From Acidimicrobiales bacterium (GTDB lineage Bacteria; Actinomycetota; Acidimicrobiia; Acidimicrobiales; CATQHL01), in assembly GCA_965209115.1 (NCBI GenBank), contig CBDBQD010000001.1, positions 843,154-907,153 of the forward strand: DNA of 64,000 nucleotides. The letters run 5' to 3'. The notes below the pieces were generated by a model. The model searched no databases and was not told where the DNA came from. It worked only from the letters and a program-made list of their open reading frames with translations. The translations under genes and the position numbers were made by a program. Positions within the stretch are counted from its first letter, which is position 1. Each line of letters opens with the position of its first letter. Positions 1 to 64,000 of the stretch are shown here, piece after piece.

Positions 1-404
1 CCGCCGACCCGCCCCGCATCTCCCATGAACTGATGGGCGATGCCGACGACGTGGCGCGTCTGGCGAAGGGATGCGAGATCGCCCAGCGCGTCTTCGAGAC
101 CGAGGCCTTCGCCCCCCACCTCACGGAGCAGCAATTGCCGCCGGCCCCGCCCAGCGGTCCCGACGAGTGGGCTGCCTACGCGCGGGCCACCGCGGGCCTC
201 GCCTACCACCCCAGCGGCACCTGCCGGATGGGCAGCGACGGCGGCGCGGTGGTGGACCCGTCGCTGCGCGTGCGCGGCGTCGACGGCCTCCGGGTGGTCG
301 ATGCCTCGGTGATGCCGCGTATCGTGAGCGCCAACACCAACGCCACGGTGATAGCGATCGGCGAGAGGGCGTCGGATCTGATCCTCGCCGGCGACGATTC
401 CTAG
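1..404 (+). CDS. GMC-family (choline dehydrogenase-like) oxidoreductase, C-terminal fragment; 5' end lies upstream of the window
   Basis: Frame is open from the window edge (nt 3: ADPPRISHELMGDADDV...) and continues through track ORF 33-404. C-terminal GMC signatures HPSGTCRMG and RVVDASVMP. Stop at 402-404. Confidence 0.8.
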   Translation, partial: ADPPRISHELMGDADDVARLAKGCEIAQRVFETEAFAPHLTEQQLPPAPPSGPDEWAAYARATAGLAYHPSGTCRMGSDGGAVVDPSLRVRGVDGLRVVDASVMPRIVSANTNATVIAIGERASDLILAGDDS

Positions 405-438
405 AAGACTGCTGAGCAATGCTGCCGTCGCCCCGATT

Positions 439-470
439 CGTCATTCCGGCGGAGGCCGGAATCCAGGTCT
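439..470 (+). repeat. REP-like palindromic element, copy 1 (cgtcattccggc-ggag-gccggaatccaggtct)
   Basis: 8-bp stem attccggc/gccggaat (443-450 / 455-462) with a 4-nt loop. Sits 35 nt after the GMC stop. Same consensus recurs at 8963, 33431 and 48337. Confidence 0.6.
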
Positions 471-522
471 CGGCCACGAGACCGGCTTCGTCCGTCGATT
501 ACTCAACACACTAGGAGGGACT

Positions 523-1650
523 ATGCAGACGCGTGCCGCGGTTCTGGAGGAGTTCAAGGCTCCGATGGTTGTGCAGGACCTGGAGTTGGATCCGCCGAAG
601 GCGAACGAGGTGCTCGTCGCCGTGCGGGCCTGCGGGTTGTGTCACTCCGACTACACCGTCCTGGTGGGCGACGTTCCCGTGGCGCTTCCGGTGGTGTGCG
701 GCCACGAGGCGTCCGGCGATGTGCTGGAGGTCGGGCCCGGGGTCACGAAGGTGTCGGTCGGTGACCGGGTCGCCCTCATCTGGATCCCGGCTTGCGGTCA
801 CTGCCGCTACTGCGCCCGCGGCTGGGAGTACCTCTGCAACCAGGGCGCCGGCGTGCTGGAGGGCGTGCAACTCGACGGCACGCACCGGTTCCACAAGGCC
901 GACGGCACCGACGTCTACCAGCTCACCATCCTCGGTGGCTTCTCGCGCCACACGGTGGTTCCGGAGGACTCGGTGGTGCCGATCCCCGACGACGTGCCCT
1001 ACGAGGTGGCCGGGACGATCGCCTGCCGTGCGGCCACCGGCTGGGGGGCGGTGGTCAACAGGGGCCGCGCGCAGCCCGGGGACACCGTGGCGGTGTTCGG
1101 GATCGGCGGCGTCGGCGCCTCGGCCATTCAGGGGGCGCGGATCGCGGGCGCCTCCTACATCTACGCCATCGACATCCTGGACTCGAAGCTGGAGAAGGCG
1201 GTCGAGTTCGGCGCCACGCACACGCTCAACATCGGCCGCCTCAGCCGCGAGGAGGTCGCCGAGGCCATCGGCGAGGTGACCAACGGGCAGGGCGCCGACG
1301 TGGCCGTCTCCTGTGTGGGCATCCAGACCACCGAGACGATCGCCAACGCCTACGCAGCCATCGCCAAGGGAGGGCGCTGCGTGCTGGTGGCGCCCGCCAA
1401 CATCACCCTCGACGAGGTGCGGATACCGGTGACCGACCTCGTGTTCTCCAACAAGGCCATTCAGGGGTGCCTGTATGGCTCAGCCAACTTCGGTGACGAC
1501 ATGCCGCGGATCATCGACCTCTACCGCCAGGGCCAGTTCCAGATCGAGGAGATGATCACCGCCCGCTACACGATCGACGAGATCAACGAGGGCTACGACG
1601 ACATGGTGGCGGGCAAGAACATCTGCGGGATGCTCATCCACGACCACTAG
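523..1650 (+). CDS. Zinc-dependent alcohol dehydrogenase (MDR superfamily)
   Basis: 375-aa ORF with catalytic-zinc motif GLCHSD, structural-zinc Cys cluster (CGHCRYCARG) and Rossmann GIGGVG. RBS-like aggagg upstream of ATG 523. Confidence 0.85.
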   Translation: MQTRAAVLEEFKAPMVVQDLELDPPKANEVLVAVRACGLCHSDYTVLVGDVPVALPVVCGHEASGDVLEVGPGVTKVSVGDRVALIWIPACGHCRYCARGWEYLCNQGAGVLEGVQLDGTHRFHKADGTDVYQLTILGGFSRHTVVPEDSVVPIPDDVPYEVAGTIACRAATGWGAVVNRGRAQPGDTVAVFGIGGVGASAIQGARIAGASYIYAIDILDSKLEKAVEFGATHTLNIGRLSREEVAEAIGEVTNGQGADVAVSCVGIQTTETIANAYAAIAKGGRCVLVAPANITLDEVRIPVTDLVFSNKAIQGCLYGSANFGDDMPRIIDLYRQGQFQIEEMITARYTIDEINEGYDDMVAGKNICGMLIHDH

Positions 1651-1690
1651 GGCTGCCGCCGGGGCCGCCTTCCGGCCCGGTCGGCCCCGA

Positions 1691-1707
1691 CCCCGCGCGT
1701 CGCGGGG
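1691..1707. terminator. GC hairpin between convergent genes (possible bidirectional terminator)
   Basis: ccccgcg-cgt-cgcgggg, a 7-bp perfect stem, between the ADH stop (1650) and the binding-protein stop (1732). No U-tract. Confidence 0.3.
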
Positions 1708-1731
1708 CCGGGGCGTCCAGGTTCTCCCGGC

Positions 1732-3379
1732 TCAGCCGAGGCCCCAGCGGGCCAGGAACTGTGCCTCGTAGTCGGCGACGCCGATGTAGTTGCCGCCGCT
1801 GTCGCGCACGATGCCGGTGGTCTCCGGCGTGATCACCTGCATCGGGAGCAGGGCGGTCTGCGCCTCGCCGAGGTCGTCGCCGACGAAGAACGCGGCCAGG
1901 ATGTCCACCTTGCGCCAGCCGATCATGTACTCGGGGGCGGCCACGAAGGCGGCCTCCTCACCGGCGGCGATGGCGGCGAAGTCGCCGGCGTTGGGGAGGG
2001 CGCCGGTGAGTTGCACCCGATCGGCCAGGCCCGCCTCGGCGATCGCTCCGGTCACGCCGATGCACAGGTCGCCGAAGCCGCACGCCACGTAGTCGGCGTC
2101 GGGGTTGGCCTGCAGCGCCGACCACGAGGCCAGGCACGTTGCCGCCCAAAAGGTCGGCGAACGACACGTCCACGATCTCCACGGTGCAGTTGGCGCAGGT
2201 CTCGGCCATGACCTCACCGATACCTGCGTTGAAGCCGGTCAGCACGGGCACGTCGGGCACGTTGAAGACGAGCAAGTTGGCGTTGCCGCCGGAGTCGGCG
2301 ACGATCCAACTCGCCAGGACCTGGCCGTAGGCGGTGGTCTGCGGGATGCCCTGCACCATGCCGTAGATGCCGTTGTCGGCGCCGCCCACCTCGTTCACCG
2401 AGGAGGAGTCGATGACCGGCACGCCGCGCTCGTTCAGCGTCGCGAGCGAGTCCTCGTAGAAGGCGTTCACCGAGCCCGAGATCAGCACCGCGTCGGGGTT
2501 CTGCGCCACCGCCTGGGCCATGGCGCCCGCAGTTCCCTCGGGTGTGAGATCGTGACCGATGCGGTCGACGGTCCAGCCCAGGTGTGCGGCGGCGTCGGTG
2601 ATGCCGTTGCCGACCAGCACGCAGCCCGGCGTGGGGCACTCGATCCAGATGAGCGTCTTGCCGGACTCCGGTGTTGCCGACAGAGGCGTCCGGGGTCCGA
2701 CGCTCGTCGGCGAATCGAGCAGGTCCGCGACGCCGACGGTGGCTTCGGCAGCGTCTGCCTGAGCGCGCGCGGCGGTGGCTTCAGCTTGTGCCGCGTCGGC
2801 TTGGGCCTGTGCTGCATCCGCTTGGGATTGGGCCTCTGCTGCCGCAGCGCGTGCCTCGTCGGCCTCGCTCTGGGCCGACTCGGCCGCGGACCGGGCTTCG
2901 TCGGCCTCGCTCTGGGCCTCCGACGCCAGCGCTCGCGCTGCCTCGGCTTCGGACTGCGCCGCGGCGAGGGCGGCCTCGGCCGACGCGATCGCCTCTTCGC
3001 TGCCTTCGGCGGTTGCCAGGGCCAGGTCGGCGGCTGCTGCTGCGGCGGCGGCATCGGCCCCCGCGGCGGCGGCGTCGGCCCCCGCGGCGGCGGCGTCGGC
3101 GCCTGCGGCATCGGCTGCAGCCTGCGCCGCGGCGGCATCGGCGCCGGCGGACTGAGCCTGCGCCGCGGCGGCGCCGGCCTCGGCACGGCCTGCATCGGCG
3201 GCCGCGGCTGCATCGCCGACGGCCTGCGTGTTCGCCGCAGCCGCCGCGGACGCGGCTCGCGCCTCGTCGAGGGCTTGCTGGGCGAGATCGCCGGCGGCTG
3301 AGTCCTCGGTGGCGCAGGAGGCTGCGACAATCGCCAGCACTGCGACGAGCAGCGGAAGCAGGAATCGAGTCTTCTTCAT
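1732..3379 (-). pseudogene. Sugar (ribose-type, PBP-I) ABC substrate-binding lipoprotein with long Ala-rich N-terminal tether; reading frame broken once near 2110-2130
   Basis: Start MKKTRFLLPLLVAVLAIVAASC (lipobox) at 3379 inside track ORF 1958-3451. The PBP-I-like body (GKTLIWIECPTPGC...VPVIDSS...) continues in a different frame in track ORF 1732-2217 (ALQANPDADYVACGFGDL...). The junction is GNVPGLVV / ALQANPDADYV. Confidence 0.7.
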
Positions 3380-3467
3380 TGTCTGACCTTCCCCTCGGGA
3401 GAACTCGGGGGATGGTACATGTTTCCCGGCCCAGCGGCCTGCGAGCCTCACCTACACTGCGCCGCGG

Positions 3468-4466
3468 GTGGCAGAGAGCGCAGAGACGACAACCCGGACA
3501 CGTCGGCGGTTCCACTTCGGCGTGGACCGCCTCAGCGGCATCTACATCTGGGGCCTCATCATCCTGATCTTCGCCCTGTGGGTGCCCGAGACGTTCCTCA
3601 CGACGACGACGCTGCGGGTCCTGGCCTCGGATCAGGCGGTGACGGGCATGGTTGCGGTCGGGCTGGTCGTGCCGCTGGCCTGCGGCGTCTTCGATCTCTC
3701 GATCGGGCACGTGCTGGGGTTCACCCTCGTGGCTGCCACGTGGATGAACGTGAACACCGGCATCAACATGGCCGTCGTGACCCTGATGATGGTTGCCATC
3801 GGCGTGGCGGTCGGGCTCGCGAACGCCCTCCTGGTGGTCAAGATCGGGGTCAACTCCTTCATCGCCACGCTGGCCATGAGTTCGATCCTGCAGGCCTTCA
3901 TCCTGTTCGTCTCCAACAACCGCCAGATCGCCGGTGAGTTCTCCGACGAGTTCAAGAGCTTCGGCCGCAACGTGGTGCTCGGGCTGCCGCAGCCGTTCTT
4001 CTACCTGCTCGGCCTGACGCTGATCATCTGGTTCGTGCTCGAGTACACGCGCAGCGGGCGCTACGCCTACGCCACGGGCGGGAATCCTGCGGCAGCGCGC
4101 CTCGCCGGCGTGCGGACCGATCGATTCGTCACCGTGTCGCTGATCGTCTCGGCCGCGGTCGCCGCGTTCGCCGGCGTCGTTCTGGCGGCGAAGCTCGGTT
4201 CGGCATCGCTGACCGCCGGCCCACCGAAGCTCATTCCCGCTTACACCGCCGTGTTCCTGGGTTCGACGCAGATCAAGCGGGGGAGAATCAACGCCTGGGG
4301 CACGCTCGTCGCCGTCTACCTCCTGGCGACAGGTGTCAAGGGTCTGCAACTCTCGGGCACGGAGGTCTGGGTGGACGATCTCTTCAACGGCGTCACGCTG
4401 GCGCTTGCAGTCGGGATCGCCGTATACCGCCGCCGCGGCGACTCGCCGGGGGGACTGGCGCCGTGA
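3468..4466 (+). CDS. Sugar ABC transporter permease (RbsC/BPD_transp_2-like)
   Basis: 332-aa, multi-TM hydrophobic ORF, divergent from the binding protein. Its stop overlaps the ATPase start (GTGA at 4463-4466). Confidence 0.85.
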   Translation: MAESAETTTRTRRRFHFGVDRLSGIYIWGLIILIFALWVPETFLTTTTLRVLASDQAVTGMVAVGLVVPLACGVFDLSIGHVLGFTLVAATWMNVNTGINMAVVTLMMVAIGVAVGLANALLVVKIGVNSFIATLAMSSILQAFILFVSNNRQIAGEFSDEFKSFGRNVVLGLPQPFFYLLGLTLIIWFVLEYTRSGRYAYATGGNPAAARLAGVRTDRFVTVSLIVSAAVAAFAGVVLAAKLGSASLTAGPPKLIPAYTAVFLGSTQIKRGRINAWGTLVAVYLLATGVKGLQLSGTEVWVDDLFNGVTLALAVGIAVYRRRGDSPGGLAP

Positions 4467-6007
4467 CGGACCTCGTGCGGGCCGGCGCGGCCGTCACCGT
4501 GGCCGGGGGCGAGTCTCTGCTCGAGGTCCGGGGCGTCTCCAAGGCGTTCGGGCCGACCGAGGCGCTCGTCGACGTCGACTTCGACGTCCGGGCCGGCGAG
4601 ATCCATGCCCTGGTGGGCCAGAACGGATCGGGCAAGTCCACGCTCGTCAAGATCCTCGCCGGTGTCTACGACCCGGACGGGGGCTCGATCGCGGCGGAGG
4701 GCAGCGAGTTCGATCCGCGCCGCCCCGGCGAGGCGCGCCTGCGCGGGCTGCGCTTCGTCCACCAGGACCTCGGTCTGGTCGACAGCCTCGACGTGGTCGA
4801 GAACCTCGCACTGGGGCGCGGCTACGACGTCCGCTTCCCCCGGCGGATCTCCTGGCGGCACGAACGGCACCGAACGAGGGCCGCGCTGGCCGAATTGGGC
4901 TACGACCTCGACGTCCGTTCCCTGGTCGGCTCGCTGCGGGCATCGGAGCGGACCGGCATCGCCATCGCCCGGGCGTTGGACGGCTGGGAGTCGGCGGCGC
5001 GCCTGCTGGTGCTGGACGAGCCGACCGCCTCGCTTCCCGAGGCCGAGGTGGCGCGCCTGTTCGACGTGATCCGGACGATCCGGGCGCGAGGCGTCGGTGT
5101 GATCTACGTCTCGCACCACCTCGACGAGGTTCTGGATCTGGCGGACCGGGTCACCATCCTGCGCGACGGCGCGCGTGTGGGCACATTCGCTGCGGATGAC
5201 CTGGACCACGACCGCATGGTGGAGTTGATCGTGGGGCGCGGCTCCGTGATCGCCGGCGGGGAGGCGGAAACACCGGGAGTGCCGGCCGAGTACGAGCCGT
5301 CGCTGGTCGTCGAGGATCTCTCCGGCACGGTGCTTCGCGGTGTGAGCCTGCAGGTCGGCGCCGGCGAGGTTGTCGGCGTGGCCGGCCTCACAGGTTCGGG
5401 GCGCGAGGAACTCGGCCCCGCCCTCTTCGGTGCGGCCGGACGCAGCGGCTCGGTGTCTGTCCGGGGGAACCCCGTGCCGGCCGGGCGTCCCGACCTCGCC
5501 GTCGCGGCCGGCCTCGGATTCGTTCCCGCTGACCGCAAGTCGCTGGGACTCGTCGCGTCCATGGTCGTGCGTGAGAACGTGACACTGGCCGACCTGCGCC
5601 CCTACCTGCGCGGGGGGATACTGCGGCACCGCAAGGAGCGTTCGGACGTCGACGCCTGGCTGGGCATGTTGGACGTCCGGCCGCGCAATCAGACGCTCGG
5701 CACGATGCGGCTCAGCGGCGGCAATCAGCAGAAGGTGCTACTGGCCCGCTGGCTGCGCATCCAGCCCCGTGTGCTGGTGCTGGACGAACCCACGCAGGGG
5801 GTGGACGTCGGAGCGAAGGCCGAGATCCACCGCCGGATCACCGACGCCGCCCGTGACGGCGCGGGCGTGCTGGTCTGCTCCACCGACAGCGCCGAACTGG
5901 TCCGGGTCTGCGATCGCGTGCTCGTCATGCAGCGCGGCGGGATCGGCGCGGAACTTCTCGGCCGTGATATATCAGAGGAGCGCATCGACGGACTCTGCCT
6001 GTCCTAG
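4463..6007 (+). CDS. Sugar ABC transporter ATP-binding protein, duplicated ATPase (RbsA-like)
   Basis: 514 aa. Walker A GQNGSGKST, second-half signature LSGGNQQKV, Walker B LVLDEPT twice. Confidence 0.9.
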   Translation: MTDLVRAGAAVTVAGGESLLEVRGVSKAFGPTEALVDVDFDVRAGEIHALVGQNGSGKSTLVKILAGVYDPDGGSIAAEGSEFDPRRPGEARLRGLRFVHQDLGLVDSLDVVENLALGRGYDVRFPRRISWRHERHRTRAALAELGYDLDVRSLVGSLRASERTGIAIARALDGWESAARLLVLDEPTASLPEAEVARLFDVIRTIRARGVGVIYVSHHLDEVLDLADRVTILRDGARVGTFAADDLDHDRMVELIVGRGSVIAGGEAETPGVPAEYEPSLVVEDLSGTVLRGVSLQVGAGEVVGVAGLTGSGREELGPALFGAAGRSGSVSVRGNPVPAGRPDLAVAAGLGFVPADRKSLGLVASMVVRENVTLADLRPYLRGGILRHRKERSDVDAWLGMLDVRPRNQTLGTMRLSGGNQQKVLLARWLRIQPRVLVLDEPTQGVDVGAKAEIHRRITDAARDGAGVLVCSTDSAELVRVCDRVLVMQRGGIGAELLGRDISEERIDGLCLS

Positions 6008-6072
6008 TGCCTTGACCTTCATCCCGCCTGCGGCATCCGCGCTCGCGGGACCCGACAAGCAAGGAGTGCCTC

Positions 6073-7488
6073 ATGCAGGAGTTCTCGCGGCTGTACATCG
6101 GAGGCGAGTGGACCGTTCCGTCGAGCGATGAGCGCATCGAGGTCGTCAATGCCTTCTCGGAGGAGGTCATGGGCCGCGTCCCGGCCGGTGGTGCCGCCGA
6201 CGTCGACCGTGCGGTCGCCGCGGCCCGCGCCGCGTTCGCCGGCTGGTCCGCGACACCTCTGGATGAGCGGCTCGGTGCCCTCGGACGGATCGCCGAGGGG
6301 ATCATGGCCCGCAACGACGAGTTGGCCCGGTCCGTCGTCGGCGAGGTGGGCACGCCGTCGATGATCGCTCCGATGTTTCAGACGGGGTTGGCCGCCGTGG
6401 TCTTCGGCGACAACGCGACGCTCGCCCCGGAGATCGAGATGGAGGCCACCGTGGGCGGCACCCTGACCGTGAAGGAACCGATCGGCGTGGTCGGCGCCAT
6501 CACGCCCTGGAACTTCCCGCTCGTTCAGATCGCCGTGAAGGTCGCGCCGGCGCTCGCAATGGGTTGCACCGTGATCGTGAAGCCGAGCGAGTACGCGCCT
6601 CTGACGGCTTTCATGCTCGCCGAGATCGTCCACGAGGCCGGCGTTCCTCCGGGCGTCTTCAACCTGGTGTCCGGGGCGGGACCGAGTGCCGGCGAGGCTC
6701 TGGTGGCGCACCCCGACGTGGACATGGTCTCGTTCACCGGGTCCACCGCCACCGGTCGGCGGATCTCCGCTGTGGCCGCGTCCACGGTGAAGAAGGTGAC
6801 ACTCGAACTCGGCGGCAAGTCGCCGCTCATCGTCCTCGACGGCGCGCCGTTGGCCGACGCGGTGGCGGCCGCAGTGCAGGGCTGCTACATCAATTGCGGC
6901 CAGATGTGCACGGCTTCCACACGATTGCTGGTGCCGGAGACGCAGCGTGACGAGGCCGCGGCGGCCGCGACGGCCATCGCCGAGTCGCTGGCGGTTGGGG
7001 ATCCCGCGGCGCCCGACACCGTGGTGGGGCCGCTCGTGAATGCTCGCCAGCGGGACCGGGTGCGGGAGTACATCCAATCGGGGATCGACGAGGGGGCGAC
7101 CCTGGTGACCGGTGGTGTCGAGCCCCCCGACGGCCTCGAGCGCGGCTACTTCATCCGTCCCACCGTGTTCGCAGACGTGACGATGGACATGCGCATCGCC
7201 CGCGAGGAGATCTTCGGGCCGGTCCTGTCGATCCTCACCTACACCGACACCGACGACGCCGTGCGCATCGCCAACGACACCGACTACGGCCTCGCCGCCA
7301 TGGTGTTCGGTGAGCCCGACGAGGCCATGGCGGTGGCACGCCGCCTGCGGGCCGGTTGGTTGGTGGTCAACGGCGCCGATCAGAGCTTCACGGCGCCCTA
7401 CGGCGGCTACAAGCAATCGGGTCTCGGCAAGGAGCTGGGGGTCGCCGGGCTGGAGGAATACCTGGAGCAGAAGGCGATCCACGTCTGA
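6073..7488 (+). CDS. NAD(P)-dependent aldehyde dehydrogenase
   Basis: 471 aa. ALDH motifs FTGSTATG, ELGGKSP and catalytic Cys context GQMCTA. RBS aaggag before ATG 6073. Confidence 0.9.
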   Translation: MQEFSRLYIGGEWTVPSSDERIEVVNAFSEEVMGRVPAGGAADVDRAVAAARAAFAGWSATPLDERLGALGRIAEGIMARNDELARSVVGEVGTPSMIAPMFQTGLAAVVFGDNATLAPEIEMEATVGGTLTVKEPIGVVGAITPWNFPLVQIAVKVAPALAMGCTVIVKPSEYAPLTAFMLAEIVHEAGVPPGVFNLVSGAGPSAGEALVAHPDVDMVSFTGSTATGRRISAVAASTVKKVTLELGGKSPLIVLDGAPLADAVAAAVQGCYINCGQMCTASTRLLVPETQRDEAAAAATAIAESLAVGDPAAPDTVVGPLVNARQRDRVREYIQSGIDEGATLVTGGVEPPDGLERGYFIRPTVFADVTMDMRIAREEIFGPVLSILTYTDTDDAVRIANDTDYGLAAMVFGEPDEAMAVARRLRAGWLVVNGADQSFTAPYGGYKQSGLGKELGVAGLEEYLEQKAIHV

Positions 7489-7513
7489 GCCGACGCTGAC
7501 CGGGAGGTGACCC

Positions 7514-8926
7514 ATGGACGACTACCGCGACCACGACGCGCTCGGATCGGCCGACCTGGTTCGAACCGGGCAGGCTTCGGCGGGGGAGTTGCTGGACGAC
7601 GCCATCGCCGCCGTCTCCGAGCGCAACGGTGCCCTGAATGCCGTCGTGACCGAGATGTACGACGAGGCCCGAGCCGAGATCGCCGCCGGACTGCCGGAAG
7701 GGCCTTTCACCGGTGTGCCCTTCCTGTTGAAGGACCTGCGCGCGGCCTACGCCGGTGTGCCGACGACGTCCGGCAGCCACTACTGGGTCGACAACGTGCC
7801 CGAAGTCGACTCCGAGACGGTGCGCCGGTTCCGCCGGGCGGGTTTCGTGATCTTCGGCAAGACGAACACGCCGGAGTTCGGGTGCTGCCCCAGCACCGAG
7901 GGCGCCCTGTTCGGCGCCACGCAGAACCCGTGGCGTGCCGGGTTCAGCGCCGGGGGATCCTCCGGCGGGTCGGGCGCCGCGGTCGTCTCGGGAATGGTGC
8001 CGGCCGCGCACGGCTCGGACGGTGGTGGCTCGCTGCGGATCCCGGCGTCGTGCTGCGGCGCGTTCTCGCTGAAGCCCACCAGGGGCCGGGTGCCCGCCGG
8101 CCCCACCTACGGCGAGGCCTGGAACGGTCTCAGTACCGAGGGGGTCATCACGCGCACTGTCCGGGACAACGCCGCCGTGCTGGATGCGATCAGCGGCCCC
8201 GCCGCCGGTGATCCCTACTGGGCGCCGCCGCAAGCCCGCCCCTACGCCGCCGAGGTGGCGACTGCTCCGGGAAGGCTGCGGGTCGCCGCGCAGCGTGAGG
8301 CGCTGAACGGGGCGGCGGTGCACGAGGACTGCGTCGCGGCGGTCGATCGTGCGGCGGATGCCCTGGCCGACCTGGGTCACGAGGTCGTCGACGCCGTTCC
8401 CTCCTATGACGTGAAGGGCATGGGTGACGCCTTCACGCTGCTGATCGCCGCCAACGTGCAGGCCGGGCTCGACCGGTACGGCGAGGAGTCCGGCCGGTCG
8501 CCCGGGCCGGGTGACCTCGAGCACGTGGTGGGCGTGCTGAGGAACATCGGCAGCGATCGCACGGCCGCGGACCTGGTCCGCGCCACGTGGGCGATGCACG
8601 GTGTGGGCCGGGACATCGCGCCGTTCTTCGAGACCTACGATGTCCTGCTCTCGCCGGTGGTTGCCACGCCGCCGCCGCCGCTGGGCGTCCTGGATCCCAC
8701 GACTGAGGACCTCAACGGCTACTTGACCGCCGTCTTCAACTTCATCCCGTTCACGTCGCTGGCCAACATCGCCGGTGTGCCGGCGATGTCGGTCCCCTGG
8801 GACCGCAACGCCGACAATCTGCCGGTCGGGGTTCATTTCACGGCCGGGCACGGGCGCGAGGACGTGCTCTTCCGTCTCGCCGCCCAGCTCGAGCGGGCGC
8901 ACCCCTGGCCCCTCCGGAGTCCATAA
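7514..8926 (+). CDS. Amidase (amidase-signature family)
   Basis: 470 aa. AS-signature GGSSGGSGAAV plus GSDGGGSLRIPAS. RBS gggagg before ATG 7514. Confidence 0.9.
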   Translation: MDDYRDHDALGSADLVRTGQASAGELLDDAIAAVSERNGALNAVVTEMYDEARAEIAAGLPEGPFTGVPFLLKDLRAAYAGVPTTSGSHYWVDNVPEVDSETVRRFRRAGFVIFGKTNTPEFGCCPSTEGALFGATQNPWRAGFSAGGSSGGSGAAVVSGMVPAAHGSDGGGSLRIPASCCGAFSLKPTRGRVPAGPTYGEAWNGLSTEGVITRTVRDNAAVLDAISGPAAGDPYWAPPQARPYAAEVATAPGRLRVAAQREALNGAAVHEDCVAAVDRAADALADLGHEVVDAVPSYDVKGMGDAFTLLIAANVQAGLDRYGEESGRSPGPGDLEHVVGVLRNIGSDRTAADLVRATWAMHGVGRDIAPFFETYDVLLSPVVATPPPPLGVLDPTTEDLNGYLTAVFNFIPFTSLANIAGVPAMSVPWDRNADNLPVGVHFTAGHGREDVLFRLAAQLERAHPWPLRSP

Positions 8927-8962
8927 GCAGGATCCGGCCCACCAAACCCCTCCCACCTCCGG

Positions 8963-8995
8963 CGTCATCCCGGCGAAGGCCGGGATCCAAGGTCT
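8963..8995 (+). repeat. REP-like palindromic element, copy 2 (cgtcatcccggc-gaag-gccgggatccaaggtct)
   Basis: 8-bp stem atcccggc/gccgggat (8967-8974 / 8979-8986). Lies between the convergent amidase and mftF genes and overlaps the last codons and stop of mftF. Confidence 0.6.
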
Positions 8996-10485
8996 GGAGC
9001 ACCGGCCCGCTCGTCGGCTGGACTGCCCATCGTCCGGATAAGCCGCGGTCGCAGAGCAGCGGCCGAGTGCGCCGCCAGAGCACCGCGCCAGACGCCGGCG
9101 CAGTAGGCGGCGTCGGAGAGCAGGGTCGCCGCCGTCCAGCGAAGCGGTCCGAGAGCCGGACGGCGGGTGAGCCAGGTTGCCAGCGGCTCCACGACCAGAG
9201 CCGCCAGGGCCAGGCGCCGTCCCCAGGGCCACGACGCTGCGGCGCCCAGCAGCGGAAGCCACGCCCGGCGCAGCGCCACTGCTGCGTGCCGGCCGGCGGC
9301 GAGTTGGCCTCGCAGCACCATGCGGGAGATCTCCGGGAGTGCGGCGCCGCCGCGGACCGCCGGGCGCCGGTGCAGCCGCCCCACGGCCACGGCTGTGACC
9401 GTCAGCGCCGGCACGGTTCCCTTTCGGCCACCCAGTGCCATCGCCGTCCAGGCGGCGAGGCTCCAAGGGCTCATTTCCAGGGGCGCCAGGGCCTGCGGGT
9501 GGCGCTCCGCCAGGGCCGCCGCGGAGGTGCCGTAGCCGAAGCGCTGGCGTGCCAGCGCCGACCACGAGCGACGGTTGCGGTGCGACACCACGACCGACGG
9601 TTCGTAGCGGATGGTCCACCCCGCCGCGGCGGCCCGCCAGACCAGGTCCACGTCCTCGCCCAGCCGCAGATCCTCGTCGAAGCCGCCGAGTTCCTCCAGC
9701 GCCTCCCGCCGGACCAGGAGTGCCGCCGACGGCACGTACCGCACGCGCCGGCGGGAGGCGACGATGCTGGGCTGGGCGCCCATGTCCAGCGGGGAGGAGT
9801 CCCTCTCGAATCGATCGAGCGCGCCCTGGGGTTCTTCGGGGGCGCGCACTCGCGGCGCCACCGCCGCCACGGTCGGGTCGGCGAAGTGCGCCAGCAGGGG
9901 CGCCAGCCAACCCGCTCCGACCTCCACGTCGGCGTCCAGGAAAGCCACGAACGCTGTGCCCGCCGCTCGCCAGCCCTCGTTGCGTGCCGCTGCCGGTCCC
10001 CGGGCCTCGGGACGGCTGATTAGGCTGGCGTTCGCATGCCGCGCCAACTCGGCGATGGCGTCGGGATGGCGCGAGCCGTCCTCTGCGACGACCAACCGGC
10101 CGGGCCCGGGCGGGTTCGACTCCAGCGACGCCAGCAGCGCGGCGAGACCTTCGGGGTCGTTGCGCACCGGCACGACGCACGTGACCTCGCCGGGATCGAG
10201 GCCACCCGTCGGCGGCGCGGGATGGGCGATACCGGCGTTGCACAGGCGCCGCCCCAGTCGCCGTGCCTCGGCGCTCACGGCAGGCGCCCCGGCGCGCAGG
10301 TTGGCGAGTAGTTTGGCCGCGTGCTCCGACAGCCGCAGTTGTCGCATCGGCGACCCGCCGATCAGCGTCCGGCCGTCGGCACTGCAGCGGGTTCCGGCGT
10401 CGAGGCGGATGCCGAAACCCGCCGGCAGCAGGCCGGTGTCGGGGTTCAGGCCGCCGGCGCGGGGTTGCGGAGCCGGAGGGCACAC
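8965..10485 (-). CDS. mftF: Mycofactocin-system glycosyltransferase (GT2)
   Basis: GT2 core (VVPVRNDPEGL..., DADV, GEDVDLVWR) with a hydrophobic C-terminal part and the N-terminal LPAGFGIRLDAGTR...GGSP...LRLS segment I associate with MftF. It sits back-to-back with mftA. The track ORF extends to 10752, but that extension overlaps mftA, so I place the start at GTG 10485 (start uncertain). Confidence 0.7.
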   Translation of the reverse strand: MCPPAPQPRAGGLNPDTGLLPAGFGIRLDAGTRCSADGRTLIGGSPMRQLRLSEHAAKLLANLRAGAPAVSAEARRLGRRLCNAGIAHPAPPTGGLDPGEVTCVVPVRNDPEGLAALLASLESNPPGPGRLVVAEDGSRHPDAIAELARHANASLISRPEARGPAAARNEGWRAAGTAFVAFLDADVEVGAGWLAPLLAHFADPTVAAVAPRVRAPEEPQGALDRFERDSSPLDMGAQPSIVASRRRVRYVPSAALLVRREALEELGGFDEDLRLGEDVDLVWRAAAAGWTIRYEPSVVVSHRNRRSWSALARQRFGYGTSAAALAERHPQALAPLEMSPWSLAAWTAMALGGRKGTVPALTVTAVAVGRLHRRPAVRGGAALPEISRMVLRGQLAAGRHAAVALRRAWLPLLGAAASWPWGRRLALAALVVEPLATWLTRRPALGPLRWTAATLLSDAAYCAGVWRGALAAHSAAALRPRLIRTMGSPADERAGAPDLGSRPSPG

Positions 10486-10497
10486 GAGGGAGGAACC

Positions 10498-10659
10498 ATG
10501 AGCCGAACGACCGAACTCGATCCGAAGGCCGCCCCGGCTGCGGTCACTGCGGCCCCCGGAGGCGCCGCGGTTGCCGACCCGGGCGGCGAGTCCGACCTCG
10601 ACGAGGAGGAAACGCTGATCGAGGAGATCTCGATCGACGGCATGTGCGGAGTGTATTGA
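10498..10659 (+). CDS. mftA: Mycofactocin precursor peptide
   Basis: 53-aa ORF MSRTTELDPK...DEEETLIEEISIDGMCGVY* ending in the invariant MftA C-terminus IDGMCGVY. RBS gagggagg directly upstream of ATG 10498. It is embedded in track ORF 10321-10659. Confidence 0.85.
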   Translation: MSRTTELDPKAAPAAVTAAPGGAAVADPGGESDLDEEETLIEEISIDGMCGVY

Positions 10660-10714
10660 GCCCCCTCGGGCCGGTCCGGGCGAGCGCCCCCACGAGCCGG
10701 GTTCCGGGGAAGCC

Positions 10715-11491
10715 GTGCCGGTCGCGCTGATCACCGGCGCGGCGCGCGGCATCGGCGCCGCGGCGGCCGAGGCACTGGCCGCGCAGGGCTGGAATCTGGT
10801 GCTCGTGGATGTCTGCGGGAACGATCCGGCCGTCGGCTACCCGCTGGCGAGCCGCGAGGAGCTGGAGGCGAGCGCGCAGCGCTGCGGCGGCGAGGCCGTG
10901 GTCGGCGACGTGCGATCCGCCGCGGACCTCGGGCGGGCGGTCGACGTGGCCGTGGAGCGGTTCGGCGGGTTGGACGCCGCCGTCGGCGTGGCAGGCGTTC
11001 TGATCGCCGCAGGCCGGGTCTGGGAGATGCCCGAACGGCAGTGGCAGACCACCCTCGACACGAACCTCACCGGCACCCTCAATCTGGCCCGCGCCGCGGT
11101 GCCCGCGATGCTCGACCGTCCCGCACCGCGCTCGGGCCGGTTCGTGGCGGTGTCATCGGCGGCCGCGTTGAAGGCTGTGCCCCGCCTGGCGGCCTACAGC
11201 GCCTCGAAGGCGGGAGTCATCGGCCTCGTGCGGGGCCTGGCGGCCGACCTCGCCGACACCGGCGTCACCGCCAACGCCGTCCTGCCCGGCTCGACCGACA
11301 CGATGCTCCTGCGCCACAGCGCCGAGATCTACGGCATCGACGCTCCCACTCGATTCGCCGACCACCACATCGACCACCGCATCGTCGGGCCCGGCGAGGT
11401 GGCCGCCGCCGTGGCCTGGCTCTGCTCGCCCGCCTCCAGCGCCCTCACCGGTGCCGTCATTCCCGCCGACGCCGGCATGACCGCCCGCTGA
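10715..11491 (+). CDS. Mycofactocin-coupled short-chain dehydrogenase/reductase
   Basis: 258 aa. TGAARGIG cofactor motif, YSASK catalytic motif, and the insert VDVCGNDPAVGYPLASREELEA typical of mycofactocin-associated SDR subfamilies. Lies immediately 3' of mftA. Confidence 0.85.
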   Translation: MPVALITGAARGIGAAAAEALAAQGWNLVLVDVCGNDPAVGYPLASREELEASAQRCGGEAVVGDVRSAADLGRAVDVAVERFGGLDAAVGVAGVLIAAGRVWEMPERQWQTTLDTNLTGTLNLARAAVPAMLDRPAPRSGRFVAVSSAAALKAVPRLAAYSASKAGVIGLVRGLAADLADTGVTANAVLPGSTDTMLLRHSAEIYGIDAPTRFADHHIDHRIVGPGEVAAAVAWLCSPASSALTGAVIPADAGMTAR

Positions 11492-11531
11492 TCGGGCCGG
11501 GTTCCTGGTGCCTCGGGCGGGCCGCGACGGG

Positions 11532-12581
11532 TTAGGGGTACTCGGTCCAGCAGAGCTCGGTGATGTGGATCGTCGTCTCCTCCATCTCGCCCGTGAAGGG
11601 ATTCATTCTGGTGGTGTGGATGGTCCTCGCGGGATCGCAGACGATGAACGGCTCACCCCGCTCCCTCAACTCGAAGTAGGTGCTCTCGACACTCTGCCAG
11701 TTGTCCGCGTGGTCGGGGTCGCCCTTGCTGCTCGTCGGGTAGTTCAGCACCACCAACGACTCCTCGTCGGTCGACTCGTCGATGCTCGCCTCGCCCGGGT
11801 CGGTCTCGTCCGGCTGCTCGTGCTCGAACCAGTCCGGTGCTTCGGAGTCGGTGGTCGTGGTGGTCTCGTCGCCGTCGCCGTCGCCGTCGGATTCCGTCCG
11901 CTGGATCGATATCTGCTGCCCGTTGGGAGAGATCGTGACGACGTTGCCGCCCTCCGGGCGATCGACGATCTCGATGCCGTTGTCGAGGACCTCCTTGGTC
12001 TCCGGCCAGCTTTCCTTGGCGACGACATCGGGCTCGGGGTCTGCGTCCGCGGCCGGCTCGCCCGGTTGATCGGATCCAGGAGGCGTCTCGGCCTGTTGCG
12101 GCAGTTCGGGCTGCGCGGTGGGCTGGACCGGGTCGTCGATGGGCAGGGCATCGGCTGAGATCGCCTCGATGTGGCTGACCTGGACCTCGCCGCCGCCGGA
12201 CCGTTCCGGCGCGAACGAGAACACGTAGCAGGCGCCGTCGTCCTGGCCGCAGGACGAGCCGGCGCGGAAGTCCTCCTGGGTCTCGCTGGTCGCGGTGATG
12301 ATCTCTGGGTCGCCGCCGACGGTGACCACGAACTGCACGCCTTCGTCCCAGGCGAGCCCGCGGGTGGTGACCAGCGTGCAGTCGATCAGGCCGTCCACCG
12401 CCTCACAGGTCAATGAGACGACGAGCCCGCCGGGCTCGTCAGCGTCGGAGGTCGACGCCCTCGCGGGCTGATTGACGGAGTCGACGAACGCCGCGCCGCC
12501 CAGCGCCGCCGGCAGCAACGCCGACGCGAGGACCGCCCGACGGACGACTGCTGATTTCGTGGCGGACCCGAGGGGGGACAT
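11532..12581 (-). CDS. Secreted acidic hypothetical protein
   Basis: 349-aa ORF with signal-like N-terminus (AVLASALLPAALGGAAF), a very acidic low-complexity middle (DGDGDGDETTTTTDSE) and paired Cys. No family recognised. Confidence 0.5.
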   Translation of the reverse strand: MSPLGSATKSAVVRRAVLASALLPAALGGAAFVDSVNQPARASTSDADEPGGLVVSLTCEAVDGLIDCTLVTTRGLAWDEGVQFVVTVGGDPEIITATSETQEDFRAGSSCGQDDGACYVFSFAPERSGGGEVQVSHIEAISADALPIDDPVQPTAQPELPQQAETPPGSDQPGEPAADADPEPDVVAKESWPETKEVLDNGIEIVDRPEGGNVVTISPNGQQISIQRTESDGDGDGDETTTTTDSEAPDWFEHEQPDETDPGEASIDESTDEESLVVLNYPTSSKGDPDHADNWQSVESTYFELRERGEPFIVCDPARTIHTTRMNPFTGEMEETTIHITELCWTEYP

Positions 12582-12788
12582 GGCTGCTCATTCTTCTGCG
12601 GTTCCGTAAGCGCAAGGCATGTTACCACCCGGTCCCCGTCGCCGTCAGCGGATCGGTCCGTGCCGGTCAGCGGGTCGGAAGGGGTTCCGGATCGGGACTG
12701 CCGGCCGCTGGGGGCAGCCTCTTGCGCGCGCTCAGCGTTTGTGGTATATGCTTTGACCGGTATCCACCAAACGAACGGGGGATTGACT

Positions 12789-13568
12789 GTGAGGCGGATT
12801 ACGATCGCAACTGTCGTGGCGATGCTCGCCGGGGTCCTGTCGGCCGCGCCGGCGCTCGCCCAGGACATTCCGGAAGGCGTAGCCTTCGAGGGGTACAGCG
12901 CGCCCTTCAATGCCCCGTGCCCCGTGGGCGCCGACGGCACGGGCAGCATCTCCGACACCGCCAACGACGGGTGGTGCGACCTGATGGTCCGGGGCGCCGT
13001 CACCCAGGCTGACATAACTCCCCAGGGCATTGCCAACACGTACAGTCGAGGCGATTTCACCTGGGTGGAGATCAACGTGTCGCTGGCCTCGGGCGTGTCG
13101 ACCCAGATCGAGGTGTTCAACGGACAATCCACCTACTACCTGACCGTCACGCAGAGCGGAGCGCGGCGGAACTACGTGCCCGCGCCCACGTCCGACGACC
13201 CCGGTTCCTGCCCGGCCGGCTACGCCGCCTACGCTGCGGGCGCGACACTCTCCCAGGGCATCGACTATCCCACCGAAGACGGCAACTCCGCCTTCGAGAC
13301 GACAGGGATCGTGTGCCTCTACATACAGAACCCGACCCCTCAGCCCCCACCCCCGCCGCAGCCGCCCAATTTCACGCCGCAGCAAGCCCAGGCCGCATGC
13401 GACCGGGCCTGGGACTCGATCATTCCCGGAGGCGCGAACCACGAAGCCTTCTACTCTTTCGACGAAAACGGCCGAAGGATGTACCGCCCTCAGGATGACT
13501 GCGGCGACGCTTGGGACAAGGCGTACGCGGCGGGCTACACCTACGACGACCTGTACTCTGATGAGTGA
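12789..13568 (+). CDS. Secreted hypothetical protein with Pro-rich linker
   Basis: GTG 12789 gives VRRITIATVVAMLAGVLSAAPALA|QD, a signal peptide. Contains several Cys and a PQPPPPPQPP linker. The track ORF begins earlier (12660), but that extension lacks signal logic. Confidence 0.5.
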   Translation: MRRITIATVVAMLAGVLSAAPALAQDIPEGVAFEGYSAPFNAPCPVGADGTGSISDTANDGWCDLMVRGAVTQADITPQGIANTYSRGDFTWVEINVSLASGVSTQIEVFNGQSTYYLTVTQSGARRNYVPAPTSDDPGSCPAGYAAYAAGATLSQGIDYPTEDGNSAFETTGIVCLYIQNPTPQPPPPPQPPNFTPQQAQAACDRAWDSIIPGGANHEAFYSFDENGRRMYRPQDDCGDAWDKAYAAGYTYDDLYSDE

Positions 13569-13735
13569 GGGTGACCTGTAGCGACTTGCGCAACAGCGAG
13601 TAGCGGCTCGCCGGAGAACCCGGGCTCGTCGAGCCCGGGTTCCTGCAACCGGGCGAACCCGGCGGCCCAGGGCCCCGGGGAGTTCCCCGACTTTCATCGC
13701 TCCTGAGCATCCCGGGCACGCAGCCGTAGAGTGCC

Positions 13736-14716
13736 TTGGTGAGCGATCCAGCGGCCGTCACGCCGGGCGGCCGAACCCTCGCCGGCCGCAGCGAGCTCTC
13801 TCTGGGCATCGCCGGCACGACTCTGGCAGTCACCGCTTGGGGCGCCTCGAGCGTGGTCGCCAAGATCATCGACATGGGTGCGCTGGCTCTCATCGCCTAC
13901 CGCTTCCTGCTCTTCGCGATCGTCATGAGCGCCGTGCTGACGGCGCGGCGAGTACCCATCACACGCTTCCACATGCGCCACTCGATCTGGGGCGGTGTGA
14001 CTCTCGGGATCGACGCGGGCCTGTTCTTCACTGCCGTGAAGTTCACGACCGTTGCAAACGCCACCATCATCAACGCCCTGCAGATCGTCATTGTGTCGTT
14101 CGTGTCGGCGAGGCTCTACGGGGAGCGCATGCCCCGTCGAGACATCGGCTACGCGGCGTTGGCCATGGTGGGTGTCGCCGTCGTCGCATTCGAGTCGGCG
14201 AGCAGCGACAGCTGGTCCCTCGGCGGCGACCTGGCCGCGATCGGTGCCCTGTTCGGGTGGTCTGCGTACTTCATCGCCACGCGGCACGCCCGGGACAAGG
14301 TGGATGCACAGCAGTACACCGTGTGCGTCGCCATCTACGTGGGGCTGATCAACCTGCCGCTGGCGGCCATTTTCGGCCAGGATCTCTCGTGGCCCAGCGG
14401 CGAGAGTTGGATGTGGCTGGTGGTGATGGCGTTCGGCTCCGGCGTTCTCGGCCACACCGCCATGAACTGGTCGTTGCGGCACGTCCCTCTCTGGTTGGCA
14501 TCGACGCTGACGCTGCTCATCCCGGTGGTGGCGTCGGGGCTTGCGTGGCTCATCTTCGACGAGTCCCTGACGGTCCGGCAGATGGTGGCCATCGCGGTGG
14601 TCGTGGCAGCACTGACGATGATCGTGCGCCACCAGTCACGGCCCCGGATCGGCGGAGTCCCCGCTGCCGAGTCCGGCCCGGCCGCGGCCGCCGGGCAGGT
14701 CGAGGAAGGGCGCTAG
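13736..14716 (+). CDS. EamA/DMT-family transporter
   Basis: 326 aa with roughly ten hydrophobic spans and two EamA-like halves. Confidence 0.8.
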   Translation: MVSDPAAVTPGGRTLAGRSELSLGIAGTTLAVTAWGASSVVAKIIDMGALALIAYRFLLFAIVMSAVLTARRVPITRFHMRHSIWGGVTLGIDAGLFFTAVKFTTVANATIINALQIVIVSFVSARLYGERMPRRDIGYAALAMVGVAVVAFESASSDSWSLGGDLAAIGALFGWSAYFIATRHARDKVDAQQYTVCVAIYVGLINLPLAAIFGQDLSWPSGESWMWLVVMAFGSGVLGHTAMNWSLRHVPLWLASTLTLLIPVVASGLAWLIFDESLTVRQMVAIAVVVAALTMIVRHQSRPRIGGVPAAESGPAAAAGQVEEGR

Positions 14717-14728
14717 CGGGACTGCTGC

Positions 14729-16960
14729 TCAGCCGGGAAGCGTCAGGCGGGCGCGGCGGTCCAGCGTGTCGAGGTCGTTGCTCTGCAGCAGCGAGTTTGA
14801 CAGCGTCCAGACGTCGTCGCCGATGATCAGCGAGCGCTCGATGCGTTCGGCGTCGCCGCGGTCCCGCGGCCAGCAGAGTTGGATGCGGTCGTTCTCGCCG
14901 ACCCGCAGGTCGATGGCGTCGAGGTCGATGTCCCAGTTGCGGGCGGCGGTCGCCGGCACGGTCTCGCAGTCGTAGCCGACGGGGTTGCCGACCTGCTCGG
15001 GCGTGCAGACCAGCAGGAGCGGGATCTCCCAGCCCTGCTCGAGGGTCTCGCTGTCGAACTCGTGGTAGCAGTCGGTGGCGAAGGTGAAGTCCTCGGTGCT
15101 GTGGGTGATGAGCCCCCGGTAGTCGAGGCCCTTCTCCCTGGTGACTTCGAAGGCGGCGCCGCCGCCGGGCACCTCGTTGCGCCACGACCAGACCGGCACG
15201 ATCATGAGACTCTCCGGCGCCCACCACAGGAACGCCCGGTGATCCCACTCCACCACGCTCTCGGCGTCGGCGAGGGTCCACGTGTCGATCTCGGCGGGCT
15301 CGGCCGGGTCGGACACATCGAACAGCGACGCCTTGAAGCCCGTGATGCGCCCGTTCTCGTCGGCGTCGCGGCCGATGCCGACGAGCAGTCCGTCGCCGAC
15401 GGGGTGCAGGTACGCGGAGTAGCCGGGGATCTTCAGTTCGCCCAGCACGGCCGGGTCGGTGGGGTCGGCGAGATCCACCACGTAGAGGGGATCCACTTGG
15501 CGGAACGTCACCACATAGGCGCGGTCGCCGATGTACCGCACGGAGTGGATGCGCTCGCCCCGTCCCATGTCGCCGGCGCTTCCGACCACCGCCAACACGT
15601 CGCCCTTCTGGGCGAGCGCGAAGATTAGGCTCTCACTCTGCCGGTCGGCGCTCCATGGCGAGCCGTCGGTCACCGCCACGAACAGGTGCCCGTCGTGCTC
15701 GTGCATCGAGAACTGGTTCAGCAGGTGGCCTTTCACCGATCCCGAAGCCTCGTAGACGGCGGCGCCGCCGGGAGTGAGTGAGAACTTGTGGATCGAGGTT
15801 CGGTAGCGGTCGTCGATCTCGCGGAACCAGCCGTCGTCGTCGAAGAACGGCTGCGGCAGCCACGTGTTCGTCGCCACGTACAGGTTCCGGTGGCTGGCGT
15901 AGATCGTCTCGCCGGCGGCGAACGTGGAGGCGCCGTCGCCGACCGTCAGGGGCTCGTTCAGGTCGAAGGTCAGCACGGCCAGCGACCCGAAGCCGGAGAA
16001 CCGCGACGGCACGTACACCCGGTCGCACGCCAGGAGTCGGCCCTCCGCGGTGACCGTGCCTTCCGAGGAGACCACCCGGTAGTCCGGCAGCCAGTCCTCG
16101 AGCGTGCTCTCCGCCACGACCTGGCGGTTGGCGGCGGCGGCGATGGGCTCGCCGGCGCGGTTTCGCGGGTAGACGAACGCCAACTCGCTCGGGTACGAGA
16201 CGATGACCACCCGGGCGGTGCCTTCGATGGACCGCGAGCTGACGTAGCGGCCCTCGGTGTGCAGGCTGCGTCCCCGGCGGGGCGTGCCGTCGAGGAGGAT
16301 CTCGTCGATGATGACGATGTCGCGGCTGTAGCCGCCGATGCGGTCGTCGGCGGACAGGGGCTCGATGGTGCCGTAGTGGTTGTTGATGACCAGCACCCGG
16401 TCGCCGTGCAGCAGCAGTTCGCCGCCCCAGCGATCACCCAGCAGCACCCTGCCGGTGACGGTCGGCTCGGCGCCGGTGATGTCCACTACGGTGAGGGTGC
16501 CGTTGCGCACCGTGATGATGCGGCGCCCGTCGGTCTTGACGATGTCGGGCTCGTCCACGCCGATCACCTGCACGTTCGTGCCGGAGAAGTCGGCCCCGCC
16601 GGCGCTGTCGTCGCTGTCCGCGACGGCAGGCGCCGCCTGCGCAGCGCTCTCCGCAACCGCGAAGTCGGCCTCGGCCTCCTCGACGGCGTCGGCGCGCACC
16701 CCGACGAACGGCCCGAACCGGTTGTCGTCGAGGCCGTAGGGTCCGACGCGGCTCATCGCCTCGGCCCGGATGTGCGCCAGCAGGGCGTCGCAGCCCTCGA
16801 AGTTCTGCAGGGTCGAGGCGAACTCCGTCCCGGGTGCCGGACTCCCCACCGGCGTCGAGGTCGGCGTCGTCCCGGCGGGCGTCTCCTCACCGGTTCCGAT
16901 CCCGGCGCATTCGGTCAAGGGAAGGATCAGGGTCAGGATGCCGGCGATCAGTGAGCGCAT
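14729..16960 (-). CDS. Beta-propeller domain lipoprotein (COG4880 / Beta_propel-like)
   Basis: 743 aa with a lipoprotein-like N-terminus (LILPLTEC). The C-terminal block RAYVVTFRQVDPLYVVDLADPTDPAVLGELKIPGYSAYLHP is what I remember for the Beta_propel family. Confidence 0.7.
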   Translation of the reverse strand: MRSLIAGILTLILPLTECAGIGTGEETPAGTTPTSTPVGSPAPGTEFASTLQNFEGCDALLAHIRAEAMSRVGPYGLDDNRFGPFVGVRADAVEEAEADFAVAESAAQAAPAVADSDDSAGGADFSGTNVQVIGVDEPDIVKTDGRRIITVRNGTLTVVDITGAEPTVTGRVLLGDRWGGELLLHGDRVLVINNHYGTIEPLSADDRIGGYSRDIVIIDEILLDGTPRRGRSLHTEGRYVSSRSIEGTARVVIVSYPSELAFVYPRNRAGEPIAAAANRQVVAESTLEDWLPDYRVVSSEGTVTAEGRLLACDRVYVPSRFSGFGSLAVLTFDLNEPLTVGDGASTFAAGETIYASHRNLYVATNTWLPQPFFDDDGWFREIDDRYRTSIHKFSLTPGGAAVYEASGSVKGHLLNQFSMHEHDGHLFVAVTDGSPWSADRQSESLIFALAQKGDVLAVVGSAGDMGRGERIHSVRYIGDRAYVVTFRQVDPLYVVDLADPTDPAVLGELKIPGYSAYLHPVGDGLLVGIGRDADENGRITGFKASLFDVSDPAEPAEIDTWTLADAESVVEWDHRAFLWWAPESLMIVPVWSWRNEVPGGGAAFEVTREKGLDYRGLITHSTEDFTFATDCYHEFDSETLEQGWEIPLLLVCTPEQVGNPVGYDCETVPATAARNWDIDLDAIDLRVGENDRIQLCWPRDRGDAERIERSLIIGDDVWTLSNSLLQSNDLDTLDRRARLTLPG

Positions 16961-17176
16961 GATTGTCTCCTTTTCGTCCCGACGGCGGCGCTCCGAGATG
17001 GGACCGGGGCGCGCCCCGCCAGGTTCTGTGTCGTGACCGTACCGGTTCCGGTCCTCTCACCGGTGTCTGACGATTGCCGGGCTCATCTGGTTCCCACGCG
17101 TGTGGGAATCTCTACGATCTCACCGTCTCATGCTGCACCCGCCGGATTGCGCGAAGCGCGCAATACGGCCGGCGGG

Positions 17177-17205
17177 TTGCCCGGCCATTGCGGTTGGCGT
17201 ATCCT
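17177..17205 (+). promoter_or_regulatory. Putative promoter of the initiator tRNA
   Basis: TTGCCC (17177-17182), 17 nt spacer, TATCCT (17200-17205). The mature tRNA 5' end is 11 nt downstream. Confidence 0.25.
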
Positions 17206-17216
17206 CATAGATCCGC

Positions 17217-17292
<76 letters not shown>

Positions 17293-17299
17293 ACGAACT

Positions 17300-17328
17300 C
17301 CCAGGTCAGAGCGTCGCTCTGGTCTGGG
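17300..17328 (+). terminator. Hairpin immediately 3' of the tRNA (terminator/processing stem)
   Basis: cccaggtcagagc-gtc-gctctggtctggg, a 13-bp stem with two G-U pairs. A diverged copy follows the partial tRNA repeat at about 23713-23741. Confidence 0.4.
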
Positions 17329-17415
17329 ATTCGCCGTCTGGAAAGCTGAGTACCCAAGTCGCTGACCTGACATTCGGTGTGGCACAGTGTTGTCCCGGCA
17401 GGAGTTCGGGACCAG

Positions 17416-17709
17416 CTATGGGGCAGCCAGGGGGAGACTCTGCCAGCGGGCAGTCTGACGATCAAAGGACAGGCGCAGCTTCTGATGGCTCTGAATCCCA
17501 GGACGGCCTCGATAGAGGCCTATGCCGGCCAGCACGCGCCGCGAACCACCGGAGGCGCCGAGTGTGAGGAGCAGGTCGCCGAGCAGGTCCGGATGGACGT
17601 GGCCCACCGTCGGCGGATCGCCGGGGGCGCCGAACAGCTCGCGGGCGCGGTGGTAGGTGTTCTGGTAGTCGACGAACACGGCGACGCGGCGATCAGGAAC
17701 GGAGGTCAC
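17416..17709 (-). pseudogene. NYN-domain-like fragment (truncated)
   Basis: The C-terminal part of track ORF 17416-17991 reads RRVAVFVDYQNTYHRARELFG...HPDLLGDLLL...VLAGIGLYRG, resembling the start of NYN/LabA-like nuclease domains. The ORF stops early near attL. The rest of the track ORF looks non-coding. GTG 17709 is a possible start. Confidence 0.3.
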
Positions 17710-18581
17710 AAAATAAGTAACCCCGCCATGCCCGGCAGTGCCGGCCAAGCGGGGAGGAATACACAGAACTATAGCGTTCCACGCTGCAATCGCAAGTCGC
17801 TCGCTCTCCGGCGGCGGGCGCGTCCGGCAGTCCGAGGGTGCCGTGGCTGCTTTCGCGCAAACCCCCGAGATCTGCATTCGCTGTCGACGGTCGGAATCGG
17901 TGCCGTGGCGCGGGGCGCAGTCGACGAAGGGCCGTGCTGTCTCGCATTCGCCGGCGGAGGTCGCCAGGACTCCCGCAGTTGTGCGTGACATGTGGATGTT
18001 GTCGGCGACCGCCGGGTCCCTCGCCGCTTGGTGTCAAGCGGCGGGAGCGATCGACGCTTCAGCGGCCACCCAACAGCGGCCCTCGGCGTCCGTCGCGGCC
18101 ATCGGAGCGCCCGCGGTAACGGCCATACCTCGGCGTCGTCATGCCTCCAGCGGAGGCACACGCGTACATCGTCTCTGATCACTGGACATTTCCTTCTGGC
18201 GATCTTGGTTCATCTGGCTCTCGCGGGTGCTCGTTCTGGCGGTCTGCTCTGTGGCTGTTGCTCATGGTGGGGTTCTCGCTGGAGGTCTCGTGCTGTTCTC
18301 CTCACTTGTCGATGGATTCTCTGGCCTTGCCATCTCATGTTCCCGTTCGGAGAATCTCGCGGTTCGCTCATGTTCTGGTGTGGATTGCGTTCGCATCACC
18401 GCCACCCAGCGGCGAAACGGCGCCCGTCGGCCCCGCCACCCGCGAGCGGCCGCTGGTGATCGGACAGCGAGCGGAATGACAGCCCCGAACAGGTTGGGAA
18501 CCATGTAGGTTCCTAGCCGAGGTGGGTTTGCTGACACTGGTTGGGCGGACTGTTCCGACCCGCCGCCTGGTCTCGCTAGCG

Positions 18582-19118
18582 CTAGAACCCGCTTCCTCTC
18601 ATCGAACCGGTCATTGACGTGTCGTAGAGATCGAAGAGCAGGCAGGCGAACTCGCGATCACCTGCCTCCCATGACTCAAGGGTGGGATAGAAGATGGCGA
18701 GTTCAAGGCGGGAGTACTCGTATTCCTGGCCCACATAGGGCTCAAAGTGCGGCAAGCACGCCTCAAAGCCCCAGTCCTCCCAGCCCCCAGAATCGTTCAG
18801 ATCCGAGTCGTTCGACAGATGGCGCAACACATCGCCCACACCCGGATAGAGGGCGTCGGGAGATGCGGGATAGTCGACCAATGCAAACACTTCATAGACG
18901 TGCGACTCATCGCACGGCACCTCGTCGACGTCGGAAAATATCACCTCAGAGGGTTCCAGCAAGCAATCACCGACGCGAACGTTGAACGCGGTCGCTGAAT
19001 CGTCGCCGCAACGGCCGACGCTGAAGGCAATGATGGCAACAACGGCCACCCCGACGGCGAGTGCTCTCACGCCCGCCACCGACCGGGGACCCACCCACGT
19101 CGTAGAGAGATTGAACAT
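18582..19118 (-). CDS. Membrane-anchored septum-formation-family protein
   Basis: 178 aa with an N-terminal TM helix (ALAVGVAVVAIIAF), then GDC...VPCDESHVYEVF... and a second Cys pair, as in the actinobacterial Septum_form domain. Confidence 0.55.
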   Translation of the reverse strand: MFNLSTTWVGPRSVAGVRALAVGVAVVAIIAFSVGRCGDDSATAFNVRVGDCLLEPSEVIFSDVDEVPCDESHVYEVFALVDYPASPDALYPGVGDVLRHLSNDSDLNDSGGWEDWGFEACLPHFEPYVGQEYEYSRLELAIFYPTLESWEAGDREFACLLFDLYDTSMTGSMRGSGF

Positions 19119-19338
19119 CCTCCATCATCACATCGCGGCCAGCGAAGAACGCCGATGCGCGAGCAGAGATGGCCGCAGTTCCCGCAGCGGCGGCCATGTC
19201 TATGAGGATCGACTCGGTGTTGCACTCTTCGACGCCCCACCTACTGTGTGCTGTGGCGGATGAATGAGTCGTCAAGTCGCCTTCGGCTGCACGCAAAGCT
19301 GAGAGCGACCACAACCACCATGCAGGCGAGCAGGCGGT

Positions 19339-20226
19339 TCACTGTCCTGCTGCTTCCATGATCTCGCGGCAGGTCGGCTGACCCAACCGCTCCCTGAACC
19401 GCTCCGAATCCTCAGCGATGCGCCGCAACAGATCGTTGTCGGACTCGAGATCGGCGATGATCGGGCGACAGAGCCGAACCGACCCCTCGATGTAATCCAG
19501 CACGTCCGGGTCGTTGCGGCACTCCGGCGGGATCGGCTCATCCGGCCAGTTCAGCATTGCTGGCAGGCACCCGAAGTCGATCTCGATGACGATCCGTGGC
19601 GGTTGCGGAATGTCCACTCCCAGTCCCGGCGGCTGAGCTGGCGGCTCGATTATCCCGCCGCCGGGGTCGGCCCACACCACCGTCGGCGCCACTGTGCCGC
19701 AGCGCCCGCAGAGACCCTGCCACGCAGCCGCCAAATCAGCAGAGGTTGGACGGTCGGGGACGCGGTTTAGGGCGCTGGTGAAGGTGGCCCGGTCGTCGGT
19801 GACCCAGCCCCACGAGTACCACTCGTCGTACAACTCGCCGAAGGTGCCGTGCGGGTCGCTGTAGTAGCCGGCGGGGGCGAGACGCCCGAGAAGGAGGACC
19901 TTCGCGGCGTCTGCGAACAACTCGCTGCGCAGTGCCACGTGGTAGGCGGTCATGTGCCGCACCGACGGCTGGTCCTCCAAGCGGTCGTCCGGCGTCGTGC
20001 CGTAGTCGTACGCGTGGGCGAGTTCGTGAATCAGCACGCCGAAACCGACGAGGGGATGGAACGGAGCCAGCCGTCTCTGGTCCAACACGATGCGCTTGTC
20101 GACGAGGAAATAGCAGCCTGCCGCCGCGTCGCCGGGACAGTCCCCGAGCGCCCAGCCGCCGGAGAGATTCAGCGCGGTGGCGATCCACGGGAAGTGCGGC
20201 TGCAACATCGCGACGGCGCTGTCCAT
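19339..20226 (-). CDS. Hypothetical protein with HExxH zinc-metalloprotease motif
   Basis: 295 aa with VLIHELAHAYDYG (HExxH) and a Cys-containing C-terminal region. No family recognised. Confidence 0.45.
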   Translation of the reverse strand: MDSAVAMLQPHFPWIATALNLSGGWALGDCPGDAAAGCYFLVDKRIVLDQRRLAPFHPLVGFGVLIHELAHAYDYGTTPDDRLEDQPSVRHMTAYHVALRSELFADAAKVLLLGRLAPAGYYSDPHGTFGELYDEWYSWGWVTDDRATFTSALNRVPDRPTSADLAAAWQGLCGRCGTVAPTVVWADPGGGIIEPPAQPPGLGVDIPQPPRIVIEIDFGCLPAMLNWPDEPIPPECRNDPDVLDYIEGSVRLCRPIIADLESDNDLLRRIAEDSERFRERLGQPTCREIMEAAGQ

Positions 20227-20447
20227 GTAAGCCCGGTACTCGCCCCACGTTGTCGGCCTGCCCGCCGGCGGCGCGAACCGAGTGCACCGGGCCGCCGAGC
20301 CGGATTCTGGACAACTGGCTGGGATTCATCTCGCGGTACACGCGCCGCTACGCCGTCGTCAGGGGCGTCAAACGGGAAGTCCTGCCGGAGTATCCGGAGC
20401 CCGTCCTGCGGGAGGCGCTCCCGAATGCGCTCGCCCACCGGGGTCAC

Positions 20448-20521
20448 CCCTGTCTGTGCGTATATTGGTACGCATTTGGAGGGTGCGTCAATTCATACGC
20501 AGCCTGTGACAGGATGCGGGC
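20448..20521. promoter_or_regulatory. AT-richer divergent control region with operator-like palindromes
   Basis: tgcgta-tattgg-tacgca and the related tgcgtc-aattc-atacgca lie within 50 nt, just upstream of the HTH gene. Confidence 0.3.
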
Positions 20522-20839
20522 GTGGGGCGTCGCGTCGATGTCGATGAACTCGTGGGCGCAGCCGAGATCGCTGCGCGGCTTGGCGTCAAGCGCCTCCAAG
20601 TCGTCCATGACTGGCGTCGGCGCCATGGCGAGTTCCCGCGGCCGGTCGTGACGGTCTCCCGGACGCTCGTCTGGCACTGGCCGGATGTGCAGCGATGGGC
20701 AGTCCGGACCGGACGCCTCGACAGCGACGGGAAGCCGAGTGTCACACGGATGAGGGACGATGGAAGACCTCGCGCCGACGGTCCCCCGAGAACATCTGAG
20801 GGGAGCATCGATGAGGACGATGAGTGCTGGATCGGTTGA
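20522..20839 (+). CDS. Small HTH DNA-binding protein (excisionase/AlpA-like; possible R-M controller)
   Basis: 105 aa. ELVGAAEIAARLGVKRLQVVHDWRRRHGEFPRPV...WHWPDVQRWA matches the Xis/HTH_17 pattern. Overlaps the methyltransferase start by 29 nt. Confidence 0.5.
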   Translation: MGRRVDVDELVGAAEIAARLGVKRLQVVHDWRRRHGEFPRPVVTVSRTLVWHWPDVQRWAVRTGRLDSDGKPSVTRMRDDGRPRADGPPRTSEGSIDEDDECWIG

Positions 20840-22898
20840 GCTGGCGAAGGACTTTGATGGCCTTCACCAGCTTCTCTACACGCGCGGAGGCATACGCCCT
20901 TCCAACGCCGCGGTCGAGGAACTGACGAAGCTGCTTCTGCTGAGGATCGCGGCCGAGCGCGTGCCGGCCGTCGCGGTGGAGGGCTTCGGCAGCCTCGCGG
21001 GCGTTCTGGACCGCGTTCGACTCGGCGGGGGCGACAGCGTCCGGTTGGCCAAGTCGGCCTTCCGGGTGGCGAACAGCCTGCCGTCGCTGGCTGCCTCGTT
21101 GCCTAGCGGTGAAGTACAGCCGGTATGGCCTTTGGACGAACCACTTCGGATCACGCGAGAGGATGTGCTCGCGGAGGCCGTGCGCATCCTGAGCGGCATC
21201 GAACTCGGGGCTGTCGGAGCGTACGACCCCGTGGGCACGGCGTTCGACGTCTTCCTGCGCGGCAGATACGAGCACGCGGGAGGCCTGGGGACCTACCTCA
21301 CCCCCGAGGGTGTTGTTGATCTCATGGTGGGGGTCGGTTTCGAGCTTCTTGCGGCTGCTGAGCACGAGGACGCCCCGTCGGCTCTGATGGGTGACCCGTG
21401 CTGCGGCAGTGGCCGCTTCCTCGTCGGCATGCTTCACGAGGCACGACGGCGCGGGCTCGACGAGCGTTGGCTCGAGAGCGGTAGCCCTCTGTTCGGTGCA
21501 GACCAATCTGCATCATCGGTGGCTATGGCGCGGGTGAACCTGATGGCGGCAGGGCTCCGTACTCCGAGGGTCTTTGTGGTGGGCGACTCGATCACGGATC
21601 AGCACGTTTCGAAGCGATCCGGCAGGTTCTCCTTGATCTTGACCAATCCCCCGTTCGGGGACAAGAAGTACGACTCCGCAGAAGGAATCGAGCGCGCAGC
21701 GATCTACCTTCCAAGCCTGGCGGGGTCCCCGCGGGTAGACCCGGCACTCGCCTTCGTAGCCCGCTGTATCGAGCTTCTCGCGCCGGGTGGTGTGGCGGGG
21801 ATCATTCTGCCCGACGGTGTGGGTGACGGCCGAGCGATGCGGGAACTTCTCCTGGATAGGTCGCGGCCGGACTTGCCGCTGGGCGTGGAAGGGGTGATCA
21901 GCCTTCCTTCAGCCACATTCGCCCCCGCCGGGACCACTGCGAAGACCAGCGTGACCTTTCTCCGCAAGGCCGCTGCTGAGCAGAAGAAGTATGTGTTTCT
22001 CGCGCGAGCCGATCACGTTGGGTTTGTCATGAGCAAGGGCTCGCCGGCTCGCGATCCACACGGGGACGATCTTCCCGGGATCACTGCCGAGATCAGACGA
22101 TTCATAGCCGGCCCGATTTCTTGGCAACCGTCTGAGCGAGTCGCCAAGAGGCGGTTCGCCGAGTTGAGCAGCCTCGATGCCTCGACTCTCGACGAGGGGG
22201 CGGAGGCGGCTCGTGCCGAGCTCAAGGACGCGGGGGGATTCGAAGCGCGGACAATCCTTCACTTCAACGGAAAGCGTCGCGCGCGCATTGCTGGCGGCCT
22301 ACCGTTCGTGTCGGTCCTACACGTGGACGAGCTTGGCGCAGTCGAGTGGGATCTCGCGTGGACGCACCGGCCAGTTACCCCAGGCCAACTAGCAGAGCCC
22401 GGAGAGTTGCTCGTCTCGTTGCTTAATCCGCGCAAGTTCAGGGCAGCAGTCGTTCCAGCTGAGGTTGGGCAAGTCCAGTGCTCTGCGGAGTTTGGGGTGT
22501 TCCGGCCAGATCTTGATCCCTACGCGGCGCTGGTACTGCTCCAGCACCCGCTTGTCCATCGACAGATCGCACCGCTGGGCCGAGGTACATCGAGTTCACG
22601 CCGCCGAATCGATGCCGAGGACGTGCTTTCTCTCATGCTCCCGCCATTCGACGACTCATGGGTTTCACGAGCAGGGGAGGCTGCGCAGGATCACTTCGAG
22701 CACATGGCGAGTGCGAGAAGAGGCTTACGTGATCTCTACGTCGACCTGTTGGGGACGGATTCCCCGCTGCGAGTGCGTCGGCCGCAAGGACTGGGGGACA
22801 AGGCTCCAAAGCCTCGCCGACTCTCCCCGAGCCCCACCGGCAGCTACGGCACCGAGCAGTTGCCTGGATGCGGATCCCAGTGCTCGACCTCGAGATAG
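20811..22898 (+). CDS. N6-adenine DNA methyltransferase with fused specificity (TRD) domain
   Basis: AdoMet motif I GDPCCGSGRFLV and motif IV LTNPPFG. The C-terminal ~300 aa resembles HsdS-type target recognition (GELLVSLLNPRKFRAAVV...CSAEFGVFRP). ATG 20811 is preceded by gaggggag. The track ORF starts at 20760. Confidence 0.85.
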   Translation: MRTMSAGSVELAKDFDGLHQLLYTRGGIRPSNAAVEELTKLLLLRIAAERVPAVAVEGFGSLAGVLDRVRLGGGDSVRLAKSAFRVANSLPSLAASLPSGEVQPVWPLDEPLRITREDVLAEAVRILSGIELGAVGAYDPVGTAFDVFLRGRYEHAGGLGTYLTPEGVVDLMVGVGFELLAAAEHEDAPSALMGDPCCGSGRFLVGMLHEARRRGLDERWLESGSPLFGADQSASSVAMARVNLMAAGLRTPRVFVVGDSITDQHVSKRSGRFSLILTNPPFGDKKYDSAEGIERAAIYLPSLAGSPRVDPALAFVARCIELLAPGGVAGIILPDGVGDGRAMRELLLDRSRPDLPLGVEGVISLPSATFAPAGTTAKTSVTFLRKAAAEQKKYVFLARADHVGFVMSKGSPARDPHGDDLPGITAEIRRFIAGPISWQPSERVAKRRFAELSSLDASTLDEGAEAARAELKDAGGFEARTILHFNGKRRARIAGGLPFVSVLHVDELGAVEWDLAWTHRPVTPGQLAEPGELLVSLLNPRKFRAAVVPAEVGQVQCSAEFGVFRPDLDPYAALVLLQHPLVHRQIAPLGRGTSSSRRRIDAEDVLSLMLPPFDDSWVSRAGEAAQDHFEHMASARRGLRDLYVDLLGTDSPLRVRRPQGLGDKAPKPRRLSPSPTGSYGTEQLPGCGSQCSTSR

Positions 22899-23495
22899 TC
22901 GACGCCCTCGATGTCCAGTTGGATCGCGCGGAACGCGAGAGGGAGAGCGACATTGCCACTCTGGTTCGTCGCGACGTCGGAGTCGGACCAGCACGGTGGA
23001 TGGAGTTGGAAGTTTCCCGATGACGGCTTCGCCGCCCACGTCGTGACTGTGTTACAGAAGATCACGTCCGTCGAGGGCTCGACGATCCACACACGAACTC
23101 GCACCGGGAAGTCCTCGCCCTTCTCCAGGGTGTCGAACAGTCCGAAGTAGATCGCAGGGTTCTTGAGATATGTCGTGACCGCCTCTGGAGTGTCCAGCTT
23201 GTTGTTCCAGCGCGGCTTGTCAACACCACCAAGCGTGCTCGATCTTGATCTCGGAACCGTCGGTGAGGTCTGCCCCTTTCCCCCGGCTGCCCCGACCACG
23301 GCCCGGCTTGCCGGAGACCAGGCTCACGAGGTGCTGGCCGAGGTAGCCAGAGTCGATTTGAGCTGACTGACCGGTGATGTGCTGCCAGCGCACCAACTGG
23401 CGGTACTGGCCGATCACGGCGTCCTCGATGAAGGACTTCGCGAGTCCGCGACGGACGTGCTCGCCGAGCTCTCCTACGGACGGCTCGGGGCCCAC
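22844..23495 (-). pseudogene. Type II restriction endonuclease (PD-(D/E)xK), split by a frameshift near 23240-23246
   Basis: Track ORFs 23220-23495 (...GKGADLTDGSEIKIEHAWWC*) and 22844-23299 (...SSTLGGVDKPRWNN...) are consecutive in different frames. Joined they read D-L-x3-S-E-I-K-S, a PD-ExK-like core, about 216 aa in total. Convergent with, and overlapping, the methyltransferase 3' end by 55 nt. Confidence 0.5.
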
Positions 23496-23662
23496 GGATC
23501 GAATCTACGCCGCCTGTGCTCCATTCATGTCAAACCGGTGTCAAACGAACCGAGCGAGACACGATGGACAGGCAGCTACGAGACCGGACGAGATCGCTGG
23601 TAACCCGTGCAGACTCTGGTTCACTCGGCTCGGCCGACAGCTACTCGGACGGACGTTTCTAA

Positions 23663-23706
23663 CTCATAACCCGAAGGTCGGAGGTTCAAATCCTCCCCCC
23701 GCCACT
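23663..23706 (+). repeat. attR-like direct repeat (orphan 3' half of tRNA-Met)
   Basis: Identical 44 nt to 17249-17292. The upstream sequence (ggacgtttctaa) is unrelated to the tRNA 5' half. Confidence 0.85.
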
Positions 23707-23827
23707 GAGAAATTCCAGGTCAGAGCGTTGCTCCGGCCTGGGATTCGCTGTTGTGGGTCAGACCGGGTGCAATCTGGGCTGCCGACAGGCTGCCGACACC
23801 GGTGCGGGGCGGGTTGGGGTTGACCTG

Positions 23828-24511
23828 TTACAGCAGGTCCGGAAGTTCGGGGCCTTGCACGACAGAGCGGACGATTGCTGGGTGGCGTTCGGTGAAGAAT
23901 CCGACGACGCGATCACGAACGTCCTCGCCGACCACGCCCTGGAGGATGGGGTCGTCGAGGACATCGTCGAAATAGCCGAATCCTGCGACGAGTGCGTGAA
24001 CCGAGCCGTGGTTGACGGAGAGCCCGTACTTCTGCAGGTACAGCGTGAATCCTTCCTCGACGCTGATCCCGGCAAGTTGTTCGAGTGACATGACGTCGAA
24101 GTAGTCGCGTAGCAGATGGCGGGAGCTGATGGCGCGGAACTTTGTCGCCATGATGTCCTGCAACGACCCGACGGGGAGGCCGGCGATAGGCGTGGGAGGC
24201 CGTAGTGTCGCCGCGTCGGCGCCCCAGAGAATGTCGATCTTGACGTCGTTGAAGGTGCCGTGGAGGTGTCCTTGGGACTTGCGGGCGAGGTGGAAGTCGC
24301 CCTGCGCGGCGAGCGCGGCGTGCAGCGGGTCCGGATCGAAGACGTGGGGGGTGAACAAGTCGAGGTCCTCGCTGCGGCGATGCCGCAGCTGCATCGCCAA
24401 GGCGGTCCCGCCCATCAGAACAGTCCCGGCGGGGACTATTTCTGCGACGGTGGGCCAGGCTGCGCGAGTTGCCGGCCCGAGGACCTCGGCGTACTCAGAC
24501 AGCGAGCCCAC
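23828..24511 (-). CDS. Nucleotidyltransferase AbiEii/AbiGii-family toxin
   Basis: 227 aa. LMGGTALAMQLRHRRSEDLDLF nucleotidyltransferase motif and DUF1814-like body. Confidence 0.8.
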   Translation of the reverse strand: MGSLSEYAEVLGPATRAAWPTVAEIVPAGTVLMGGTALAMQLRHRRSEDLDLFTPHVFDPDPLHAALAAQGDFHLARKSQGHLHGTFNDVKIDILWGADAATLRPPTPIAGLPVGSLQDIMATKFRAISSRHLLRDYFDVMSLEQLAGISVEEGFTLYLQKYGLSVNHGSVHALVAGFGYFDDVLDDPILQGVVGEDVRDRVVGFFTERHPAIVRSVVQGPELPDLL

Positions 24512-25091
24512 TGGGCTCTCCGAGCGCGTTCCGGATCATGGCCTTGACCGGCGCCGGGATGCCCTCCTTGTCGGCGACGCGATCGAGAGCCTCCGCCGGC
24601 AACGTCTCCAGCGCCCACGCCCACGCGTCGATGTCGTGGTAGGTGAGAAGGTGCTCGGCGACGAACGCCGCGTCGCGGGGCAGTTCGATCAGCGCCGGAT
24701 CGCCCCACCAGAACAGCTTCGCGAAACGCTCCGGCAACCGCTCCGGCATCGGCGCGGGCGGGAACTCGGGGAGCTCCACGGTTCGCGCCGCGTCAGCGAC
24801 GCTGAACCAGGCGTCCCCGGCGACCAGACGCCAGACGGCCCGGTCCGGCGCTGCGCCCGGTGGCACACCCGTCTCGGTGTCGGTTGTCACGAGCCCGCGA
24901 TCTTCAAGATCACCGAGCGCGGAGGCCACGTCGGTTGGCGCCAGGCCAGTGACGAACGCAACAGCGCTCACCCCTCGGAGGCCCCGAGGGCGGCGCGACA
25001 GGGCCGCCAGGACGCACATCTCGGCGGGCGACAGACAAGGCGCAGACCGCGCAGCGAGGCTGGCATCATCCGGCCGCGTCACGGTGGTCAC
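24495..25091 (-). CDS. AbiEi-like antitoxin / winged-helix regulator
   Basis: 198 aa, directly upstream of and overlapping the AbiEii gene by 17 nt. The N-terminal wHTH-like segment is LSPAEMCVLAALSRRP...DLEDRGLV. Confidence 0.6.
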   Translation of the reverse strand: MTTVTRPDDASLAARSAPCLSPAEMCVLAALSRRPRGLRGVSAVAFVTGLAPTDVASALGDLEDRGLVTTDTETGVPPGAAPDRAVWRLVAGDAWFSVADAARTVELPEFPPAPMPERLPERFAKLFWWGDPALIELPRDAAFVAEHLLTYHDIDAWAWALETLPAEALDRVADKEGIPAPVKAMIRNALGEPSGLAV

Positions 25092-25408
25092 AGCCCCAAT
25101 TCTACTGGCCGCATCGAGCCCGTCGTCCTGCCCCGGAGGCTCCCTGGGCGCCGCCTGAACCTCACTGGGTTGCGCCGCGGAATTTCCGGCGCTGCGCTCG
25201 GCGTGAGCGCGAACTAGATGATCAGCGGCAGTCGCGGATCGGGGTGTTCGCCCCGTCCCGAGGCGGCCCGGATGAAGGTGAGGTCGTCGCCGAGGTCGGC
25301 CGGTCGGCCGGCCACGGTCCTGCGAGCCAGGAGTTCGTCCAGGATCGCGGCGGTGACCGCAGTCCCCGCCGGCGTGGCGATGGGGTCCCGCGGTGCGTTG
25401 CGACGGTC

Positions 25409-26740
25409 CTAGCGGGAGGGTCTCGTCGGCCCGGTGGGGGTGAACTCGGCGGGCAGGTGCTTGATGCCGTGGATGAAGGACGATGCGAGCAGGTCCGGCT
25501 CGCCGGTGGCGCGGATGTCGCCGATGCGGCTGAACAGCTCCCGGAACATCACCTTGATCTCGCGGCGGGCGAGGTGTGCGCCGAGGCAGTAGTGCGGGCC
25601 GGGCCCGCCGAAGCCGACGTGGGGGTTCGGGTCCCGCCGCACATCGAAGCTGAGCGGGTCGTCGAAGGTGGACTCATCTCGGTTGGCGCAGAGGTAGTGC
25701 ATGACCACTTGGTCGCCCTCGTCGATCCTCTGGCCCTCCAGTTCGGTGTCGCACAGCGCGGTGCGGCGCATGTAGGTGACCGGGCTGGCGATCCGGACGA
25801 TCTCCTCGACGGCGCTGCCGGCCACACCGTCGAAGTCCTCGGTCCAGATGCGGCGCTGGTCGGGTTGGTCGGTGAGGTACACCAGAGCCCAGCTGATGGC
25901 GTTGCGGGTGGTCTCGTTGCCCGCCACCACCAGCAGGATGAAGAAGCTGGCGAGTTCGGCGCGGGTGAGCCGCTCGCCGTCCACCTCGGCGTTGACCAGA
26001 ATGCTGGTCAGGTCGCCGCTGTCCACCCCCACCTTGGACTCCGCCACCTCGTCCATCAGCTGGGTCAAGGCCTCGCCGGCGGTGAGGATGGCCGTGATGA
26101 GATCGCCGAAGTCGGGCACGTACTCGGGGTCGCCCCCGCCCAGGATCACGTTGGACTGGTCGAACACGAAGTCGTGCTGGGAGGCGGGGATCCCCATCAG
26201 GTCGCAGACGATGCGCAGCGGCAGCCGGGCCGCCACGTCGGTGACGAAGTCGCACTCGCCCCGCTCGCACACCTCGTCCACGATCAGCCTGGCCTGGTCC
26301 TGCACGGAGTCCTCGAGGCGGGCCAGCATCCGCGGCGTGAAGCCCGCCGACACGAGCCTCCTCAGCCGGGCGTGGCGGGGGTCGTCCATGGCGATGATCG
26401 AGTTGAAGTACTCGTTGAACTCCGGCGGGAAGTCGTTGATGGTGACTCCGGACGCCGAGGAGTAGATCAGCGGGTTGCGTGACACCTCGAGGATGGGCGC
26501 CGGCCGACTGACGACCCAGGCGCCGGGCACCCGGATGCTCTCCAGATCGCCGTAGAACTTGAACCCCGGGAAGAAGGTGAGCGGCTGGGCGCGCAGTTGC
26601 CTCAGGTCCTCCTCCACCTCGCTGCGATGCCGCTTCCAGAACACGTTGTGGATCGGGTTGCGCGGGTCCCCCTCGGTCGCCGGCGGGGGCTTGGCGGAAG
26701 CGCGGGGCGTGGTCGACGAGTCAGGTGCGACCGCGGTCAT
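25409..26740 (-). CDS. Cytochrome P450
   Basis: 443 aa. Heme-thiolate loop FGGPGPHYCLGAHLA, ExxR (ESTFDDP context) and I-helix AGNETT. Confidence 0.9.
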   Translation of the reverse strand: MTAVAPDSSTTPRASAKPPPATEGDPRNPIHNVFWKRHRSEVEEDLRQLRAQPLTFFPGFKFYGDLESIRVPGAWVVSRPAPILEVSRNPLIYSSASGVTINDFPPEFNEYFNSIIAMDDPRHARLRRLVSAGFTPRMLARLEDSVQDQARLIVDEVCERGECDFVTDVAARLPLRIVCDLMGIPASQHDFVFDQSNVILGGGDPEYVPDFGDLITAILTAGEALTQLMDEVAESKVGVDSGDLTSILVNAEVDGERLTRAELASFFILLVVAGNETTRNAISWALVYLTDQPDQRRIWTEDFDGVAGSAVEEIVRIASPVTYMRRTALCDTELEGQRIDEGDQVVMHYLCANRDESTFDDPLSFDVRRDPNPHVGFGGPGPHYCLGAHLARREIKVMFRELFSRIGDIRATGEPDLLASSFIHGIKHLPAEFTPTGPTRPSR

Positions 26741-26838
26741 GGAACCAGGTCCTGGTCAGCCGGCGGCGTGACACGAACTTCACTGTAGTGACCGGCAGGG
26801 TGGCGAGCCTGCGCCGGGGCCGAACCTACGATGGTGCT

Positions 26839-27684
26839 GTGTCCGTGTCTGTCGACGAGAGGGTCCAGCCGGCCCTCCATGCGCTCCTGTCCGATGACGT
26901 CGACGGGCTGCGGGCGGCTCTGAGAGCCGATCCGGAGGTCGTGCACCTCAGGGTCGGGGACAACACGCTGCTGGAGCTGACCACGCAACCCGACGTGGGA
27001 CACCCGTCCTCGGAGATCATCGACGTGCTGATCGGCGCCGGCGCGGCACTGGATCGGGCCCTGAACCTGGCCGGATGCTGGAACCTCCCCGACATGTGCG
27101 CGCAACTCCTCGCCGCCGGCGCCGATCCGGCGGCGCGCGCCGACGCCGGCATCACGCCCCTGGAGTCGGCGGCCATGCACAGTTCCGCCGAAGCCGCCGA
27201 CGTGCTCGTGAGGCACGGGCTGCATCGGCAGACCCTGTGGCTCGCCGCGGCCAGCGGCCTGCTGCGGTGGGTGCAGGGCTGGGTCGCCGGTGACGGAACG
27301 CTGCGGGCCGGCCCGGGGCCGTACCGCCCGGACTGGGCTGCCGTCGGCCGTGCGGCCGGTGCCCGACCCCGGGACGACCCGGACCAGATCGTCGGAGAGG
27401 CCTTCGTGTTCGCCGCGCTCAACAACCGCCACACGGTCGTCGACTACCTCCTCGGCGCCGGTGTCGACGTCGATGCGCGCCCCTACCGCAACACCACTGC
27501 TCTGCACTTCGCCATCCAGTTCCGGCGATCCGACATGGTCCGCCGCCTCCTCGACGGCGGCGCGTCGGTCACCATCGAGGACGGCACCTACCGCTCGAAC
27601 GCCGCCGGGTGGGCCCAGGCATGCGACGACGGCAGCCGTGAGGCGACCACCATCCGCTGGCTTGTCCGCGCCGCGCATCACTGA
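26839..27684 (+). CDS. Ankyrin-repeat protein
   Basis: ANK-like repeats (TPLESAAMHSSAEAADVLVRHG; TALHFAIQFRRSDMVRRLLDGGASV). The track ORF starts at 26725 and overlaps the divergent P450 start, so I use the in-frame GTG 26839. Confidence 0.6.
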   Translation: MSVSVDERVQPALHALLSDDVDGLRAALRADPEVVHLRVGDNTLLELTTQPDVGHPSSEIIDVLIGAGAALDRALNLAGCWNLPDMCAQLLAAGADPAARADAGITPLESAAMHSSAEAADVLVRHGLHRQTLWLAAASGLLRWVQGWVAGDGTLRAGPGPYRPDWAAVGRAAGARPRDDPDQIVGEAFVFAALNNRHTVVDYLLGAGVDVDARPYRNTTALHFAIQFRRSDMVRRLLDGGASVTIEDGTYRSNAAGWAQACDDGSREATTIRWLVRAAHH

Positions 27685-27718
27685 CCACTGACTGACGCCC
27701 CGGTTCGGGCGACTCGAG

Positions 27719-30700
27719 GTGGCTCGGCATCCACCACGTGAGGCCGCGCGCCGACGATGCTACGGCGGTGGCGCGAACTGCCATCGGGACGTGCTCTGCG
27801 GAGCGGTCTCGGCATTGGGCCGGGCGGGGGGCGCCGGCTTGAGGCACGCGGTGAAGGTCGGCGGCGCCGGCGGCCGGCGCGCGCCGGATCTGACGGATCC
27901 CGGCACGGACGCGGCTCGCGGCGCGACGCGGATCCAGGTGCGCAGCGCCGACGACCCCGAGGAGCGGCGCATCCTGGACGCGGCCGCCCAACTGGGGGTG
28001 ACGGGTCTCACCGGCTGCCGACGCTGGACGGTGTACCACCTCGAGGGGCAACTCGGCTCCGCCGACGTGGCTCGGCTCTGCGCGGAGGTTCTGGTGGATC
28101 CCGTCACCGACGAGGTCGCCGTCGGCGAGCCGGTCGCCGCGGAGCGGGTGGTGGAGGTGGCGCCCATCGCGGGCGTGACCGACGGTGCGGCGCGGGAACT
28201 GGAGCGGGCGGCCGCAGTCTTGGGCCTACCGGCGCTGCGAGCAGCCACCGCTCGCCGCTATGAACTGAGCGGCGATCTCGACGATGAGGACGTCGCCGTG
28301 CTGACGCAGCGCCTGCTCGCCAACCCGACCATCGAGCGGAGCGGCAGCGGCGAGCTGGCGCCCTCGTTCTCGCCCATGTGGGAGGTGGCACCGGCTGCGC
28401 CGCCCGTGCCTCTGATCGGCCTGGATGACGGGCGACTGGCCGGGTTGAGCCGGCAGCGGGTGCTGTCGCTGGACGTGACCGAGATGCGAGCCATCCGCGA
28501 CCACTTCGCGTCGTGTGGGCGCGACCCCACCGATGCCGAACTCGAGACCCTGGCGCAGGCCTGGTCGGAGCACTGCGTCCACAAGACGTTCAAGGCTGAG
28601 ATCCACCTCACCCATAGGTGCGCCGACGGCCGCGTCGAGGTGAAGCGCCATGACGGCCTGCTCGACGCCCTGCGACGGGCGACGGCCGAGCTCGACGCGG
28701 GCTGGCTGCGCTCGGTCTTCGTCGACAACGCCGGCATCGTCGCCTTCGACGACGAGCTGGACCTCGCTGTCAAGGTCGAGACCCACAACCACCCGTCCGC
28801 TCTGGAACCCTTCGGCGGGGCGAACACCGGTGTCGGCGGTGTGGTGCGCGACGTCATGGGGGTCTCGGCCCGGCCCATCGCCTGCACCGACGTGCTGTGC
28901 TTCGGCCCCGAAGACCTCGCCGAGGCCGACCTCCCCGCCGGCGTGCTGCATCCCCGCCGCATCCGCGACGGGGTCGTGGCCGGCATCGGCGACTACGGCA
29001 ACAAGCTGGGCCTGCCCACCGTCAACGGCGCCGTGCTGTACGACCCCGGCTACGTGGGGAACCCGCTGGTGTTCTGCGGGGCGCTGGGTCTGCTGCCCAG
29101 GGATTCGCATCCCACCGCCCCCCGGGCCGGTGACCGGATCGTCGTCATCGGCGGACGGACCGGCCGCGACGGCATCGGCGGCGCCACCTTCTCCTCGGCC
29201 GGGCTGGACGCCTCGGTTGTGGACCGGGCCGGCGCGGCCGTGCAGATCGGCGATCCGATCGTCCAGAAGGGCTGCATCGAGGTGATCGAGCGTGCCCGAG
29301 ATCTCAGTCTGTACAACGCCATCACCGACTGCGGTGCCGGCGGGCTGTCCTCGGCGGTGGGGGAGATGGGCGCCGACTTGGGAGCCGAGGTCGATCTGGC
29401 GACGGTGCCGCTCAAGTATCCGGGCCTGCTGCCTTGGGAGATCTGGCTGTCTGAGGCCCAGGAGCGCATGGTGCTGGCCGTGCCCGCCGAGAAGCTCGCA
29501 CCGCTGCGGGATCTCTGCGCGGGCTGGGAGGTGGAGCTGAGCGACATCGGCTCGTTCACGTCCTCGGGGCGGCTGGTGGTGCGCCATGGCGCCTGCGACG
29601 TGATCGACCTGTCCATGGAGTTCCTGCACCACGGCCTGCCGAGGCGGACCCTCGTGGCCGAGCACCGCGATCCGGCCACCGAGCCGATCACGACCGGCTC
29701 GCCGCCCGCGATCGACAACCAGAAGCTGCTCCTGGATCTTCTGGCCCATCCCAATGTCGCCTCCCGCGAGTCGATCGTCCGCAGCTTCGACCACGAGGTC
29801 AGGGGCGGGACCGTGGTGCGCCCGTTCGCCGGCCCCGCTGCCGACGGTCCGACCGACGCGGCAGTGCTCAAACCTCTGGGCACCTGGCACCACGACAGGG
29901 CGGTGGCCCTGGCCGTCGGCATCAACCCGCGTCTCACCCCGCTGGATCCGTGGGCGATGGCGCTCTATGCCATCGACGAGGCCTTCCGCAACCTTGTGGC
30001 GGTCGGGGCGGACCCCGACCGGGTCGCCCTGCTCGACAACTTCTCCTGGGGCGACCCGACGAAACCCGACCGGCTGGGGTCCCTGGTGCGGGCCGTTCAG
30101 GGCTGCGTCGAAGGGGCTCACCGCTACCGGGCGCCGTTCGTCTCGGGGAAGGACAGCCTCTACAACGAATTCGACGGCCGGGCCGTTCTGGGCACACTGC
30201 TGATCTCCGCGGTCGGGTTCGTGCCGGATCTGCACCGGGTCGCCACGAGCGCCCTGACGTCCCCTGGCAGCGACCTGTGGCTGGTGGGACGAGGCTCCGA
30301 CCACTTGGGCGGATCCCTGGCGGCTGAAGTGCTGAGCCTCGGCGACGCCCGGGTGCCACCGCCGGTGGGGGATCCGCTGCCTCGCTACCGGGCGGTGCAC
30401 GACCTGATCGCGGCCGGGCACGTGCGCGCGGCCCATGACGTGAGCGACGGAGGGATAGCGGTCTCGCTGGCGGAGATGGCCATCGGCGGCCAACTCGGTC
30501 TCCGGGCGACCATCCCCGATGACGCCACCGACCCCGCAGCCCGAAGTCCCCTCGGCATGATTGCGGCCCTGGCCAACGAGGCGCCGGGGCAACTCGTGCT
30601 GGAAACCCGCGCGGCGGCGCGGGACGCGGTGGCGGCGAGGCTGGGCGCATTCGGCCGGCGCATCGGCACCGTGACCGGGAGCGGCGAGATCGAGATCCGT

Positions 30701-30814
30701 GTCGCTGACGGCGCAGGAGGCAGGTCTGCCGCCCCGGTCGGCATCTCGGGTCACGTGACGTTGGCGGTCGAGGACGCCAGGCGCGCCTTCGGGTGCCGCT
30801 CGCCGTCGCCATGA
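27719..30814 (+). CDS. purL: FGAM synthase subunit PurL with two N-terminal PurS-like modules (PurS-PurS-PurL fusion)
   Basis: PurL core (AQAWSEHCVHKTF, ETHNHPSALEPFGGA, GATFSS). It is preceded by two ~80-aa PurS-like units (IQVRSADD...EVLVDPVTDE and VEVAPIAGVTDGAAREL...RLLANPTIE). Start is uncertain: GTG 27719 or GTG 27851. Confidence 0.85.
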   Translation: MARHPPREAARRRCYGGGANCHRDVLCGAVSALGRAGGAGLRHAVKVGGAGGRRAPDLTDPGTDAARGATRIQVRSADDPEERRILDAAAQLGVTGLTGCRRWTVYHLEGQLGSADVARLCAEVLVDPVTDEVAVGEPVAAERVVEVAPIAGVTDGAARELERAAAVLGLPALRAATARRYELSGDLDDEDVAVLTQRLLANPTIERSGSGELAPSFSPMWEVAPAAPPVPLIGLDDGRLAGLSRQRVLSLDVTEMRAIRDHFASCGRDPTDAELETLAQAWSEHCVHKTFKAEIHLTHRCADGRVEVKRHDGLLDALRRATAELDAGWLRSVFVDNAGIVAFDDELDLAVKVETHNHPSALEPFGGANTGVGGVVRDVMGVSARPIACTDVLCFGPEDLAEADLPAGVLHPRRIRDGVVAGIGDYGNKLGLPTVNGAVLYDPGYVGNPLVFCGALGLLPRDSHPTAPRAGDRIVVIGGRTGRDGIGGATFSSAGLDASVVDRAGAAVQIGDPIVQKGCIEVIERARDLSLYNAITDCGAGGLSSAVGEMGADLGAEVDLATVPLKYPGLLPWEIWLSEAQERMVLAVPAEKLAPLRDLCAGWEVELSDIGSFTSSGRLVVRHGACDVIDLSMEFLHHGLPRRTLVAEHRDPATEPITTGSPPAIDNQKLLLDLLAHPNVASRESIVRSFDHEVRGGTVVRPFAGPAADGPTDAAVLKPLGTWHHDRAVALAVGINPRLTPLDPWAMALYAIDEAFRNLVAVGADPDRVALLDNFSWGDPTKPDRLGSLVRAVQGCVEGAHRYRAPFVSGKDSLYNEFDGRAVLGTLLISAVGFVPDLHRVATSALTSPGSDLWLVGRGSDHLGGSLAAEVLSLGDARVPPPVGDPLPRYRAVHDLIAAGHVRAAHDVSDGGIAVSLAEMAIGGQLGLRATIPDDATDPAARSPLGMIAALANEAPGQLVLETRAAARDAVAARLGAFGRRIGTVTGSGEIEIRVADGAGGRSAAPVGISGHVTLAVEDARRAFGCRSPSP

Positions 30815-31581
30815 GCCGTCCCCCGGTTCTGATCCCCCACGCGCCGGGCACCAACCGCGACGCGGAGGCGGCCCTGGCGGTTATGGCCGCCGGCGGCGAC
30901 CCCCGGATCGTCGCCGTGAACGAGCTGAGGAAGCGGCCGTCAGGATTGTCCGACTACGGGGCCGTACTGCTGCCGGGCGGGTTCTCCTATGGCGACGCCC
31001 TGGGCGCCGGTGGGCGCCTGGCGCTGGAGTTGCGGGCCTGGTTCGGGGCTGAGCTGCGCGAGTTCGCACGGTCGGGGAAGCCGGTTCTGGGCATCTGCAA
31101 CGGCTTCCAGACCCTTGTGAAGTCGGGACTGCTCGGGCCTCGCTCCTTCACACTGGCGGCCAATGCCGGCGGCCGCTTCGAGTGCCGCTGGGTCACCCTC
31201 CGCGTCGAGCCGGGCTGCAGGTCGGGCTGGCTGGGGCGCCTGGGGGGATCGACGATCCGCTGCCCCGTGGCGCACGGCGAGGGACGGCTGGCGGTGACCG
31301 ATCCCGGTGTGGTGGCCGAACTGGAGCAGGCGGGGCGGATCGCCTTCCGGTACCTGGATTCGGGATCCGAGGGAGGCGCCGCCGACGTCGCAGCCGGCGC
31401 CCATCCGGCCAACCCCAACGGGTCGGTCGACGACATCGCCGGGATGTGCGACCCGACCGGCGCCGTGGTCGGTCTGATGCCCCACCCCGAGGATCACATC
31501 GCCGACTGGCAGAGGCCCTCGGGTCCCCCCGGAGCGCGAGGGTCGGCACTCTTCGAGGCCTTCGTGGCGGCGGCCCGATGA
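30811..31581 (+). CDS. purQ: FGAM synthase glutamine amidotransferase subunit
   Basis: GATase motif GICNGFQ and HGEGR. ATG 30811 overlaps the purL stop (ATGA). Confidence 0.9.
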   Translation: MSRPPVLIPHAPGTNRDAEAALAVMAAGGDPRIVAVNELRKRPSGLSDYGAVLLPGGFSYGDALGAGGRLALELRAWFGAELREFARSGKPVLGICNGFQTLVKSGLLGPRSFTLAANAGGRFECRWVTLRVEPGCRSGWLGRLGGSTIRCPVAHGEGRLAVTDPGVVAELEQAGRIAFRYLDSGSEGGAADVAAGAHPANPNGSVDDIAGMCDPTGAVVGLMPHPEDHIADWQRPSGPPGARGSALFEAFVAAAR

Positions 31582-32567
31582 CCGTCGTCGCCGCGAACAC
31601 GTACGCCTTCGAGGGCCTGCCCGACGAGGTGGCCGCCGGGTTGGGGCCGATGCGGCGGGGCAAGGTGCGCGACGTGATCGACCTGGGCGACCGCCTGGCA
31701 CTCGTGGCAACCGACCGGCTCTCGGCCTTCGACCAGGTGCTGGGGCTGGTGCCGCACCGCGGCCAGATCCTCAACCAGCTCTCCGCCTGGTGGTTCGAGC
31801 GGCTCGCCGACCTCGTGCCGCCGCACATCGTGGCCGTGGTCGACCCCAATGTCTCGATCGTGGAGAAGTGCGATCCGCTGCCCGTCGAGGTGGTGGTGCG
31901 GAGCCGGCTCACCGGCACCACGTCCACGTCGCTCTGGACGCGGTACGAGTCCGGCCGGCGCCGCATCGACGGGATCGACTTCAGGGACGGGATGGTCAAG
32001 AACGATCCGCTGCCGTGCCCCGTCATCACCCCGACCACCAAGGCCCGCAGCGGCCATGACCAGCCGCTGAGCGAGGCCGATGTCATCTCGGGCGGCTGGG
32101 TCGGCGCCGAGCGTTGGGACCAGGTCCGCACCGTCGCGCTGGAGTTGTTCGACAGGGGTCAGCAGACGGCGCAGGCTGCCGGCCTGGTCCTCGTCGACAC
32201 CAAGTACGAGTTCGGGATCGGCCCGGGCGATCGGCTGACGCTGATCGACGAGGTGCACACGCCGGACTCGTCGCGCTTCTGGCGGCTCGCCACTGTCGAG
32301 TCTCGCCGTCAGGCCGGGCTCGAACCCGAGAACCTGGACAAGGAGATCGTGCGCCTCGCCTATGCCGCCGCGGGATATCGCGGCGAGGGCACTCCCGAGC
32401 CGCTCAGCGACACGCTGGCAGCGGAGACGGCGGTGGCCTACCGGCAGGTGTTCGAGGCGCTGACCGGGGCTCCGCTCCAACCCGCCCCCTACCCGGCCGA
32501 GTCCCGGATCGCGGCCGCCGTGGCGACGTCTCCCCATGCGCGCCGGGTCGGCAACGGTGCGCGATGA
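31578..32567 (+). CDS. purC: SAICAR synthetase
   Basis: 329 aa. GKVRDV..., ATDRLSAFD and LVDTKYEFG motifs. ATG 31578 overlaps the purQ stop (ATGA). Confidence 0.9.
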
Positions 32568-33178
32568 TGCCCGCGTCGATGGCTGCAGGCAGCGATCCGG
32601 GCTCGGAGCCTGACCGGCCGAAGGGCGTCCGATCGAGCGCTCAGCCCGGCGCGCGACCGGGCGCGGCGCAGGAGACCGGCTCAGCGCTGGTGGGGGTGGT
32701 CATGGGCAGCGACTCGGACTGGGCCACGATGCGCCGCTGCTCCGAGGTGCTCGGGGACTTCGGCGTCGCCCACGAGCGCCGGGTCGTGTCCGCACATCGC
32801 ACCCCCGACCTGCTGATGGAGTACGCCGAGAGCGCCGAGGACCGTGGCCTGCAGGTGATCGTCGCCGGCGCCGGGGGAGCCGCCCACCTGCCGGGGATGC
32901 TGGCCGCGCAGACGATCGTGCCCGTCATCGGCGTGCCGGTCACGAGCCGGGCCCTCAACGGCATCGACTCGCTGCTGTCGATCGTGCAGATGCCCGCCGG
33001 CGTGCCGGTGGCCACGATGGCGATCGGCGAGGCGGGCGCCGCCAACGCCGCGCTGCTGGCGGTGGCCATGCTGGCCCGCCGCGATCCCGATCTCGCCGCT
33101 CGCCTGATCGCCTACCGGGCCGACCGGGCCGCGCAGGTCCGGGCCACGGAACTCGACCCTTCCGAGGCCGCCCAGTGA
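32564..33178 (+). CDS. purE: N5-CAIR mutase
   Basis: [18 protein letters not shown] and AGGAAHLPG motifs. ATG 32564 overlaps the purC stop (ATGA). Confidence 0.9.
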
Positions 33179-33189
33179 TGCCTGGACCA

Positions 33190-33441
33190 CTCTTCCTGTC
33201 GTCCCGGCTCCTCCTGTCGTCCCGGCTCTTCCCGTCGTCTCGGCTCTTCCCGTCGTCTCGGCTCTTCCCGTCGTCTCGGCTCTTCCCGTCGTCTCGGCTC
33301 CTCCTGTCGTCTCGGCTCTTCCCGTCGTCTCGGCTCTTCCCGTCGTCTCGGCTCTTCCCGTCGTCCCGGCTCTTCCCGTCGTCCCGGCTCTTCCCGTCGT
33401 CCCGGCTCTTCCCGTCATCCCGGCTCTTCCCGTCATCCCGG
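33190..33441 (+). repeat. 18-bp minisatellite, 14 tandem copies (consensus ctcttcccgtcgtcYcgg)
   Basis: Units counted by hand from 33190; six variant unit types. The last unit is the left arm of the REP hairpin at 33431-33460. Confidence 0.9.
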
Positions 33442-33460
33442 CGAAGGCCGGGATCCATCG
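33431..33460 (+). repeat. REP-like palindromic element, copy 3
   Basis: cgtcatcccggc-gaag-gccgggatccatcg with an 8-bp stem at 33435-33442 / 33447-33454. Confidence 0.6.
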
Positions 33461-33476
33461 TCCAGCGACCCGGTCC

Positions 33477-34688
33477 ATGCCTGCCGTGGACCCGGCGGGC
33501 TTCCCGACGGCGTGGCAGATCGGGCGGGGTGTCGTGAGCGTGCTCGTGCCGCCCGCGGTGATCGGCATCGTCGGCGGCGGTCAGTTGGGCCGGATGCTGG
33601 CGCAGGTGGCGCAGCGCCGCGGCTACCGGACCGCCGTGCTGACAGGGGGCGGCGAGGGGACTCCGGCCGGCGCAGTCGCCGACATCGAGATAGACGCCCC
33701 GTTCGGCGACGCCGGCGCCGTGCAGCGTCTCGTGGCCTGTGCCGACGTCATCACCTGGGAACTGGAGGACGTGGACCTGGGCGTGGCCGACGCTGCGGCC
33801 GACGCCGGGGTTCCGGTCCGACCCCGGCCCCAGGTGATGGCAACCGCAGCCGACCGCGCCCTTGAGAAGCGGGCCCTCACCGACGCCGGCGTGCCGGTGG
33901 CGCCGTATCGGGAGGCGACCGGCCCGTCCGAGTTGGCCGCCGCTCTGGGAGCTCTACACGGTCCGGTGATCGTGAAGACAGCCCGCGGCGGCTACGACGG
34001 CAAGGGCCAGGTTCGCGTGCCTGCCGCCGAGCCGGGCCCTGAGCGGGCCGCCCCCGCCGCCGAGGTGTTCCGGCGCCTGGGTTCGGTCCGGCTGATAGCG
34101 GAGCAGGAAGTTCCGTTCGACCGGGAGGTGTCGGTCGTCGTGGCCCGGTCCGCAAACGGCGCGATCGCCGATCACGGCGTCATGGAGAACGTCCACGTGG
34201 ACGGGATCCTCGATCTGACCGCGGTTCCGGCACGGCTGCCGCAGGAGGTGGCCGCCACCGCGGTCGGTATCGCCGGCCACCTGGCCCACCACCTCGACGT
34301 GGTCGGGGTGCTCTGCGTCGAGATGTTCGTGGTAGGTGCCGAACTCGTCGTCAACGAGATCGCCCCCCGCCCCCACAACAGCGGCCACTGCACGATCGAG
34401 GCGGCAGCCGCCGGCCAGTTCGAGCAGCAGCTCCGGGCCGTCTGCGGGTTGCCGCTGGGCGACGGAACCTGCCGGCCGGCCGCAATGGCGCAACTCTTGG
34501 GCGACCTCTGGGCCGGTGGCGAACCGCGCTGGTCGGAGGTATTGACCGACCCCGGGGTCCACCTGCATCTCTACGGCAAGCGCGACGCACGGCCGGGCCG
34601 CAAGATGGGCCATCTCACCTGCGTCGAGGTGACGCCCGAGCTGGCGCTGAAGCGGGTCCTGGCGGCCCGGGAGAGGCTGGCCTCATGA
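33477..34688 (+). CDS. purK: N5-CAIR synthase (ATP-grasp)
   Basis: IGIVGGGQLGRM N-terminus and an ATP-grasp body. ATG 33477 is the outermost start. In-frame GTG 33534 gives a more typical N-terminus and overlaps the stop of the repeat ORF (GTGA). Confidence 0.85.
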   Translation: MPAVDPAGFPTAWQIGRGVVSVLVPPAVIGIVGGGQLGRMLAQVAQRRGYRTAVLTGGGEGTPAGAVADIEIDAPFGDAGAVQRLVACADVITWELEDVDLGVADAAADAGVPVRPRPQVMATAADRALEKRALTDAGVPVAPYREATGPSELAAALGALHGPVIVKTARGGYDGKGQVRVPAAEPGPERAAPAAEVFRRLGSVRLIAEQEVPFDREVSVVVARSANGAIADHGVMENVHVDGILDLTAVPARLPQEVAATAVGIAGHLAHHLDVVGVLCVEMFVVGAELVVNEIAPRPHNSGHCTIEAAAAGQFEQQLRAVCGLPLGDGTCRPAAMAQLLGDLWAGGEPRWSEVLTDPGVHLHLYGKRDARPGRKMGHLTCVEVTPELALKRVLAARERLAS

Positions 34689-36112
34689 TCGGCCCCGCCG
34701 GCGACACCCCCCGGGAGGAATGCGGCGTCGTCGGCGTGTACGCGCCCGGCCGCCACGCCGCCCGGATCGCCTTCTTCGGCCTGCACAGCCTCCAGCATCG
34801 TGGCCAGGAGGCATGCGGGATCGCCAGTTGCGACCGGGGAGCGGTCCATCTGCACCGCGGCCCGGGCCTCGTCGGGTCGGTCTTCAATGAGGACAACCTC
34901 TCGACTCTCCGGGGTGAGGCCGCCATCGGCCACAACCGCTACAGCACCACCGGCGCCTCGGCGCTGCGCAACATCCAGCCGCAGGTGATCGAGACCATCG
35001 ACGGGCCGCTGGCGGTGGCCCACAACGGCAACCTGGTCAACGCGCCGCAGCTCCGGCGGGATCTCCTGGAGAGCGGTGTGGGGCTTCAGACGTCCTCGGA
35101 CACGGAGCTGATCGTGCAACTGCTGGTGGTCGCAGCCGGTGGCTGGCTCAGCCGGATCCGGGGACTGATGGCGCAGCTGGAGGGCGCCTACTCCCTGACC
35201 ATCCTGACCCGTGACGCCGTCTACGGGGTGCGGGACCCGCGCGGCTTCCGCCCGCTGGTGATGGGCCGGCTCGACGACGGCTGGGTGCTGGCCTCGGAGA
35301 GTTGCGCACTCTCGGTCGTCGGGGCCACCTTCGCCGGCGAGGTGGCGCCGGGGCAGATCGTGCGGCTCGACGCCGGCGGCATGACGCTCGAGCAGGGTGC
35401 GCATCCCGAACAGCCGGCCTTCTGCACCTTCGAGCAGATCTACTTCTCGCGGCCCGACACGCACCACGGCGGCTCGCTGGTCCACGCGGTGCGGCAGCGC
35501 CTCGGCGCCAAACTCGCCGTCGAGGCTCCCGCCGAGGCGGATCTGGTGGCACCGGTGCCCGACTCGGGGACGCCGCAGGCTGTGGGATACGCCCAGCAGT
35601 CGGGGCTGCCCTACACCGACGGGCTCATCAAGAACCGCTATGTCGGCCGCACGTTCATCGAACCCACCCAGGAGCAGCGCGAGGCGGGCGTGGCCATGAA
35701 GTTCAACCCGCTCGGCGACAACGTGGCGGGCAAGCGGGTGGTGCTGGTCGACGACTCGATCGTGCGGGGAACCACGTCAGGCCCGCTCGTGCGGATGCTG
35801 CGGGACGCAGGGGCGCTCGAGGTCCACGTGCGGGTGGCCTGCCCTCCGATCACCGACCCCTGCCACATGGGTGTCGACATGGCGGTCAAGCAGGAGTTGA
35901 TCGCATCGGAGCGGTCGATTCCCGAGATCTGCGATCACATCGGCGCCGACTCGCTGGCGTACCTGTCGCTGGAGGGCATGATGGAGGCGCTGGAAGCCGC
36001 CGACGGCTACTGCAACGCCTGCTTCACCGGCGTCTACCCGTTCGAGCCCGAGACGTTCGTGCAGCTCGAACTCGGTTCCAAGAACCAGTTCGCCTCGGTC
36101 TGGGGCGACTGA
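34685..36112 (+). CDS. purF: Amidophosphoribosyltransferase
   Basis: N-terminal nucleophile context CGVVGV and PRTase motif VVLVDDSIVRGTT. ATG 34685 overlaps the purK stop (ATGA). Confidence 0.9.
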   Translation: MIGPAGDTPREECGVVGVYAPGRHAARIAFFGLHSLQHRGQEACGIASCDRGAVHLHRGPGLVGSVFNEDNLSTLRGEAAIGHNRYSTTGASALRNIQPQVIETIDGPLAVAHNGNLVNAPQLRRDLLESGVGLQTSSDTELIVQLLVVAAGGWLSRIRGLMAQLEGAYSLTILTRDAVYGVRDPRGFRPLVMGRLDDGWVLASESCALSVVGATFAGEVAPGQIVRLDAGGMTLEQGAHPEQPAFCTFEQIYFSRPDTHHGGSLVHAVRQRLGAKLAVEAPAEADLVAPVPDSGTPQAVGYAQQSGLPYTDGLIKNRYVGRTFIEPTQEQREAGVAMKFNPLGDNVAGKRVVLVDDSIVRGTTSGPLVRMLRDAGALEVHVRVACPPITDPCHMGVDMAVKQELIASERSIPEICDHIGADSLAYLSLEGMMEALEAADGYCNACFTGVYPFEPETFVQLELGSKNQFASVWGD

Positions 36113-36175
36113 TGTGCGGTCGATGGCGGACCTCGCTGCCGTGAGGTCGGGCCGCAGACCGGAGCGGAACCGGTC

Positions 36176-37458
36176 GTGAGCTGCGTCCTGGTTGTGGGCG
36201 GCGGCGGCCGCGAGCACGCTCTGGTTTGGGCGCTGAGCAGCTCCCCGAGCGTCGACCGGCTGCTGGTGGCGCCGGGCAACCCCGGGACCGCCGGCTGCGA
36301 CCGGACCGAGAACGTGGCCATCCCGGCGGGCGACATCGACGGGCTGGTGGCGCTGTGCCGCCGCGAGTCGGTCGACCTCGCGGTGATCGGCCCGGAGGAC
36401 CCGCTTGCGGCGGGCATCGTGGACGCGCTCGCATCCGCCGGGGTGGCCGCCTTCGGCCCCAGCGCCGCCTGCGCCCGGCTCGAGGCCTCCAAGGCCTACT
36501 GCAAGCGGTTCCTGATCGACAACGGGATACCGACCGCCGCCGCCGAGGTGTTCGAAGATCCCGATTCCGCCCTCGCCCACCTCGCCTCGCGGCCCGATGT
36601 GCCGGTGGTCAAGGCCTCGGGCCTGGCGGCCGGCAAGGGCGTCATCGTCCCCGAGACCGAAGCCGAGGCGGCCGGCGCGGTGAGAGCCATGCTCACCGAG
36701 CGACGATTCGGATCCGCCGGCGAGCAGATCCTTCTGGAGGAGCGCCTCTGGGGCCGCGAGGTGTCGGTTCTGGCCTTCTGCGACGGCGAGAGGTTCGCCG
36801 TGCTGCCCCCCGCACAGGACCACAAGCGGCTGCGTGCGGGCGACGAGGGGCCGAACACCGGCGGCATGGGCGCCTTCACACCCTCGCCCGCCACCGACGA
36901 CCGGTTGATCGACCAGATCGGAAGGCAGGTCATCGCTCCGACGCTCGCCGCGCTGGGGCGGGCCGGAACCCCCTACCGGGGACTGCTCTATGCGGGGCTG
37001 ATGATCACCGACGACGGGCCGAAGGTGATCGAGTTCAACTGCCGCTTCGGTGACCCGGAGACGCAGGCGGTGATCAGGCTGCTGCGCAGCGACCTCTTCG
37101 AAGTCCTGGCCGCCTGCGCCACCGGATCGCTCCGCGGTGTCGCCGTCGAATGGGTGCCGGCGGCCTCGGTTGCGATCGTCATGGCCTCTGCGGGCTATCC
37201 GGCCGCTGGAAGCGACCCGGTCCCGATCTACGGCCTCGACGTCGCCGAACACGAGGAGGGTTGCGTGGTCTTCCACGCGGGCACCGGAGTCATCGACGGG
37301 GCGCTGCACGCCACCGGCGGCCGGGTCCTGGCGGTGACGGCGACCGGGCCCGACGTGGCGACCGCCTCCACCAAGGCATACCGCGGGGTCGCCTCCATCG
37401 GCTTCGCCGGCGCCCAGCACCGGTCCGACATCGGGCGCGCACGAGCCGGGGTGCACCC

Positions 37459-37462
<4 letters not shown>
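36176..37462 (+). CDS. purD: Phosphoribosylamine-glycine ligase
   Basis: VLVVGGGGREHAL, an ATP-grasp core and EFNCRFGDPE. Confidence 0.9.
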
Positions 37463-38519
<1,057 letters not shown>

Positions 38520-38523
<4 letters not shown>

Positions 38524-39212
38524 CGGGCCGGCTGGTGGTGATGGCCTCCGGGGCCGGCACCAACCTGGGTGCGATCCTCGACGCCGTCGCCGCGGGCCGC
38601 CTCGATGCCGAAGTTGCAGCGGTGATCATCAACCGGCGAACCGCCGGGGCCCGCCTGCTGGCCGAGCGGGCCGGAGTCCCGGTTCACTACCGGCCGCTGG
38701 CGCCCTATCGCAATGAGACTCGGCCGCCGCCCGAGCAGAGATCCCCGAGCTCAACGGCTGGAGTCGCGTGCGGTTGGGATCCGACGGCGGGTCGGCGTCG
38801 CTACGACGCCGACCTGGCCGAACTGGTGGCGAGTGCCGAACCCGATCTCGTGGTCCTGGCCGGTTGGATGCACCTGCTGTCGTCGGACTTCCTCGGGCGT
38901 TTCCCGAATCGGGTCATCAACCTGCACCCGGCACTGCCCGGCGAGTTCCCCGGCTCCGTCGCCATCGGCGACGCCTGGGCTGCCTTCGAAGCCGGGCGAA
39001 TCAGCCGAACGGGTGTCATGGTTCACTTCGTGCCGGACGAGGGAGTCGACAACGGTCCGCTCATCGCAGCCCAAGAGGTGCCCATCGGGCCCGTCGACAC
39101 GCTGGCAGCGCTGCGCCGGCGGATCCGAGCGGTCGAGCACGACCTGATCGTGCGCGCAATCGCCGAGACGCTGGCCGCGCGGGCTGTGCCGCTGGTCGCC
39201 TCGCTACCCTGA
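38520..39212 (+). CDS. purN: GAR formyltransferase
   Basis: VVMASGAGTNL and INLHPALPGEFPG motifs. GTG 38520 overlaps the purM stop (GTGA). Confidence 0.9.
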
Positions 39213-39236
39213 GCCGGCTGCTCGGGAGGCGACGGG

Positions 39237-40439
39237 GTGCTCATGGCACGCGATCGACACTTCTACGTCGAGTCGTTCGACACCGTCCGCCTGAACTCGT
39301 TCCGGATCGACCAGTCGCCGTTCGCCGACCGGTACGTCACCGATCAGACGGTCTTCTGCCTGTACTGCGATCGCCTGTATCCCGTCAAGATGTCCCCTGG
39401 CGAGGATCCCGTGGCCAACTATTGGAAGCTGCGCCGCGGGGTCCTGCTGTACGACGTGCCGGAGAAGCCGCTCGAGGTTGTCGGCGCCGATGCCGGCCGG
39501 CTGCTCGAGCGGGTCTTGGCGTGCCGGGTCGAGACGCTCTCGGTGGGCCGGGCCCGCTACGGCATCGCCTGCGACGCCGACGGCGCCGTCCTGATGGACG
39601 GCGTGGTGATGCGCCTGGCGGAGGATCGCTTCTGGTACGTCAAGGCGAACGGCGAGTTCGAGAGTTGGCTGAGTGCGAACGCCCTCGGGCTGGACGCCGA
39701 GGTCTCCGATCCGAACTCGCGGGTGTTGCAGATCCAGGGCCCCAAGTCGCTCGATGTTCTGGATGCGGCGATCGGCGGTGGATTGTCGGCCGACTTCAGG
39801 TACTTCCATGCTGGCTTCTTCGATGTCTGCGGCCAGACGCTGTGGGTCTCCCGCACCGGCTGGACAGGGGAGACGGGGATCGAGATCTATTGCAACAGCG
39901 GTCCCGAGCCGACCGATCACGGCGCCCTCTGGGACGGTCTGTTCGCCTGCGGTGAGCCCTTCGGCATGGAGTTCAGCTCGGCGTCATCGATGGGTATCCG
40001 GCGCGTCGAGTCGGGGATCCTCGACAACGGCACCGACATCGAGCCGGACCTGACGCCGTTCGGCGCCGGCCTCGGGCAGTTCATCAGGCTCGACAAGGAG
40101 GACTTCATCGGCCGGGCCGCGCTCGAGGCCGCGGATCGCAGACAACTGCTGTTCGGCCTGGTCTGTGCGACCGCCACACCCGAAGCCGGCCTCGCTGTGC
40201 ACTTCGGGAACCGACCTGTCGGGCACGTGACGATCGGAACGTGGTCACCGACGCTGGAGGCCGGCGTCGGTTACGTGCGCTTCGATCGGCCGCTTCCCGG
40301 CGGGGACTGGCTGGGGGAGACGGTGCTGCTGGTGGACCGCGACGGAACACCGCACGAGGCGACCGCGGACACGCTGCCGTTCGTCGACAAGGAGAAGCGG
40401 CTCCCCCGCACCACCTGGAGCGGTCCGGCAGCCGGCTGA
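39237..40439 (+). CDS. Aminomethyltransferase (GcvT)-family protein, possibly a tetrahydrofolate-dependent demethylase
   Basis: 400 aa with GcvT-fold landmarks (YDVPEKPLEVVG..., VSRTGWTGETGIEIY). No glycine-cleavage partners are nearby. Confidence 0.7.
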   Translation: MLMARDRHFYVESFDTVRLNSFRIDQSPFADRYVTDQTVFCLYCDRLYPVKMSPGEDPVANYWKLRRGVLLYDVPEKPLEVVGADAGRLLERVLACRVETLSVGRARYGIACDADGAVLMDGVVMRLAEDRFWYVKANGEFESWLSANALGLDAEVSDPNSRVLQIQGPKSLDVLDAAIGGGLSADFRYFHAGFFDVCGQTLWVSRTGWTGETGIEIYCNSGPEPTDHGALWDGLFACGEPFGMEFSSASSMGIRRVESGILDNGTDIEPDLTPFGAGLGQFIRLDKEDFIGRAALEAADRRQLLFGLVCATATPEAGLAVHFGNRPVGHVTIGTWSPTLEAGVGYVRFDRPLPGGDWLGETVLLVDRDGTPHEATADTLPFVDKEKRLPRTTWSGPAAG

Positions 40440-40492
40440 GCCGGCGCGCCGCGCCCGGATCAGCGTCGCTGGTCCTGGGTTATTCTGGTGCC

Positions 40493-41368
40493 ATGACCGC
40501 CTGGTGCCGGATCCGCGGCGAGGCGGGCCCCGTCGTGGCGGCCCGCCGCAACGGCGAGTTGCGGCCCGCCCGTGCCGGTGGCCACGCCATCAGTGACCTG
40601 CACCCGATCATCAGGGGCGACCTCGGTGCCGCCGACGTGGAGTTGGGCGCCCCGGTCGCCCTCGCCGACGCCCGGTTGCTCGCGCCCATCGGCTCGTTCC
40701 CGCGCAACATCTTCTGCATCGGCAAGAACTACCGGGCGCACGCGCTGGAGTTCACCACCAGCGGGTTCGACGCCTCCGCCGGCGCGGCGACCCCGACCGA
40801 CGTCATCCCCACGGCGCCGATCGTGTTCTCGAAGCCCTTCACCTCGGTCATCGGCCCGGGCGACGTGATCGAATCGCACTCGCACCTCACCTCGAAGCTG
40901 GACTACGAGGCCGAGTTGGCGGTCGTGATCGGCCGCGGCGGGCGGGACATCGCCCTCGAAGGCGCCCTCGATCACGTCTTCGGCTACACCATCGTCAACG
41001 ACGTCACCGCCAGGGATCGCCAGCAGCAGCACCGCCAGTGGCTGCTGGGCAAGGGCCTGGACACGTTCTGCCCCATGGGACCGGCCGTCGTGACCGCCGA
41101 CGAGGTCGACCTCGCCGACACCGTCGTGGAATGCCGCGTCAACGGCGAACTCCGCCAGGAGGCCCCGGTCGCCGACTTGATCTTCGACGTCCCGACGCTG
41201 ATCCGCGACCTGTCTGCCGGCATGACCCTCGTGCCCGGCGACGTCATCGCCACGGGGACGCCCGCCGGCGTGGGCATCGGCTTCGACCCGCCGCGCTTCC
41301 TCAAGCCCGGCGACGAGGTGGCGGCGACCATCGAACCCATCGGAACCCTCACGAACAGGATTGGATGA
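40493..41368 (+). CDS. Fumarylacetoacetate hydrolase (FAH)-family protein
   Basis: 291 aa from ATG 40493. FCIGKNYRAHA, LDYEAELAVVIG and GTPAGVG motifs. Confidence 0.85.
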   Translation: MTAWCRIRGEAGPVVAARRNGELRPARAGGHAISDLHPIIRGDLGAADVELGAPVALADARLLAPIGSFPRNIFCIGKNYRAHALEFTTSGFDASAGAATPTDVIPTAPIVFSKPFTSVIGPGDVIESHSHLTSKLDYEAELAVVIGRGGRDIALEGALDHVFGYTIVNDVTARDRQQQHRQWLLGKGLDTFCPMGPAVVTADEVDLADTVVECRVNGELRQEAPVADLIFDVPTLIRDLSAGMTLVPGDVIATGTPAGVGIGFDPPRFLKPGDEVAATIEPIGTLTNRIG

Positions 41369-42156
41369 CCATGGCCACAGGCTTTCGCGCCCTCGGAAAC
41401 AAGCACGTCTGGGTCGAGGAGACCGGCGACGGACCCGCCGTCGTGGGCATCCACGGCCTCGGAGGCACGTGCAACATCTACGGGCCGCAGATCGCCGCGC
41501 TGGGGGACACCCACCGCATCGTGACCTTCGACCTCAACGGGCACGGCATGAGCCCCATGGTCGGCCCCATCTCCATCGAGAACTGGGCCGGCGACGTCGT
41601 CGCCCTCATGGACGATCTGGAGCTGGCGGAAGTCGCCCTCGTCTCGCACTCCATGGGCACGCTGGTGGCCCAGCAGGTGATGGCCATCGCCGGCGAGCGC
41701 ATCCGGGCGTCCGCCCTGCTCGGCCCGGTGCGCAACCTGCCGGACGCGGCCCGCAGCGCCCAGACCGATCGTGCCGCGCTGGTGCGGGCCCAGGGCATGG
41801 CGGCGGTGGCCGGCGGCATCTCCCAGGGCGCCGTGTCCGCCAAGACGCGCTCGGACCGTCCCGTCGTCTCCGCGATGATCAAGGAACTGCTGCAGCGCCA
41901 GTCCGCCGAGGGCTATGCAGCCGCCTGCGAGGCTCTGGGCGGCTCGAGCCCGCCGGACATCTCGCGCGTCACCTGCCCGGTGCTGGGCGTCACCGGCACC
42001 GAGGACATGGTCTGCCCGCCGGACGCGCTGGGCGCCATCACCGGAGAGTTCGCCGACAGCACCGCCGTGGTCATCGACGACATCGGGCACTGGACCACGC
42101 TGGAGGCCCCGGCCGAGGTGAACGACCTGCTGGAGGACTTCCTGAAGACGGCCTGA
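41365..42156 (+). CDS. Alpha/beta hydrolase (enol-lactonase-like)
   Basis: 263 aa. HGLGG oxyanion region, nucleophile elbow SHSMGT and C-terminal His context IGHW. ATG 41365 overlaps the FAH stop (ATGA). Confidence 0.8.
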   Translation: MTMATGFRALGNKHVWVEETGDGPAVVGIHGLGGTCNIYGPQIAALGDTHRIVTFDLNGHGMSPMVGPISIENWAGDVVALMDDLELAEVALVSHSMGTLVAQQVMAIAGERIRASALLGPVRNLPDAARSAQTDRAALVRAQGMAAVAGGISQGAVSAKTRSDRPVVSAMIKELLQRQSAEGYAAACEALGGSSPPDISRVTCPVLGVTGTEDMVCPPDALGAITGEFADSTAVVIDDIGHWTTLEAPAEVNDLLEDFLKTA

Positions 42157-42218
42157 GTTCCCCGTTTGGTGCGCCTGCCGCAAAACACGACAACCGATCA
42201 AGACAAGGGAGGGGGAAC

Positions 42219-43451
42219 ATGGTCAGCACCCTGTTCACGAACATCAACATCCTGGACGGCAACGCGGAGGGACCGGTCGCAGGCGAGGTGAGCGTCGCCG
42301 ACGGCCGGATCAGCGACGTCGCCGCGAACGGCGGGGCACTGCCCCGCGAAGACCACCGGGTGATCGACGGCCGCGGCATGACGCTCATGTCGGGCCTGTG
42401 CGACGCCCACACGCACTTCACCTGGAACAGCGGCGGCAGCCTCGACGCCCTGGCGGGCATGCCCGTGGAGGACCACACGATCGTGGCCGTGGAGTCGGCG
42501 CGCATCCTGATCGACTCCGGCTACACGATGTGCGTCGGCGCCGCCTCGGCCAAGGAGCGCATCGACATCGCCGCGCGCGACGCCATCGACGCCGGCATGG
42601 TCCCCGGGCCCCGCTACCTGGCCTGTGGTCAGGAGCTCGCCACGCCCGCCGGCGTGCTGGTCTACGGCATCACGCGCGAGGTCTCCGGCGCCGAGGAGAT
42701 GAGCCGCGCCGTGCGGGAGATGTGCGGCCAGGGCGTCGACAACATCAAGCTGATCCTCTCCGGCGAGTCGATCACCGAGCGGGTCTGGGCCAAGGACACC
42801 TACATGACCGACGAGGAGGTGCGTGCCGCGGTCGTCGAGGCCCACCGGGTCGGCAAGAAGGTCGCGGCCCACGCCCGCAGCACCGACTCCATCAAGCAGT
42901 GCCTGCGCCAGGGCGTCGACGTCATCTACCACGCCAGCTACATCGACGACGAGGCGGCGGACATGATGGAGGAGCGCCGTGACGACATATTCGTGGCGCC
43001 GGGGCTGCACTGGCTGTATGCCACCCTCTACGAGGCGGCCGACTTCGGCTACCCCCAGGAGGCCGCCGAGGCCGTGGGGTACAAGGACGAACTCGAGCAC
43101 TCGATCATCGGGCTCAAGGAGATCCACAAGCGGGGCGTGCGCGTGCTGCCCGGCGGCGACTACGGCTTCGCCTGGACACCGCACGGCACCAACGCCCGCG
43201 ACCTGCAGCACTTCGTGGAGTTGCTGGACTTCACGCCCATGGAGACGATCCGGGCCGCCACCGTCCTCGGGGGGGAGATCTTCGGGCGCCCCGACGAGCT
43301 GGGCCGCGTCGCGCCGGGCTACCTGGCGGACCTCCTGCTGGTCAACGGCGATCCCTCCAGCGACATCACCGTGCTCCAGGACCACGACAAGCTGGTCGGG
43401 ATCATGAAGGACGGGAAGTGGCACAAGGATCCCGCCATGGCGGGGATGTAA
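42219..43451 (+). CDS. Metal-dependent amidohydrolase
   Basis: 410 aa from ATG 42219 (RBS aagggaggggg). Metal-binding DAHTHF and an amidohydrolase-fold tail (ADLLLVNGDP). Confidence 0.8.
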   Translation: MVSTLFTNINILDGNAEGPVAGEVSVADGRISDVAANGGALPREDHRVIDGRGMTLMSGLCDAHTHFTWNSGGSLDALAGMPVEDHTIVAVESARILIDSGYTMCVGAASAKERIDIAARDAIDAGMVPGPRYLACGQELATPAGVLVYGITREVSGAEEMSRAVREMCGQGVDNIKLILSGESITERVWAKDTYMTDEEVRAAVVEAHRVGKKVAAHARSTDSIKQCLRQGVDVIYHASYIDDEAADMMEERRDDIFVAPGLHWLYATLYEAADFGYPQEAAEAVGYKDELEHSIIGLKEIHKRGVRVLPGGDYGFAWTPHGTNARDLQHFVELLDFTPMETIRAATVLGGEIFGRPDELGRVAPGYLADLLLVNGDPSSDITVLQDHDKLVGIMKDGKWHKDPAMAGM

Positions 43452-43480
43452 GCGGCCGGCCACGTTGACGGACCACACCG

Positions 43481-43497
43481 CGGGGGCCGCGCCCCCG
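43481..43497 (+). terminator. GC hairpin after the amidohydrolase gene
   Basis: cgggggc-cgc-gcccccg, a 7-bp stem 30 nt past the stop. No U-tract. Confidence 0.3.
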
Positions 43498-43515
43498 GAC
43501 TGCTGAGGCTCGACC

Positions 43516-44385
43516 TTGGACTTCGTAGCCAAAGCCGTGATCATCGGCCTGACCGAGCAGGCCCCGCTGGTGCTGGCGGCCATGGGTATGGTCCTCATCT
43601 ACAACCTCAGCAAGGTCATCAACGTGGCCTTCGCCGAGACCATCACCCTGGGCGCCTACTTCGGGATGTGGATGAACACCACGTTCTCTGCCAACTTCTA
43701 CCTGAGCCTGGCGGTCGCCGGGATCCTGGCCGGCGTGCTGAGCTGCGCCACCTACCTCGTGGTCTTCCGCACGGCCGAGCGCCGCGGCGTGGGCACCGTG
43801 GAGGTGATCATCATCTCGCTGGGGCTCTCGGTGCTGCTGCGTTACGGCCTGCAGTTCGTGTTCGGCTACGAGGCCCGCTTCTACGACACGCCGCCGCCGA
43901 CCTTCATGAAGCTGTTCGGCGTGGGATTCACCTCCTTCCAGCTCACGGCCTTCATCCTGGTGGTCGTCCTGGCCCTGCTCTTCTACCTGTTCGTGCAGAA
44001 GACCGTCTGGGGGCGCCAGGTGCGGGCGCTGGCCAGCGACGCCGACCTGGCCAAGGTGAGCGGCATCAACCCGCTGCTGACGACGCTGGTGATGTGGTTC
44101 ATGGCCGGCGCCGCGGGCGGCCTGGCCGGTGCCTTCTGGGGCGTCGGCTCATCCGCCAAGCCGGGACTGGGCTGGGACCGGTTCCTGCTGACCCTGCTCG
44201 TGGTGCTGGTCGGTGGGACCCGGGGCCTGCGCGGCGTGATCCTGGCCGGCATGGGCACCGGCGTTCTGCTGTCGGCCCTGAAGCTGGAGATCGCCCCGCT
44301 GCGGGCCGAGATCGTGCTGCTGACAGCCTTCATCCTGGTGCTGAAGCTGCGCGGCAACCGCTTCCGTGAGTTGGCCAAGGTCTGA
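43516..44385 (+). CDS. Branched-chain-amino-acid-type ABC permease (LivH-like)
   Basis: 289 aa, polytopic, with a TTG start. First gene of a five-gene transporter block. Confidence 0.85.
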   Translation: MDFVAKAVIIGLTEQAPLVLAAMGMVLIYNLSKVINVAFAETITLGAYFGMWMNTTFSANFYLSLAVAGILAGVLSCATYLVVFRTAERRGVGTVEVIIISLGLSVLLRYGLQFVFGYEARFYDTPPPTFMKLFGVGFTSFQLTAFILVVVLALLFYLFVQKTVWGRQVRALASDADLAKVSGINPLLTTLVMWFMAGAAGGLAGAFWGVGSSAKPGLGWDRFLLTLLVVLVGGTRGLRGVILAGMGTGVLLSALKLEIAPLRAEIVLLTAFILVLKLRGNRFRELAKV

Positions 44386-44388
44386 GCG

Positions 44389-45330
44389 ATGAGCGCCGTC
44401 TGGGACTACCTCTTCGGATCGCCGGCGTTCCTGATCTTCGGCACCTACACGCTGATGATGATCGTGGGACTCGGGATACTCCTGCACCTTCAACTCGGCG
44501 TGACGGGCATCGGCAACTTCGGCGTCGCCGGCTTCTGGGGCGCCGGGCTCTACACCTTCGGGATCCTGCAGGTGCACTACGACGTGGGGTTCTGGTTGGC
44601 CCTGCTGGCGGCCACTGCGGCAGGTGGCGTGCTCGGCGCCATCGCCGGCTGGGTCATCGCCGACCTCGACGACGACGGCGTGCTGGCCGCCACCCTGGCG
44701 GTGGCGACCATCGTGTTCCTGGCCATCGAGAGCGAGAAGGACATCACCGGTGGCCGGGTGGGTCTGGGCACCATCGATTTCCCCTTCGACGTGGGCGAAC
44801 GCACCGACCTGGCGTGGCTGGGGATCCTCTTCGGCGTCACCGGCGTGCTGCTCTGGTACGCCCGGAGGGTCCACCGCTCGCCCTACGGGCGCCTGCTGAT
44901 CGCCACCGGCACCAACGAGCCGCTGGCCCGCAGCCTCCGCAAGCCGGTGAAGCGCACCAAGGTCGGGATCATGGCGCTCACCTCGGCCGGCATGGGCGCC
45001 CTCGGCGGTCTCTACGGCCCGATCGTGCACTTCCTGTTCCCCACCCAGTTGACCGTGGCGATCACCGTGTCGGTGATCACCGCCCTGGTGCTGGGTGGCC
45101 AGCAGCGGCCCTGGGGAGCCTTCGTCGGAGCGGTGCTGACGGTGGGGCTGTTCGACATCGCCATCAAGCTGTACGTGCCCCTGCCCAGGGAGGTGCTGGA
45201 ACACGCCTTCCCGGTCACCAAGCAGATCATCTTCGGGGCGCTGCTGATCTTCGTGCTGCTCTTCCGCCCGCTGGGGATCCTGGGCCGCATGCGCCGGGAG
45301 CGGCACGTGAAGGGGCTGTCCCGTGTCTGA
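44389..45330 (+). CDS. Branched-chain-amino-acid-type ABC permease (LivM-like)
   Basis: 313 aa, polytopic. Confidence 0.85.
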   Translation: MSAVWDYLFGSPAFLIFGTYTLMMIVGLGILLHLQLGVTGIGNFGVAGFWGAGLYTFGILQVHYDVGFWLALLAATAAGGVLGAIAGWVIADLDDDGVLAATLAVATIVFLAIESEKDITGGRVGLGTIDFPFDVGERTDLAWLGILFGVTGVLLWYARRVHRSPYGRLLIATGTNEPLARSLRKPVKRTKVGIMALTSAGMGALGGLYGPIVHFLFPTQLTVAITVSVITALVLGGQQRPWGAFVGAVLTVGLFDIAIKLYVPLPREVLEHAFPVTKQIIFGALLIFVLLFRPLGILGRMRRERHVKGLSRV

Positions 45331-46111
45331 GGGCAACGGCAGCACGCCGGGCGGTCGCGCCGTGATCCGCATCAGCGGGCTCACCAAGAGCTTCGGCGAT
45401 CAGACCGTCGTGGACATCGACGAGTTGGTGCTGGGCGCCGAGCCCGTCGAAGGCCTCATCGGCCCCAACGGCGCGGGCAAGACCACCCTGATGCGCCTGA
45501 TCATGCGCTCCACGAGGGCCGACACCGGCACGGTGGTGCTCGACGACGGTTCGTCGGAGGTGGTGCTCTCGAAGCTGGCGCCGCACCGGATCGCCTCCCT
45601 GGGCGTGGTGAAGACCAACCAGGTGACCCAGGACTTCGCCGGTCTGACCATCTGGGACTCGCTGTTGCTGGCCGTGGCGCGACGCCACGACGAGCGGCCG
45701 CACCGGATCTACCGGGAGCGCCACGTCGTGGAAGCCCACGGCGAGGAGATCCAGGGCTACCTGGACACCTTCGAGTTCTCCGAGCCCGGTGGCTTCGCCC
45801 ACTCCGCCGGCGAGAAGAAGCTCCTGGACCTGATCCGCTGCCTGCTCCTCGAGCCGAAGATCCTGCTGCTGGACGAGCCCACGGCCGGCCTCTCCGAGGA
45901 GGTGACCGCCCAGGTCATCGAGATGCTTCGCACCAAGGTGGCCGATGGCATGTCGGTGATCATCGTGGAGCACGATCTGGACGTCATCTGGGGGTTCAGC
46001 GACGTGGTGCATTTCATGGCCGAGGGCGACGTGATCCTCGAGGGCGATCCCGACTACATCCGGGCGCACAGCACCGTGGTGGAGAAGTACCTCGGGAGCG
46101 GCCATGTTTGA
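45323..46111 (+). CDS. ABC ATP-binding protein (LivG-like)
   Basis: Walker A GPNGAGKTT and Walker B LLLDEPTAG. Overlaps both neighbours. Confidence 0.9.
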   Translation: MSEGNGSTPGGRAVIRISGLTKSFGDQTVVDIDELVLGAEPVEGLIGPNGAGKTTLMRLIMRSTRADTGTVVLDDGSSEVVLSKLAPHRIASLGVVKTNQVTQDFAGLTIWDSLLLAVARRHDERPHRIYRERHVVEAHGEEIQGYLDTFEFSEPGGFAHSAGEKKLLDLIRCLLLEPKILLLDEPTAGLSEEVTAQVIEMLRTKVADGMSVIIVEHDLDVIWGFSDVVHFMAEGDVILEGDPDYIRAHSTVVEKYLGSGHV

Positions 46112-46796
46112 GGCGAGCGGCGTCCGGACCGGCTACGACGACATCGACGTCATCAAGGGCCTGGACTTCACCGTCGGCGAGGAGGTGTTCGCCATCCTGG
46201 GGGCGAACGGAGCAGGCAAGACGACGCTGCTCTCGGCCATCGCCGGCTTGCTGCCGCTCACATCGGGGCGGATCCGCTTCAACGGAGAGACGATCTCGGG
46301 CATACCACCCTGGCGCATCGCCGCCCTCGGCATCGGTTTCGTCCCGCAGGAAAGGGGCGTGTTCCCCGACCTCACCGTGCTGGACAACCTGCGGGTGGGC
46401 GGTCTGGTCGCCAAGCAGGCGCGCGGCGAGCGCATCGATGAGATCATGGAGCTGTTCCCGGCGCTCGCGGGTCTGCGCAACCAGCGGGCCGGCACTCTGA
46501 GCGGCGGGGAGACCAAGATGGTGGCCGCCGGCAGGGCCCTGATGCAGGACGCCAGGCTCCTGCTGATGGACGAGCCGACGGCCGGTCTGTCCCCGCTCTA
46601 CGTCGAGAACTTCTTCGACAGGATCCGCCGGATCCACGAGACCAAGCAGGTGGCCATCATCATCACCGAGCAGAACGCCACGAAGGCCCTCGAAGTGGCC
46701 GACAGGGCGATGGTGCTCAGCCTCGGCGAGGCGATGACCATCGTGGACGCACACGACCTCACAACCGACCAGTTGAGGAAAGGATACAAGATATGA
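46104..46796 (+). CDS. ABC ATP-binding protein (LivF-like)
   Basis: Walker A GANGAGKTT, signature LSGGE and Walker B LLMDEPTAG. Confidence 0.9.
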   Translation: MFEASGVRTGYDDIDVIKGLDFTVGEEVFAILGANGAGKTTLLSAIAGLLPLTSGRIRFNGETISGIPPWRIAALGIGFVPQERGVFPDLTVLDNLRVGGLVAKQARGERIDEIMELFPALAGLRNQRAGTLSGGETKMVAAGRALMQDARLLLMDEPTAGLSPLYVENFFDRIRRIHETKQVAIIITEQNATKALEVADRAMVLSLGEAMTIVDAHDLTTDQLRKGYKI

Positions 46797-48205
46797 AAAC
46801 CACACACGGACAGAAGGCGAGCGCCAAGCGCTCGCGCAGCTGGGTGTGGCGAGCGGGCGCGGTTCTGCTCGCGGTCAGCCTCTTGGCGGCCGCCTGCGGG
46901 GACGACGACGACGGCGCCGCGGCGCCGCAGCCTGCTCCCGCTCCGGCTCCATCGCCGGATCCCGCACCCGAACCGCCACCGCCGCCGGAGCCGGCGCCGG
47001 TTGAGCCGATCCTGCTGGGCGACCTGGCCTACTTCACCGGCGACTTCGCCTCGGTCGGCGACCTGCTGGCATCACAGGTGGACTTCCCGGTCAACGAGGT
47101 CATCAACCTCGATCCGCCGCTGGGGCGGCCGATCGAGGTGATCCACGAGGACATCGGCACGGTCGGCGAGGCCCAGGCGGTCCGCAAGCTGCTCGAACAG
47201 GACGGAGTCGACATCGTGTTGAGCTCGGCCCACGAGTACTTCACGTACCGGGACTTCATGCTGGACTGGCAGGAGGCCAACGACGGGCCGCTCATGCCGA
47301 CGGTTCACGGCGGCGTGATCCCCGTGAACGTGGGCGGACGCGCCGGCGAGCCGATCTTCCGGGCGCAGGGCAGCGACGAGGGCCAGGGCGTCACCAACGC
47401 TCTGTACGCCGAGGCACTCGGTGCTGGGGCGGTGGTCATCATGACCACGCCAACCGCCGGCTACCAGCTCACCGCCGATGCCACCGAGAAGGCGCTGGAC
47501 GTCATCGGCATCGAATTGCTGGAACGCATCGACGCCCCCGGCGAGCAGTCCTCCTACCGGACCGAGATCCAGCGGGCCGTGGACGCGGCGCCCGACGCCG
47601 TGATCATCCTCGCCCAGGCCACCGAGAGCGCCATCATGGTGAAGCAGTTCGCCGAGGCCGGCTGGGCCGGAACCATCCTCGGTGAGGTCGGCTGGTCCGA
47701 GCCCGAGTTCGCCGCCACGGCGACCGCCGAGGCATTGGCGGAGCACGAACTGGTGGCCTACCCGTCGTTCCACCGCCAGGACAACCCGGCCTGGGACTTC
47801 TACCAGCCGCTCTGGGACGGCAACCCCACCTACACCCAGCACACGATTGCCGATGACCCGTACTCCTTCACCACCTACGACCTGCTGATCGTCACGGCGC
47901 TGGCGATCGAGGAGGCGGGCTCGGTGAACGGCTCGGACTGGGCGCCGGCGATGTTCAAGGTGTCGGGTGCGCCGGGCACGAAGTGCTACACGTACAGCAA
48001 CTGCCTGGCGCTGATCCGGGCGGGCACCGACGTGGACTACGAGGGTGTGACCGGTCCGGCCACCTTCAGCCCCGGTGGCATCAACGCGGTCATCCCCGTG
48101 GTCCGGATCTTCGGCCCCGACGGCGAGATCGCCGATCAGGCCGCCGTGGACTCCGAGCGTCACCTCGAGATCCTCAACCAGGTGGCATTCCAGTTCGAGG
48201 GCTAG
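46793..48205 (+). CDS. Liv-type (PBP-I) ABC substrate-binding lipoprotein with Pro/Ala-rich linker
   Basis: 470 aa with lipobox LLAAC followed by GDDDDGAAAPQPAPAPAPSPDPAPEPPPPPEPAPVEP, then a periplasmic-binding fold. ATG 46793 overlaps the LivF stop (ATGA). Confidence 0.85.
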   Translation: MKTTHGQKASAKRSRSWVWRAGAVLLAVSLLAAACGDDDDGAAAPQPAPAPAPSPDPAPEPPPPPEPAPVEPILLGDLAYFTGDFASVGDLLASQVDFPVNEVINLDPPLGRPIEVIHEDIGTVGEAQAVRKLLEQDGVDIVLSSAHEYFTYRDFMLDWQEANDGPLMPTVHGGVIPVNVGGRAGEPIFRAQGSDEGQGVTNALYAEALGAGAVVIMTTPTAGYQLTADATEKALDVIGIELLERIDAPGEQSSYRTEIQRAVDAAPDAVIILAQATESAIMVKQFAEAGWAGTILGEVGWSEPEFAATATAEALAEHELVAYPSFHRQDNPAWDFYQPLWDGNPTYTQHTIADDPYSFTTYDLLIVTALAIEEAGSVNGSDWAPAMFKVSGAPGTKCYTYSNCLALIRAGTDVDYEGVTGPATFSPGGINAVIPVVRIFGPDGEIADQAAVDSERHLEILNQVAFQFEG

Positions 48206-48224
48206 TCGCCTCGTAACTGACATC

Positions 48225-48255
48225 GTGGGTGGGGCCGTCGACCGGCCCCACCCAC
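48225..48255 (+). terminator. Strong GC hairpin after the transporter operon
   Basis: gtgggtggggccg-tcgac-cggccccacccac, a perfect 13-bp stem 20 nt after the stop. Confidence 0.55.
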
Positions 48256-48336
48256 ACCCCTCCTTCCGGCCCGGCGCGCCTCAGGCACCACGTTGGCCAT
48301 CGTCCCGGCTCTCACCTCGTCGTTCCTACTCCTCCT

Positions 48337-48406
48337 CGTCATTCCGGCCCGCGCCTCATTCGGCGCAGAGCCCGCCCCGGACTCGAGTCAGGGCCGGAAT
48401 CCAGTG
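48337..48406 (+). repeat. REP-like element, copy 4 (expanded: arms separated by a 42-nt insert with its own hairpin)
   Basis: Arms attccggcc (48341-48349) and ggccggaat (48392-48400), with an inner gcgcc-tcattc-ggcgc hairpin. Preceded by about three degenerate 18-mers resembling the 33190 minisatellite unit. Confidence 0.5.
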
Positions 48407-48659
48407 CTGACGATGACGACTGCCGTTGGCTCGGCGCTCTCCCAGGCTCACCGCGGGCCGCGCCGGACTGGCGGTCGGATCGGGAGGCTCCCCATCTGGC
48501 CGGCGAGACCGCACACCGGATTCTCGGACCTCGTCGAAGCACAGGACTGCGGTGACGAACATCGCACTTCGGCAAAATCCCCCGTCGCGCAACACCATAC
48601 GTGTAATTTGGTCCTCGGGCTGCGCCCCGTTCGGCATCCACGGAGCGAAGGAGCGCGTT

Positions 48660-49910
48660 GTGTCGGGTCCCCGGCGAAAGGTTGGAACTGCTCTGGCCGC
48701 GATTGCGGCGGTCTCGGTGCTCCTGGGATCCGCCGCTCCGGCGCTCGGGCAGGACGGAAGCAGGCTGGAGCCGAACCGGCTGGTGGCGATAACGACTCCG
48801 GCCAACGCCGGTACCTACAAGGTGTCCTGGCGGGCATTGGGAGGCTGCGACCCCGGTCCGGGCACGTCGGGAATGGCAGGCGAGATCACGCTGACGGTAC
48901 GGGCCGACGGGAGTCCCGACGACGACCCGCAGCCCGGCGAACTCACGGGCACCCCGGCGACCGAGGTCGTGGTGGTGAACCCGCAGTGCGTCTACGAATG
49001 GACCGTCATGGCGATCGAGGCGACCACGAACGGGAACTGCATGGTCGGGCCCGTCCCGTTCGAACCCGACGACGACTTCAGGATCACCATCACCCTGGAC
49101 GACCCGGACACCGCCTGCAGCCGGCAGTCCCGGATCGTGGTCCGTCTGAGTCCTGCCGCTGGGGTCGACGGCGACGCCACCGACCACAACGCCATCCTGC
49201 GCGCCACCTTCAGCGCGACGGCCGTGCCCGCTGAGCGGTCCCCCAAGGGTTGCTCCTCCCGCCGCGCGTCCTCGAAGGTCGACGACCGTGACACGCCGAC
49301 GGAGACCGACGACATCGTCACGATCGAGTTGCCGGTGGTGGAAGTCACCGCGGCCGGCGGGACCTGCCGCTACGACGTGGCGCTCAGGCTGCCCGGCCAA
49401 TTCGTCGCCACCTTCGAGGGGCGGAGAATCCAAGTCTTGGAGGACGTCGCCGGCCTGGCCACGATCGACGTCCTGGTCGGCGTGGTGAGCAGGATGATCC
49501 TCCTGCTGCAGACCGTCGTCGGCGACTCCGGCGGCGCCAACGCGCACTACGCACTGTCGACGGAGTGCGGACCGCCGTCGCCGCTCCCCGAGACCATGTC
49601 GCAGGACCCCGAGAGCGGCATCTGGGAGGTCGCGGGCACCACGCTCGTCGAGTTGCGGGAGGGCCGCTTCAACATCACCGCCGCGCTCGCGGACGACCCC
49701 GCCGCCGAGGGCGCCTTCGACGGCGTCCCCGCCCGCGCGCTCGGCAGCAGCGGCGAGGACTGCCGCGCCACCGTCTCGCTCACCCGCCTGCCCCCGCAAT
49801 GCCTCGCGGAGGCCACCGACATCACCGTCGACCTAGCCACCGCCTCCGAACGCGTGATCTTCGAGTTCAGGATGACCTGCGGCGGCGCGGCGCACGGCTC
49901 GACCGGCTAG
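48660..49910 (+). CDS. Secreted hypothetical protein
   Basis: GTG 48660 (RBS gaaggag) gives VSGPRRKVGTALAAIAAVSVLLGSAAPALG|QD, a signal peptide. 416 aa, several Cys, no recognised family. The track ORF starts upstream at 48426. Confidence 0.5.
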   Translation: MSGPRRKVGTALAAIAAVSVLLGSAAPALGQDGSRLEPNRLVAITTPANAGTYKVSWRALGGCDPGPGTSGMAGEITLTVRADGSPDDDPQPGELTGTPATEVVVVNPQCVYEWTVMAIEATTNGNCMVGPVPFEPDDDFRITITLDDPDTACSRQSRIVVRLSPAAGVDGDATDHNAILRATFSATAVPAERSPKGCSSRRASSKVDDRDTPTETDDIVTIELPVVEVTAAGGTCRYDVALRLPGQFVATFEGRRIQVLEDVAGLATIDVLVGVVSRMILLLQTVVGDSGGANAHYALSTECGPPSPLPETMSQDPESGIWEVAGTTLVELREGRFNITAALADDPAAEGAFDGVPARALGSSGEDCRATVSLTRLPPQCLAEATDITVDLATASERVIFEFRMTCGGAAHGSTG

Positions 49911-50022
49911 GGCGCCGGTCCCGGCACGAGGGCGACTCCGCCGGTTCTCAGGCGTCGGTGCATCGCCGCGCGGTCCGGGGGGCGGACCGGGTGGCGGCCG
50001 CCCGGCACGACGGCCGGCCGCC

Positions 50023-51186
50023 TCAGACGGGGTTGCCCATCTGCCGGGTGAACTCCCGAGCCAGTGCGCGGTTGATGTCGTCGGGCACGGGCTGCGCCCC
50101 GCGGGGGAGCGACGCATGGTCACGCGCCACGCGTTCGAGCGACCGTGCCTGCAGGGCGAAGCCCATGTCCATGGATTCGATGCTGTTGCCCTTGGGTTGG
50201 CTTCCGGCGAGGTTCATCATCCGCCCGTCTGCGATCAGATCGACGGTCCGGCCGTCTCCGAGGACGTGGCGGGCCAGCGCGTCGCCCAGCGGGATCCGCT
50301 CGGCGGTCTGCGCGTTCAGTGCCGGGACGTCGATCTCCGTGTCGAAGTGGCCGACGTTCGCCAGCAGGATCCCGCTCGGGGCCCGCTCGATCTCGGCCGG
50401 GCCGATCACGCCGTCGACGCCTGTCGCAGAGATGGCGATGTCCGCATCGGCGATCAGCGCGGCCACCGAACCGGCGACCCGGAAGCCGTCCAGCGCCGCC
50501 TCGAGGGCCTTGATCTCGTCGATCTCGGCGACGCTCACCTCGCAGCCGTTGGCCCGCATGTACTGCGCGACGCCCCGCCCGCACCAGCCGTAGCCGACGA
50601 CCAAGACCCGCTTGCCCTGCGGCATGAGGTTGGTGAGCCGGCAGAAGGACTCGTAGGTGGATTGGCCCACCGCGTGCTTGTTCTCGACGAGCGCCTTGAG
50701 CGGCGTGTCGTTGATCACGACAATGGGGAAGGTCAGATGCGGTGCCAACTCGCCGGCGAGGATGTTGTGCCCCGACGTCGTCTCCTCGGTCCCGCCGAGG
50801 ACCGCCGGACCCCGGTCGACGACCCGGCGCGCCAGGTCGGCGCCGTTGTCCAACAGGATGTCGGGATTCGAGTCCAGCACCGACTCGACGTGCCGGAGGT
50901 GACGCTCGAGGGAGTCTGATCCGCTCCCGCGGGCGTCGATGCCCTGATCGTTGAGGTAGGCGACCACGTCGTCCTGCGACGTGCCGTAGTTGCCCGTGGC
51001 GACGATGTCGGCGCCTCCCGCCTTGAGGGCCAGAAGCAGGACCGCCGTCTTCGCCTCCAAGTGCAGCGACACCCCGATGCGGTGGCCGGCGAAGGGCCGG
51101 GCGGTCTCGAACTCCGCGGCGATCCGACCGAGCATCGCCATGTTCGACGAGGTCCAGAGTATCCGGTGTGCGGTCTCGTCGGCCAT
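50023..51186 (-). CDS. ahcY: Adenosylhomocysteinase (short form)
   Basis: 387 aa from ATG 51186 (RBS gggagg). GTEETTSG, VVGYGWCGRGVA, EIDEIKALEAALDGF and NVGHFDTEIDV correspond to conserved SAHH blocks. The Arg/Pro-rich 236-aa upstream extension of the track ORF is rejected. Confidence 0.8.
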   Translation of the reverse strand: MADETAHRILWTSSNMAMLGRIAAEFETARPFAGHRIGVSLHLEAKTAVLLLALKAGGADIVATGNYGTSQDDVVAYLNDQGIDARGSGSDSLERHLRHVESVLDSNPDILLDNGADLARRVVDRGPAVLGGTEETTSGHNILAGELAPHLTFPIVVINDTPLKALVENKHAVGQSTYESFCRLTNLMPQGKRVLVVGYGWCGRGVAQYMRANGCEVSVAEIDEIKALEAALDGFRVAGSVAALIADADIAISATGVDGVIGPAEIERAPSGILLANVGHFDTEIDVPALNAQTAERIPLGDALARHVLGDGRTVDLIADGRMMNLAGSQPKGNSIESMDMGFALQARSLERVARDHASLPRGAQPVPDDINRALAREFTRQMGNPV

Positions 51187-51299
51187 GTGGTGAGCCTCCC
51201 GATCCGCCGGCCTCGCCTCGGTCTCCTCTCGCCCGCGCCCGCCGGTGATCTTACCCGCCGCCGGCGGGCGGTCGGTCCGGGGGTTCTCGCCGGTCGCTG

Positions 51300-52040
51300 T
51301 TACTGGGGCGTTTCGCCTTCGCGGTCGCCGAGTTGGGCGCGGAGCGCGGCCAACTCGGCCTCGGCGGCGCGGCGGGCGGTTTCGGCGGCGCGGCGGGCGT
51401 CTGCTTCGGCGCGGCGGGCGGTTTCGGCGGCGTCGCGTTGGCGGCGGGTTTCTTCGTGGTCGGGCAGCCAGAGGCCGGTGCGGGGGTCGCGGAGGCGCAG
51501 GCGGCCCGGCGCGGCGTGGAGTTCCAGGCCGAGGGCTTCGCTGTGGGCGCGGAGGCCGCTCCCTTCGGGGGTGGTGGGTATGGGCTCCCAGGCGCCGCCG
51601 GCGAGGCGGTCGGCTTGCAGCATCGGGGTGTAGAGGTCGCCGCCGGTGGGGTCGAGGCGCCAGTACTCGCCTGCGCCGATCTCCAGGTAGATCCCGGGCT
51701 TTTCGAGGAGGTCCCGGTCGCTGGTGCGCGCCGAGGCGATCTCCAGCACGAACGCCGGCGCGCCGGACTCCCACAGCCGGTAGCTGGCCGCCGGCTCGAG
51801 GGGGCCGGGGTCCACGCCGAAGCTCACGAACAGGTCCGGCGCCACGAACTCGGGGTCCGGGCGCGGGCGGTAGTAGAGGTTGCGGTCCGAGCACACGAAG
51901 CAGTCCCGGCGCGCCGCGAAGAAGTCGCCCAGCGCGATGAAGGCCTGCAGGCGGACCCGCGAGTGCAGCCCGGACTCGGCCATCTCAGGCGTCGTGGCGG
52001 GGTACGCCACGTCGGGATCCAGTTCGGCCAGCACGCTCAT
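51300..52040 (-). CDS. Uma2-family (DUF820) endonuclease with C-terminal heptad-repeat tail, copy A (246 aa)
   Basis: PDLFVSF...PAFVLEIASARTSDRDLLEKPGIYLEIGAGEYWRLDP is the Uma2 PD-(D/E)xK core. ATG 52040 is preceded by gagaggagg. Confidence 0.8.
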   Translation of the reverse strand: MSVLAELDPDVAYPATTPEMAESGLHSRVRLQAFIALGDFFAARRDCFVCSDRNLYYRPRPDPEFVAPDLFVSFGVDPGPLEPAASYRLWESGAPAFVLEIASARTSDRDLLEKPGIYLEIGAGEYWRLDPTGGDLYTPMLQADRLAGGAWEPIPTTPEGSGLRAHSEALGLELHAAPGRLRLRDPRTGLWLPDHEETRRQRDAAETARRAEADARRAAETARRAAEAELAALRAQLGDREGETPQ

Positions 52041-52380
52041 CGTCGCCTCCTCTCTCGCCGCGGCGGCGCGCCCCGGCACCACAGGCTACCCCGCCCGCCG
52101 GCAGCGCCGGCCCGGCCGAGATCGACGCGCCGCGGCGCCGCGCCCCGGCACCGCAGGCTGCCCCGCCCCCCGCCGCGCCGCGAACCCGACCGCTCACGAC
52201 ACGACATCATATCAGGTGATTGTTCGAAAACTCATGGAATGTCATTGCGGGTCGGGAGTCGGGCCGCGGCCGGGCCGGGATCCGGCCGCCCGGCCGGCAT
52301 CGGAGGCTTGATTCAGGACTCGTCGTCAACGGCCAGTGGGATCTGCCTGCCGACGAGGCGGCGGGCCGGTTCAGGAGGCG

Positions 52381-52767
52381 TCAGGCGGCCTCGACGTCGG
52401 TCAGGTCGAAGTCTCCACCTTTGAACAGCAGCGGCCGGCGCGTGGTCTCCGCGAGGGCGTATGCGAAGCAGTCGCCGAAGTTCAGTCCCGCCGGGTGGTT
52501 GCCCTTGCCGAATCTGCGCCACGCTCGCCGCGCGGCCTGCGCGTGTTCGGCTGTGACCGCCTCCAGTTCGATCCCCGCCTCGTGAATGAATGCGTCAAGT
52601 TCGTAACCGGCTGCGGGGCCGCTGCGACTCTCCAACACGATGCTCGCCTCCAAGAGGGAAGCCGCCGACATCCGCGGATTCGAGGCCCTGGCGATGGCGG
52701 TGGCGAAGTGCTCGGCATCGGGCTCGTGGAACAGGATTGCCAGGACCGCCGAGGTGTCAACGATCAC
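52381..52767 (-). CDS. vapC: PIN-domain ribonuclease toxin
   Basis: 128 aa. MIVDTSA..., the conserved acidic residues, and FGDCFAYALA. Confidence 0.85.
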   Translation of the reverse strand: MIVDTSAVLAILFHEPDAEHFATAIARASNPRMSAASLLEASIVLESRSGPAAGYELDAFIHEAGIELEAVTAEHAQAARRAWRRFGKGNHPAGLNFGDCFAYALAETTRRPLLFKGGDFDLTDVEAA

Positions 52768-53021
52768 CTGGGCAGCCCTCGGTCGTCGTACAGGAGATCG
52801 CCGTGCTCCGCCGCCGAGGGGCCGTCGCCCATCATGTCGGCGCAGCGTTCTCCTATGGCGAGAAGTCTCCGGACCGTTGCCTGCGCGCTGCGCTCGCTTC
52901 TCTCGCGTTGCAGGCGCTCCCTGAGGGCCACCGTGATGGCGCCGGTCATGGTGTCGCCGGTCAGCTGCGCCAACTCATCGGCGAGTTGGCAGGTCTCCTC
53001 GTTCTTGATGTTGATGCTCAC
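52764..53021 (-). CDS. vapB: VapB-type antitoxin
   Basis: 85 aa (MSINIKNEETCQLADELAQLTGDTMTGAITVALRERL...). 4-nt ATGA overlap with vapC. Confidence 0.75.
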   Translation of the reverse strand: MSINIKNEETCQLADELAQLTGDTMTGAITVALRERLQRERSERSAQATVRRLLAIGERCADMMGDGPSAAEHGDLLYDDRGLPR

Positions 53022-53531
53022 AGACCCCTCCCAGCACTGGTAGATGCTCTGTATATACGTCTACCATACTGCGTCGTGCCGCCTTCGCCGTCGTGCCGCC
53101 TTCGCCGTCGTGCCGCCTTCGCTAGGCAGTCTCACGGGCGGGTTCTCCGGCCTGCTTGCTCGCGGTCGGGTGGTCGATGCGGACGACGCGGAGGGCACCG
53201 ACGTCTCACGGGCGGGTTCTCCGGCCTGCTTGCTCGCGGTCACGCCTTTCGATCCCGCAGAGGGAACCTCACTGAATCCACCGATTAGGGTCGGTGGGGG
53301 TTGTCGGGCGGGTGGTTTCTTGGGGGGTCGGTGGACGTCTCGGGCCGGCGGGGCGGCTGTTTCGGCGGGTGCGGCGGCGCGCTGGGGTGTTGTGGCGGCG
53401 CGGTGGGCTGCTTGGGCGGTTTCGGGGCGCGTGGGGCCGGCGTTCGGCCGTCGGTGGGGCCGGCGGGGGGGTGATCGGGGGCTGATCCGCCCGAGGCGCG
53501 CGGTCGGTCCGGGGGTTCTCGCCGGTCGCTG

Positions 53532-54314
53532 TTACTGGGGCGTTTCGCCGTCGCGGTCGCCGAGCTGGGCGCGGAGCGCGGCCAACTCGGCTTCGGCGGC
53601 GTCGGCGCGGTCTTCGGCGGCGCGGCGGGCGGCGGCCTCGGCGCGGCGGGCGGCGGCCGCGGCGCGGCGGGCGTCTGCTTCGGCGCGGCGGGCGGTTTCG
53701 GCGGCGTCGCGTTGGCGGCGGGTTTCTTCGTGGTCGGGCAGCCACAGGCCGGTGCGGGGGTCGCGGAGGCGCAGGCGGCCCGGCGCGGCGTGGAGTTCCA
53801 GGCCGAGGGCTTCGCTGTGGGCGCGGAGGCCGCTCCCTTCGGGGGTGGTGGGTATGGGCTCCCAGGCGCCGCCGGCGAGGCGGTCGGCTTGCAGCATCGG
53901 GGTGTAGAGGTCGCCGCCGGTGGGGTCGAGGCGCCAGTACTCGCCTGCGCCGATCTCCAGGTAGATCCCGGGCTTTTCGAGGAGGTCCCGGTCGCTGGTG
54001 CGCGCCGAGGCGATCTCCAGCACGAACGCCGGCGCGCCGGACTCCCACAGCCGGTAGCTGGCCGCGGGCTCGAGGGGGCCGGGGTCCACGCCGAAGCTCA
54101 CGAACAGGTCCGGCGCCACGAACTCGGGGTCCGGGCGCGGGCGGTAGTAGAGGTTGCGGTCCGAGCACACGAAGCAGTCCCGGCGCGCCGCGAAGAAGTC
54201 GCCCAGCGCGATGAAGGCCTGCAGGCGGACCCGCGAGTGCAGCCCGGACTCGGCCATCTCAGGCGTCGTGGCGGGGTACGCCACGTCGGGATCCAGTTCG
54301 GCCAGCACGCTCAT
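53532..54314 (-). CDS. Uma2-family endonuclease, copy B (260 aa)
   Basis: Body identical to copy A as far as I can read. The tail is longer by 14 aa. Confidence 0.8.
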   Translation of the reverse strand: MSVLAELDPDVAYPATTPEMAESGLHSRVRLQAFIALGDFFAARRDCFVCSDRNLYYRPRPDPEFVAPDLFVSFGVDPGPLEPAASYRLWESGAPAFVLEIASARTSDRDLLEKPGIYLEIGAGEYWRLDPTGGDLYTPMLQADRLAGGAWEPIPTTPEGSGLRAHSEALGLELHAAPGRLRLRDPRTGLWLPDHEETRRQRDAAETARRAEADARRAAAAARRAEAAARRAAEDRADAAEAELAALRAQLGDRDGETPQ

Positions 54315-54825
54315 CGTCGCCTCCTCTCTCGCCTCTCTCGCCGCGGCGGCGCGCCCCGGCACCACAGGCTACCCCGCCCGCCGGCAGCGCCGGCCCGGCC
54401 GAGATCGACGCGCCGCGGCGCCGCGCCCCGGCACCGCAGGCTGCCCCGCCCCCCGCCGCGCCGCGAACCCGACCGCTCACGACACGACATCATATCAGGT
54501 GATTGTTCGAAAACTCATGGAATGTCATTGCGGGTCGGGAGTCGGGCCGCGGCCGGGCCGGGATCCGGCCGCCCCGCCGGCGCCGCAGGCGAGCCGGCCG
54601 TCCGCGCCGACTCGGGGTTCTTGAGCTACGACCTCCTCGGCCGCCTCGACGCCCAGTGGCGGCGCTCACCGCCGCAGCCCAGATCGCGGCGCCGGCCGCG
54701 CCTGCTCGGCCAGCGCCGGCGCGAGTCGTCCCAGGGCCGCATCGACGTGTTGCCTTGTTGTGTTCGGCGGTTCGGGCTTCATCGGGGCGGCGGGCGGTCG
54801 GTCCGGGGGTTCTCGCCGGTCGCTG

Positions 54826-55524
54826 TTACTGGGGCGTTTCGCCTTCGCGGTCGCCGAGCTGGGCGCGGAGCGCGGCCAACTCGGCCTCGGCGGCGCGGCG
54901 GGCGGTTTCGGCGGCGTCGCGTTGGCGGCGGGTTTCTTCGTGGTCGGGCAGCCACAGGCCGGTGCGGGGGTCGCGGAGGCGCAGGCGGCCCGGCGCGGCG
55001 TGGAGTTCCAGGCCGAGGGCTTCGCTGTGGGCGCGGAGGCCGCTCCCTTCGGGGGTGGTGGGGATGGGCGCCCAGGCGCCGCCGGCGAGGCGGTCGCCTT
55101 GCAGCATCGGGGTGTAGAGGTCGCCGCCGGTGGGGTCGAGGCGCCAGTACTCGCCTGCGCCGATCTCCAGGTAGATCCCGGGCTTTTCGAGGAGGTCCCG
55201 GTCGCTGGTGCGCGCCGAGGCGATCTCCAGCACGAACGCCGGCGCGCCGGACTCCCACAGCCGGTAGCTGGCCGCCGGCTCGAGGGGGCCGGGGTCCACG
55301 CCGAAGCTCACGAACAGGTCCGGCGCCACGAACTCGGGGTCCGGGCGCGGGCGGTAGTAGAGGTTGCGGTCCGAGCACACGAAGCAGTCCCGGCGCCCCG
55401 CGAAGAAGTCGCCCAGCGCGATGAAGGCCTGCAGGCGGACCCGCGAGTGCAGCCCGGACTCGGCCATCTCAGGCGTCGTGGCGGGGTACGCCACGTCGGG
55501 ATCCAGTTCGGCCAGCACGCTCAT
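54826..55524 (-). CDS. Uma2-family endonuclease, copy C (232 aa)
   Basis: Three substitutions seen relative to A and B (A->G in FFAGRRD, A->G in MLQGDR, E->A in GAWAPIP). The tail is shorter by 14 aa. The upstream region differs from A and B. Confidence 0.8.
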   Translation of the reverse strand: MSVLAELDPDVAYPATTPEMAESGLHSRVRLQAFIALGDFFAGRRDCFVCSDRNLYYRPRPDPEFVAPDLFVSFGVDPGPLEPAASYRLWESGAPAFVLEIASARTSDRDLLEKPGIYLEIGAGEYWRLDPTGGDLYTPMLQGDRLAGGAWAPIPTTPEGSGLRAHSEALGLELHAAPGRLRLRDPRTGLWLPDHEETRRQRDAAETARRAAEAELAALRAQLGDREGETPQ

Positions 55525-56041
55525 CGTCGCCTCCTCTCTCGCCTCTCTCGCCGCGGCGCCGCGCCCCGGCACCACAGGCTACCCCGCCCGCCGGCAGCGC
55601 CGGCCCGGTCGAGATCGACGCCCCGCGGCGCCGCGCCCCGGCACCGCAGGCTGCCCCGCCCCTCGCCGCGCCGCGAACCCGACCGCTCACGACACCATAT
55701 GATACTCTCTATATACGGGAAACGACACGAAACTTCGTTTCCTTGGCCCACGCGGCCACCATGCGCTGCGCTCGCGGCGACATGCGCCCGCGGATCACGG
55801 ATCCGTCCCTGATCGACACCTGGGCCTCTCCGCCGCTGTCTGCGACCCTGTCATGGGGCGTCCCGTCGCCGCGGGGCTTCGGGCGGTTACGGGCCGGCGG
55901 CCGGGGTGGCGTGGCTCGCGTCCTGTGCGGGTGGTATTGCTCTCGACCTCGTGAGTGCGGTATCGTGGGTGTGTAGCGATGCGCTCTCTCGGCCCGGTCG
56001 CGGGCCTTGGAGCGCGGCCCGAATTCTCAGGAGGTTCCGAG

Positions 56042-59000
56042 ATGGCCGAGCGCGGGGCATGCAGGTCGCTGTCGGGGCGGGTCGTCGGGCCGGCGGCGCG
56101 GAGTCCCCTCCCCCCCCTTACTTTGTTGGCGCGCCGGGCTGCGAGGCGTGGCGGGCTGTCGGGGCTCGCGCTGGTGCTGCTGGCGGCGACGCTGGTGGCG
56201 CTGCCCGCTGATCGGGCCGGCGCGCAGCAGACGCAGACCTTCGTCGCCAACACCGGCCAGAGTGGCCTTGCTGGGACACATTTGGAATATGATTTCGCCC
56301 AGGCGTTCACGACCGGCTCCAACAGCGGGGGCTACAGCCTGCGCAGCGTCGGCGTGGATTTCGCCACCATCGACAGCGCCTTCAGCTCTTCGTCCCTCAC
56401 CGCCAGGATCCACGCCGACTCCGGCGGGTCTCCGGGCAGCTCGCTGGGGACCCTGACCAACCCCGCCAGCTTTCCCGCCTCCAGCTCGGACCAGACGCTG
56501 ACCTTCACGAGCAGCGCGGGCATCGACCTTGAGGCGAACACCACGTACTTCGTGTTGATCGATCTAAGCAGTGCCGAGTCTACTTCGGTGATACGCCTAA
56601 CGGGTTCGGACGGCGAGGACAGCGGGGGCCAGGCCGGCTGGAGCATCGGCAACGGTTTCTCGAGACGAGCATGGAACACAACAGGCGCGTGGACCACCTT
56701 CACGTCATCACTGAAACTCAGCCTCGGCGGCGTCAGCAAGCCCTTCCTGGTGAGCAACTCCGGGCAGGCGAACGGCGGCACCGGCAACTTCGTGCAGCAC
56801 GACCACGCCCAGGCGTTCACGACGGGCGCCAACGCCGGCGGGTACACCCTGACGGGCGTCGACTTCTCGTTTCCGCAAATCAACGACGGCGGGCTGGCGG
56901 GGAAGCTGACTGCCGAGATCAGAAGCGACAGCAGCGGAGCGCCGGGCGCGGTGGTCGCCACCCTGACCAAGCCCGGCACGATCGCCGCCGGCACGAACAG
57001 CTTCACGCACTCGGGCGTGGCGCTCGCGGCGAACACCACGTACTGGGCGGTGCTGGACGTCACCCTGGTCCTGCAGCCCGGCGCCAACACCATCCAGAAC
57101 ACCGCGTCGGACGCCGAGGACGCCGGCGGCGCGGACGGCTGGACCATCGCCGACGATGGCCACTACCGGACCTGGAACACCTCGGGCGCCTGGACCTCCT
57201 TCAGCCAGTCCCGCAAGATGACCATCCACGGCACGGCCGTCGAGACCGTCGAGACGGAGACCTTCGTCGCCAACACCGGCCAGGCGGACGGAGGCACCTC
57301 GTTTCTGGGCAATGACTTCCACCAGGCCTTCACCACCGGCTCCAACAGCTTCGGCTACAGCCTGCACAGCGTCGACGTGGAGTTCTCCACCATCGACAGC
57401 GCCTTCAGTTCCTCGGCGCTGACCGCCAGCATCCACGCCGCCTCCGGCGGGTCTCCGGGCAGCTCGCTGGGGACCCTGACCAACCCCGCCAGCTTCCCCG
57501 CCTCCACCTCGGACCAGACGCTGACCTTCACCAGCAGCGCGGGCATCGACCTCGAGGGGAGCACCACCTACTTCCTCGTGATCGACATGGGCGCCGGCCA
57601 GGGTTCTTCGAGGGTACGCCTGACGGGTTCGGACGCCGAGGACGGCGGGGGCCTGGCCGGCTGGAGCATCGCCGACGGCGCTGGGACGAGAACGGCTTCC
57701 TCGACGGGCTCGTGGACCCCCAACGTATCGTCACTGAAGATCAGCCTCGACGGCGTCAGCAAGCCGGAGCCGCCGCGGGTGAGCATCCTTGGCGACGGCG
57801 CCGTCACCGAGGGCGTCAGCGCCAGCTTCACGCTGAGGGCGGTCCCGGCGCCCACGGCAGACCTGCCGGTGAGCGTGACGGTGACCACGACCGGCGACTT
57901 CGGCTTCGGCGCGCTGCCCACCAGCGTCACCATCCCGGCCTCGGGCACCGCGACGCTGGAGATCCCCACCACCAACGACGACGTGGACGAGGCCCACGGC
58001 TCGGTCACGGTGACGCTGGTGGACGGGTCGGACTACGACCTGGCCACGTCGCTGGGGACGGCGACGGTCCGGGTGCGCGACGACGACCCGGCGCTGGTGA
58101 AGAACACCGGTCAGTCGAGCGGCCTGGTGCAGGGCCTGCACGTGGACCTGGCGCAGGGTTTCGACACCGGCGGCAACCCCTCGGGGTACACCCTGACCAG
58201 CGTGGACGTGGCCTTCAGGCGGTCCACCGAGGACTTCGGTTCCAAGCTGACGGTCACCGTCCACAAAGGTGCCAACGGGGCGCCCGGCACGGTCGTGGGG
58301 ACCCTGGACAATCCCGCCTTCGTGAACCGGCAGGCCGGCACGTACAGCTTCACGCACCCGGGCGTCGCGCTCGAGGCGGACACCCGCTACTGGGTCGTGC
58401 TGGACGCAGCCGGACTCACGGAAGGAAACAGCCAGGTAAAATTCACGCAGAGCAACTCCGAGGACGAGGGCGCCGCGCCCGGCTGGAGCATCAACAACGA
58501 CGCTCGCATCCGCGCGCAGGGGGGCGGCAACTGGATCACCCTCGTCGGCGGCTCCACTCTGTCGATGGGAGTCAACGGCCGGCTGCTGCCCCACGCGGAC
58601 GGCTCCTACACCGTGCCCTTCGACTGGCCGCTGAAGCCGCTCGGTCTGGGCGCCGGCGAGACGTTCCGGCTGCTGTTCATGACCGAAGACCACCGCGACG
58701 CCACCGCCGCCGACATCGGCGTCTACGACGCCCACGTGCGGGAGGCCGCCCGCGACGGGCACGCCGACATCCGGCGCTACGCCGACCACTTCCGGGTGGT
58801 CGGCTCCACCGCCGCGGTGGACGCCCGCGACCACACCCGGACCAACCCCAACAACGCCGGGCACACGGACGCGGAGGTCTGGTGGCTGAACGGCGAGCGC
58901 GTCGCGGCGAACAACGCCGGCTTCTGGTCCGACACCTGGGAGAACTGGGCGATGGCGGACCGCCGCTTCGAGAGCGGCGAGAGGAGCACCTCGAACGACT

Positions 59001-62000
59001 GGCCGTGGACCGGCACCCGCACCGACGGTAGGAAGGAGGCGAACCCTCTGGGCGCCAGCAACGCCCGGCGCGGACGGTTCTCGACCACCGACGCGGACAC
59101 CGGCCCCATCAGCTACAACACCATCGCCAGCACCCAGGACCACGCGTTCTACGGCATCTCGCCCCTGTTCCGGGTCGAGCCCACGCCGGTGAACGCGCCG
59201 CCCGGTGAGCCGGCGGTGATGAGCAACCTCGGCCAGGCCGACGGCGCGGCGTTGACTGTGACGACTGCCGGTACCGTGCGTGACCGCGCGCAGTCGTTCA
59301 CGACGGGCAAGAACGGCGGCCACTACCGCCTCAACAGCGTCGACGTCGAGTTCGCCGAGATCGGCGACGCCGACGCCGCCCGTGATCTGAGGGTACAGAT
59401 CTGGGCCGGCTCCGGCGGCTCGCCGGGCAGTACCGCCGCCGACGTCCTCGCCGACCTGGCGCGCCCCTCCATGCCGGTGGGCAGCAGCGACCAGACCTTC
59501 ACCTTCACCTACCAGGGCGACGACGGTTCGGGGCTGCGGCTGGAGCCGAACACCACCTACTGGGTGTATGTGTACGACGCGTCCGTGCAGCCCAACAGCA
59601 CGTACACCCTTCGCGCCACCGCGTCGAACTCCGAGCGCCTGCAGGGCCTGCGCCTGCCCGAGGGCTGGAGCATCGGCGACGGCCACAGTTCCTGGTCGCT
59701 CTACCCCAACCCCGCCGTCTCCTGGAGCACCCACTCCGAGGCGCTCAAGATCGGCCTGAACCTGGGGGCCGCCGACGCCTTCGTGCAGTTCCGCACCTGC
59801 GCGGGCACGGTCTCGGGCAACGACTGCGACACCGGCTGGGTGGTCGCCAACTACAACAGGCACGACCCGCCGCCCACGATCACGCTGACCGAGGGCGGCC
59901 CGGCGGTGACCTACCAGTGGCAGGCGGTGGACCCCCACCAGCGCCGGCACTTCTACGTCGCCAGCCAGGTGGCTGAGCCGCTCAGCCACCACGGCGGCTA
60001 CATCGGGCCGGGCCAACCGGACCGCGACCGGCTGATGTGCCACACCGGGAGCCGCAGCCCCTACAACCTGGGCGACCCCATCGTCGACGGGCTTCGCCGG
60101 GACGGGATCAACTTCGGTTACGGCAGCACCGCCGGCCCGCTGCTGGACCGCCACGACGGCTGCCCCTTCTCGTCGCAGTCCGTCTACGAGGGCGACGCCA
60201 ACAAGTGGCGCCCGGTGAGCCTCGCCGCCGGCCAGGACAGCGACGCCTTCGACCACGGGACGTTCCTGATCCACCGGCCCCACGCCGTCGGCCACAACTT
60301 CTATGAGAATGGCGTGCTGTACCAGGTGAAAGGCTTCGACTACCCCGAGGTGCGGGTGCCGCTCATCATCCGCGACGACGACGAGTGGGAGCAGACCCTG
60401 GAGTTCTCCATCGACGACGGGACCACCTGGACGTCCATCGAGGACGGCGGGCTCAATCTGGCCTTCCCGGCCTCGCTGAACACGGGGCGCAAGGCGCACT
60501 ACTTCTGGGTGCGGACGAAGAACGACCCGCCGGCGGACCAGGACAAGCGCTTCTCCATCAGCGCCGACTTCGCCAAGCCGCTGTTGCGGAGCGGCACGTC
60601 GGAGTACTTCCGGTCCCACCGGGTCTGGTTCACCAGCCCCGCCGCCTCGCACCTGCACTCCTTCCGCGCTTACGACGGGCCCGCCGTCAGCGCCGGCTCG
60701 GTCACGGTCAGCCGCACGCCGATCCAGGTCGAGATCCACGTCGGCGCCAACGTGGTCGGCAACGTGACCTTCCAGGTCGAGGCCTACAAGCTGTACGAGC
60801 GCAGCGACAACCAGATCTCGACGGAGACGCCGCCGAAGACGGTGCGCACCGACAGCTTCAGCTTCCACCGCACGCTGGGCTCCTGCGTGGGCTGCCAGCG
60901 GCTGCTGGGCGAGCTGCCCGACCCGGTGGTGGAGCGCGTGGGCGACCTGAGCTACGCCAACCTCTCCGACACGGGCATCGACTTGAGCTGGCCGCGGGTG
61001 GTCGGCGCCGAGGGCTACGAGGTGCGCTACTGGTCCACCACGTCGCCCTTCCCCGGCGTCCCCGCCGACGAGGCCTGGTTCGGGGCCGAGCCCAACGACC
61101 CGGCCTCGAACATCCGCCACCTGGAGCCGGACACCGAGTACCGGGCGGTGGTCTACTACCAGGACCACGGCGCGACCCAGCTGAGCACCGCCAGCCCGGT
61201 GATTCGCTTCACCACGCTTGCGGCGGGCTCGCCCGTGCAGGCGGAGCCCACGTCGGTGATCGTGGAGCGGGTGCCGGAGGTGTCGATCAGCGCCGCCGCC
61301 GGGACCATCACCGAGGGCGAGGACGCGGTCTACACGGTCACCGTGGACCCCGCGCCCGACGCGCCGCTGGACGTCAGGGTGAGCGTGGTCGGCCCATCCG
61401 TGGTCGCCGCCCAGCACCTGGGCGAGCGCACGGTCAACGTGCCCACCGGCGGCAGCGCCACCTTCACCATCCCCACCGTCGACGACACCAGTTGGGGCTC
61501 CAACGGGATGCTCGGCGCGACGGTGCAGTTCGGCGAGGGCTACCGGCTGAACAAGTTCAAGAGCTACGCCAGCGTCTACGTCGCCAACAACGACCTGCCG
61601 CCGCCGCCGCCGGTCCAGCTCAAGCGCGTCTCCGACACGACGGCGACCGTCGCCTGGAAGCCGCAGGGGGACGGCGCGTCCTACCTGGTCGTCTGGCACG
61701 AGAGCTTCACGGGCATCCCGGTGTTGACGGAAGTCACGACCACCGCGACCGAGCACCAGCTCACCGGCCTGAAGCCCCGGTCGCAATACGTGGTCTCCGT
61801 CCTTCACGGGACGAACCAGCTGGACAAGATCACAGTGCGGACCCTCGCCGCCGGCGCGACGCCGAAGACCTTCACGGTGGACTTCGAGACGCCCGCGCCC
61901 AACACGTCCGTGCCGCTGATCAGCGTGACCGCCGACGGCAACGTGGCCGAGGGCGGGGACGCCACCTTCACGGTCAGCGCCGACCCGGCCCCGGCTGAGG

Positions 62001-64000
62001 ACCTGGACGTGAGCGTCACGGTGTCGCAGAGCGACGACTCCGGGATATCCATAGGACAGCAGACGGTGACCATCCCGACTGCGGGCTACGCCACGCTGAC
62101 GGTGGCCACCACCAACGACGAGGTGGACGAGGCCGACGGATCGGTCACGGTCACCATCGACGCCAGCGACAACCTCGACTACCGGGTGTCCTCGTCCCAG
62201 GGGACGGCCATCGTGGTCGTGTCCGACGACGACGGCGGCTACACCGTCAACCAGGGAACGATCGCCAGGGTCAAGGATCTGGCGTCGCAGACGCACAACG
62301 GCGCGGCCCACGTGAACCGCTGGAACCGGGTGCTGCTGGCCTTCGGCGAGCACGACGGCACCGGCGTCACCGGCGGCCCGATGACCGCCGCCGAGGCGCA
62401 GGACATGGCCGACCGCCACAGCAGCCCCGTCTGGGACCTCGTCGTCGCCGAGCTGACGGCCCTCGAAGCGGCGCAGAACGCCCCGCCGCCGCCCACGCCT
62501 GAGGTGAGCGTCACCGCGGGCAGCGGGGTGACCGAGGGCGGCGACGCCACCTTCACGGTGACGGCCAGCCCGGCCCCGGCTGCGGACCTGGACGTGAGCG
62601 TGACGGTGTCGCAGAGCGGCGACTTCGGCGCGACCACGGGCCAGCGGACGGTGACCATCCCGACCACGGGCAGCGTCACCCTCACCGTGGGCACCACGGA
62701 CGACAGTACGGACGAGACCGACGGCTCGGTCACCGCAACGGCGAACGCGGGCAGCGACTACACGGTGTCGTCCACCCAGGGGGCGGCCACGGTGTCGGTG
62801 TCGGACAACGACGACGCGCCCACGCCGGTGGTGAGCGTCACCGCCGCCGCAGGCGGCACCGAGGGCGACCCCGTGACCTTCACGCTGACGGCCAACCCGG
62901 CCCCGGCCGCGGATCTGGCGGTGAGCGTCACGGTCGCCACCACCGGCGACTTCGGGTACGGGACGCTGCCCGCCAGCGTCACCATCCCGGCGTCGGGCAG
63001 CGCCACGGTGACCATCGCCACCACCGACGACGACGTCGACGAGGCCGACGGATCGGTCACCCTCACCGTCGACGCGGCCAGCGGCTACACGGTCGGCGCG
63101 CCGTCCACGGAGACGGTGAGCGTCACCGACGACGACGAACAGGTCGAGGAGCAGACGGGCTACACGGTCGACCCGGACGTGGTCGCCAGCGTCCAGGCGC
63201 TGGCCGCGCAGACCCAGCACGGCACGGCCCACGTGAACCGCTGGAACCGGGTGCTCGTCGCCTTCGGCGAGCACGACGGGACCGGCGTCACGGGCGGCGC
63301 GATGACGGCGTCGGAGGCGCAGGACATGGCGGACCGCCACAGCAGCCCCGTCTGGGACCAGGTGGTGACCGAGCTGACGGCGCTGGAAGCGGCGTCAACG
63401 CAGACGCCGCCGCCGCCCACGCCTGAGGTGAGCATCACCGCGGGCAGCGGGGTGACCGAGGGCGGCGACGCCACCTTCACGGTGACGGCCAGCCCGGCCC
63501 CGGCGGCCAACCTGGCGGTGAGCGTCACGGTCACGCAGAGCGGCGACTACGGCGCCACCACGGGCCGGCGCACGGTGACGATCCCGGCCTCGGGCAGCGT
63601 CACCCTGACGGTGGGCACCACCGACGACCAGGCGGACGAGTCCGACGGCTCGGTCACGGCCACGGTGAACGCGGGCAGCGGCTACACCGTGGCCTCGTCG
63701 CAGGGCGCGGCCACGGTCAGCGTGGCCGACGACGACGACGCGCCGGTCGTGGTTCCGGTGGTGAGCATCACCGCCGGCGGGGGCGTCACCGAGGGCGGCA
63801 CGGCGACCTTCACGCTGAGCGCCGGCCCGGCGCCGGCGGCGGACCTCGCCGTCACGGTCACGATCGCGACGGAAGGCGACTACGGCGTCACGGCCGGTTC
63901 GCGCACGGTCACGATCCCGGCATCGGGCAGCGCCACGCTCACGATCGCCACGACCGGCGACCAGACCGACGAAGCCGACGGCTCGGTGACGGCGACGCTG
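56042..64000 (+). CDS. Giant secreted multi-repeat protein (surface/adhesin-like), 3' end beyond the window; NOT in the supplied ORF track
   Basis: The frame with codon starts congruent to 2 mod 3 is open from TGA 55952-55954 to nt 64000. ATG 56042 is preceded by AGGAGG (56029-56034). N-terminus MAERG...RRAARRGGLSGLALVLLAATLVALPADRAGA|QQ is a signal peptide. 2653 codons lie inside the window, with the recognisable domain repeats listed in the findings. Confidence 0.85.
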   Translation, partial: MAERGACRSLSGRVVGPAARSPLPPLTLLARRAARRGGLSGLALVLLAATLVALPADRAGAQQTQTFVANTGQSGLAGTHLEYDFAQAFTTGSNSGGYSLRSVGVDFATIDSAFSSSSLTARIHADSGGSPGSSLGTLTNPASFPASSSDQTLTFTSSAGIDLEANTTYFVLIDLSSAESTSVIRLTGSDGEDSGGQAGWSIGNGFSRRAWNTTGAWTTFTSSLKLSLGGVSKPFLVSNSGQANGGTGNFVQHDHAQAFTTGANAGGYTLTGVDFSFPQINDGGLAGKLTAEIRSDSSGAPGAVVATLTKPGTIAAGTNSFTHSGVALAANTTYWAVLDVTLVLQPGANTIQNTASDAEDAGGADGWTIADDGHYRTWNTSGAWTSFSQSRKMTIHGTAVETVETETFVANTGQADGGTSFLGNDFHQAFTTGSNSFGYSLHSVDVEFSTIDSAFSSSALTASIHAASGGSPGSSLGTLTNPASFPASTSDQTLTFTSSAGIDLEGSTTYFLVIDMGAGQGSSRVRLTGSDAEDGGGLAGWSIADGAGTRTASSTGSWTPNVSSLKISLDGVSKPEPPRVSILGDGAVTEGVSASFTLRAVPAPTADLPVSVTVTTTGDFGFGALPTSVTIPASGTATLEIPTTNDDVDEAHGSVTVTLVDGSDYDLATSLGTATVRVRDDDPALVKNTGQSSGLVQGLHVDLAQGFDTGGNPSGYTLTSVDVAFRRSTEDFGSKLTVTVHKGANGAPGTVVGTLDNPAFVNRQAGTYSFTHPGVALEADTRYWVVLDAAGLTEGNSQVKFTQSNSEDEGAAPGWSINNDARIRAQGGGNWITLVGGSTLSMGVNGRLLPHADGSYTVPFDWPLKPLGLGAGETFRLLFMTEDHRDATAADIGVYDAHVREAARDGHADIRRYADHFRVVGSTAAVDARDHTRTNPNNAGHTDAEVWWLNGERVAANNAGFWSDTWENWAMADRRFESGERSTSNDWPWTGTRTDGRKEANPLGASNARRGRFSTTDADTGPISYNTIASTQDHAFYGISPLFRVEPTPVNAPPGEPAVMSNLGQADGAALTVTTAGTVRDRAQSFTTGKNGGHYRLNSVDVEFAEIGDADAARDLRVQIWAGSGGSPGSTAADVLADLARPSMPVGSSDQTFTFTYQGDDGSGLRLEPNTTYWVYVYDASVQPNSTYTLRATASNSERLQGLRLPEGWSIGDGHSSWSLYPNPAVSWSTHSEALKIGLNLGAADAFVQFRTCAGTVSGNDCDTGWVVANYNRHDPPPTITLTEGGPAVTYQWQAVDPHQRRHFYVASQVAEPLSHHGGYIGPGQPDRDRLMCHTGSRSPYNLGDPIVDGLRRDGINFGYGSTAGPLLDRHDGCPFSSQSVYEGDANKWRPVSLAAGQDSDAFDHGTFLIHRPHAVGHNFYENGVLYQVKGFDYPEVRVPLIIRDDDEWEQTLEFSIDDGTTWTSIEDGGLNLAFPASLNTGRKAHYFWVRTKNDPPADQDKRFSISADFAKPLLRSGTSEYFRSHRVWFTSPAASHLHSFRAYDGPAVSAGSVTVSRTPIQVEIHVGANVVGNVTFQVEAYKLYERSDNQISTETPPKTVRTDSFSFHRTLGSCVGCQRLLGELPDPVVERVGDLSYANLSDTGIDLSWPRVVGAEGYEVRYWSTTSPFPGVPADEAWFGAEPNDPASNIRHLEPDTEYRAVVYYQDHGATQLSTASPVIRFTTLAAGSPVQAEPTSVIVERVPEVSISAAAGTITEGEDAVYTVTVDPAPDAPLDVRVSVVGPSVVAAQHLGERTVNVPTGGSATFTIPTVDDTSWGSNGMLGATVQFGEGYRLNKFKSYASVYVANNDLPPPPPVQLKRVSDTTATVAWKPQGDGASYLVVWHESFTGIPVLTEVTTTATEHQLTGLKPRSQYVVSVLHGTNQLDKITVRTLAAGATPKTFTVDFETPAPNTSVPLISVTADGNVAEGGDATFTVSADPAPAEDLDVSVTVSQSDDSGISIGQQTVTIPTAGYATLTVATTNDEVDEADGSVTVTIDASDNLDYRVSSSQGTAIVVVSDDDGGYTVNQGTIARVKDLASQTHNGAAHVNRWNRVLLAFGEHDGTGVTGGPMTAAEAQDMADRHSSPVWDLVVAELTALEAAQNAPPPPTPEVSVTAGSGVTEGGDATFTVTASPAPAADLDVSVTVSQSGDFGATTGQRTVTIPTTGSVTLTVGTTDDSTDETDGSVTATANAGSDYTVSSTQGAATVSVSDNDDAPTPVVSVTAAAGGTEGDPVTFTLTANPAPAADLAVSVTVATTGDFGYGTLPASVTIPASGSATVTIATTDDDVDEADGSVTLTVDAASGYTVGAPSTETVSVTDDDEQVEEQTGYTVDPDVVASVQALAAQTQHGTAHVNRWNRVLVAFGEHDGTGVTGGAMTASEAQDMADRHSSPVWDQVVTELTALEAASTQTPPPPTPEVSITAGSGVTEGGDATFTVTASPAPAANLAVSVTVTQSGDYGATTGRRTVTIPASGSVTLTVGTTDDQADESDGSVTATVNAGSGYTVASSQGAATVSVADDDDAPVVVPVVSITAGGGVTEGGTATFTLSAGPAPAADLAVTVTIATEGDYGVTAGSRTVTIPASGSATLTIATTGDQTDEADGSVTATL
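62233..64000 (+). repeat. ~921-bp intragenic super-repeat (helical module + two Calx-beta-like repeats), about 1.9 copies before the window ends
   Basis: The anchor cacgtgaaccgctggaaccgg occurs at 62309 and 63230. Long stretches after each anchor are near-identical (for example ...gcgggcagcggggtgaccgagggcggcgacgccaccttcacggtgacggccagcccggccccggc...). Confidence 0.85.

Follow-up and report, generated by a model that had tools for sequence, protein, structure and literature searches.

A giant gene in an Acidimicrobiales genome: a predicted exported, candidate host- or matrix-binding protein of a family shared among sponge symbionts

Background

Sponge microbiomes are a model for unrelated bacteria that converge on life within an animal. 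Among very long bacterial proteins, the LapA-, SiiE- and MpIBP-type RTX adhesins are T1SS substrates that carry C-terminal RTX repeats and secretion signals together with an N-terminal retention module, and adhesins of the LapA type are found in Gram-negative bacteria. In sponge-associated Actinobacteriota and Chloroflexota, genes for fibronectin type III (FN3) and cadherin domains are enriched and have been laterally transferred (PMC8163846). For the Len proteins of Leptospira, models give an endostatin-like fold, and binding to laminin, fibronectin and factor H has been reported (PMC2063517).

Here we describe a giant gene whose product is, with a rough probability of 0.6, a secreted multivalent host- or matrix-binding protein from a recently transferred, cassette-diversified family; this function is read from its domain types, few of which have been characterised. 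Our searches of the literature on the family, on Ca. Poriferisodalis and on bacterial endostatin-like domains returned general sponge and transfer papers and the Len work only, and no experimental work on the giant family was found in the literature searched.

Results

The giant open frame is a genuine gene

The window is a stretch of 64,000 nt from an Acidimicrobiales assembly (GCA_965209115.1). An earlier note on it had described a giant plus-strand frame that stays open to the window end, and computational translation agrees: the TGA at 55952-55954 is followed by 2,682 sense codons and zero stops (55955-64000), and the remaining five frames contain 6-103 stops each between 56042 and 64000. 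The frame is absent from the list of open reading frames because that list leaves out frames running off the sequence. The ATG at 56042 and the AGGAGG 7 nt before it can be read directly from the sequence, as had been noted. The features of the locus are as follows.

56029-56034, plus strand: Shine-Dalgarno-like AGGAGG, 7 nt before the start codon (direct reading)
56042-56227, plus strand: start codon and predicted signal peptide, aa 1-62 (hydropathy, A-x-A junction)
56228-56740, plus strand: choice-of-anchor R domain 1, CAR1 (NF041539), the most variable domain between copies
56741-57241, plus strand: choice-of-anchor R domain 2 (NF041539, alignment)
57254-57766, plus strand: choice-of-anchor R domain 3, CAR3 (NF041539, alignment), two allelic classes
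57767-58090, plus strand: Calx-beta-like repeat 1 (repeat alignment)
58091-58582, plus strand: choice-of-anchor R domain 4, CAR4 (NF041539, alignment), two identity classes
58583-59179, plus strand: U1, predicted endostatin-like (C-type-lectin-like superfold; AF2 model and Foldseek)
59204-59767, plus strand: choice-of-anchor R domain 5 (NF041539, alignment)
59768-60916, plus strand: U2, single-copy Cys/His/Asp signature region, beta-rich (alignment, AF2)
60917-61222, plus strand: FN3 domain a (Pfam fn3; weak PDB FN3 matches at aa 1673-1732)
61247-61597, plus strand: Calx-beta-like repeat 2, divergent (repeat alignment)
61598-61849, plus strand: FN3 domain b (Pfam fn3, E 3e-13, best stretch aa 1854-1921)
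61889-62233, plus strand: Calx-beta-like repeat 3 (repeat alignment)
62234-62479, plus strand: H1, a module of ~82 aa with an invariant W-x-R-V-L core (H-module alignment)
62489-63139, plus strand: Calx-beta-like repeats 4 and 5 (repeat alignment)
63149-63406, plus strand: H2, second copy of the H module (H-module alignment)
63419-64000, plus strand: Calx-beta-like repeats 6 and 7, with repeat 7 truncated at position 64000 (repeat alignment)
57731-63340, minus strand: antisense shadow frame, no gene (GC1 0.96, GC3 0.64; Arg/Val/Gly-rich)

Codon-position GC of the plus-strand frame is 0.62/0.55/0.95, a level kept across every 1-kb block. The 1869-aa minus-strand frame is a shadow, as the earlier note had it, because of its codon-position GC and its skewed product composition (Arg 15%, Val 17%, Gly 17%). 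Spurious long frames do arise in high-GC genomes, and the minus-strand frame is very long too, so that the plus frame might be open by chance in GC-rich DNA and the minus-strand frame, or nothing, be the actual gene. We give this explanation a negligible chance: the highest GC falls at GC3 on the plus strand and at GC1 on the minus strand, curated domain models match the plus-strand product only, and one module of that product folds at pLDDT 96. The tests set beforehand rule it out, with no in-frame stop and a codon-position GC that favours the plus frame. Since the product has 395 database homologs and dN/dS per domain is 0.18-0.93, i.e. below 1, the plus frame is a genuine gene, far beyond chance.

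The window thus holds, in 56042-64000, the 5' ~85% of a gene of ~8.7-10 kb on an Acidimicrobiia chromosome, encoding the N-terminal ~2,653 aa of a product that would comprise about 3,000 aa (~2,900-3,400) in full. An exact-protein search with a neighbouring gene found no match, and none of the 72 genome loci matches the window copy at 100%. The likely form of the 3' end is taken from relatives, which run on for ~250-800 aa past the window end with extra repeats and a true Calx-beta domain at the terminus.

Export signals and termini

The earlier description of a long signal peptide agrees with hydropathy: an Arg-rich n-region (aa 1-36) and an h-region (aa 37-56, KD up to 2.5), the sole hydrophobic stretch within 2,653 aa, lead to the putative cleavage motif AGA followed by QQ, directly before the first domain. 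Hydropathy thus shows the features of Sec signal peptides (charged n-region, h-region of 15-20 residues, small-x-small); the RR pairs of the leader do not fit S/T-R-R-x-F-L-K. The leader shares only 33-50% identity with those of other copies, yet the A-x-A/Q junction before TFVxNxGQ is kept in relatives with differing leaders. A scan upstream of the gene found no promoter or terminator consensus sites.

The name choice-of-anchor reflects the expectation that proteins with such domains carry one or another of a set of C-terminal signals for sorting or anchoring. Neither LPXTG nor a C-terminal hydrophobic segment occurs in any of the 39 complete relatives, 30 of which end in ...DDD; the window copy's own C-terminus lies beyond the window. 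The product is thus predicted to be exported in the Sec manner and to lack a recognisable anchor, and it might serve as a free component of matrix or biofilm instead of an adhesin of the producer cell.

Domain architecture

The product is highly repetitive and rich in Thr, Ala, Gly, Ser, Val and Asp. It comprises (i) an N-terminal head of five choice-of-anchor R beta-domains, U1 and the Cys/His-rich U2, and (ii) a stalk of FN3 domains, Calx-beta-like repeats and short H modules, with a repeat number that varies between copies. All five modules delimited earlier as D1-D5 are choice-of-anchor R domains by NF041539 (425.1 bits, E 1e-128, 5 stretches, cut-off 30 bits), the best stretch spanning profile positions 8-154 of 155. 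We know of no ligand for this domain. The FN3 pair is also recovered, by Pfam PF00041 (50.1 bits, E 3.3e-13, 2 stretches, gathering threshold 25 bits); FN3 domains are the only PDB sequence matches of the protein, those of domain b being to tenascin and collagen XX.

Apart from fn3 and choice-of-anchor R, no Pfam or NCBIfam model passes for the whole protein or for single modules. U1, U2 and H have no match in these libraries even at E<=10, in line with the earlier statement that several modules are unassignable, and profiles of U1, H, U2, the Calx-like repeats and the choice-of-anchor R domains gave no significant match among PDB sequences.

The module boundaries proposed in the earlier note hold, those of the repeats included; the likeness of the repeats to Calx-beta appears to be remote. 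Pfam Calx-beta (PF03160) matches neither the whole protein (E<=0.01) nor single window repeats (E<=10), and a profile of the window repeats found no Calx-beta structure in PDB. The terminal domain of the relatives is a Pfam Calx-beta domain in six of six (E 1.9e-11), and hhalign of the window repeats against it aligned 94 columns (E 6.4e-4, probability 27.8%). On the repeats, the LapA domain (Pfam PF20579) reached 23.9 bits at best, below the cut-off of 27. Alignment also reproduces the suggested super-repeat order of one H module followed by two Calx-like repeats; the H module, with zero matches in PDB and Pfam searches, is only presumed to be helical.

U1 has a predicted endostatin-like fold

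The module that the earlier note had left unassigned at 58591-59190 stays so for sequence libraries, but its structure model points to an endostatin-like fold. The AF2 model is confident (pLDDT 95.9, pTM 0.92), and its five top PDB matches in Foldseek, which are also its only significant ones, are the endostatins 1dy1, 1koe, 1bnl, 1dy2 and 1dy0 (E 3e-5 to 6e-4, probability 1.00, TM 0.53-0.67 over ~190 columns). Sequence identity to these endostatins is 10-14%; the U1 profile matched no PDB sequence at E<=10, endostatins included, and 34 U1 members matched no relevant Pfam family at E<=1. The domain is carried by 6,390 representative protein clusters at the 50% identity level. U1 thus appears, from its modelled structure, to represent a large bacterial endostatin-like family (~6,400 clusters) that lacks a Pfam or NCBIfam model.

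U2 has an invariant Cys/His/Asp signature

U2 is present in single copy in all 137 family proteins scanned, and at 38-40% identity it retains C11, C91, H129, C132, D157, D159, D162/H163, H169 and C373/C376. Its AF2 model has a pLDDT of 54.8; the confident parts are beta-sandwich-like, and an insert of ~75 residues rich in Cys and His is without a usable model. A fold call from AF2 and Foldseek was dropped in view of this low pLDDT and of matches that amount to generic tandem-Ig noise.

This conservation, together with an insert that escapes modelling, could mean that the giant protein is a delivery scaffold with an enzymatic or toxic activity in U2, for example a protease, a transglutaminase-like or a glycan-modifying domain, the repeats providing reach only. 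We consider this improbable. U2 matches no enzyme by sequence or fold in Pfam, NCBIfam and PDB, its confident parts are beta-sandwich-like, it ends in IIRDDD, a motif reminiscent of the Calx-like repeats, and the paired Cys could equally form disulfides or a metal site steadying an extracellular domain.

Relatives and sharing across phyla

Its size and unassigned modules had been taken to make the protein a novel object. They do not suffice for that, because close relatives are already in public MAG data: ~60 protein clusters (P0001-P0060) of 2,870-3,150 aa show 82-94% identity over the window part. They are auto-named 'fibronectin type III domain-containing protein', e.g. MDE0496853.1 (Acidimicrobiaceae). 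The protein is an uncharacterised member of an already sequenced family and no orphan. Relatives occur in MAGs from the sponges Rhopaloeides, Carteriospongia and Ircinia and in Ca. Poriferisodalis and Ca. Poriferisocius. Comparison with them adds four features that the window alone, the scope of the earlier note, could not reveal: near-identity across phyla, multiple copies, mosaicism and linkage to Uma2 genes.

The window gene shares 88-94% nt identity over ~7.8 kb with more than 25 loci, and 92-94% with copies in MAGs of Chloroflexota, presumed sponge symbionts (dS 0.08-0.12). The U1-U2 stretch is 95-97% identical to other copies, with zero indels. The shared segment begins after the leader peptide and ends about the stop codon, and the flanks of the window and of the matching loci show no similarity. 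The exchange is limited to the part coding for the mature protein, with locus-specific promoter, leader and flanks. Of other genes in the window, the gcvT-like gene is 79.5% identical to the nearest Acidimicrobiales chromosome, and PurD reaches at most 93% identity, with relatives within Acidimicrobiia only. In 16 Chloroflexota loci, GC3 is 0.93-0.95 in the giant gene versus 0.69-0.85 in flanking ORFs, whereas in the window and at two further loci (L020 and L046) the gene matches its flanks. In codon composition the gene is at home in high-GC Acidimicrobiales but foreign to Chloroflexota.

Because the identity is far above that of vertical genes, the flanks are unrelated and GC3 is anomalous in the recipients, sequence comparison indicates that the family moved recently between phyla of sponge symbionts. 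The family has also been amplified to several copies per genome, at least 3-6 in Chloroflexota MAGs. A mobile-element vehicle was rejected: the segment borders have no shared terminal sequences, integrase or transposase. Transposase genes near one locus (L073) have no conserved counterparts at the others. Disruptions occur in some family copies (L004, L018 and the tail of P0081), and therefore not every copy is under selection.

Every match above 90% identity comes from MAGs, eight copies lie at contig ends (L001, L003, L016, L017, L039, L040, L043 and L044), and repeats are a classic source of misassembly; the near-identity across phyla could then be an assembly or binning artefact, one lineage's gene being mis-joined elsewhere. 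Several observations make this very improbable. The copies are not one collapsed sequence, because they diverge by 3-10% and differ in repeat number. Many lie deep within contigs or chromosomes of 1.6-4.4 Mb with unique flanks on both sides, paralogs group by genome, and flank genes show lineage-appropriate relatives and GC3, such as the L073 flank gene, whose relatives are Chloroflexota. Moreover, independent short-read MAGs of three phyla hold more distant members.

Domain mosaicism and linkage to Uma2 genes

Identity between copies is 87-99% in the core and falls into discrete classes in three choice-of-anchor R domains: 88/81/73/63/43% in CAR1, 94-98% or 70-76% in CAR3, and 88-99% or 44% in CAR4. 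By these classes, the copies are mosaics, with cassette-wise exchange of individual choice-of-anchor R domains. The lectin-like U1, at 87-99% identity between copies, ranks with the best-conserved parts, so DGR-like hypervariation was rejected for it.

A possible agent of the exchange lies directly upstream of the giant gene, in divergent orientation:

51300-55575, minus strand: three tandem Uma2-family (PD-(D/E)XK-like) genes (Pfam PF05685, E ~1e-14)

The cores are 99-100% identical. An equivalent Uma2 gene recurs before the giant gene in other genomes, with 24 Uma2 matches upstream and none downstream over 72 loci. Together with this nuclease gene, the giant gene might form a functional unit in which nuclease-stimulated recombination drives cassette exchange and cross-phylum spread, a proposal that we regard as doubtful. 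Homing-like or gene-conversion-like recombination would swap choice-of-anchor R cassettes between paralogs, and the segment for the mature protein would enter pre-existing loci, where resident promoters and leader peptides stay. If true, this would be an undescribed way to diversify and disseminate host-interaction proteins in an animal microbiome; a functional linkage would also give a role to an abundant nuclease family with no assigned function.

Proposed function

As a host- or matrix-binding protein, the product would be secreted into the sponge mesohyl or held loosely at the cell, where, as a long molecule with many binding sites, it may attach to host extracellular matrix, to host cell-surface ligands or to other cells. 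Specificity would be seated in the head and diversified by swaps of choice-of-anchor R domains between paralogs.

The anchorless, very long and repetitive product, with its bias for a few residues, would also suit a structure of the bacterium's own envelope or biofilm, such as an S-layer-like coat, a cohesion fibre or a sheath, with paralog diversity serving evasion of phages or predators. This would be in keeping with a multi-copy family whose surface-exposed head domains vary and with the defence genes close to it in the window, and FN3 and FN-binding genes could mediate attachment between bacteria (Robbins et al., PMC8163846). We assign this reading low, though appreciable, odds: Pfam and NCBIfam searches of the protein gave no S-layer homology and neither an SLH nor a cell-wall-binding module, the endostatin-like fold has precedents in host-matrix binding (PMC2063517), and one close relative has gained ankyrin repeats, a hallmark of host interaction.

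Discussion

The convergence of sponge symbionts had been reported as domain counts (Robbins et al. 2021, PMC8163846); described here is one concrete gene of ~9 kb that is multi-copy, shows single-domain swaps and has a dS of ~0.08 between symbionts from Actinomycetota and Chloroflexota. It makes testable the long-standing question of which molecules mediate attachment or recognition between symbiont and host, and how they spread. U1 would add a family whose structure relates it to a module of animal basement membranes that is known to bind matrix.

Compared with metazoan endostatin, the C-terminal NC1 module of collagens XVIII and XV, U1 is alike in predicted fold (TM 0.53-0.67) but only 10-14% identical, and its context is bacterial and non-collagenous; nothing points to a recent capture from the host. 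The Len proteins (LenA-F) are likewise exported and bacterial with a predicted endostatin-like fold, and their paralogs are also diversified by recombination, the mosaics retaining the resident leader and flanks (PMC2063517). They are lipoproteins of 24-50 kDa with one or two Len motifs from a spirochaete pathogen, whereas the giant protein holds a single endostatin-like domain inside a multidomain protein of ~300 kDa; no sequence relationship between U1 and Len was detected (34 U1 members against Pfam, E<=1).

LapA, SiiE and MpIBP-type adhesins resemble the giant protein in general design, with a very long stalk of tandem beta-sandwiches and with ligand-binding modules, which in the giant protein are putative. 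Unlike these T1SS substrates, the giant protein has a predicted N-terminal signal peptide, and its complete relatives show no C-terminal secretion signal and no RTX family among their precomputed Pfam matches; its hosts are Actinomycetota and Chloroflexota. The FN3, cadherin and ankyrin proteins of sponge symbionts have niche, host phyla, FN3 domains and transfer in common with it. That survey reports domain counts and does not include the giant family (Robbins et al. 2021, PMC8163846), so that the endostatin-like and choice-of-anchor R content, the dS of ~0.08 across phyla, the cassette mosaicism and the Uma2 linkage come in addition. Relatives P0001-P0060 have the architecture and the length class (2,870-3,440 aa) of the window copy, which is distinguished from them by its own leader peptide, its flanks and its combination of choice-of-anchor R cassettes.

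Reading frame and domain organization of the giant gene

On translation, 55952-64000 begins with a TGA codon, after which 2,682 sense codons run to the final base of the window; each of the other five frames of 56042-64000 contains 6-103 stops. The earlier note had proposed an uninterrupted plus-strand frame from ATG 56042, and the in-frame stop that was looked for by translation is absent. The AGGAGG that it placed 7 nt upstream of the ATG is found at 56029-56034, and its reason for the absence of this frame from the ORF list, the lack of a stop in the window, is borne out, since the list omits ORFs running off the source sequence. The codon-position GC content of the frame is 0.62/0.55/0.95, the same in each 1-kb block. 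The 1869-aa minus-strand ORF 57731-63340 is characterized by GC1 of 0.96, GC3 of 0.64 and a product composed mostly of Arg, Val and Gly, and is thus an antisense shadow, as had been suggested; codon-position GC favors the plus frame. As judged from its sequence, the giant gene is real and intact as far as it is visible, and encodes a modular protein of ~300 kDa that is predicted to be exported and anchorless.

Modules of the giant protein (plus strand; residues counted from ATG 56042)
aa 1-62, leader: Arg-rich n-region, hydrophobic aa 37-56, AGA|QQ
aa 63-233, choice-of-anchor R domain CAR1 (NCBIfam NF041539)
aa 234-400, choice-of-anchor R domain CAR2 (NF041539)
aa 405-575, choice-of-anchor R domain CAR3 (NF041539)
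aa 684-847, choice-of-anchor R domain CAR4 (NF041539)
aa 848-1046, U1, module without library match
aa 1055-1242, choice-of-anchor R domain CAR5 (NF041539)
aa 1243-1625, U2, module without library match
aa 2065-2146 and 2370-2455, two copies of H, module without library match

The hydrophobic stretch of the leader, the only strongly hydrophobic one in the protein, follows the Arg-rich n-region and precedes the AGA/QQ junction, consistent with the signal peptide predicted earlier. NF041539 matches the protein with 425 bits (cut-off 30) in five mutually alignable stretches of ~165-185 aa, which identifies the domains formerly called D1-D5, and Pfam passes both proposed FN3 domains. The window part also contains seven ~105-aa repeats with common motifs TEG..., ...DD..DE.DG... 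and ...DDD. These repeats, described before as Calx-like, are present; Pfam Calx-beta never matches them, in the whole protein or as single repeats, and they score below threshold for the Pfam LapA domain. In full-length relatives the last domain is a bona fide Calx-beta (Pfam 6/6, E 1.9e-11), to which the repeats align by hhalign at full length but weakly (E 6e-4, probability 28%). Thus, "Calx-beta-like" describes the repeats and does not show membership.

Modules without library matches

Searches of U1, U2 and H against Pfam, NCBIfam and PDB sequences gave no matches. In this sense U1 remains the "unassigned module" of the earlier note; it is, however, not unassignable. A structure model built from a 34-sequence alignment (33-85% identity) reached pLDDT 95.9 and pTM 0.92, and among PDB structures only five endostatin entries match it significantly (collagen XVIII, 1dy1, 1koe, 1bnl and 1dy0; collagen XV, 1dy2), with probability 1.00, TM 0.53-0.67, ~190 aligned columns and 10-14% identity. 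C-type lectin domains come next, with non-significant scores. By its model, U1 belongs to the C-type-lectin-like superfold and is endostatin-like. When 1.84 billion representative proteins were searched with a U1 profile, 6,390 clusters contained the domain (1,823 at E<=1e-30); single proteins have as many as 14 copies and reach 7,601 aa in length, and ten sampled among the carriers P0144-P0291 are ENA metagenome proteins without names. U1 is therefore a large domain family lacking a Pfam or NCBIfam model.

The single-copy U2 is present in 137 of 215 scanned proteins, and its invariant Cys, His and Asp residues persist at 38-40% identity. The U2 model is of low confidence (pLDDT 54.8) and beta-rich, a ~75-residue insert is left unmodelled, and the fold search with this model was uninformative. 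That U2, with these invariant residues, is a catalytic or toxic domain seems to us improbable.

The presumably helical H has an invariant W-x-R-V-L core in the alignment. Divergent H modules separate the Calx-like repeats of numerous other giant proteins, some with autotransporter-like C-terminal barrels, and Gram-negative bacteria thus also use the H/Calx-like super-repeat. In the related proteins P0094, P0097 and P0117, divergent H alternates with Calx-like repeats and an autotransporter-like beta-barrel stands at the end.

Full-length relatives

The giant gene is not an orphan: near-identical, uncharacterized public sequences exist. Among 395 homologs, ~60 clusters of 2,870-3,150 aa are 82-94% identical across the whole query, the named ones, from Acidimicrobiaceae MAGs, being annotated as "fibronectin type III domain-containing protein". 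Beyond the position of the window end, full-length relatives have more Calx-like repeats, then a terminal Calx-beta or Cys-containing domain; because of this extension, the window copy probably lacks ~250-800 C-terminal residues. The 39 complete ORFs from genome loci (2,469-3,438 aa) typically encode 5 anchor-R domains, 8-14 Calx-like repeats and 2-3 H modules. A "...DDD" C-terminus occurs in 30 of them, and an LPXTG motif or C-terminal hydrophobic segment in none.

One relative (P0061, 82% identical) has one extra FN3 domain and ankyrin repeats ahead of the terminal Calx-beta; in another (P0081), a PPDK_N-like (PF01326) region replaces the middle. Disrupted copies comprise the frameshifted tail of P0081 and two loci, L004 and L018, which are similar in DNA along the entire gene yet have longest ORFs of only 1,899-2,060 aa and are probably pseudogenized or frameshifted.

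Spread across phyla and mosaic structure

The 72 related loci belong to MAGs labelled Dehalococcoidia/Chloroflexota, Acidimicrobiales and Cyanobacteria, together with Ca. Poriferisodalis and Ca. Poriferisocius. Three of the bins are known from sponges (Robbins et al. 2021 supplement, PMC8163846): RHO1_bin_20, Dehalococcoidia from Rhopaloeides odorabile; CAR3_bin_5, Synechococcus_B from Carteriospongia foliascens; and SB0661_bin_4, Acidimicrobiia from Ircinia ramosa.

The 8-kb gene body shares 88-94% nucleotide identity over ~7.8 kb with >25 loci. The non-repetitive U1-CAR5-U2 segment is 95-97% identical, with zero indels, to 32 Chloroflexota copies and ~94% identical to two Acidimicrobiales copies, with which the window copy groups. 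The shared segment extends from just past the leader n-region to about the stop codon. The 56 kb upstream have no match to those loci besides a gcvT-like fragment, 79.5% identical to an Acidimicrobiales chromosome. By NG86, dN is 0.03-0.07 and dS 0.08-0.12 between the window copy and Chloroflexota copies, and dS is 0.18 for its positional Acidimicrobiales relative (L020); per-domain dN/dS is 0.18-0.93. In Chloroflexota loci, GC3 of the giant gene is 0.93-0.95 versus 0.69-0.85 in flanking ORFs; the respective values are 0.949 versus 0.875-0.95 in the window and 0.90-0.91 versus 0.88-0.94 in the Acidimicrobiales loci L020 and L046. Thus, the gene looks native in high-GC Acidimicrobiales and foreign in Chloroflexota.

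An assembly artefact is an unlikely source of this near-identity, since differences of 3-10% and of repeat number separate the copies, many of which are located far inside Mb-scale contigs and have unique flanks, and relatives of the flanking genes fit the lineage. The window contains ordinary chromosomal genes (purL, purD, gcvT, aldehyde dehydrogenase, amidase, P450, LIV transporters), and named relatives of its PurD are all Acidimicrobiia/Acidimicrobiales (best 93%); those of an ordinary flanking gene at L073, the locus of the closest relative, are only Chloroflexi/Chloroflexota.

Genomes carry at least 3-6 copies (lower bounds). Paralogs mostly group by genome, indicating duplication or gene conversion in situ; the copies of one genome fall into three clades. 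Per-domain comparison of the window copy with 26 others revealed a core (CAR2, U1, CAR5, U2, both FN3, Calx-like 1-3, H1) of 87-99% identity in every copy and phylum, with CAR2 at 44% in a single copy. Leaders are only 33-50% identical, and the other anchor-R domains fall into discrete classes: 88, 81, 72-74, 63-66 and 43% for CAR1, 94-98 or 70-76% for CAR3, and 88-99 or 44% for CAR4. Head domains are replaced cassette-wise on a conserved scaffold, and the family is multi-copy, recently laterally spread and mosaic in sponge symbionts.

Genomic neighborhood

Neighboring features in the window
51300-55575, minus strand, three tandem Uma2-family (PF05685) genes, putative PD-(D/E)XK nucleases by Pfam; directly upstream of the giant gene, divergent
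48426-49910, plus strand, 494-aa ORF, signal-peptide-like N-terminus, no Pfam match
20760-22898, N6-adenine methylase/Eco57I-like gene, 712 aa
23828-24511, minus strand, AbiEii toxin gene
14729-17056, minus strand, 775-aa protein, full-length Beta_propel (PF09826) match, E 6e-132

The three Uma2 genes have 99-100% identical cores and Ala/Arg-rich coiled-coil tails. Of 35 full-length loci, 23 have a Uma2 homolog of only 38-45% identity upstream of the giant gene, in either orientation and mostly <600 nt away. The arrangement is also seen at L073 (8947-9744). There are 24 Uma2 matches in the 340-kb upstream flank versus none in the 584-kb downstream flank. The spacer between Uma2 and the giant gene (70-74% GC) contains an AT-rich island, catatgatactctctatatacgggaaacgacacgaaacttcgtttcc, at 55690-55745, which may be a promoter region; it belongs to a 259-nt repeat that likewise precedes the other two Uma2 copies.

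On the 3' side, 14-20 loci have a 177-aa hydrophobic, multi-TM-like ORF without Pfam match. At L073 (19980-20513) it comes ~0.5 kb after the giant gene, a position equivalent to one beyond the window end. Its GC3 of 0.93 is like that of the giant gene and unlike that of other L073 neighbors, and it is possibly a partner transferred together with that gene.

Elsewhere in the window, GC content is lower (0.63-0.66) in the stretch after a tRNA-Met (17217-17291), which holds the methylase and AbiEii genes, and 17217-25217 looks like a small defence island beside a tRNA. The 494-aa ORF separates the AdoHcy hydrolase gene from the LIV transporter operon, and the Beta_propel protein is probably also exported.

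Proposed role and comparison with known systems

We infer that the giant protein would act extracellularly and, being long and multivalent, bind to the matrix or surface of the host or to other cells, because it combines a binding head with a repetitive stalk, because a close relative (P0061) gained ankyrin repeats, and because FN3 and cadherin genes are reported to be enriched and laterally transferred in sponge-associated Actinobacteriota/Chloroflexota (PMC8163846). We consider it less likely that this stalked protein is instead part of the symbiont's own envelope or biofilm.

Giant repetitive proteins that resemble adhesins, and sponge-symbiont proteins with adhesion domains, are a known kind, to which the proposed binder belongs. 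New are its architecture, in which U2 and H/Calx-like super-repeats are combined with five anchor-R domains and one endostatin-like domain; the model-based structural assignment for U1; the very recent sharing of a 9-kb gene across phyla, with amplification; its cassette mosaicism; and Uma2 as a recurrent neighbor. The binder role is also suggested by a matrix-binding bacterial precedent for the endostatin-like domain, the Leptospira Len proteins, which bind laminin, fibronectin and factor H (PMC2063517). Like the giant-gene family, the Len family evolves by recombination with the resident leader and flanks retained (PMC2063517).

Follow-up and report, generated by a model that had tools for sequence, protein, structure and literature searches.

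The window analyzed here (the whole stretch of 64,000 nucleotides) ends inside a giant gene. An open frame runs along its plus strand from 55955 to 64000 and continues beyond the window end; from the ATG at 56042 it encodes at least 2652 amino acids (56042–64000) before being cut there, and full-length homologues measure ~2900–3400 amino acids. GC content at the first, second and third codon positions is 0.62, 0.55, and 0.95 (GC3 0.949), which identifies the plus frame as the real coding frame. An antisense ORF of 1869 amino acids (57731–63340) was rejected as a real gene, its GC1 of 0.963 mirroring the GC3 of the plus frame. An AGGAGG hexamer resembling a ribosome-binding site can be read on the plus strand at 56029–56034, 7 nt 5′ of the ATG, and is followed by a probable Sec-type signal peptide (56042–56224), recognized by eye in the translation, with an n-region RRAARR, the h-region LSGLALVLLAATLVALPA, and an AGA|QQ cleavage motif. 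DNA homology to more than 60 related loci starts only at 56165–56296, at the earliest within the h-region of the signal peptide and otherwise where the mature protein begins, so that the leader of the gene is not conserved.

The mature protein, all of it read from the plus strand, begins with three contiguous units matching the NCBIfam model NF041539: D1 (56231–56743; E 6.7e-29, 100.8 bits, profile positions 14–152 of 155), D2 (56744–57256; E 1.8e-30, 106 bits, 1–155) and D3 (57257–57769; E 4.2e-29, 101.5 bits, 2–154). After a spacer module of ~107 amino acids (57770–58090; VSVTV...DDDVDEAHGSVTVTL) come D4 (58091–58591; E 1.1e-32, 113.2 bits, 8–154), an inserted domain of ~200 amino acids and unknown family (58592–59200) and D5 (59201–59767; E 3.9e-29, 101.6 bits, 1–153), which carries two loop insertions. 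The spacer, which has no match in Pfam or NCBIfam, looks Calx-beta-like or Ig-like, and similar modules occupy 61900–64000. The Calx-beta resemblance of these ~100-amino-acid modules is a by-eye impression, the Calx-beta model PF03160 having no match in the window protein at E ≤ 1 nor in two full-length homologues at E ≤ 0.01.

The inserted domain has an invariant GSTAAVDARD-x-T-x-T core (consensus ...FRVVGSTAAVDARDNT...) and no sequence match in Pfam, NCBIfam, or PDB. Only 13 homologues were found, and its AlphaFold2 model is poor (pLDDT 57.6), making any fold assignment unreliable; the top three Foldseek hits obtained with this poor model are endostatin domains (E 0.5–2.2), a likeness that may serve only as a lead. 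Next comes a Cys-containing region (59768–60967), for which searches of PDB, Pfam, and NCBIfam gave no match and which falls within the most uniformly conserved segment of the protein (amino acids 1243–1700, 92–95% amino acid identity in all homologues but the two most distant). Further on, Pfam recognizes fibronectin type III (fn3) in two stretches, the better of them at 61601–61804 (amino acids 1854–1921; PF00041, E 3.3e-13).

Family membership of the five units

An earlier note on this DNA described five homologous copies of a ~170-amino-acid module, and these are indeed present: they measure ~165–190 amino acids, align over their full length with 33 invariant columns and pairwise amino acid identities of 35–70%, and lie where they had been placed, the exact starts of D2, D3, and D5 having been 1–2 nt out of frame. 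Local HMMs of the units hit the protein in exactly five places and the rest of the window nowhere. The motif strings proposed for them hold approximately, since D5 has NLGQ and SER in place of N[TS]GQ and ED, while HQAF and GSTTYF stand in D3 and AQGF in D4. The DNA of D1 and D3, described as near-identical, is not so overall (80% identity over 510 aligned nt, 70% in the protein). The high values are found in a central block of 200 nt, where three of the four 50-nt windows are 92–98% identical and the fourth 86%, with an exact run of 54 nt. The same likeness between D1 and D3 appears in 38 homologues (median DNA identity 79%) and is thus a trait of the family and not a local event; local gene conversion was rejected as its source for this reason.

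The module had been regarded as unassigned and possibly undescribed, a finding that does not stand. Every unit matches NF041539 (choice_anch_R) with 100–113 bits, against a curated cut-off of 30 bits, over nearly the complete profile of 155 positions, and the whole protein reaches 425 bits (1e-128) in five stretches. The five units are therefore choice-of-anchor R domains, a family already catalogued, and public records name relatives "choice-of-anchor R domain-containing protein." A confident Pfam or CDD hit covering the unit had been named in advance as the sign of an already described family, and NF041539 is such a hit if an NCBIfam model counts as CDD, through which NCBIfam models are available. 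That the units form an undescribed family has thus next to no probability left, even considering that none of the five drew a Pfam match at E ≤ 10 and that Pfam showed no model for the choice-of-anchor R domain among 96 relatives (the five units and 91 others), that no solved structure is related to them by sequence, and that our literature search found no paper naming NF041539 or "choice-of-anchor R."

Remote homology to Pfam DUF4082 (PF13313) is highly improbable as well. It goes back to an impression of motif order in the earlier note, which found it loosely similar and rightly claimed no homology: the PF13313 HMM shows no similarity to any unit even at E ≤ 10, and the list of 25 families for the 96 relatives does not include it. 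Presumably the units and DUF4082 alike are surface-protein modules with a beta-sandwich fold.

NF041539 is a large family: 13,786 representative proteins (clusters at 50% identity) match it at E ≤ 1e-3, and its domain is often found in multiple copies, up to 17 per protein, in giant proteins. Partner domains in the 96 relatives are modules of surface proteins: PEP-CTERM (in seven of them), cadherin-like, PKD, Big, SWM, and Calx-beta. The term "choice-of-anchor," as defined for family A, refers to surface or secreted proteins with alternative C-terminal sorting signals (bioRxiv 10.1101/2023.03.06.531300). The five units, which all cover the profile from ~1 to 155, belong to the same sequence family as the named members of NF041539, but those encountered in this analysis are short PEP-CTERM proteins (e.g., from Microcystis), whereas here five copies head a protein of ~3000 amino acids. 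Unlike them, the full-length homologues of the window protein have no recognizable C-terminal sorting signal; as regards retention on the cell, neither an LPXTG or PEP-CTERM signal nor a transmembrane anchor is seen by eye at their C-terminus. Regular expressions for LPXTG and PEP-CTERM tails told little when run on the 150 best representatives, many of which are fragments. The choice-of-anchor A domain (CAA, PF20597), found in the Jonah lectins of Acanthamoeba (PMC6541295) and in the diatom Trailins, which are adhesives (bioRxiv 10.1101/2023.03.06.531300), follows the same naming logic, a surface domain with alternative anchors, and functions as a lectin or adhesive. It is a different family from R, compared here by name and function with no homology implied.

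Predicted fold and possible role of the units

D4 was modeled with AlphaFold2 as an all-beta, ten-strand sandwich (pLDDT 94, pTM 0.91), which places the ~165-amino-acid unit in a predicted fold class of lectin- or CBM-like beta-sandwiches. Foldseek searches of this model against PDB retrieved a baseplate protein of phage phi812 (9euj_G; TMq 0.66, E 2.5e-4), the central fibre of mycobacteriophage Douge (gp20, 8zdp_v; TMq 0.61) and the lectin-like domain of Cwp84 (4ci7; TMq 0.56), as well as the CBM of FjoAcXE (7tok) and CBM36 (1ux7), the values for CBMs being 0.31–0.48. Against BFVD the model matched predicted viral proteins with TMq up to 0.78 (26% identity, E 1.6e-9), those with names being minor tail, virion-associated, and collagen-repeat proteins. 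The best structural matches are thus distal domains of phage tail fibres and baseplates (9euj_G, 8zdp_v and BFVD A0A510E7Y7; TMq 0.61–0.78), with 14–26% sequence identity and in unrelated contexts, a likeness in fold and not an established homology. With the lectin-like and CBM jelly rolls (4ci7, 7tok, 1ux7, 3p6b) the unit appears to share a common fold class at TMq 0.31–0.56, a similarity below any membership threshold. A sequence-profile search of PDB with the units gave only a marginal match to the CBM4 of CbhA (3p6b; E 0.018–0.019 over ~30–48 residues); neither significant sequence similarity nor close structural similarity places them in CBM4 or another CBM family. All the structural matches amount to generic beta-sandwich similarity, with TM 0.5–0.78 and low sequence identity.

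A binding role, as had been suggested earlier, is plausible from the predicted fold. Because this fold resembles that of CBMs, of the Cwp84 lectin-like domain and of distal domains of phages, we favor, with somewhat more than even confidence, the view that the five units form the head of a giant secreted adhesin, where they would bind a ligand multivalently, either a glycan or a component of the extracellular matrix, and that the adhesin belongs to a bacterium probably living in a sponge. Family, copy number, frame, fold class, and architecture are what the analysis shows, and from there we infer secretion, binding, ligand, and host. The head would stand at the N-terminal, presumably distal, end, with its units in a 3+1+1 arrangement directly after the signal peptide, and the remainder of the ~3000-amino-acid protein, made of Calx-beta-like modules of ~100 amino acids and fn3, would act as a stalk. 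The confident model of D4 points to a lectin- or CBM-like, or a phage-receptor-binding-like, module, which provides a testable hypothesis.

Beta-sandwich folds also serve as pure spacers, and tandem repeats of them are common in that role. The five units might therefore be a structural spacer or stalk with no ligand of their own, any binding residing in the inserted domain (58592–59200) or in the Cys-containing region (59768–60967). The uniform conservation of the segment from 59768 agrees with this, and so does selection across 38 homologues, in which D2–D5, with dN/dS of 0.26–0.39, evolve under purifying selection as does the remainder of the protein. Against it, the units occupy the N-terminal tip, in front of a long stalk built of a different type of repeat, the polar motifs conserved in them (N-x-G-Q, T-G-x-N, E-D, G-W-S-I) exceed what a hydrophobic core needs, and their best fold matches are receptor-facing distal domains of phages, lectin-like domains, and CBMs; we consider a spacer role unlikely. 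D1 is the most divergent unit among the same homologues (median dN 0.20, dN/dS 0.67), and such diversification at the N-terminal tip fits a recognition tip. One could also think of homophilic association, or association of bacterium with bacterium, in aggregation or matrix formation, in place of binding to a host ligand. The gene is common to co-resident bacteria of several phyla at high identity and with several copies per genome, and attachment genes of sponge symbionts might serve biofilm formation too (Robbins 2021; PMC8163846). This would be a variant of the ligand-binding head with a different ligand, and we regard it as rather improbable.

Distribution and probable habitat

Single genomes carry the whole gene several times, with up to five copies or more, the genomes being MAGs labeled as Dehalococcoidia and other Chloroflexota, as Acidimicrobiales or Acidimicrobiia, and as Binatia. 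Synonymous divergence (dS) from the window copy is ~0.05–0.2. Low dS together with several copies per genome under the labels of different phyla suggests recent lateral spread. A PIN protein encoded in the window has an identical copy on a contig labeled ROBB21-1, which we take, from conventions of MAG naming, to be a sponge MAG. From this label and naming, the producer, a high-GC bacterium, probably lives in a sponge.

A study of sponge MAGs reports enrichment of attachment genes with fn3 and cadherin domains in the Actinobacteriota and Chloroflexota of sponges (Robbins 2021; PMC8163846), and fn3, cadherin, and Calx-beta attachment proteins of sponge symbionts have been reported among lateral transfers between phyla (PMC8163846; PMC11706023). 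The window protein agrees with these "eukaryotic-like" proteins in its class of architecture and probably in habitat. A tentative reading, possible at best, is that the ~9-kb gene is a "habitat gene" recently and repeatedly exchanged within one host-associated community, probably of sponge symbionts, whose five domains, above all the fast-evolving tip unit D1, would act as lectins recognizing a ligand of host or matrix. Our literature search found no specific prior description of the gene as a cross-phylum adhesin, the phenomenon in general being reported by Robbins 2021. Should the gene really have spread between phyla of one habitat in recent time, it would be a promising niche-defining adhesin.

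Studies of sponge-symbiont attachment count Pfam domains, and ~95% of the window protein, the five head domains included, is invisible to Pfam. The choice-of-anchor R family as a whole, with its ~13,800 representative clusters and no solved relative, is absent from Pfam and therefore missed by Pfam-based surveys of symbiont "attachment" genes. Across the copies the GC content of the gene stays at 0.70 irrespective of that of the flanks, which varies from 0.56 to 0.73.

Five choice-of-anchor R domains in a giant reading frame

The five repeated units, D1 to D5 (56231–56743, 56744–57256, 57257–57769, 58091–58591, and 59201–59767), lie in one forward-strand reading frame without a stop between 55955 and the end of the window; its best start is ATG 56042, with an AGGAGG upstream (56029–56034). 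An 1869-aa antisense ORF (57731–63340, reverse strand) was discarded as a high-GC artefact, since its GC1 (0.963) is the mirror image of the forward frame's GC3 (0.949). The N-terminus of the protein, read by eye from the translation, resembles a signal peptide (RRAARR, LSGLALVLLAATLVALPA, AGA/QQ).

The earlier observation of five full-length homologous copies is confirmed, with 33 invariant columns and pairwise identities of 35–70%; HMMs made from the units recovered exactly five copies in the window protein and no further one in the rest of the window. The units had been correctly placed in the earlier note, with the starts of D2, D3, and D5 lying 1–2 nt out of frame, and its motif strings were only approximate (D5 has NLGQ and SER, D3 has HQAF and GSTTYF). 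D1 and D3, described there as near-identical in DNA, have a measured identity of 80%; they share a 200-nt block reaching 92–98% identity in three of its four 50-nt windows, with a 54-nt exact run inside. This likeness is also seen in 38 homologues (median 79%).

Scanned against Pfam, the complete window protein gave only two fn3 domains, and at a threshold as loose as E ≤ 10 no Pfam family matched any of the five units. The NCBIfam model NF041539 ("choice-of-anchor R domain-containing protein"), by contrast with the earlier view of an unassigned, possibly undescribed domain, matched the window protein at 1e-128 in five stretches, and each unit separately with E-values from 6.7e-29 to 1.1e-32 (100–113 bits, where the curated cut-off is 30), over about positions 1–155 of the 155 in the profile. 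NCBIfam models are served through CDD and, counted as such, NF041539 is the confident Pfam/CDD match over the unit that the note itself had named as refuting its reading, and the idea of an undescribed domain is refuted. Relatives in the protein collection include records that already bear the family name, from Microcystis and with PEP-CTERM. The domain is a catalogued one and the finding is ordinary, a known domain in a giant adhesin-like protein. DUF4082, to which no homology had been claimed, was indeed absent from the Pfam matches of D1–D5 and of 91 relatives.

A census with a profile from 96 sequences against 1.84 billion representatives gave 13,786 proteins of the NF041539 type at E ≤ 1e-3, 8,731 at ≤ 1e-10, and 3,662 at ≤ 1e-30, with up to 17 copies per protein and the largest proteins reaching nearly 8000 aa. 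PEP-CTERM, cadherin-like, PKD, Big_5, SWM repeat, and Calx-beta domains, typical surface-protein modules, accompany the domain in relatives. All matches from the word-indexed protein search (P0001–P0133) were shorter than about 360 aa, several looking frameshifted, while the exhaustive search yielded proteins thousands of residues long; the short ones are probably fragments of giant genes, which would bias partner-domain counts made on them. A literature search did not find NF041539 or "choice-of-anchor R" named in any paper. Choice-of-anchor family A is a surface-protein domain occurring with LPXTG, PEP-CTERM, or T9SS anchors (bioRxiv 10.1101/2023.03.06.531300) and its members turned out to be lectins or adhesives (PMC6541295), but the likeness between A and R is in naming only, not homology. 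The interest of a family without recorded function and invisible to Pfam is moderate.

Architecture and predicted fold

Along the window protein, a putative signal peptide is followed by D1-D2-D3, a Calx-beta-like module of ~107 aa, D4, an insert of ~200 aa, D5, a Cys-containing region of ~400 aa, the fn3 domains, and finally a long series of Calx-beta-like modules, ~100 aa each. The ~100-aa modules (57770–58090 and 61900–64000) look Calx-beta-like by eye (…DDxxDExDGSVTVT…), without a match to Pfam PF03160 or any other model. Full-length homologues in the related loci (2900–3400 aa) keep the 3+1+1 layout; Pfam recognizes only fn3 in them, and their C-termini have no LPXTG, PEP-CTERM, or transmembrane tail.

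The AlphaFold2 model of D4, from a 96-sequence alignment, is a ten-strand beta-sandwich (pLDDT 94, pTM 0.91) with no close relative in PDB by Foldseek. The best PDB matches were a phage phi812 baseplate protein domain (TMq 0.66, E 2.5e-4), the mycobacteriophage Douge central fibre (TMq 0.61), the Cwp84 lectin-like domain (TMq 0.56), the FjoAcXE CBM, and CBM36. Among predicted viral structures the best match reached TMq 0.78 (26% identity, E 1.6e-9), the named ones being minor tail, virion-associated, and collagen-repeat proteins. Sequence profiles of the units gave only a marginal CBM4 match (E 0.018). Taken together, these matches place the predicted fold in a lectin/CBM-like or receptor-binding-like class; membership of any CBM family is not supported.

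The suggestion that the units bind something is plausible, and we infer that the five domains may act together as a multivalent binding head on a stalk built of repeats, given their fold, their N-terminal position, and the far greater diversification of D1 than of D2–D5. Against 38 five-domain homologues, D1 of the window copy has a median dN of 0.20, dS of 0.26, and dN/dS of 0.67, while D2–D5 have a dN of about 0.02, dS of 0.05–0.08, and dN/dS of 0.26–0.39. A serious rival to the binding head is that the units are pure spacer modules. Homologues carry from 2 to 6 units.

Two other segments stand out. The insert (58592–59200), with GSTAAVDARD-x-T-x-T invariant in the aligned homologues (consensus ...FRVVGSTAAVDARDNT...), gave only 13 homologues when searched and matched neither a known family nor, by sequence, anything in PDB; the top three PDB matches of its low-confidence AF2 model are endostatin domains (E 0.5–2.2). 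The Cys-containing region (59768–60967), with the motifs FRTCAGTVSGNDCDTGW, LMCHTG, DGCPF, and HRPHAVGHNF, matches nothing in Pfam, in NCBIfam, or, by sequence, in PDB, and lies within the most uniformly conserved segment among homologues (aa 1243–1700, 92–95% aa).

Probable spread of the gene across phyla

A search with the stretch of the window protein that starts at D4 and is cut off by the window end turned up 67 loci, almost all of them in long-read MAGs and frequently at contig ends. It is the whole giant gene, 56165–64000 in the window, that is shared. One genome can hold multiple loci, at least five being found on contigs of one Dehalococcoidia isolate. The five-domain head has 80–97% protein identity in MAGs labelled Dehalococcoidia, Chloroflexota, Tepidiformaceae, Acidimicrobiales/Acidimicrobiia, and Binatia (part of Candidatus Binatota), and 74% in one Acidimicrobiales copy. 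In these pairs the dS from the window copy is just about 0.05–0.2, too little for the gene to have been inherited vertically across phyla. DNA homology begins at 56165–56296, inside the signal-peptide h-region at the earliest and in early D1 at the latest, with none upstream, and the locus flanks have no similarity to the window. The GC of the gene is about 0.70 in all hosts, against 0.56–0.73 in the flanks. High identity and low dS across phyla, multiple copies, constant gene GC, and unrelated flanks together suggest a recent lateral spread of the giant gene within one habitat.

The general phenomenon is already known, since Robbins et al. (2021), in a study of sponge MAGs, reported that attachment genes of the fn3 and cadherin kinds were enriched in Actinobacteriota and in Chloroflexota, and that they occurred among the lateral transfers between phyla (PMC8163846). 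The giant gene was not found described by name in a literature search, and its probable recent cross-phylum spread is of moderate interest.

A second giant gene (about 1700–1960 aa) often lies 0.2–2.5 kb downstream of the homologous gene (loci L001, L008, L020, L021, L024, L025, L040, L047, and others); the window stops short of the equivalent position. It has ~100-aa Calx-beta-like repeats in common with the window protein (60–70% identity), and is 94–99.9% identical between some MAGs.

Neighbouring genes

The best named relative of the window's adenosylhomocysteinase (72%) comes from Candidatus Poriferisodalaceae, which include sponge symbionts, mostly Acidimicrobiia in PMC11706023. Three direct repeats occupy 51250–55800, with 97–100% identity over the 300-nt cores shown, and each holds one reverse-strand Uma2-family (PF05685) ORF (51300–52082, 53532–54365, and 54826–55575) whose C-terminal Ala/Arg-rich repeats vary in length. 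A VapC/PIN gene is also present (52381–52767, reverse strand); an identical PIN protein is encoded on ENA contig ROBB21-1_SAMN13943214_METAG-scaffold_13164, which also has two Uma2 genes, AdoHcyase, and a gene for a VapB-type antitoxin (PF07704).
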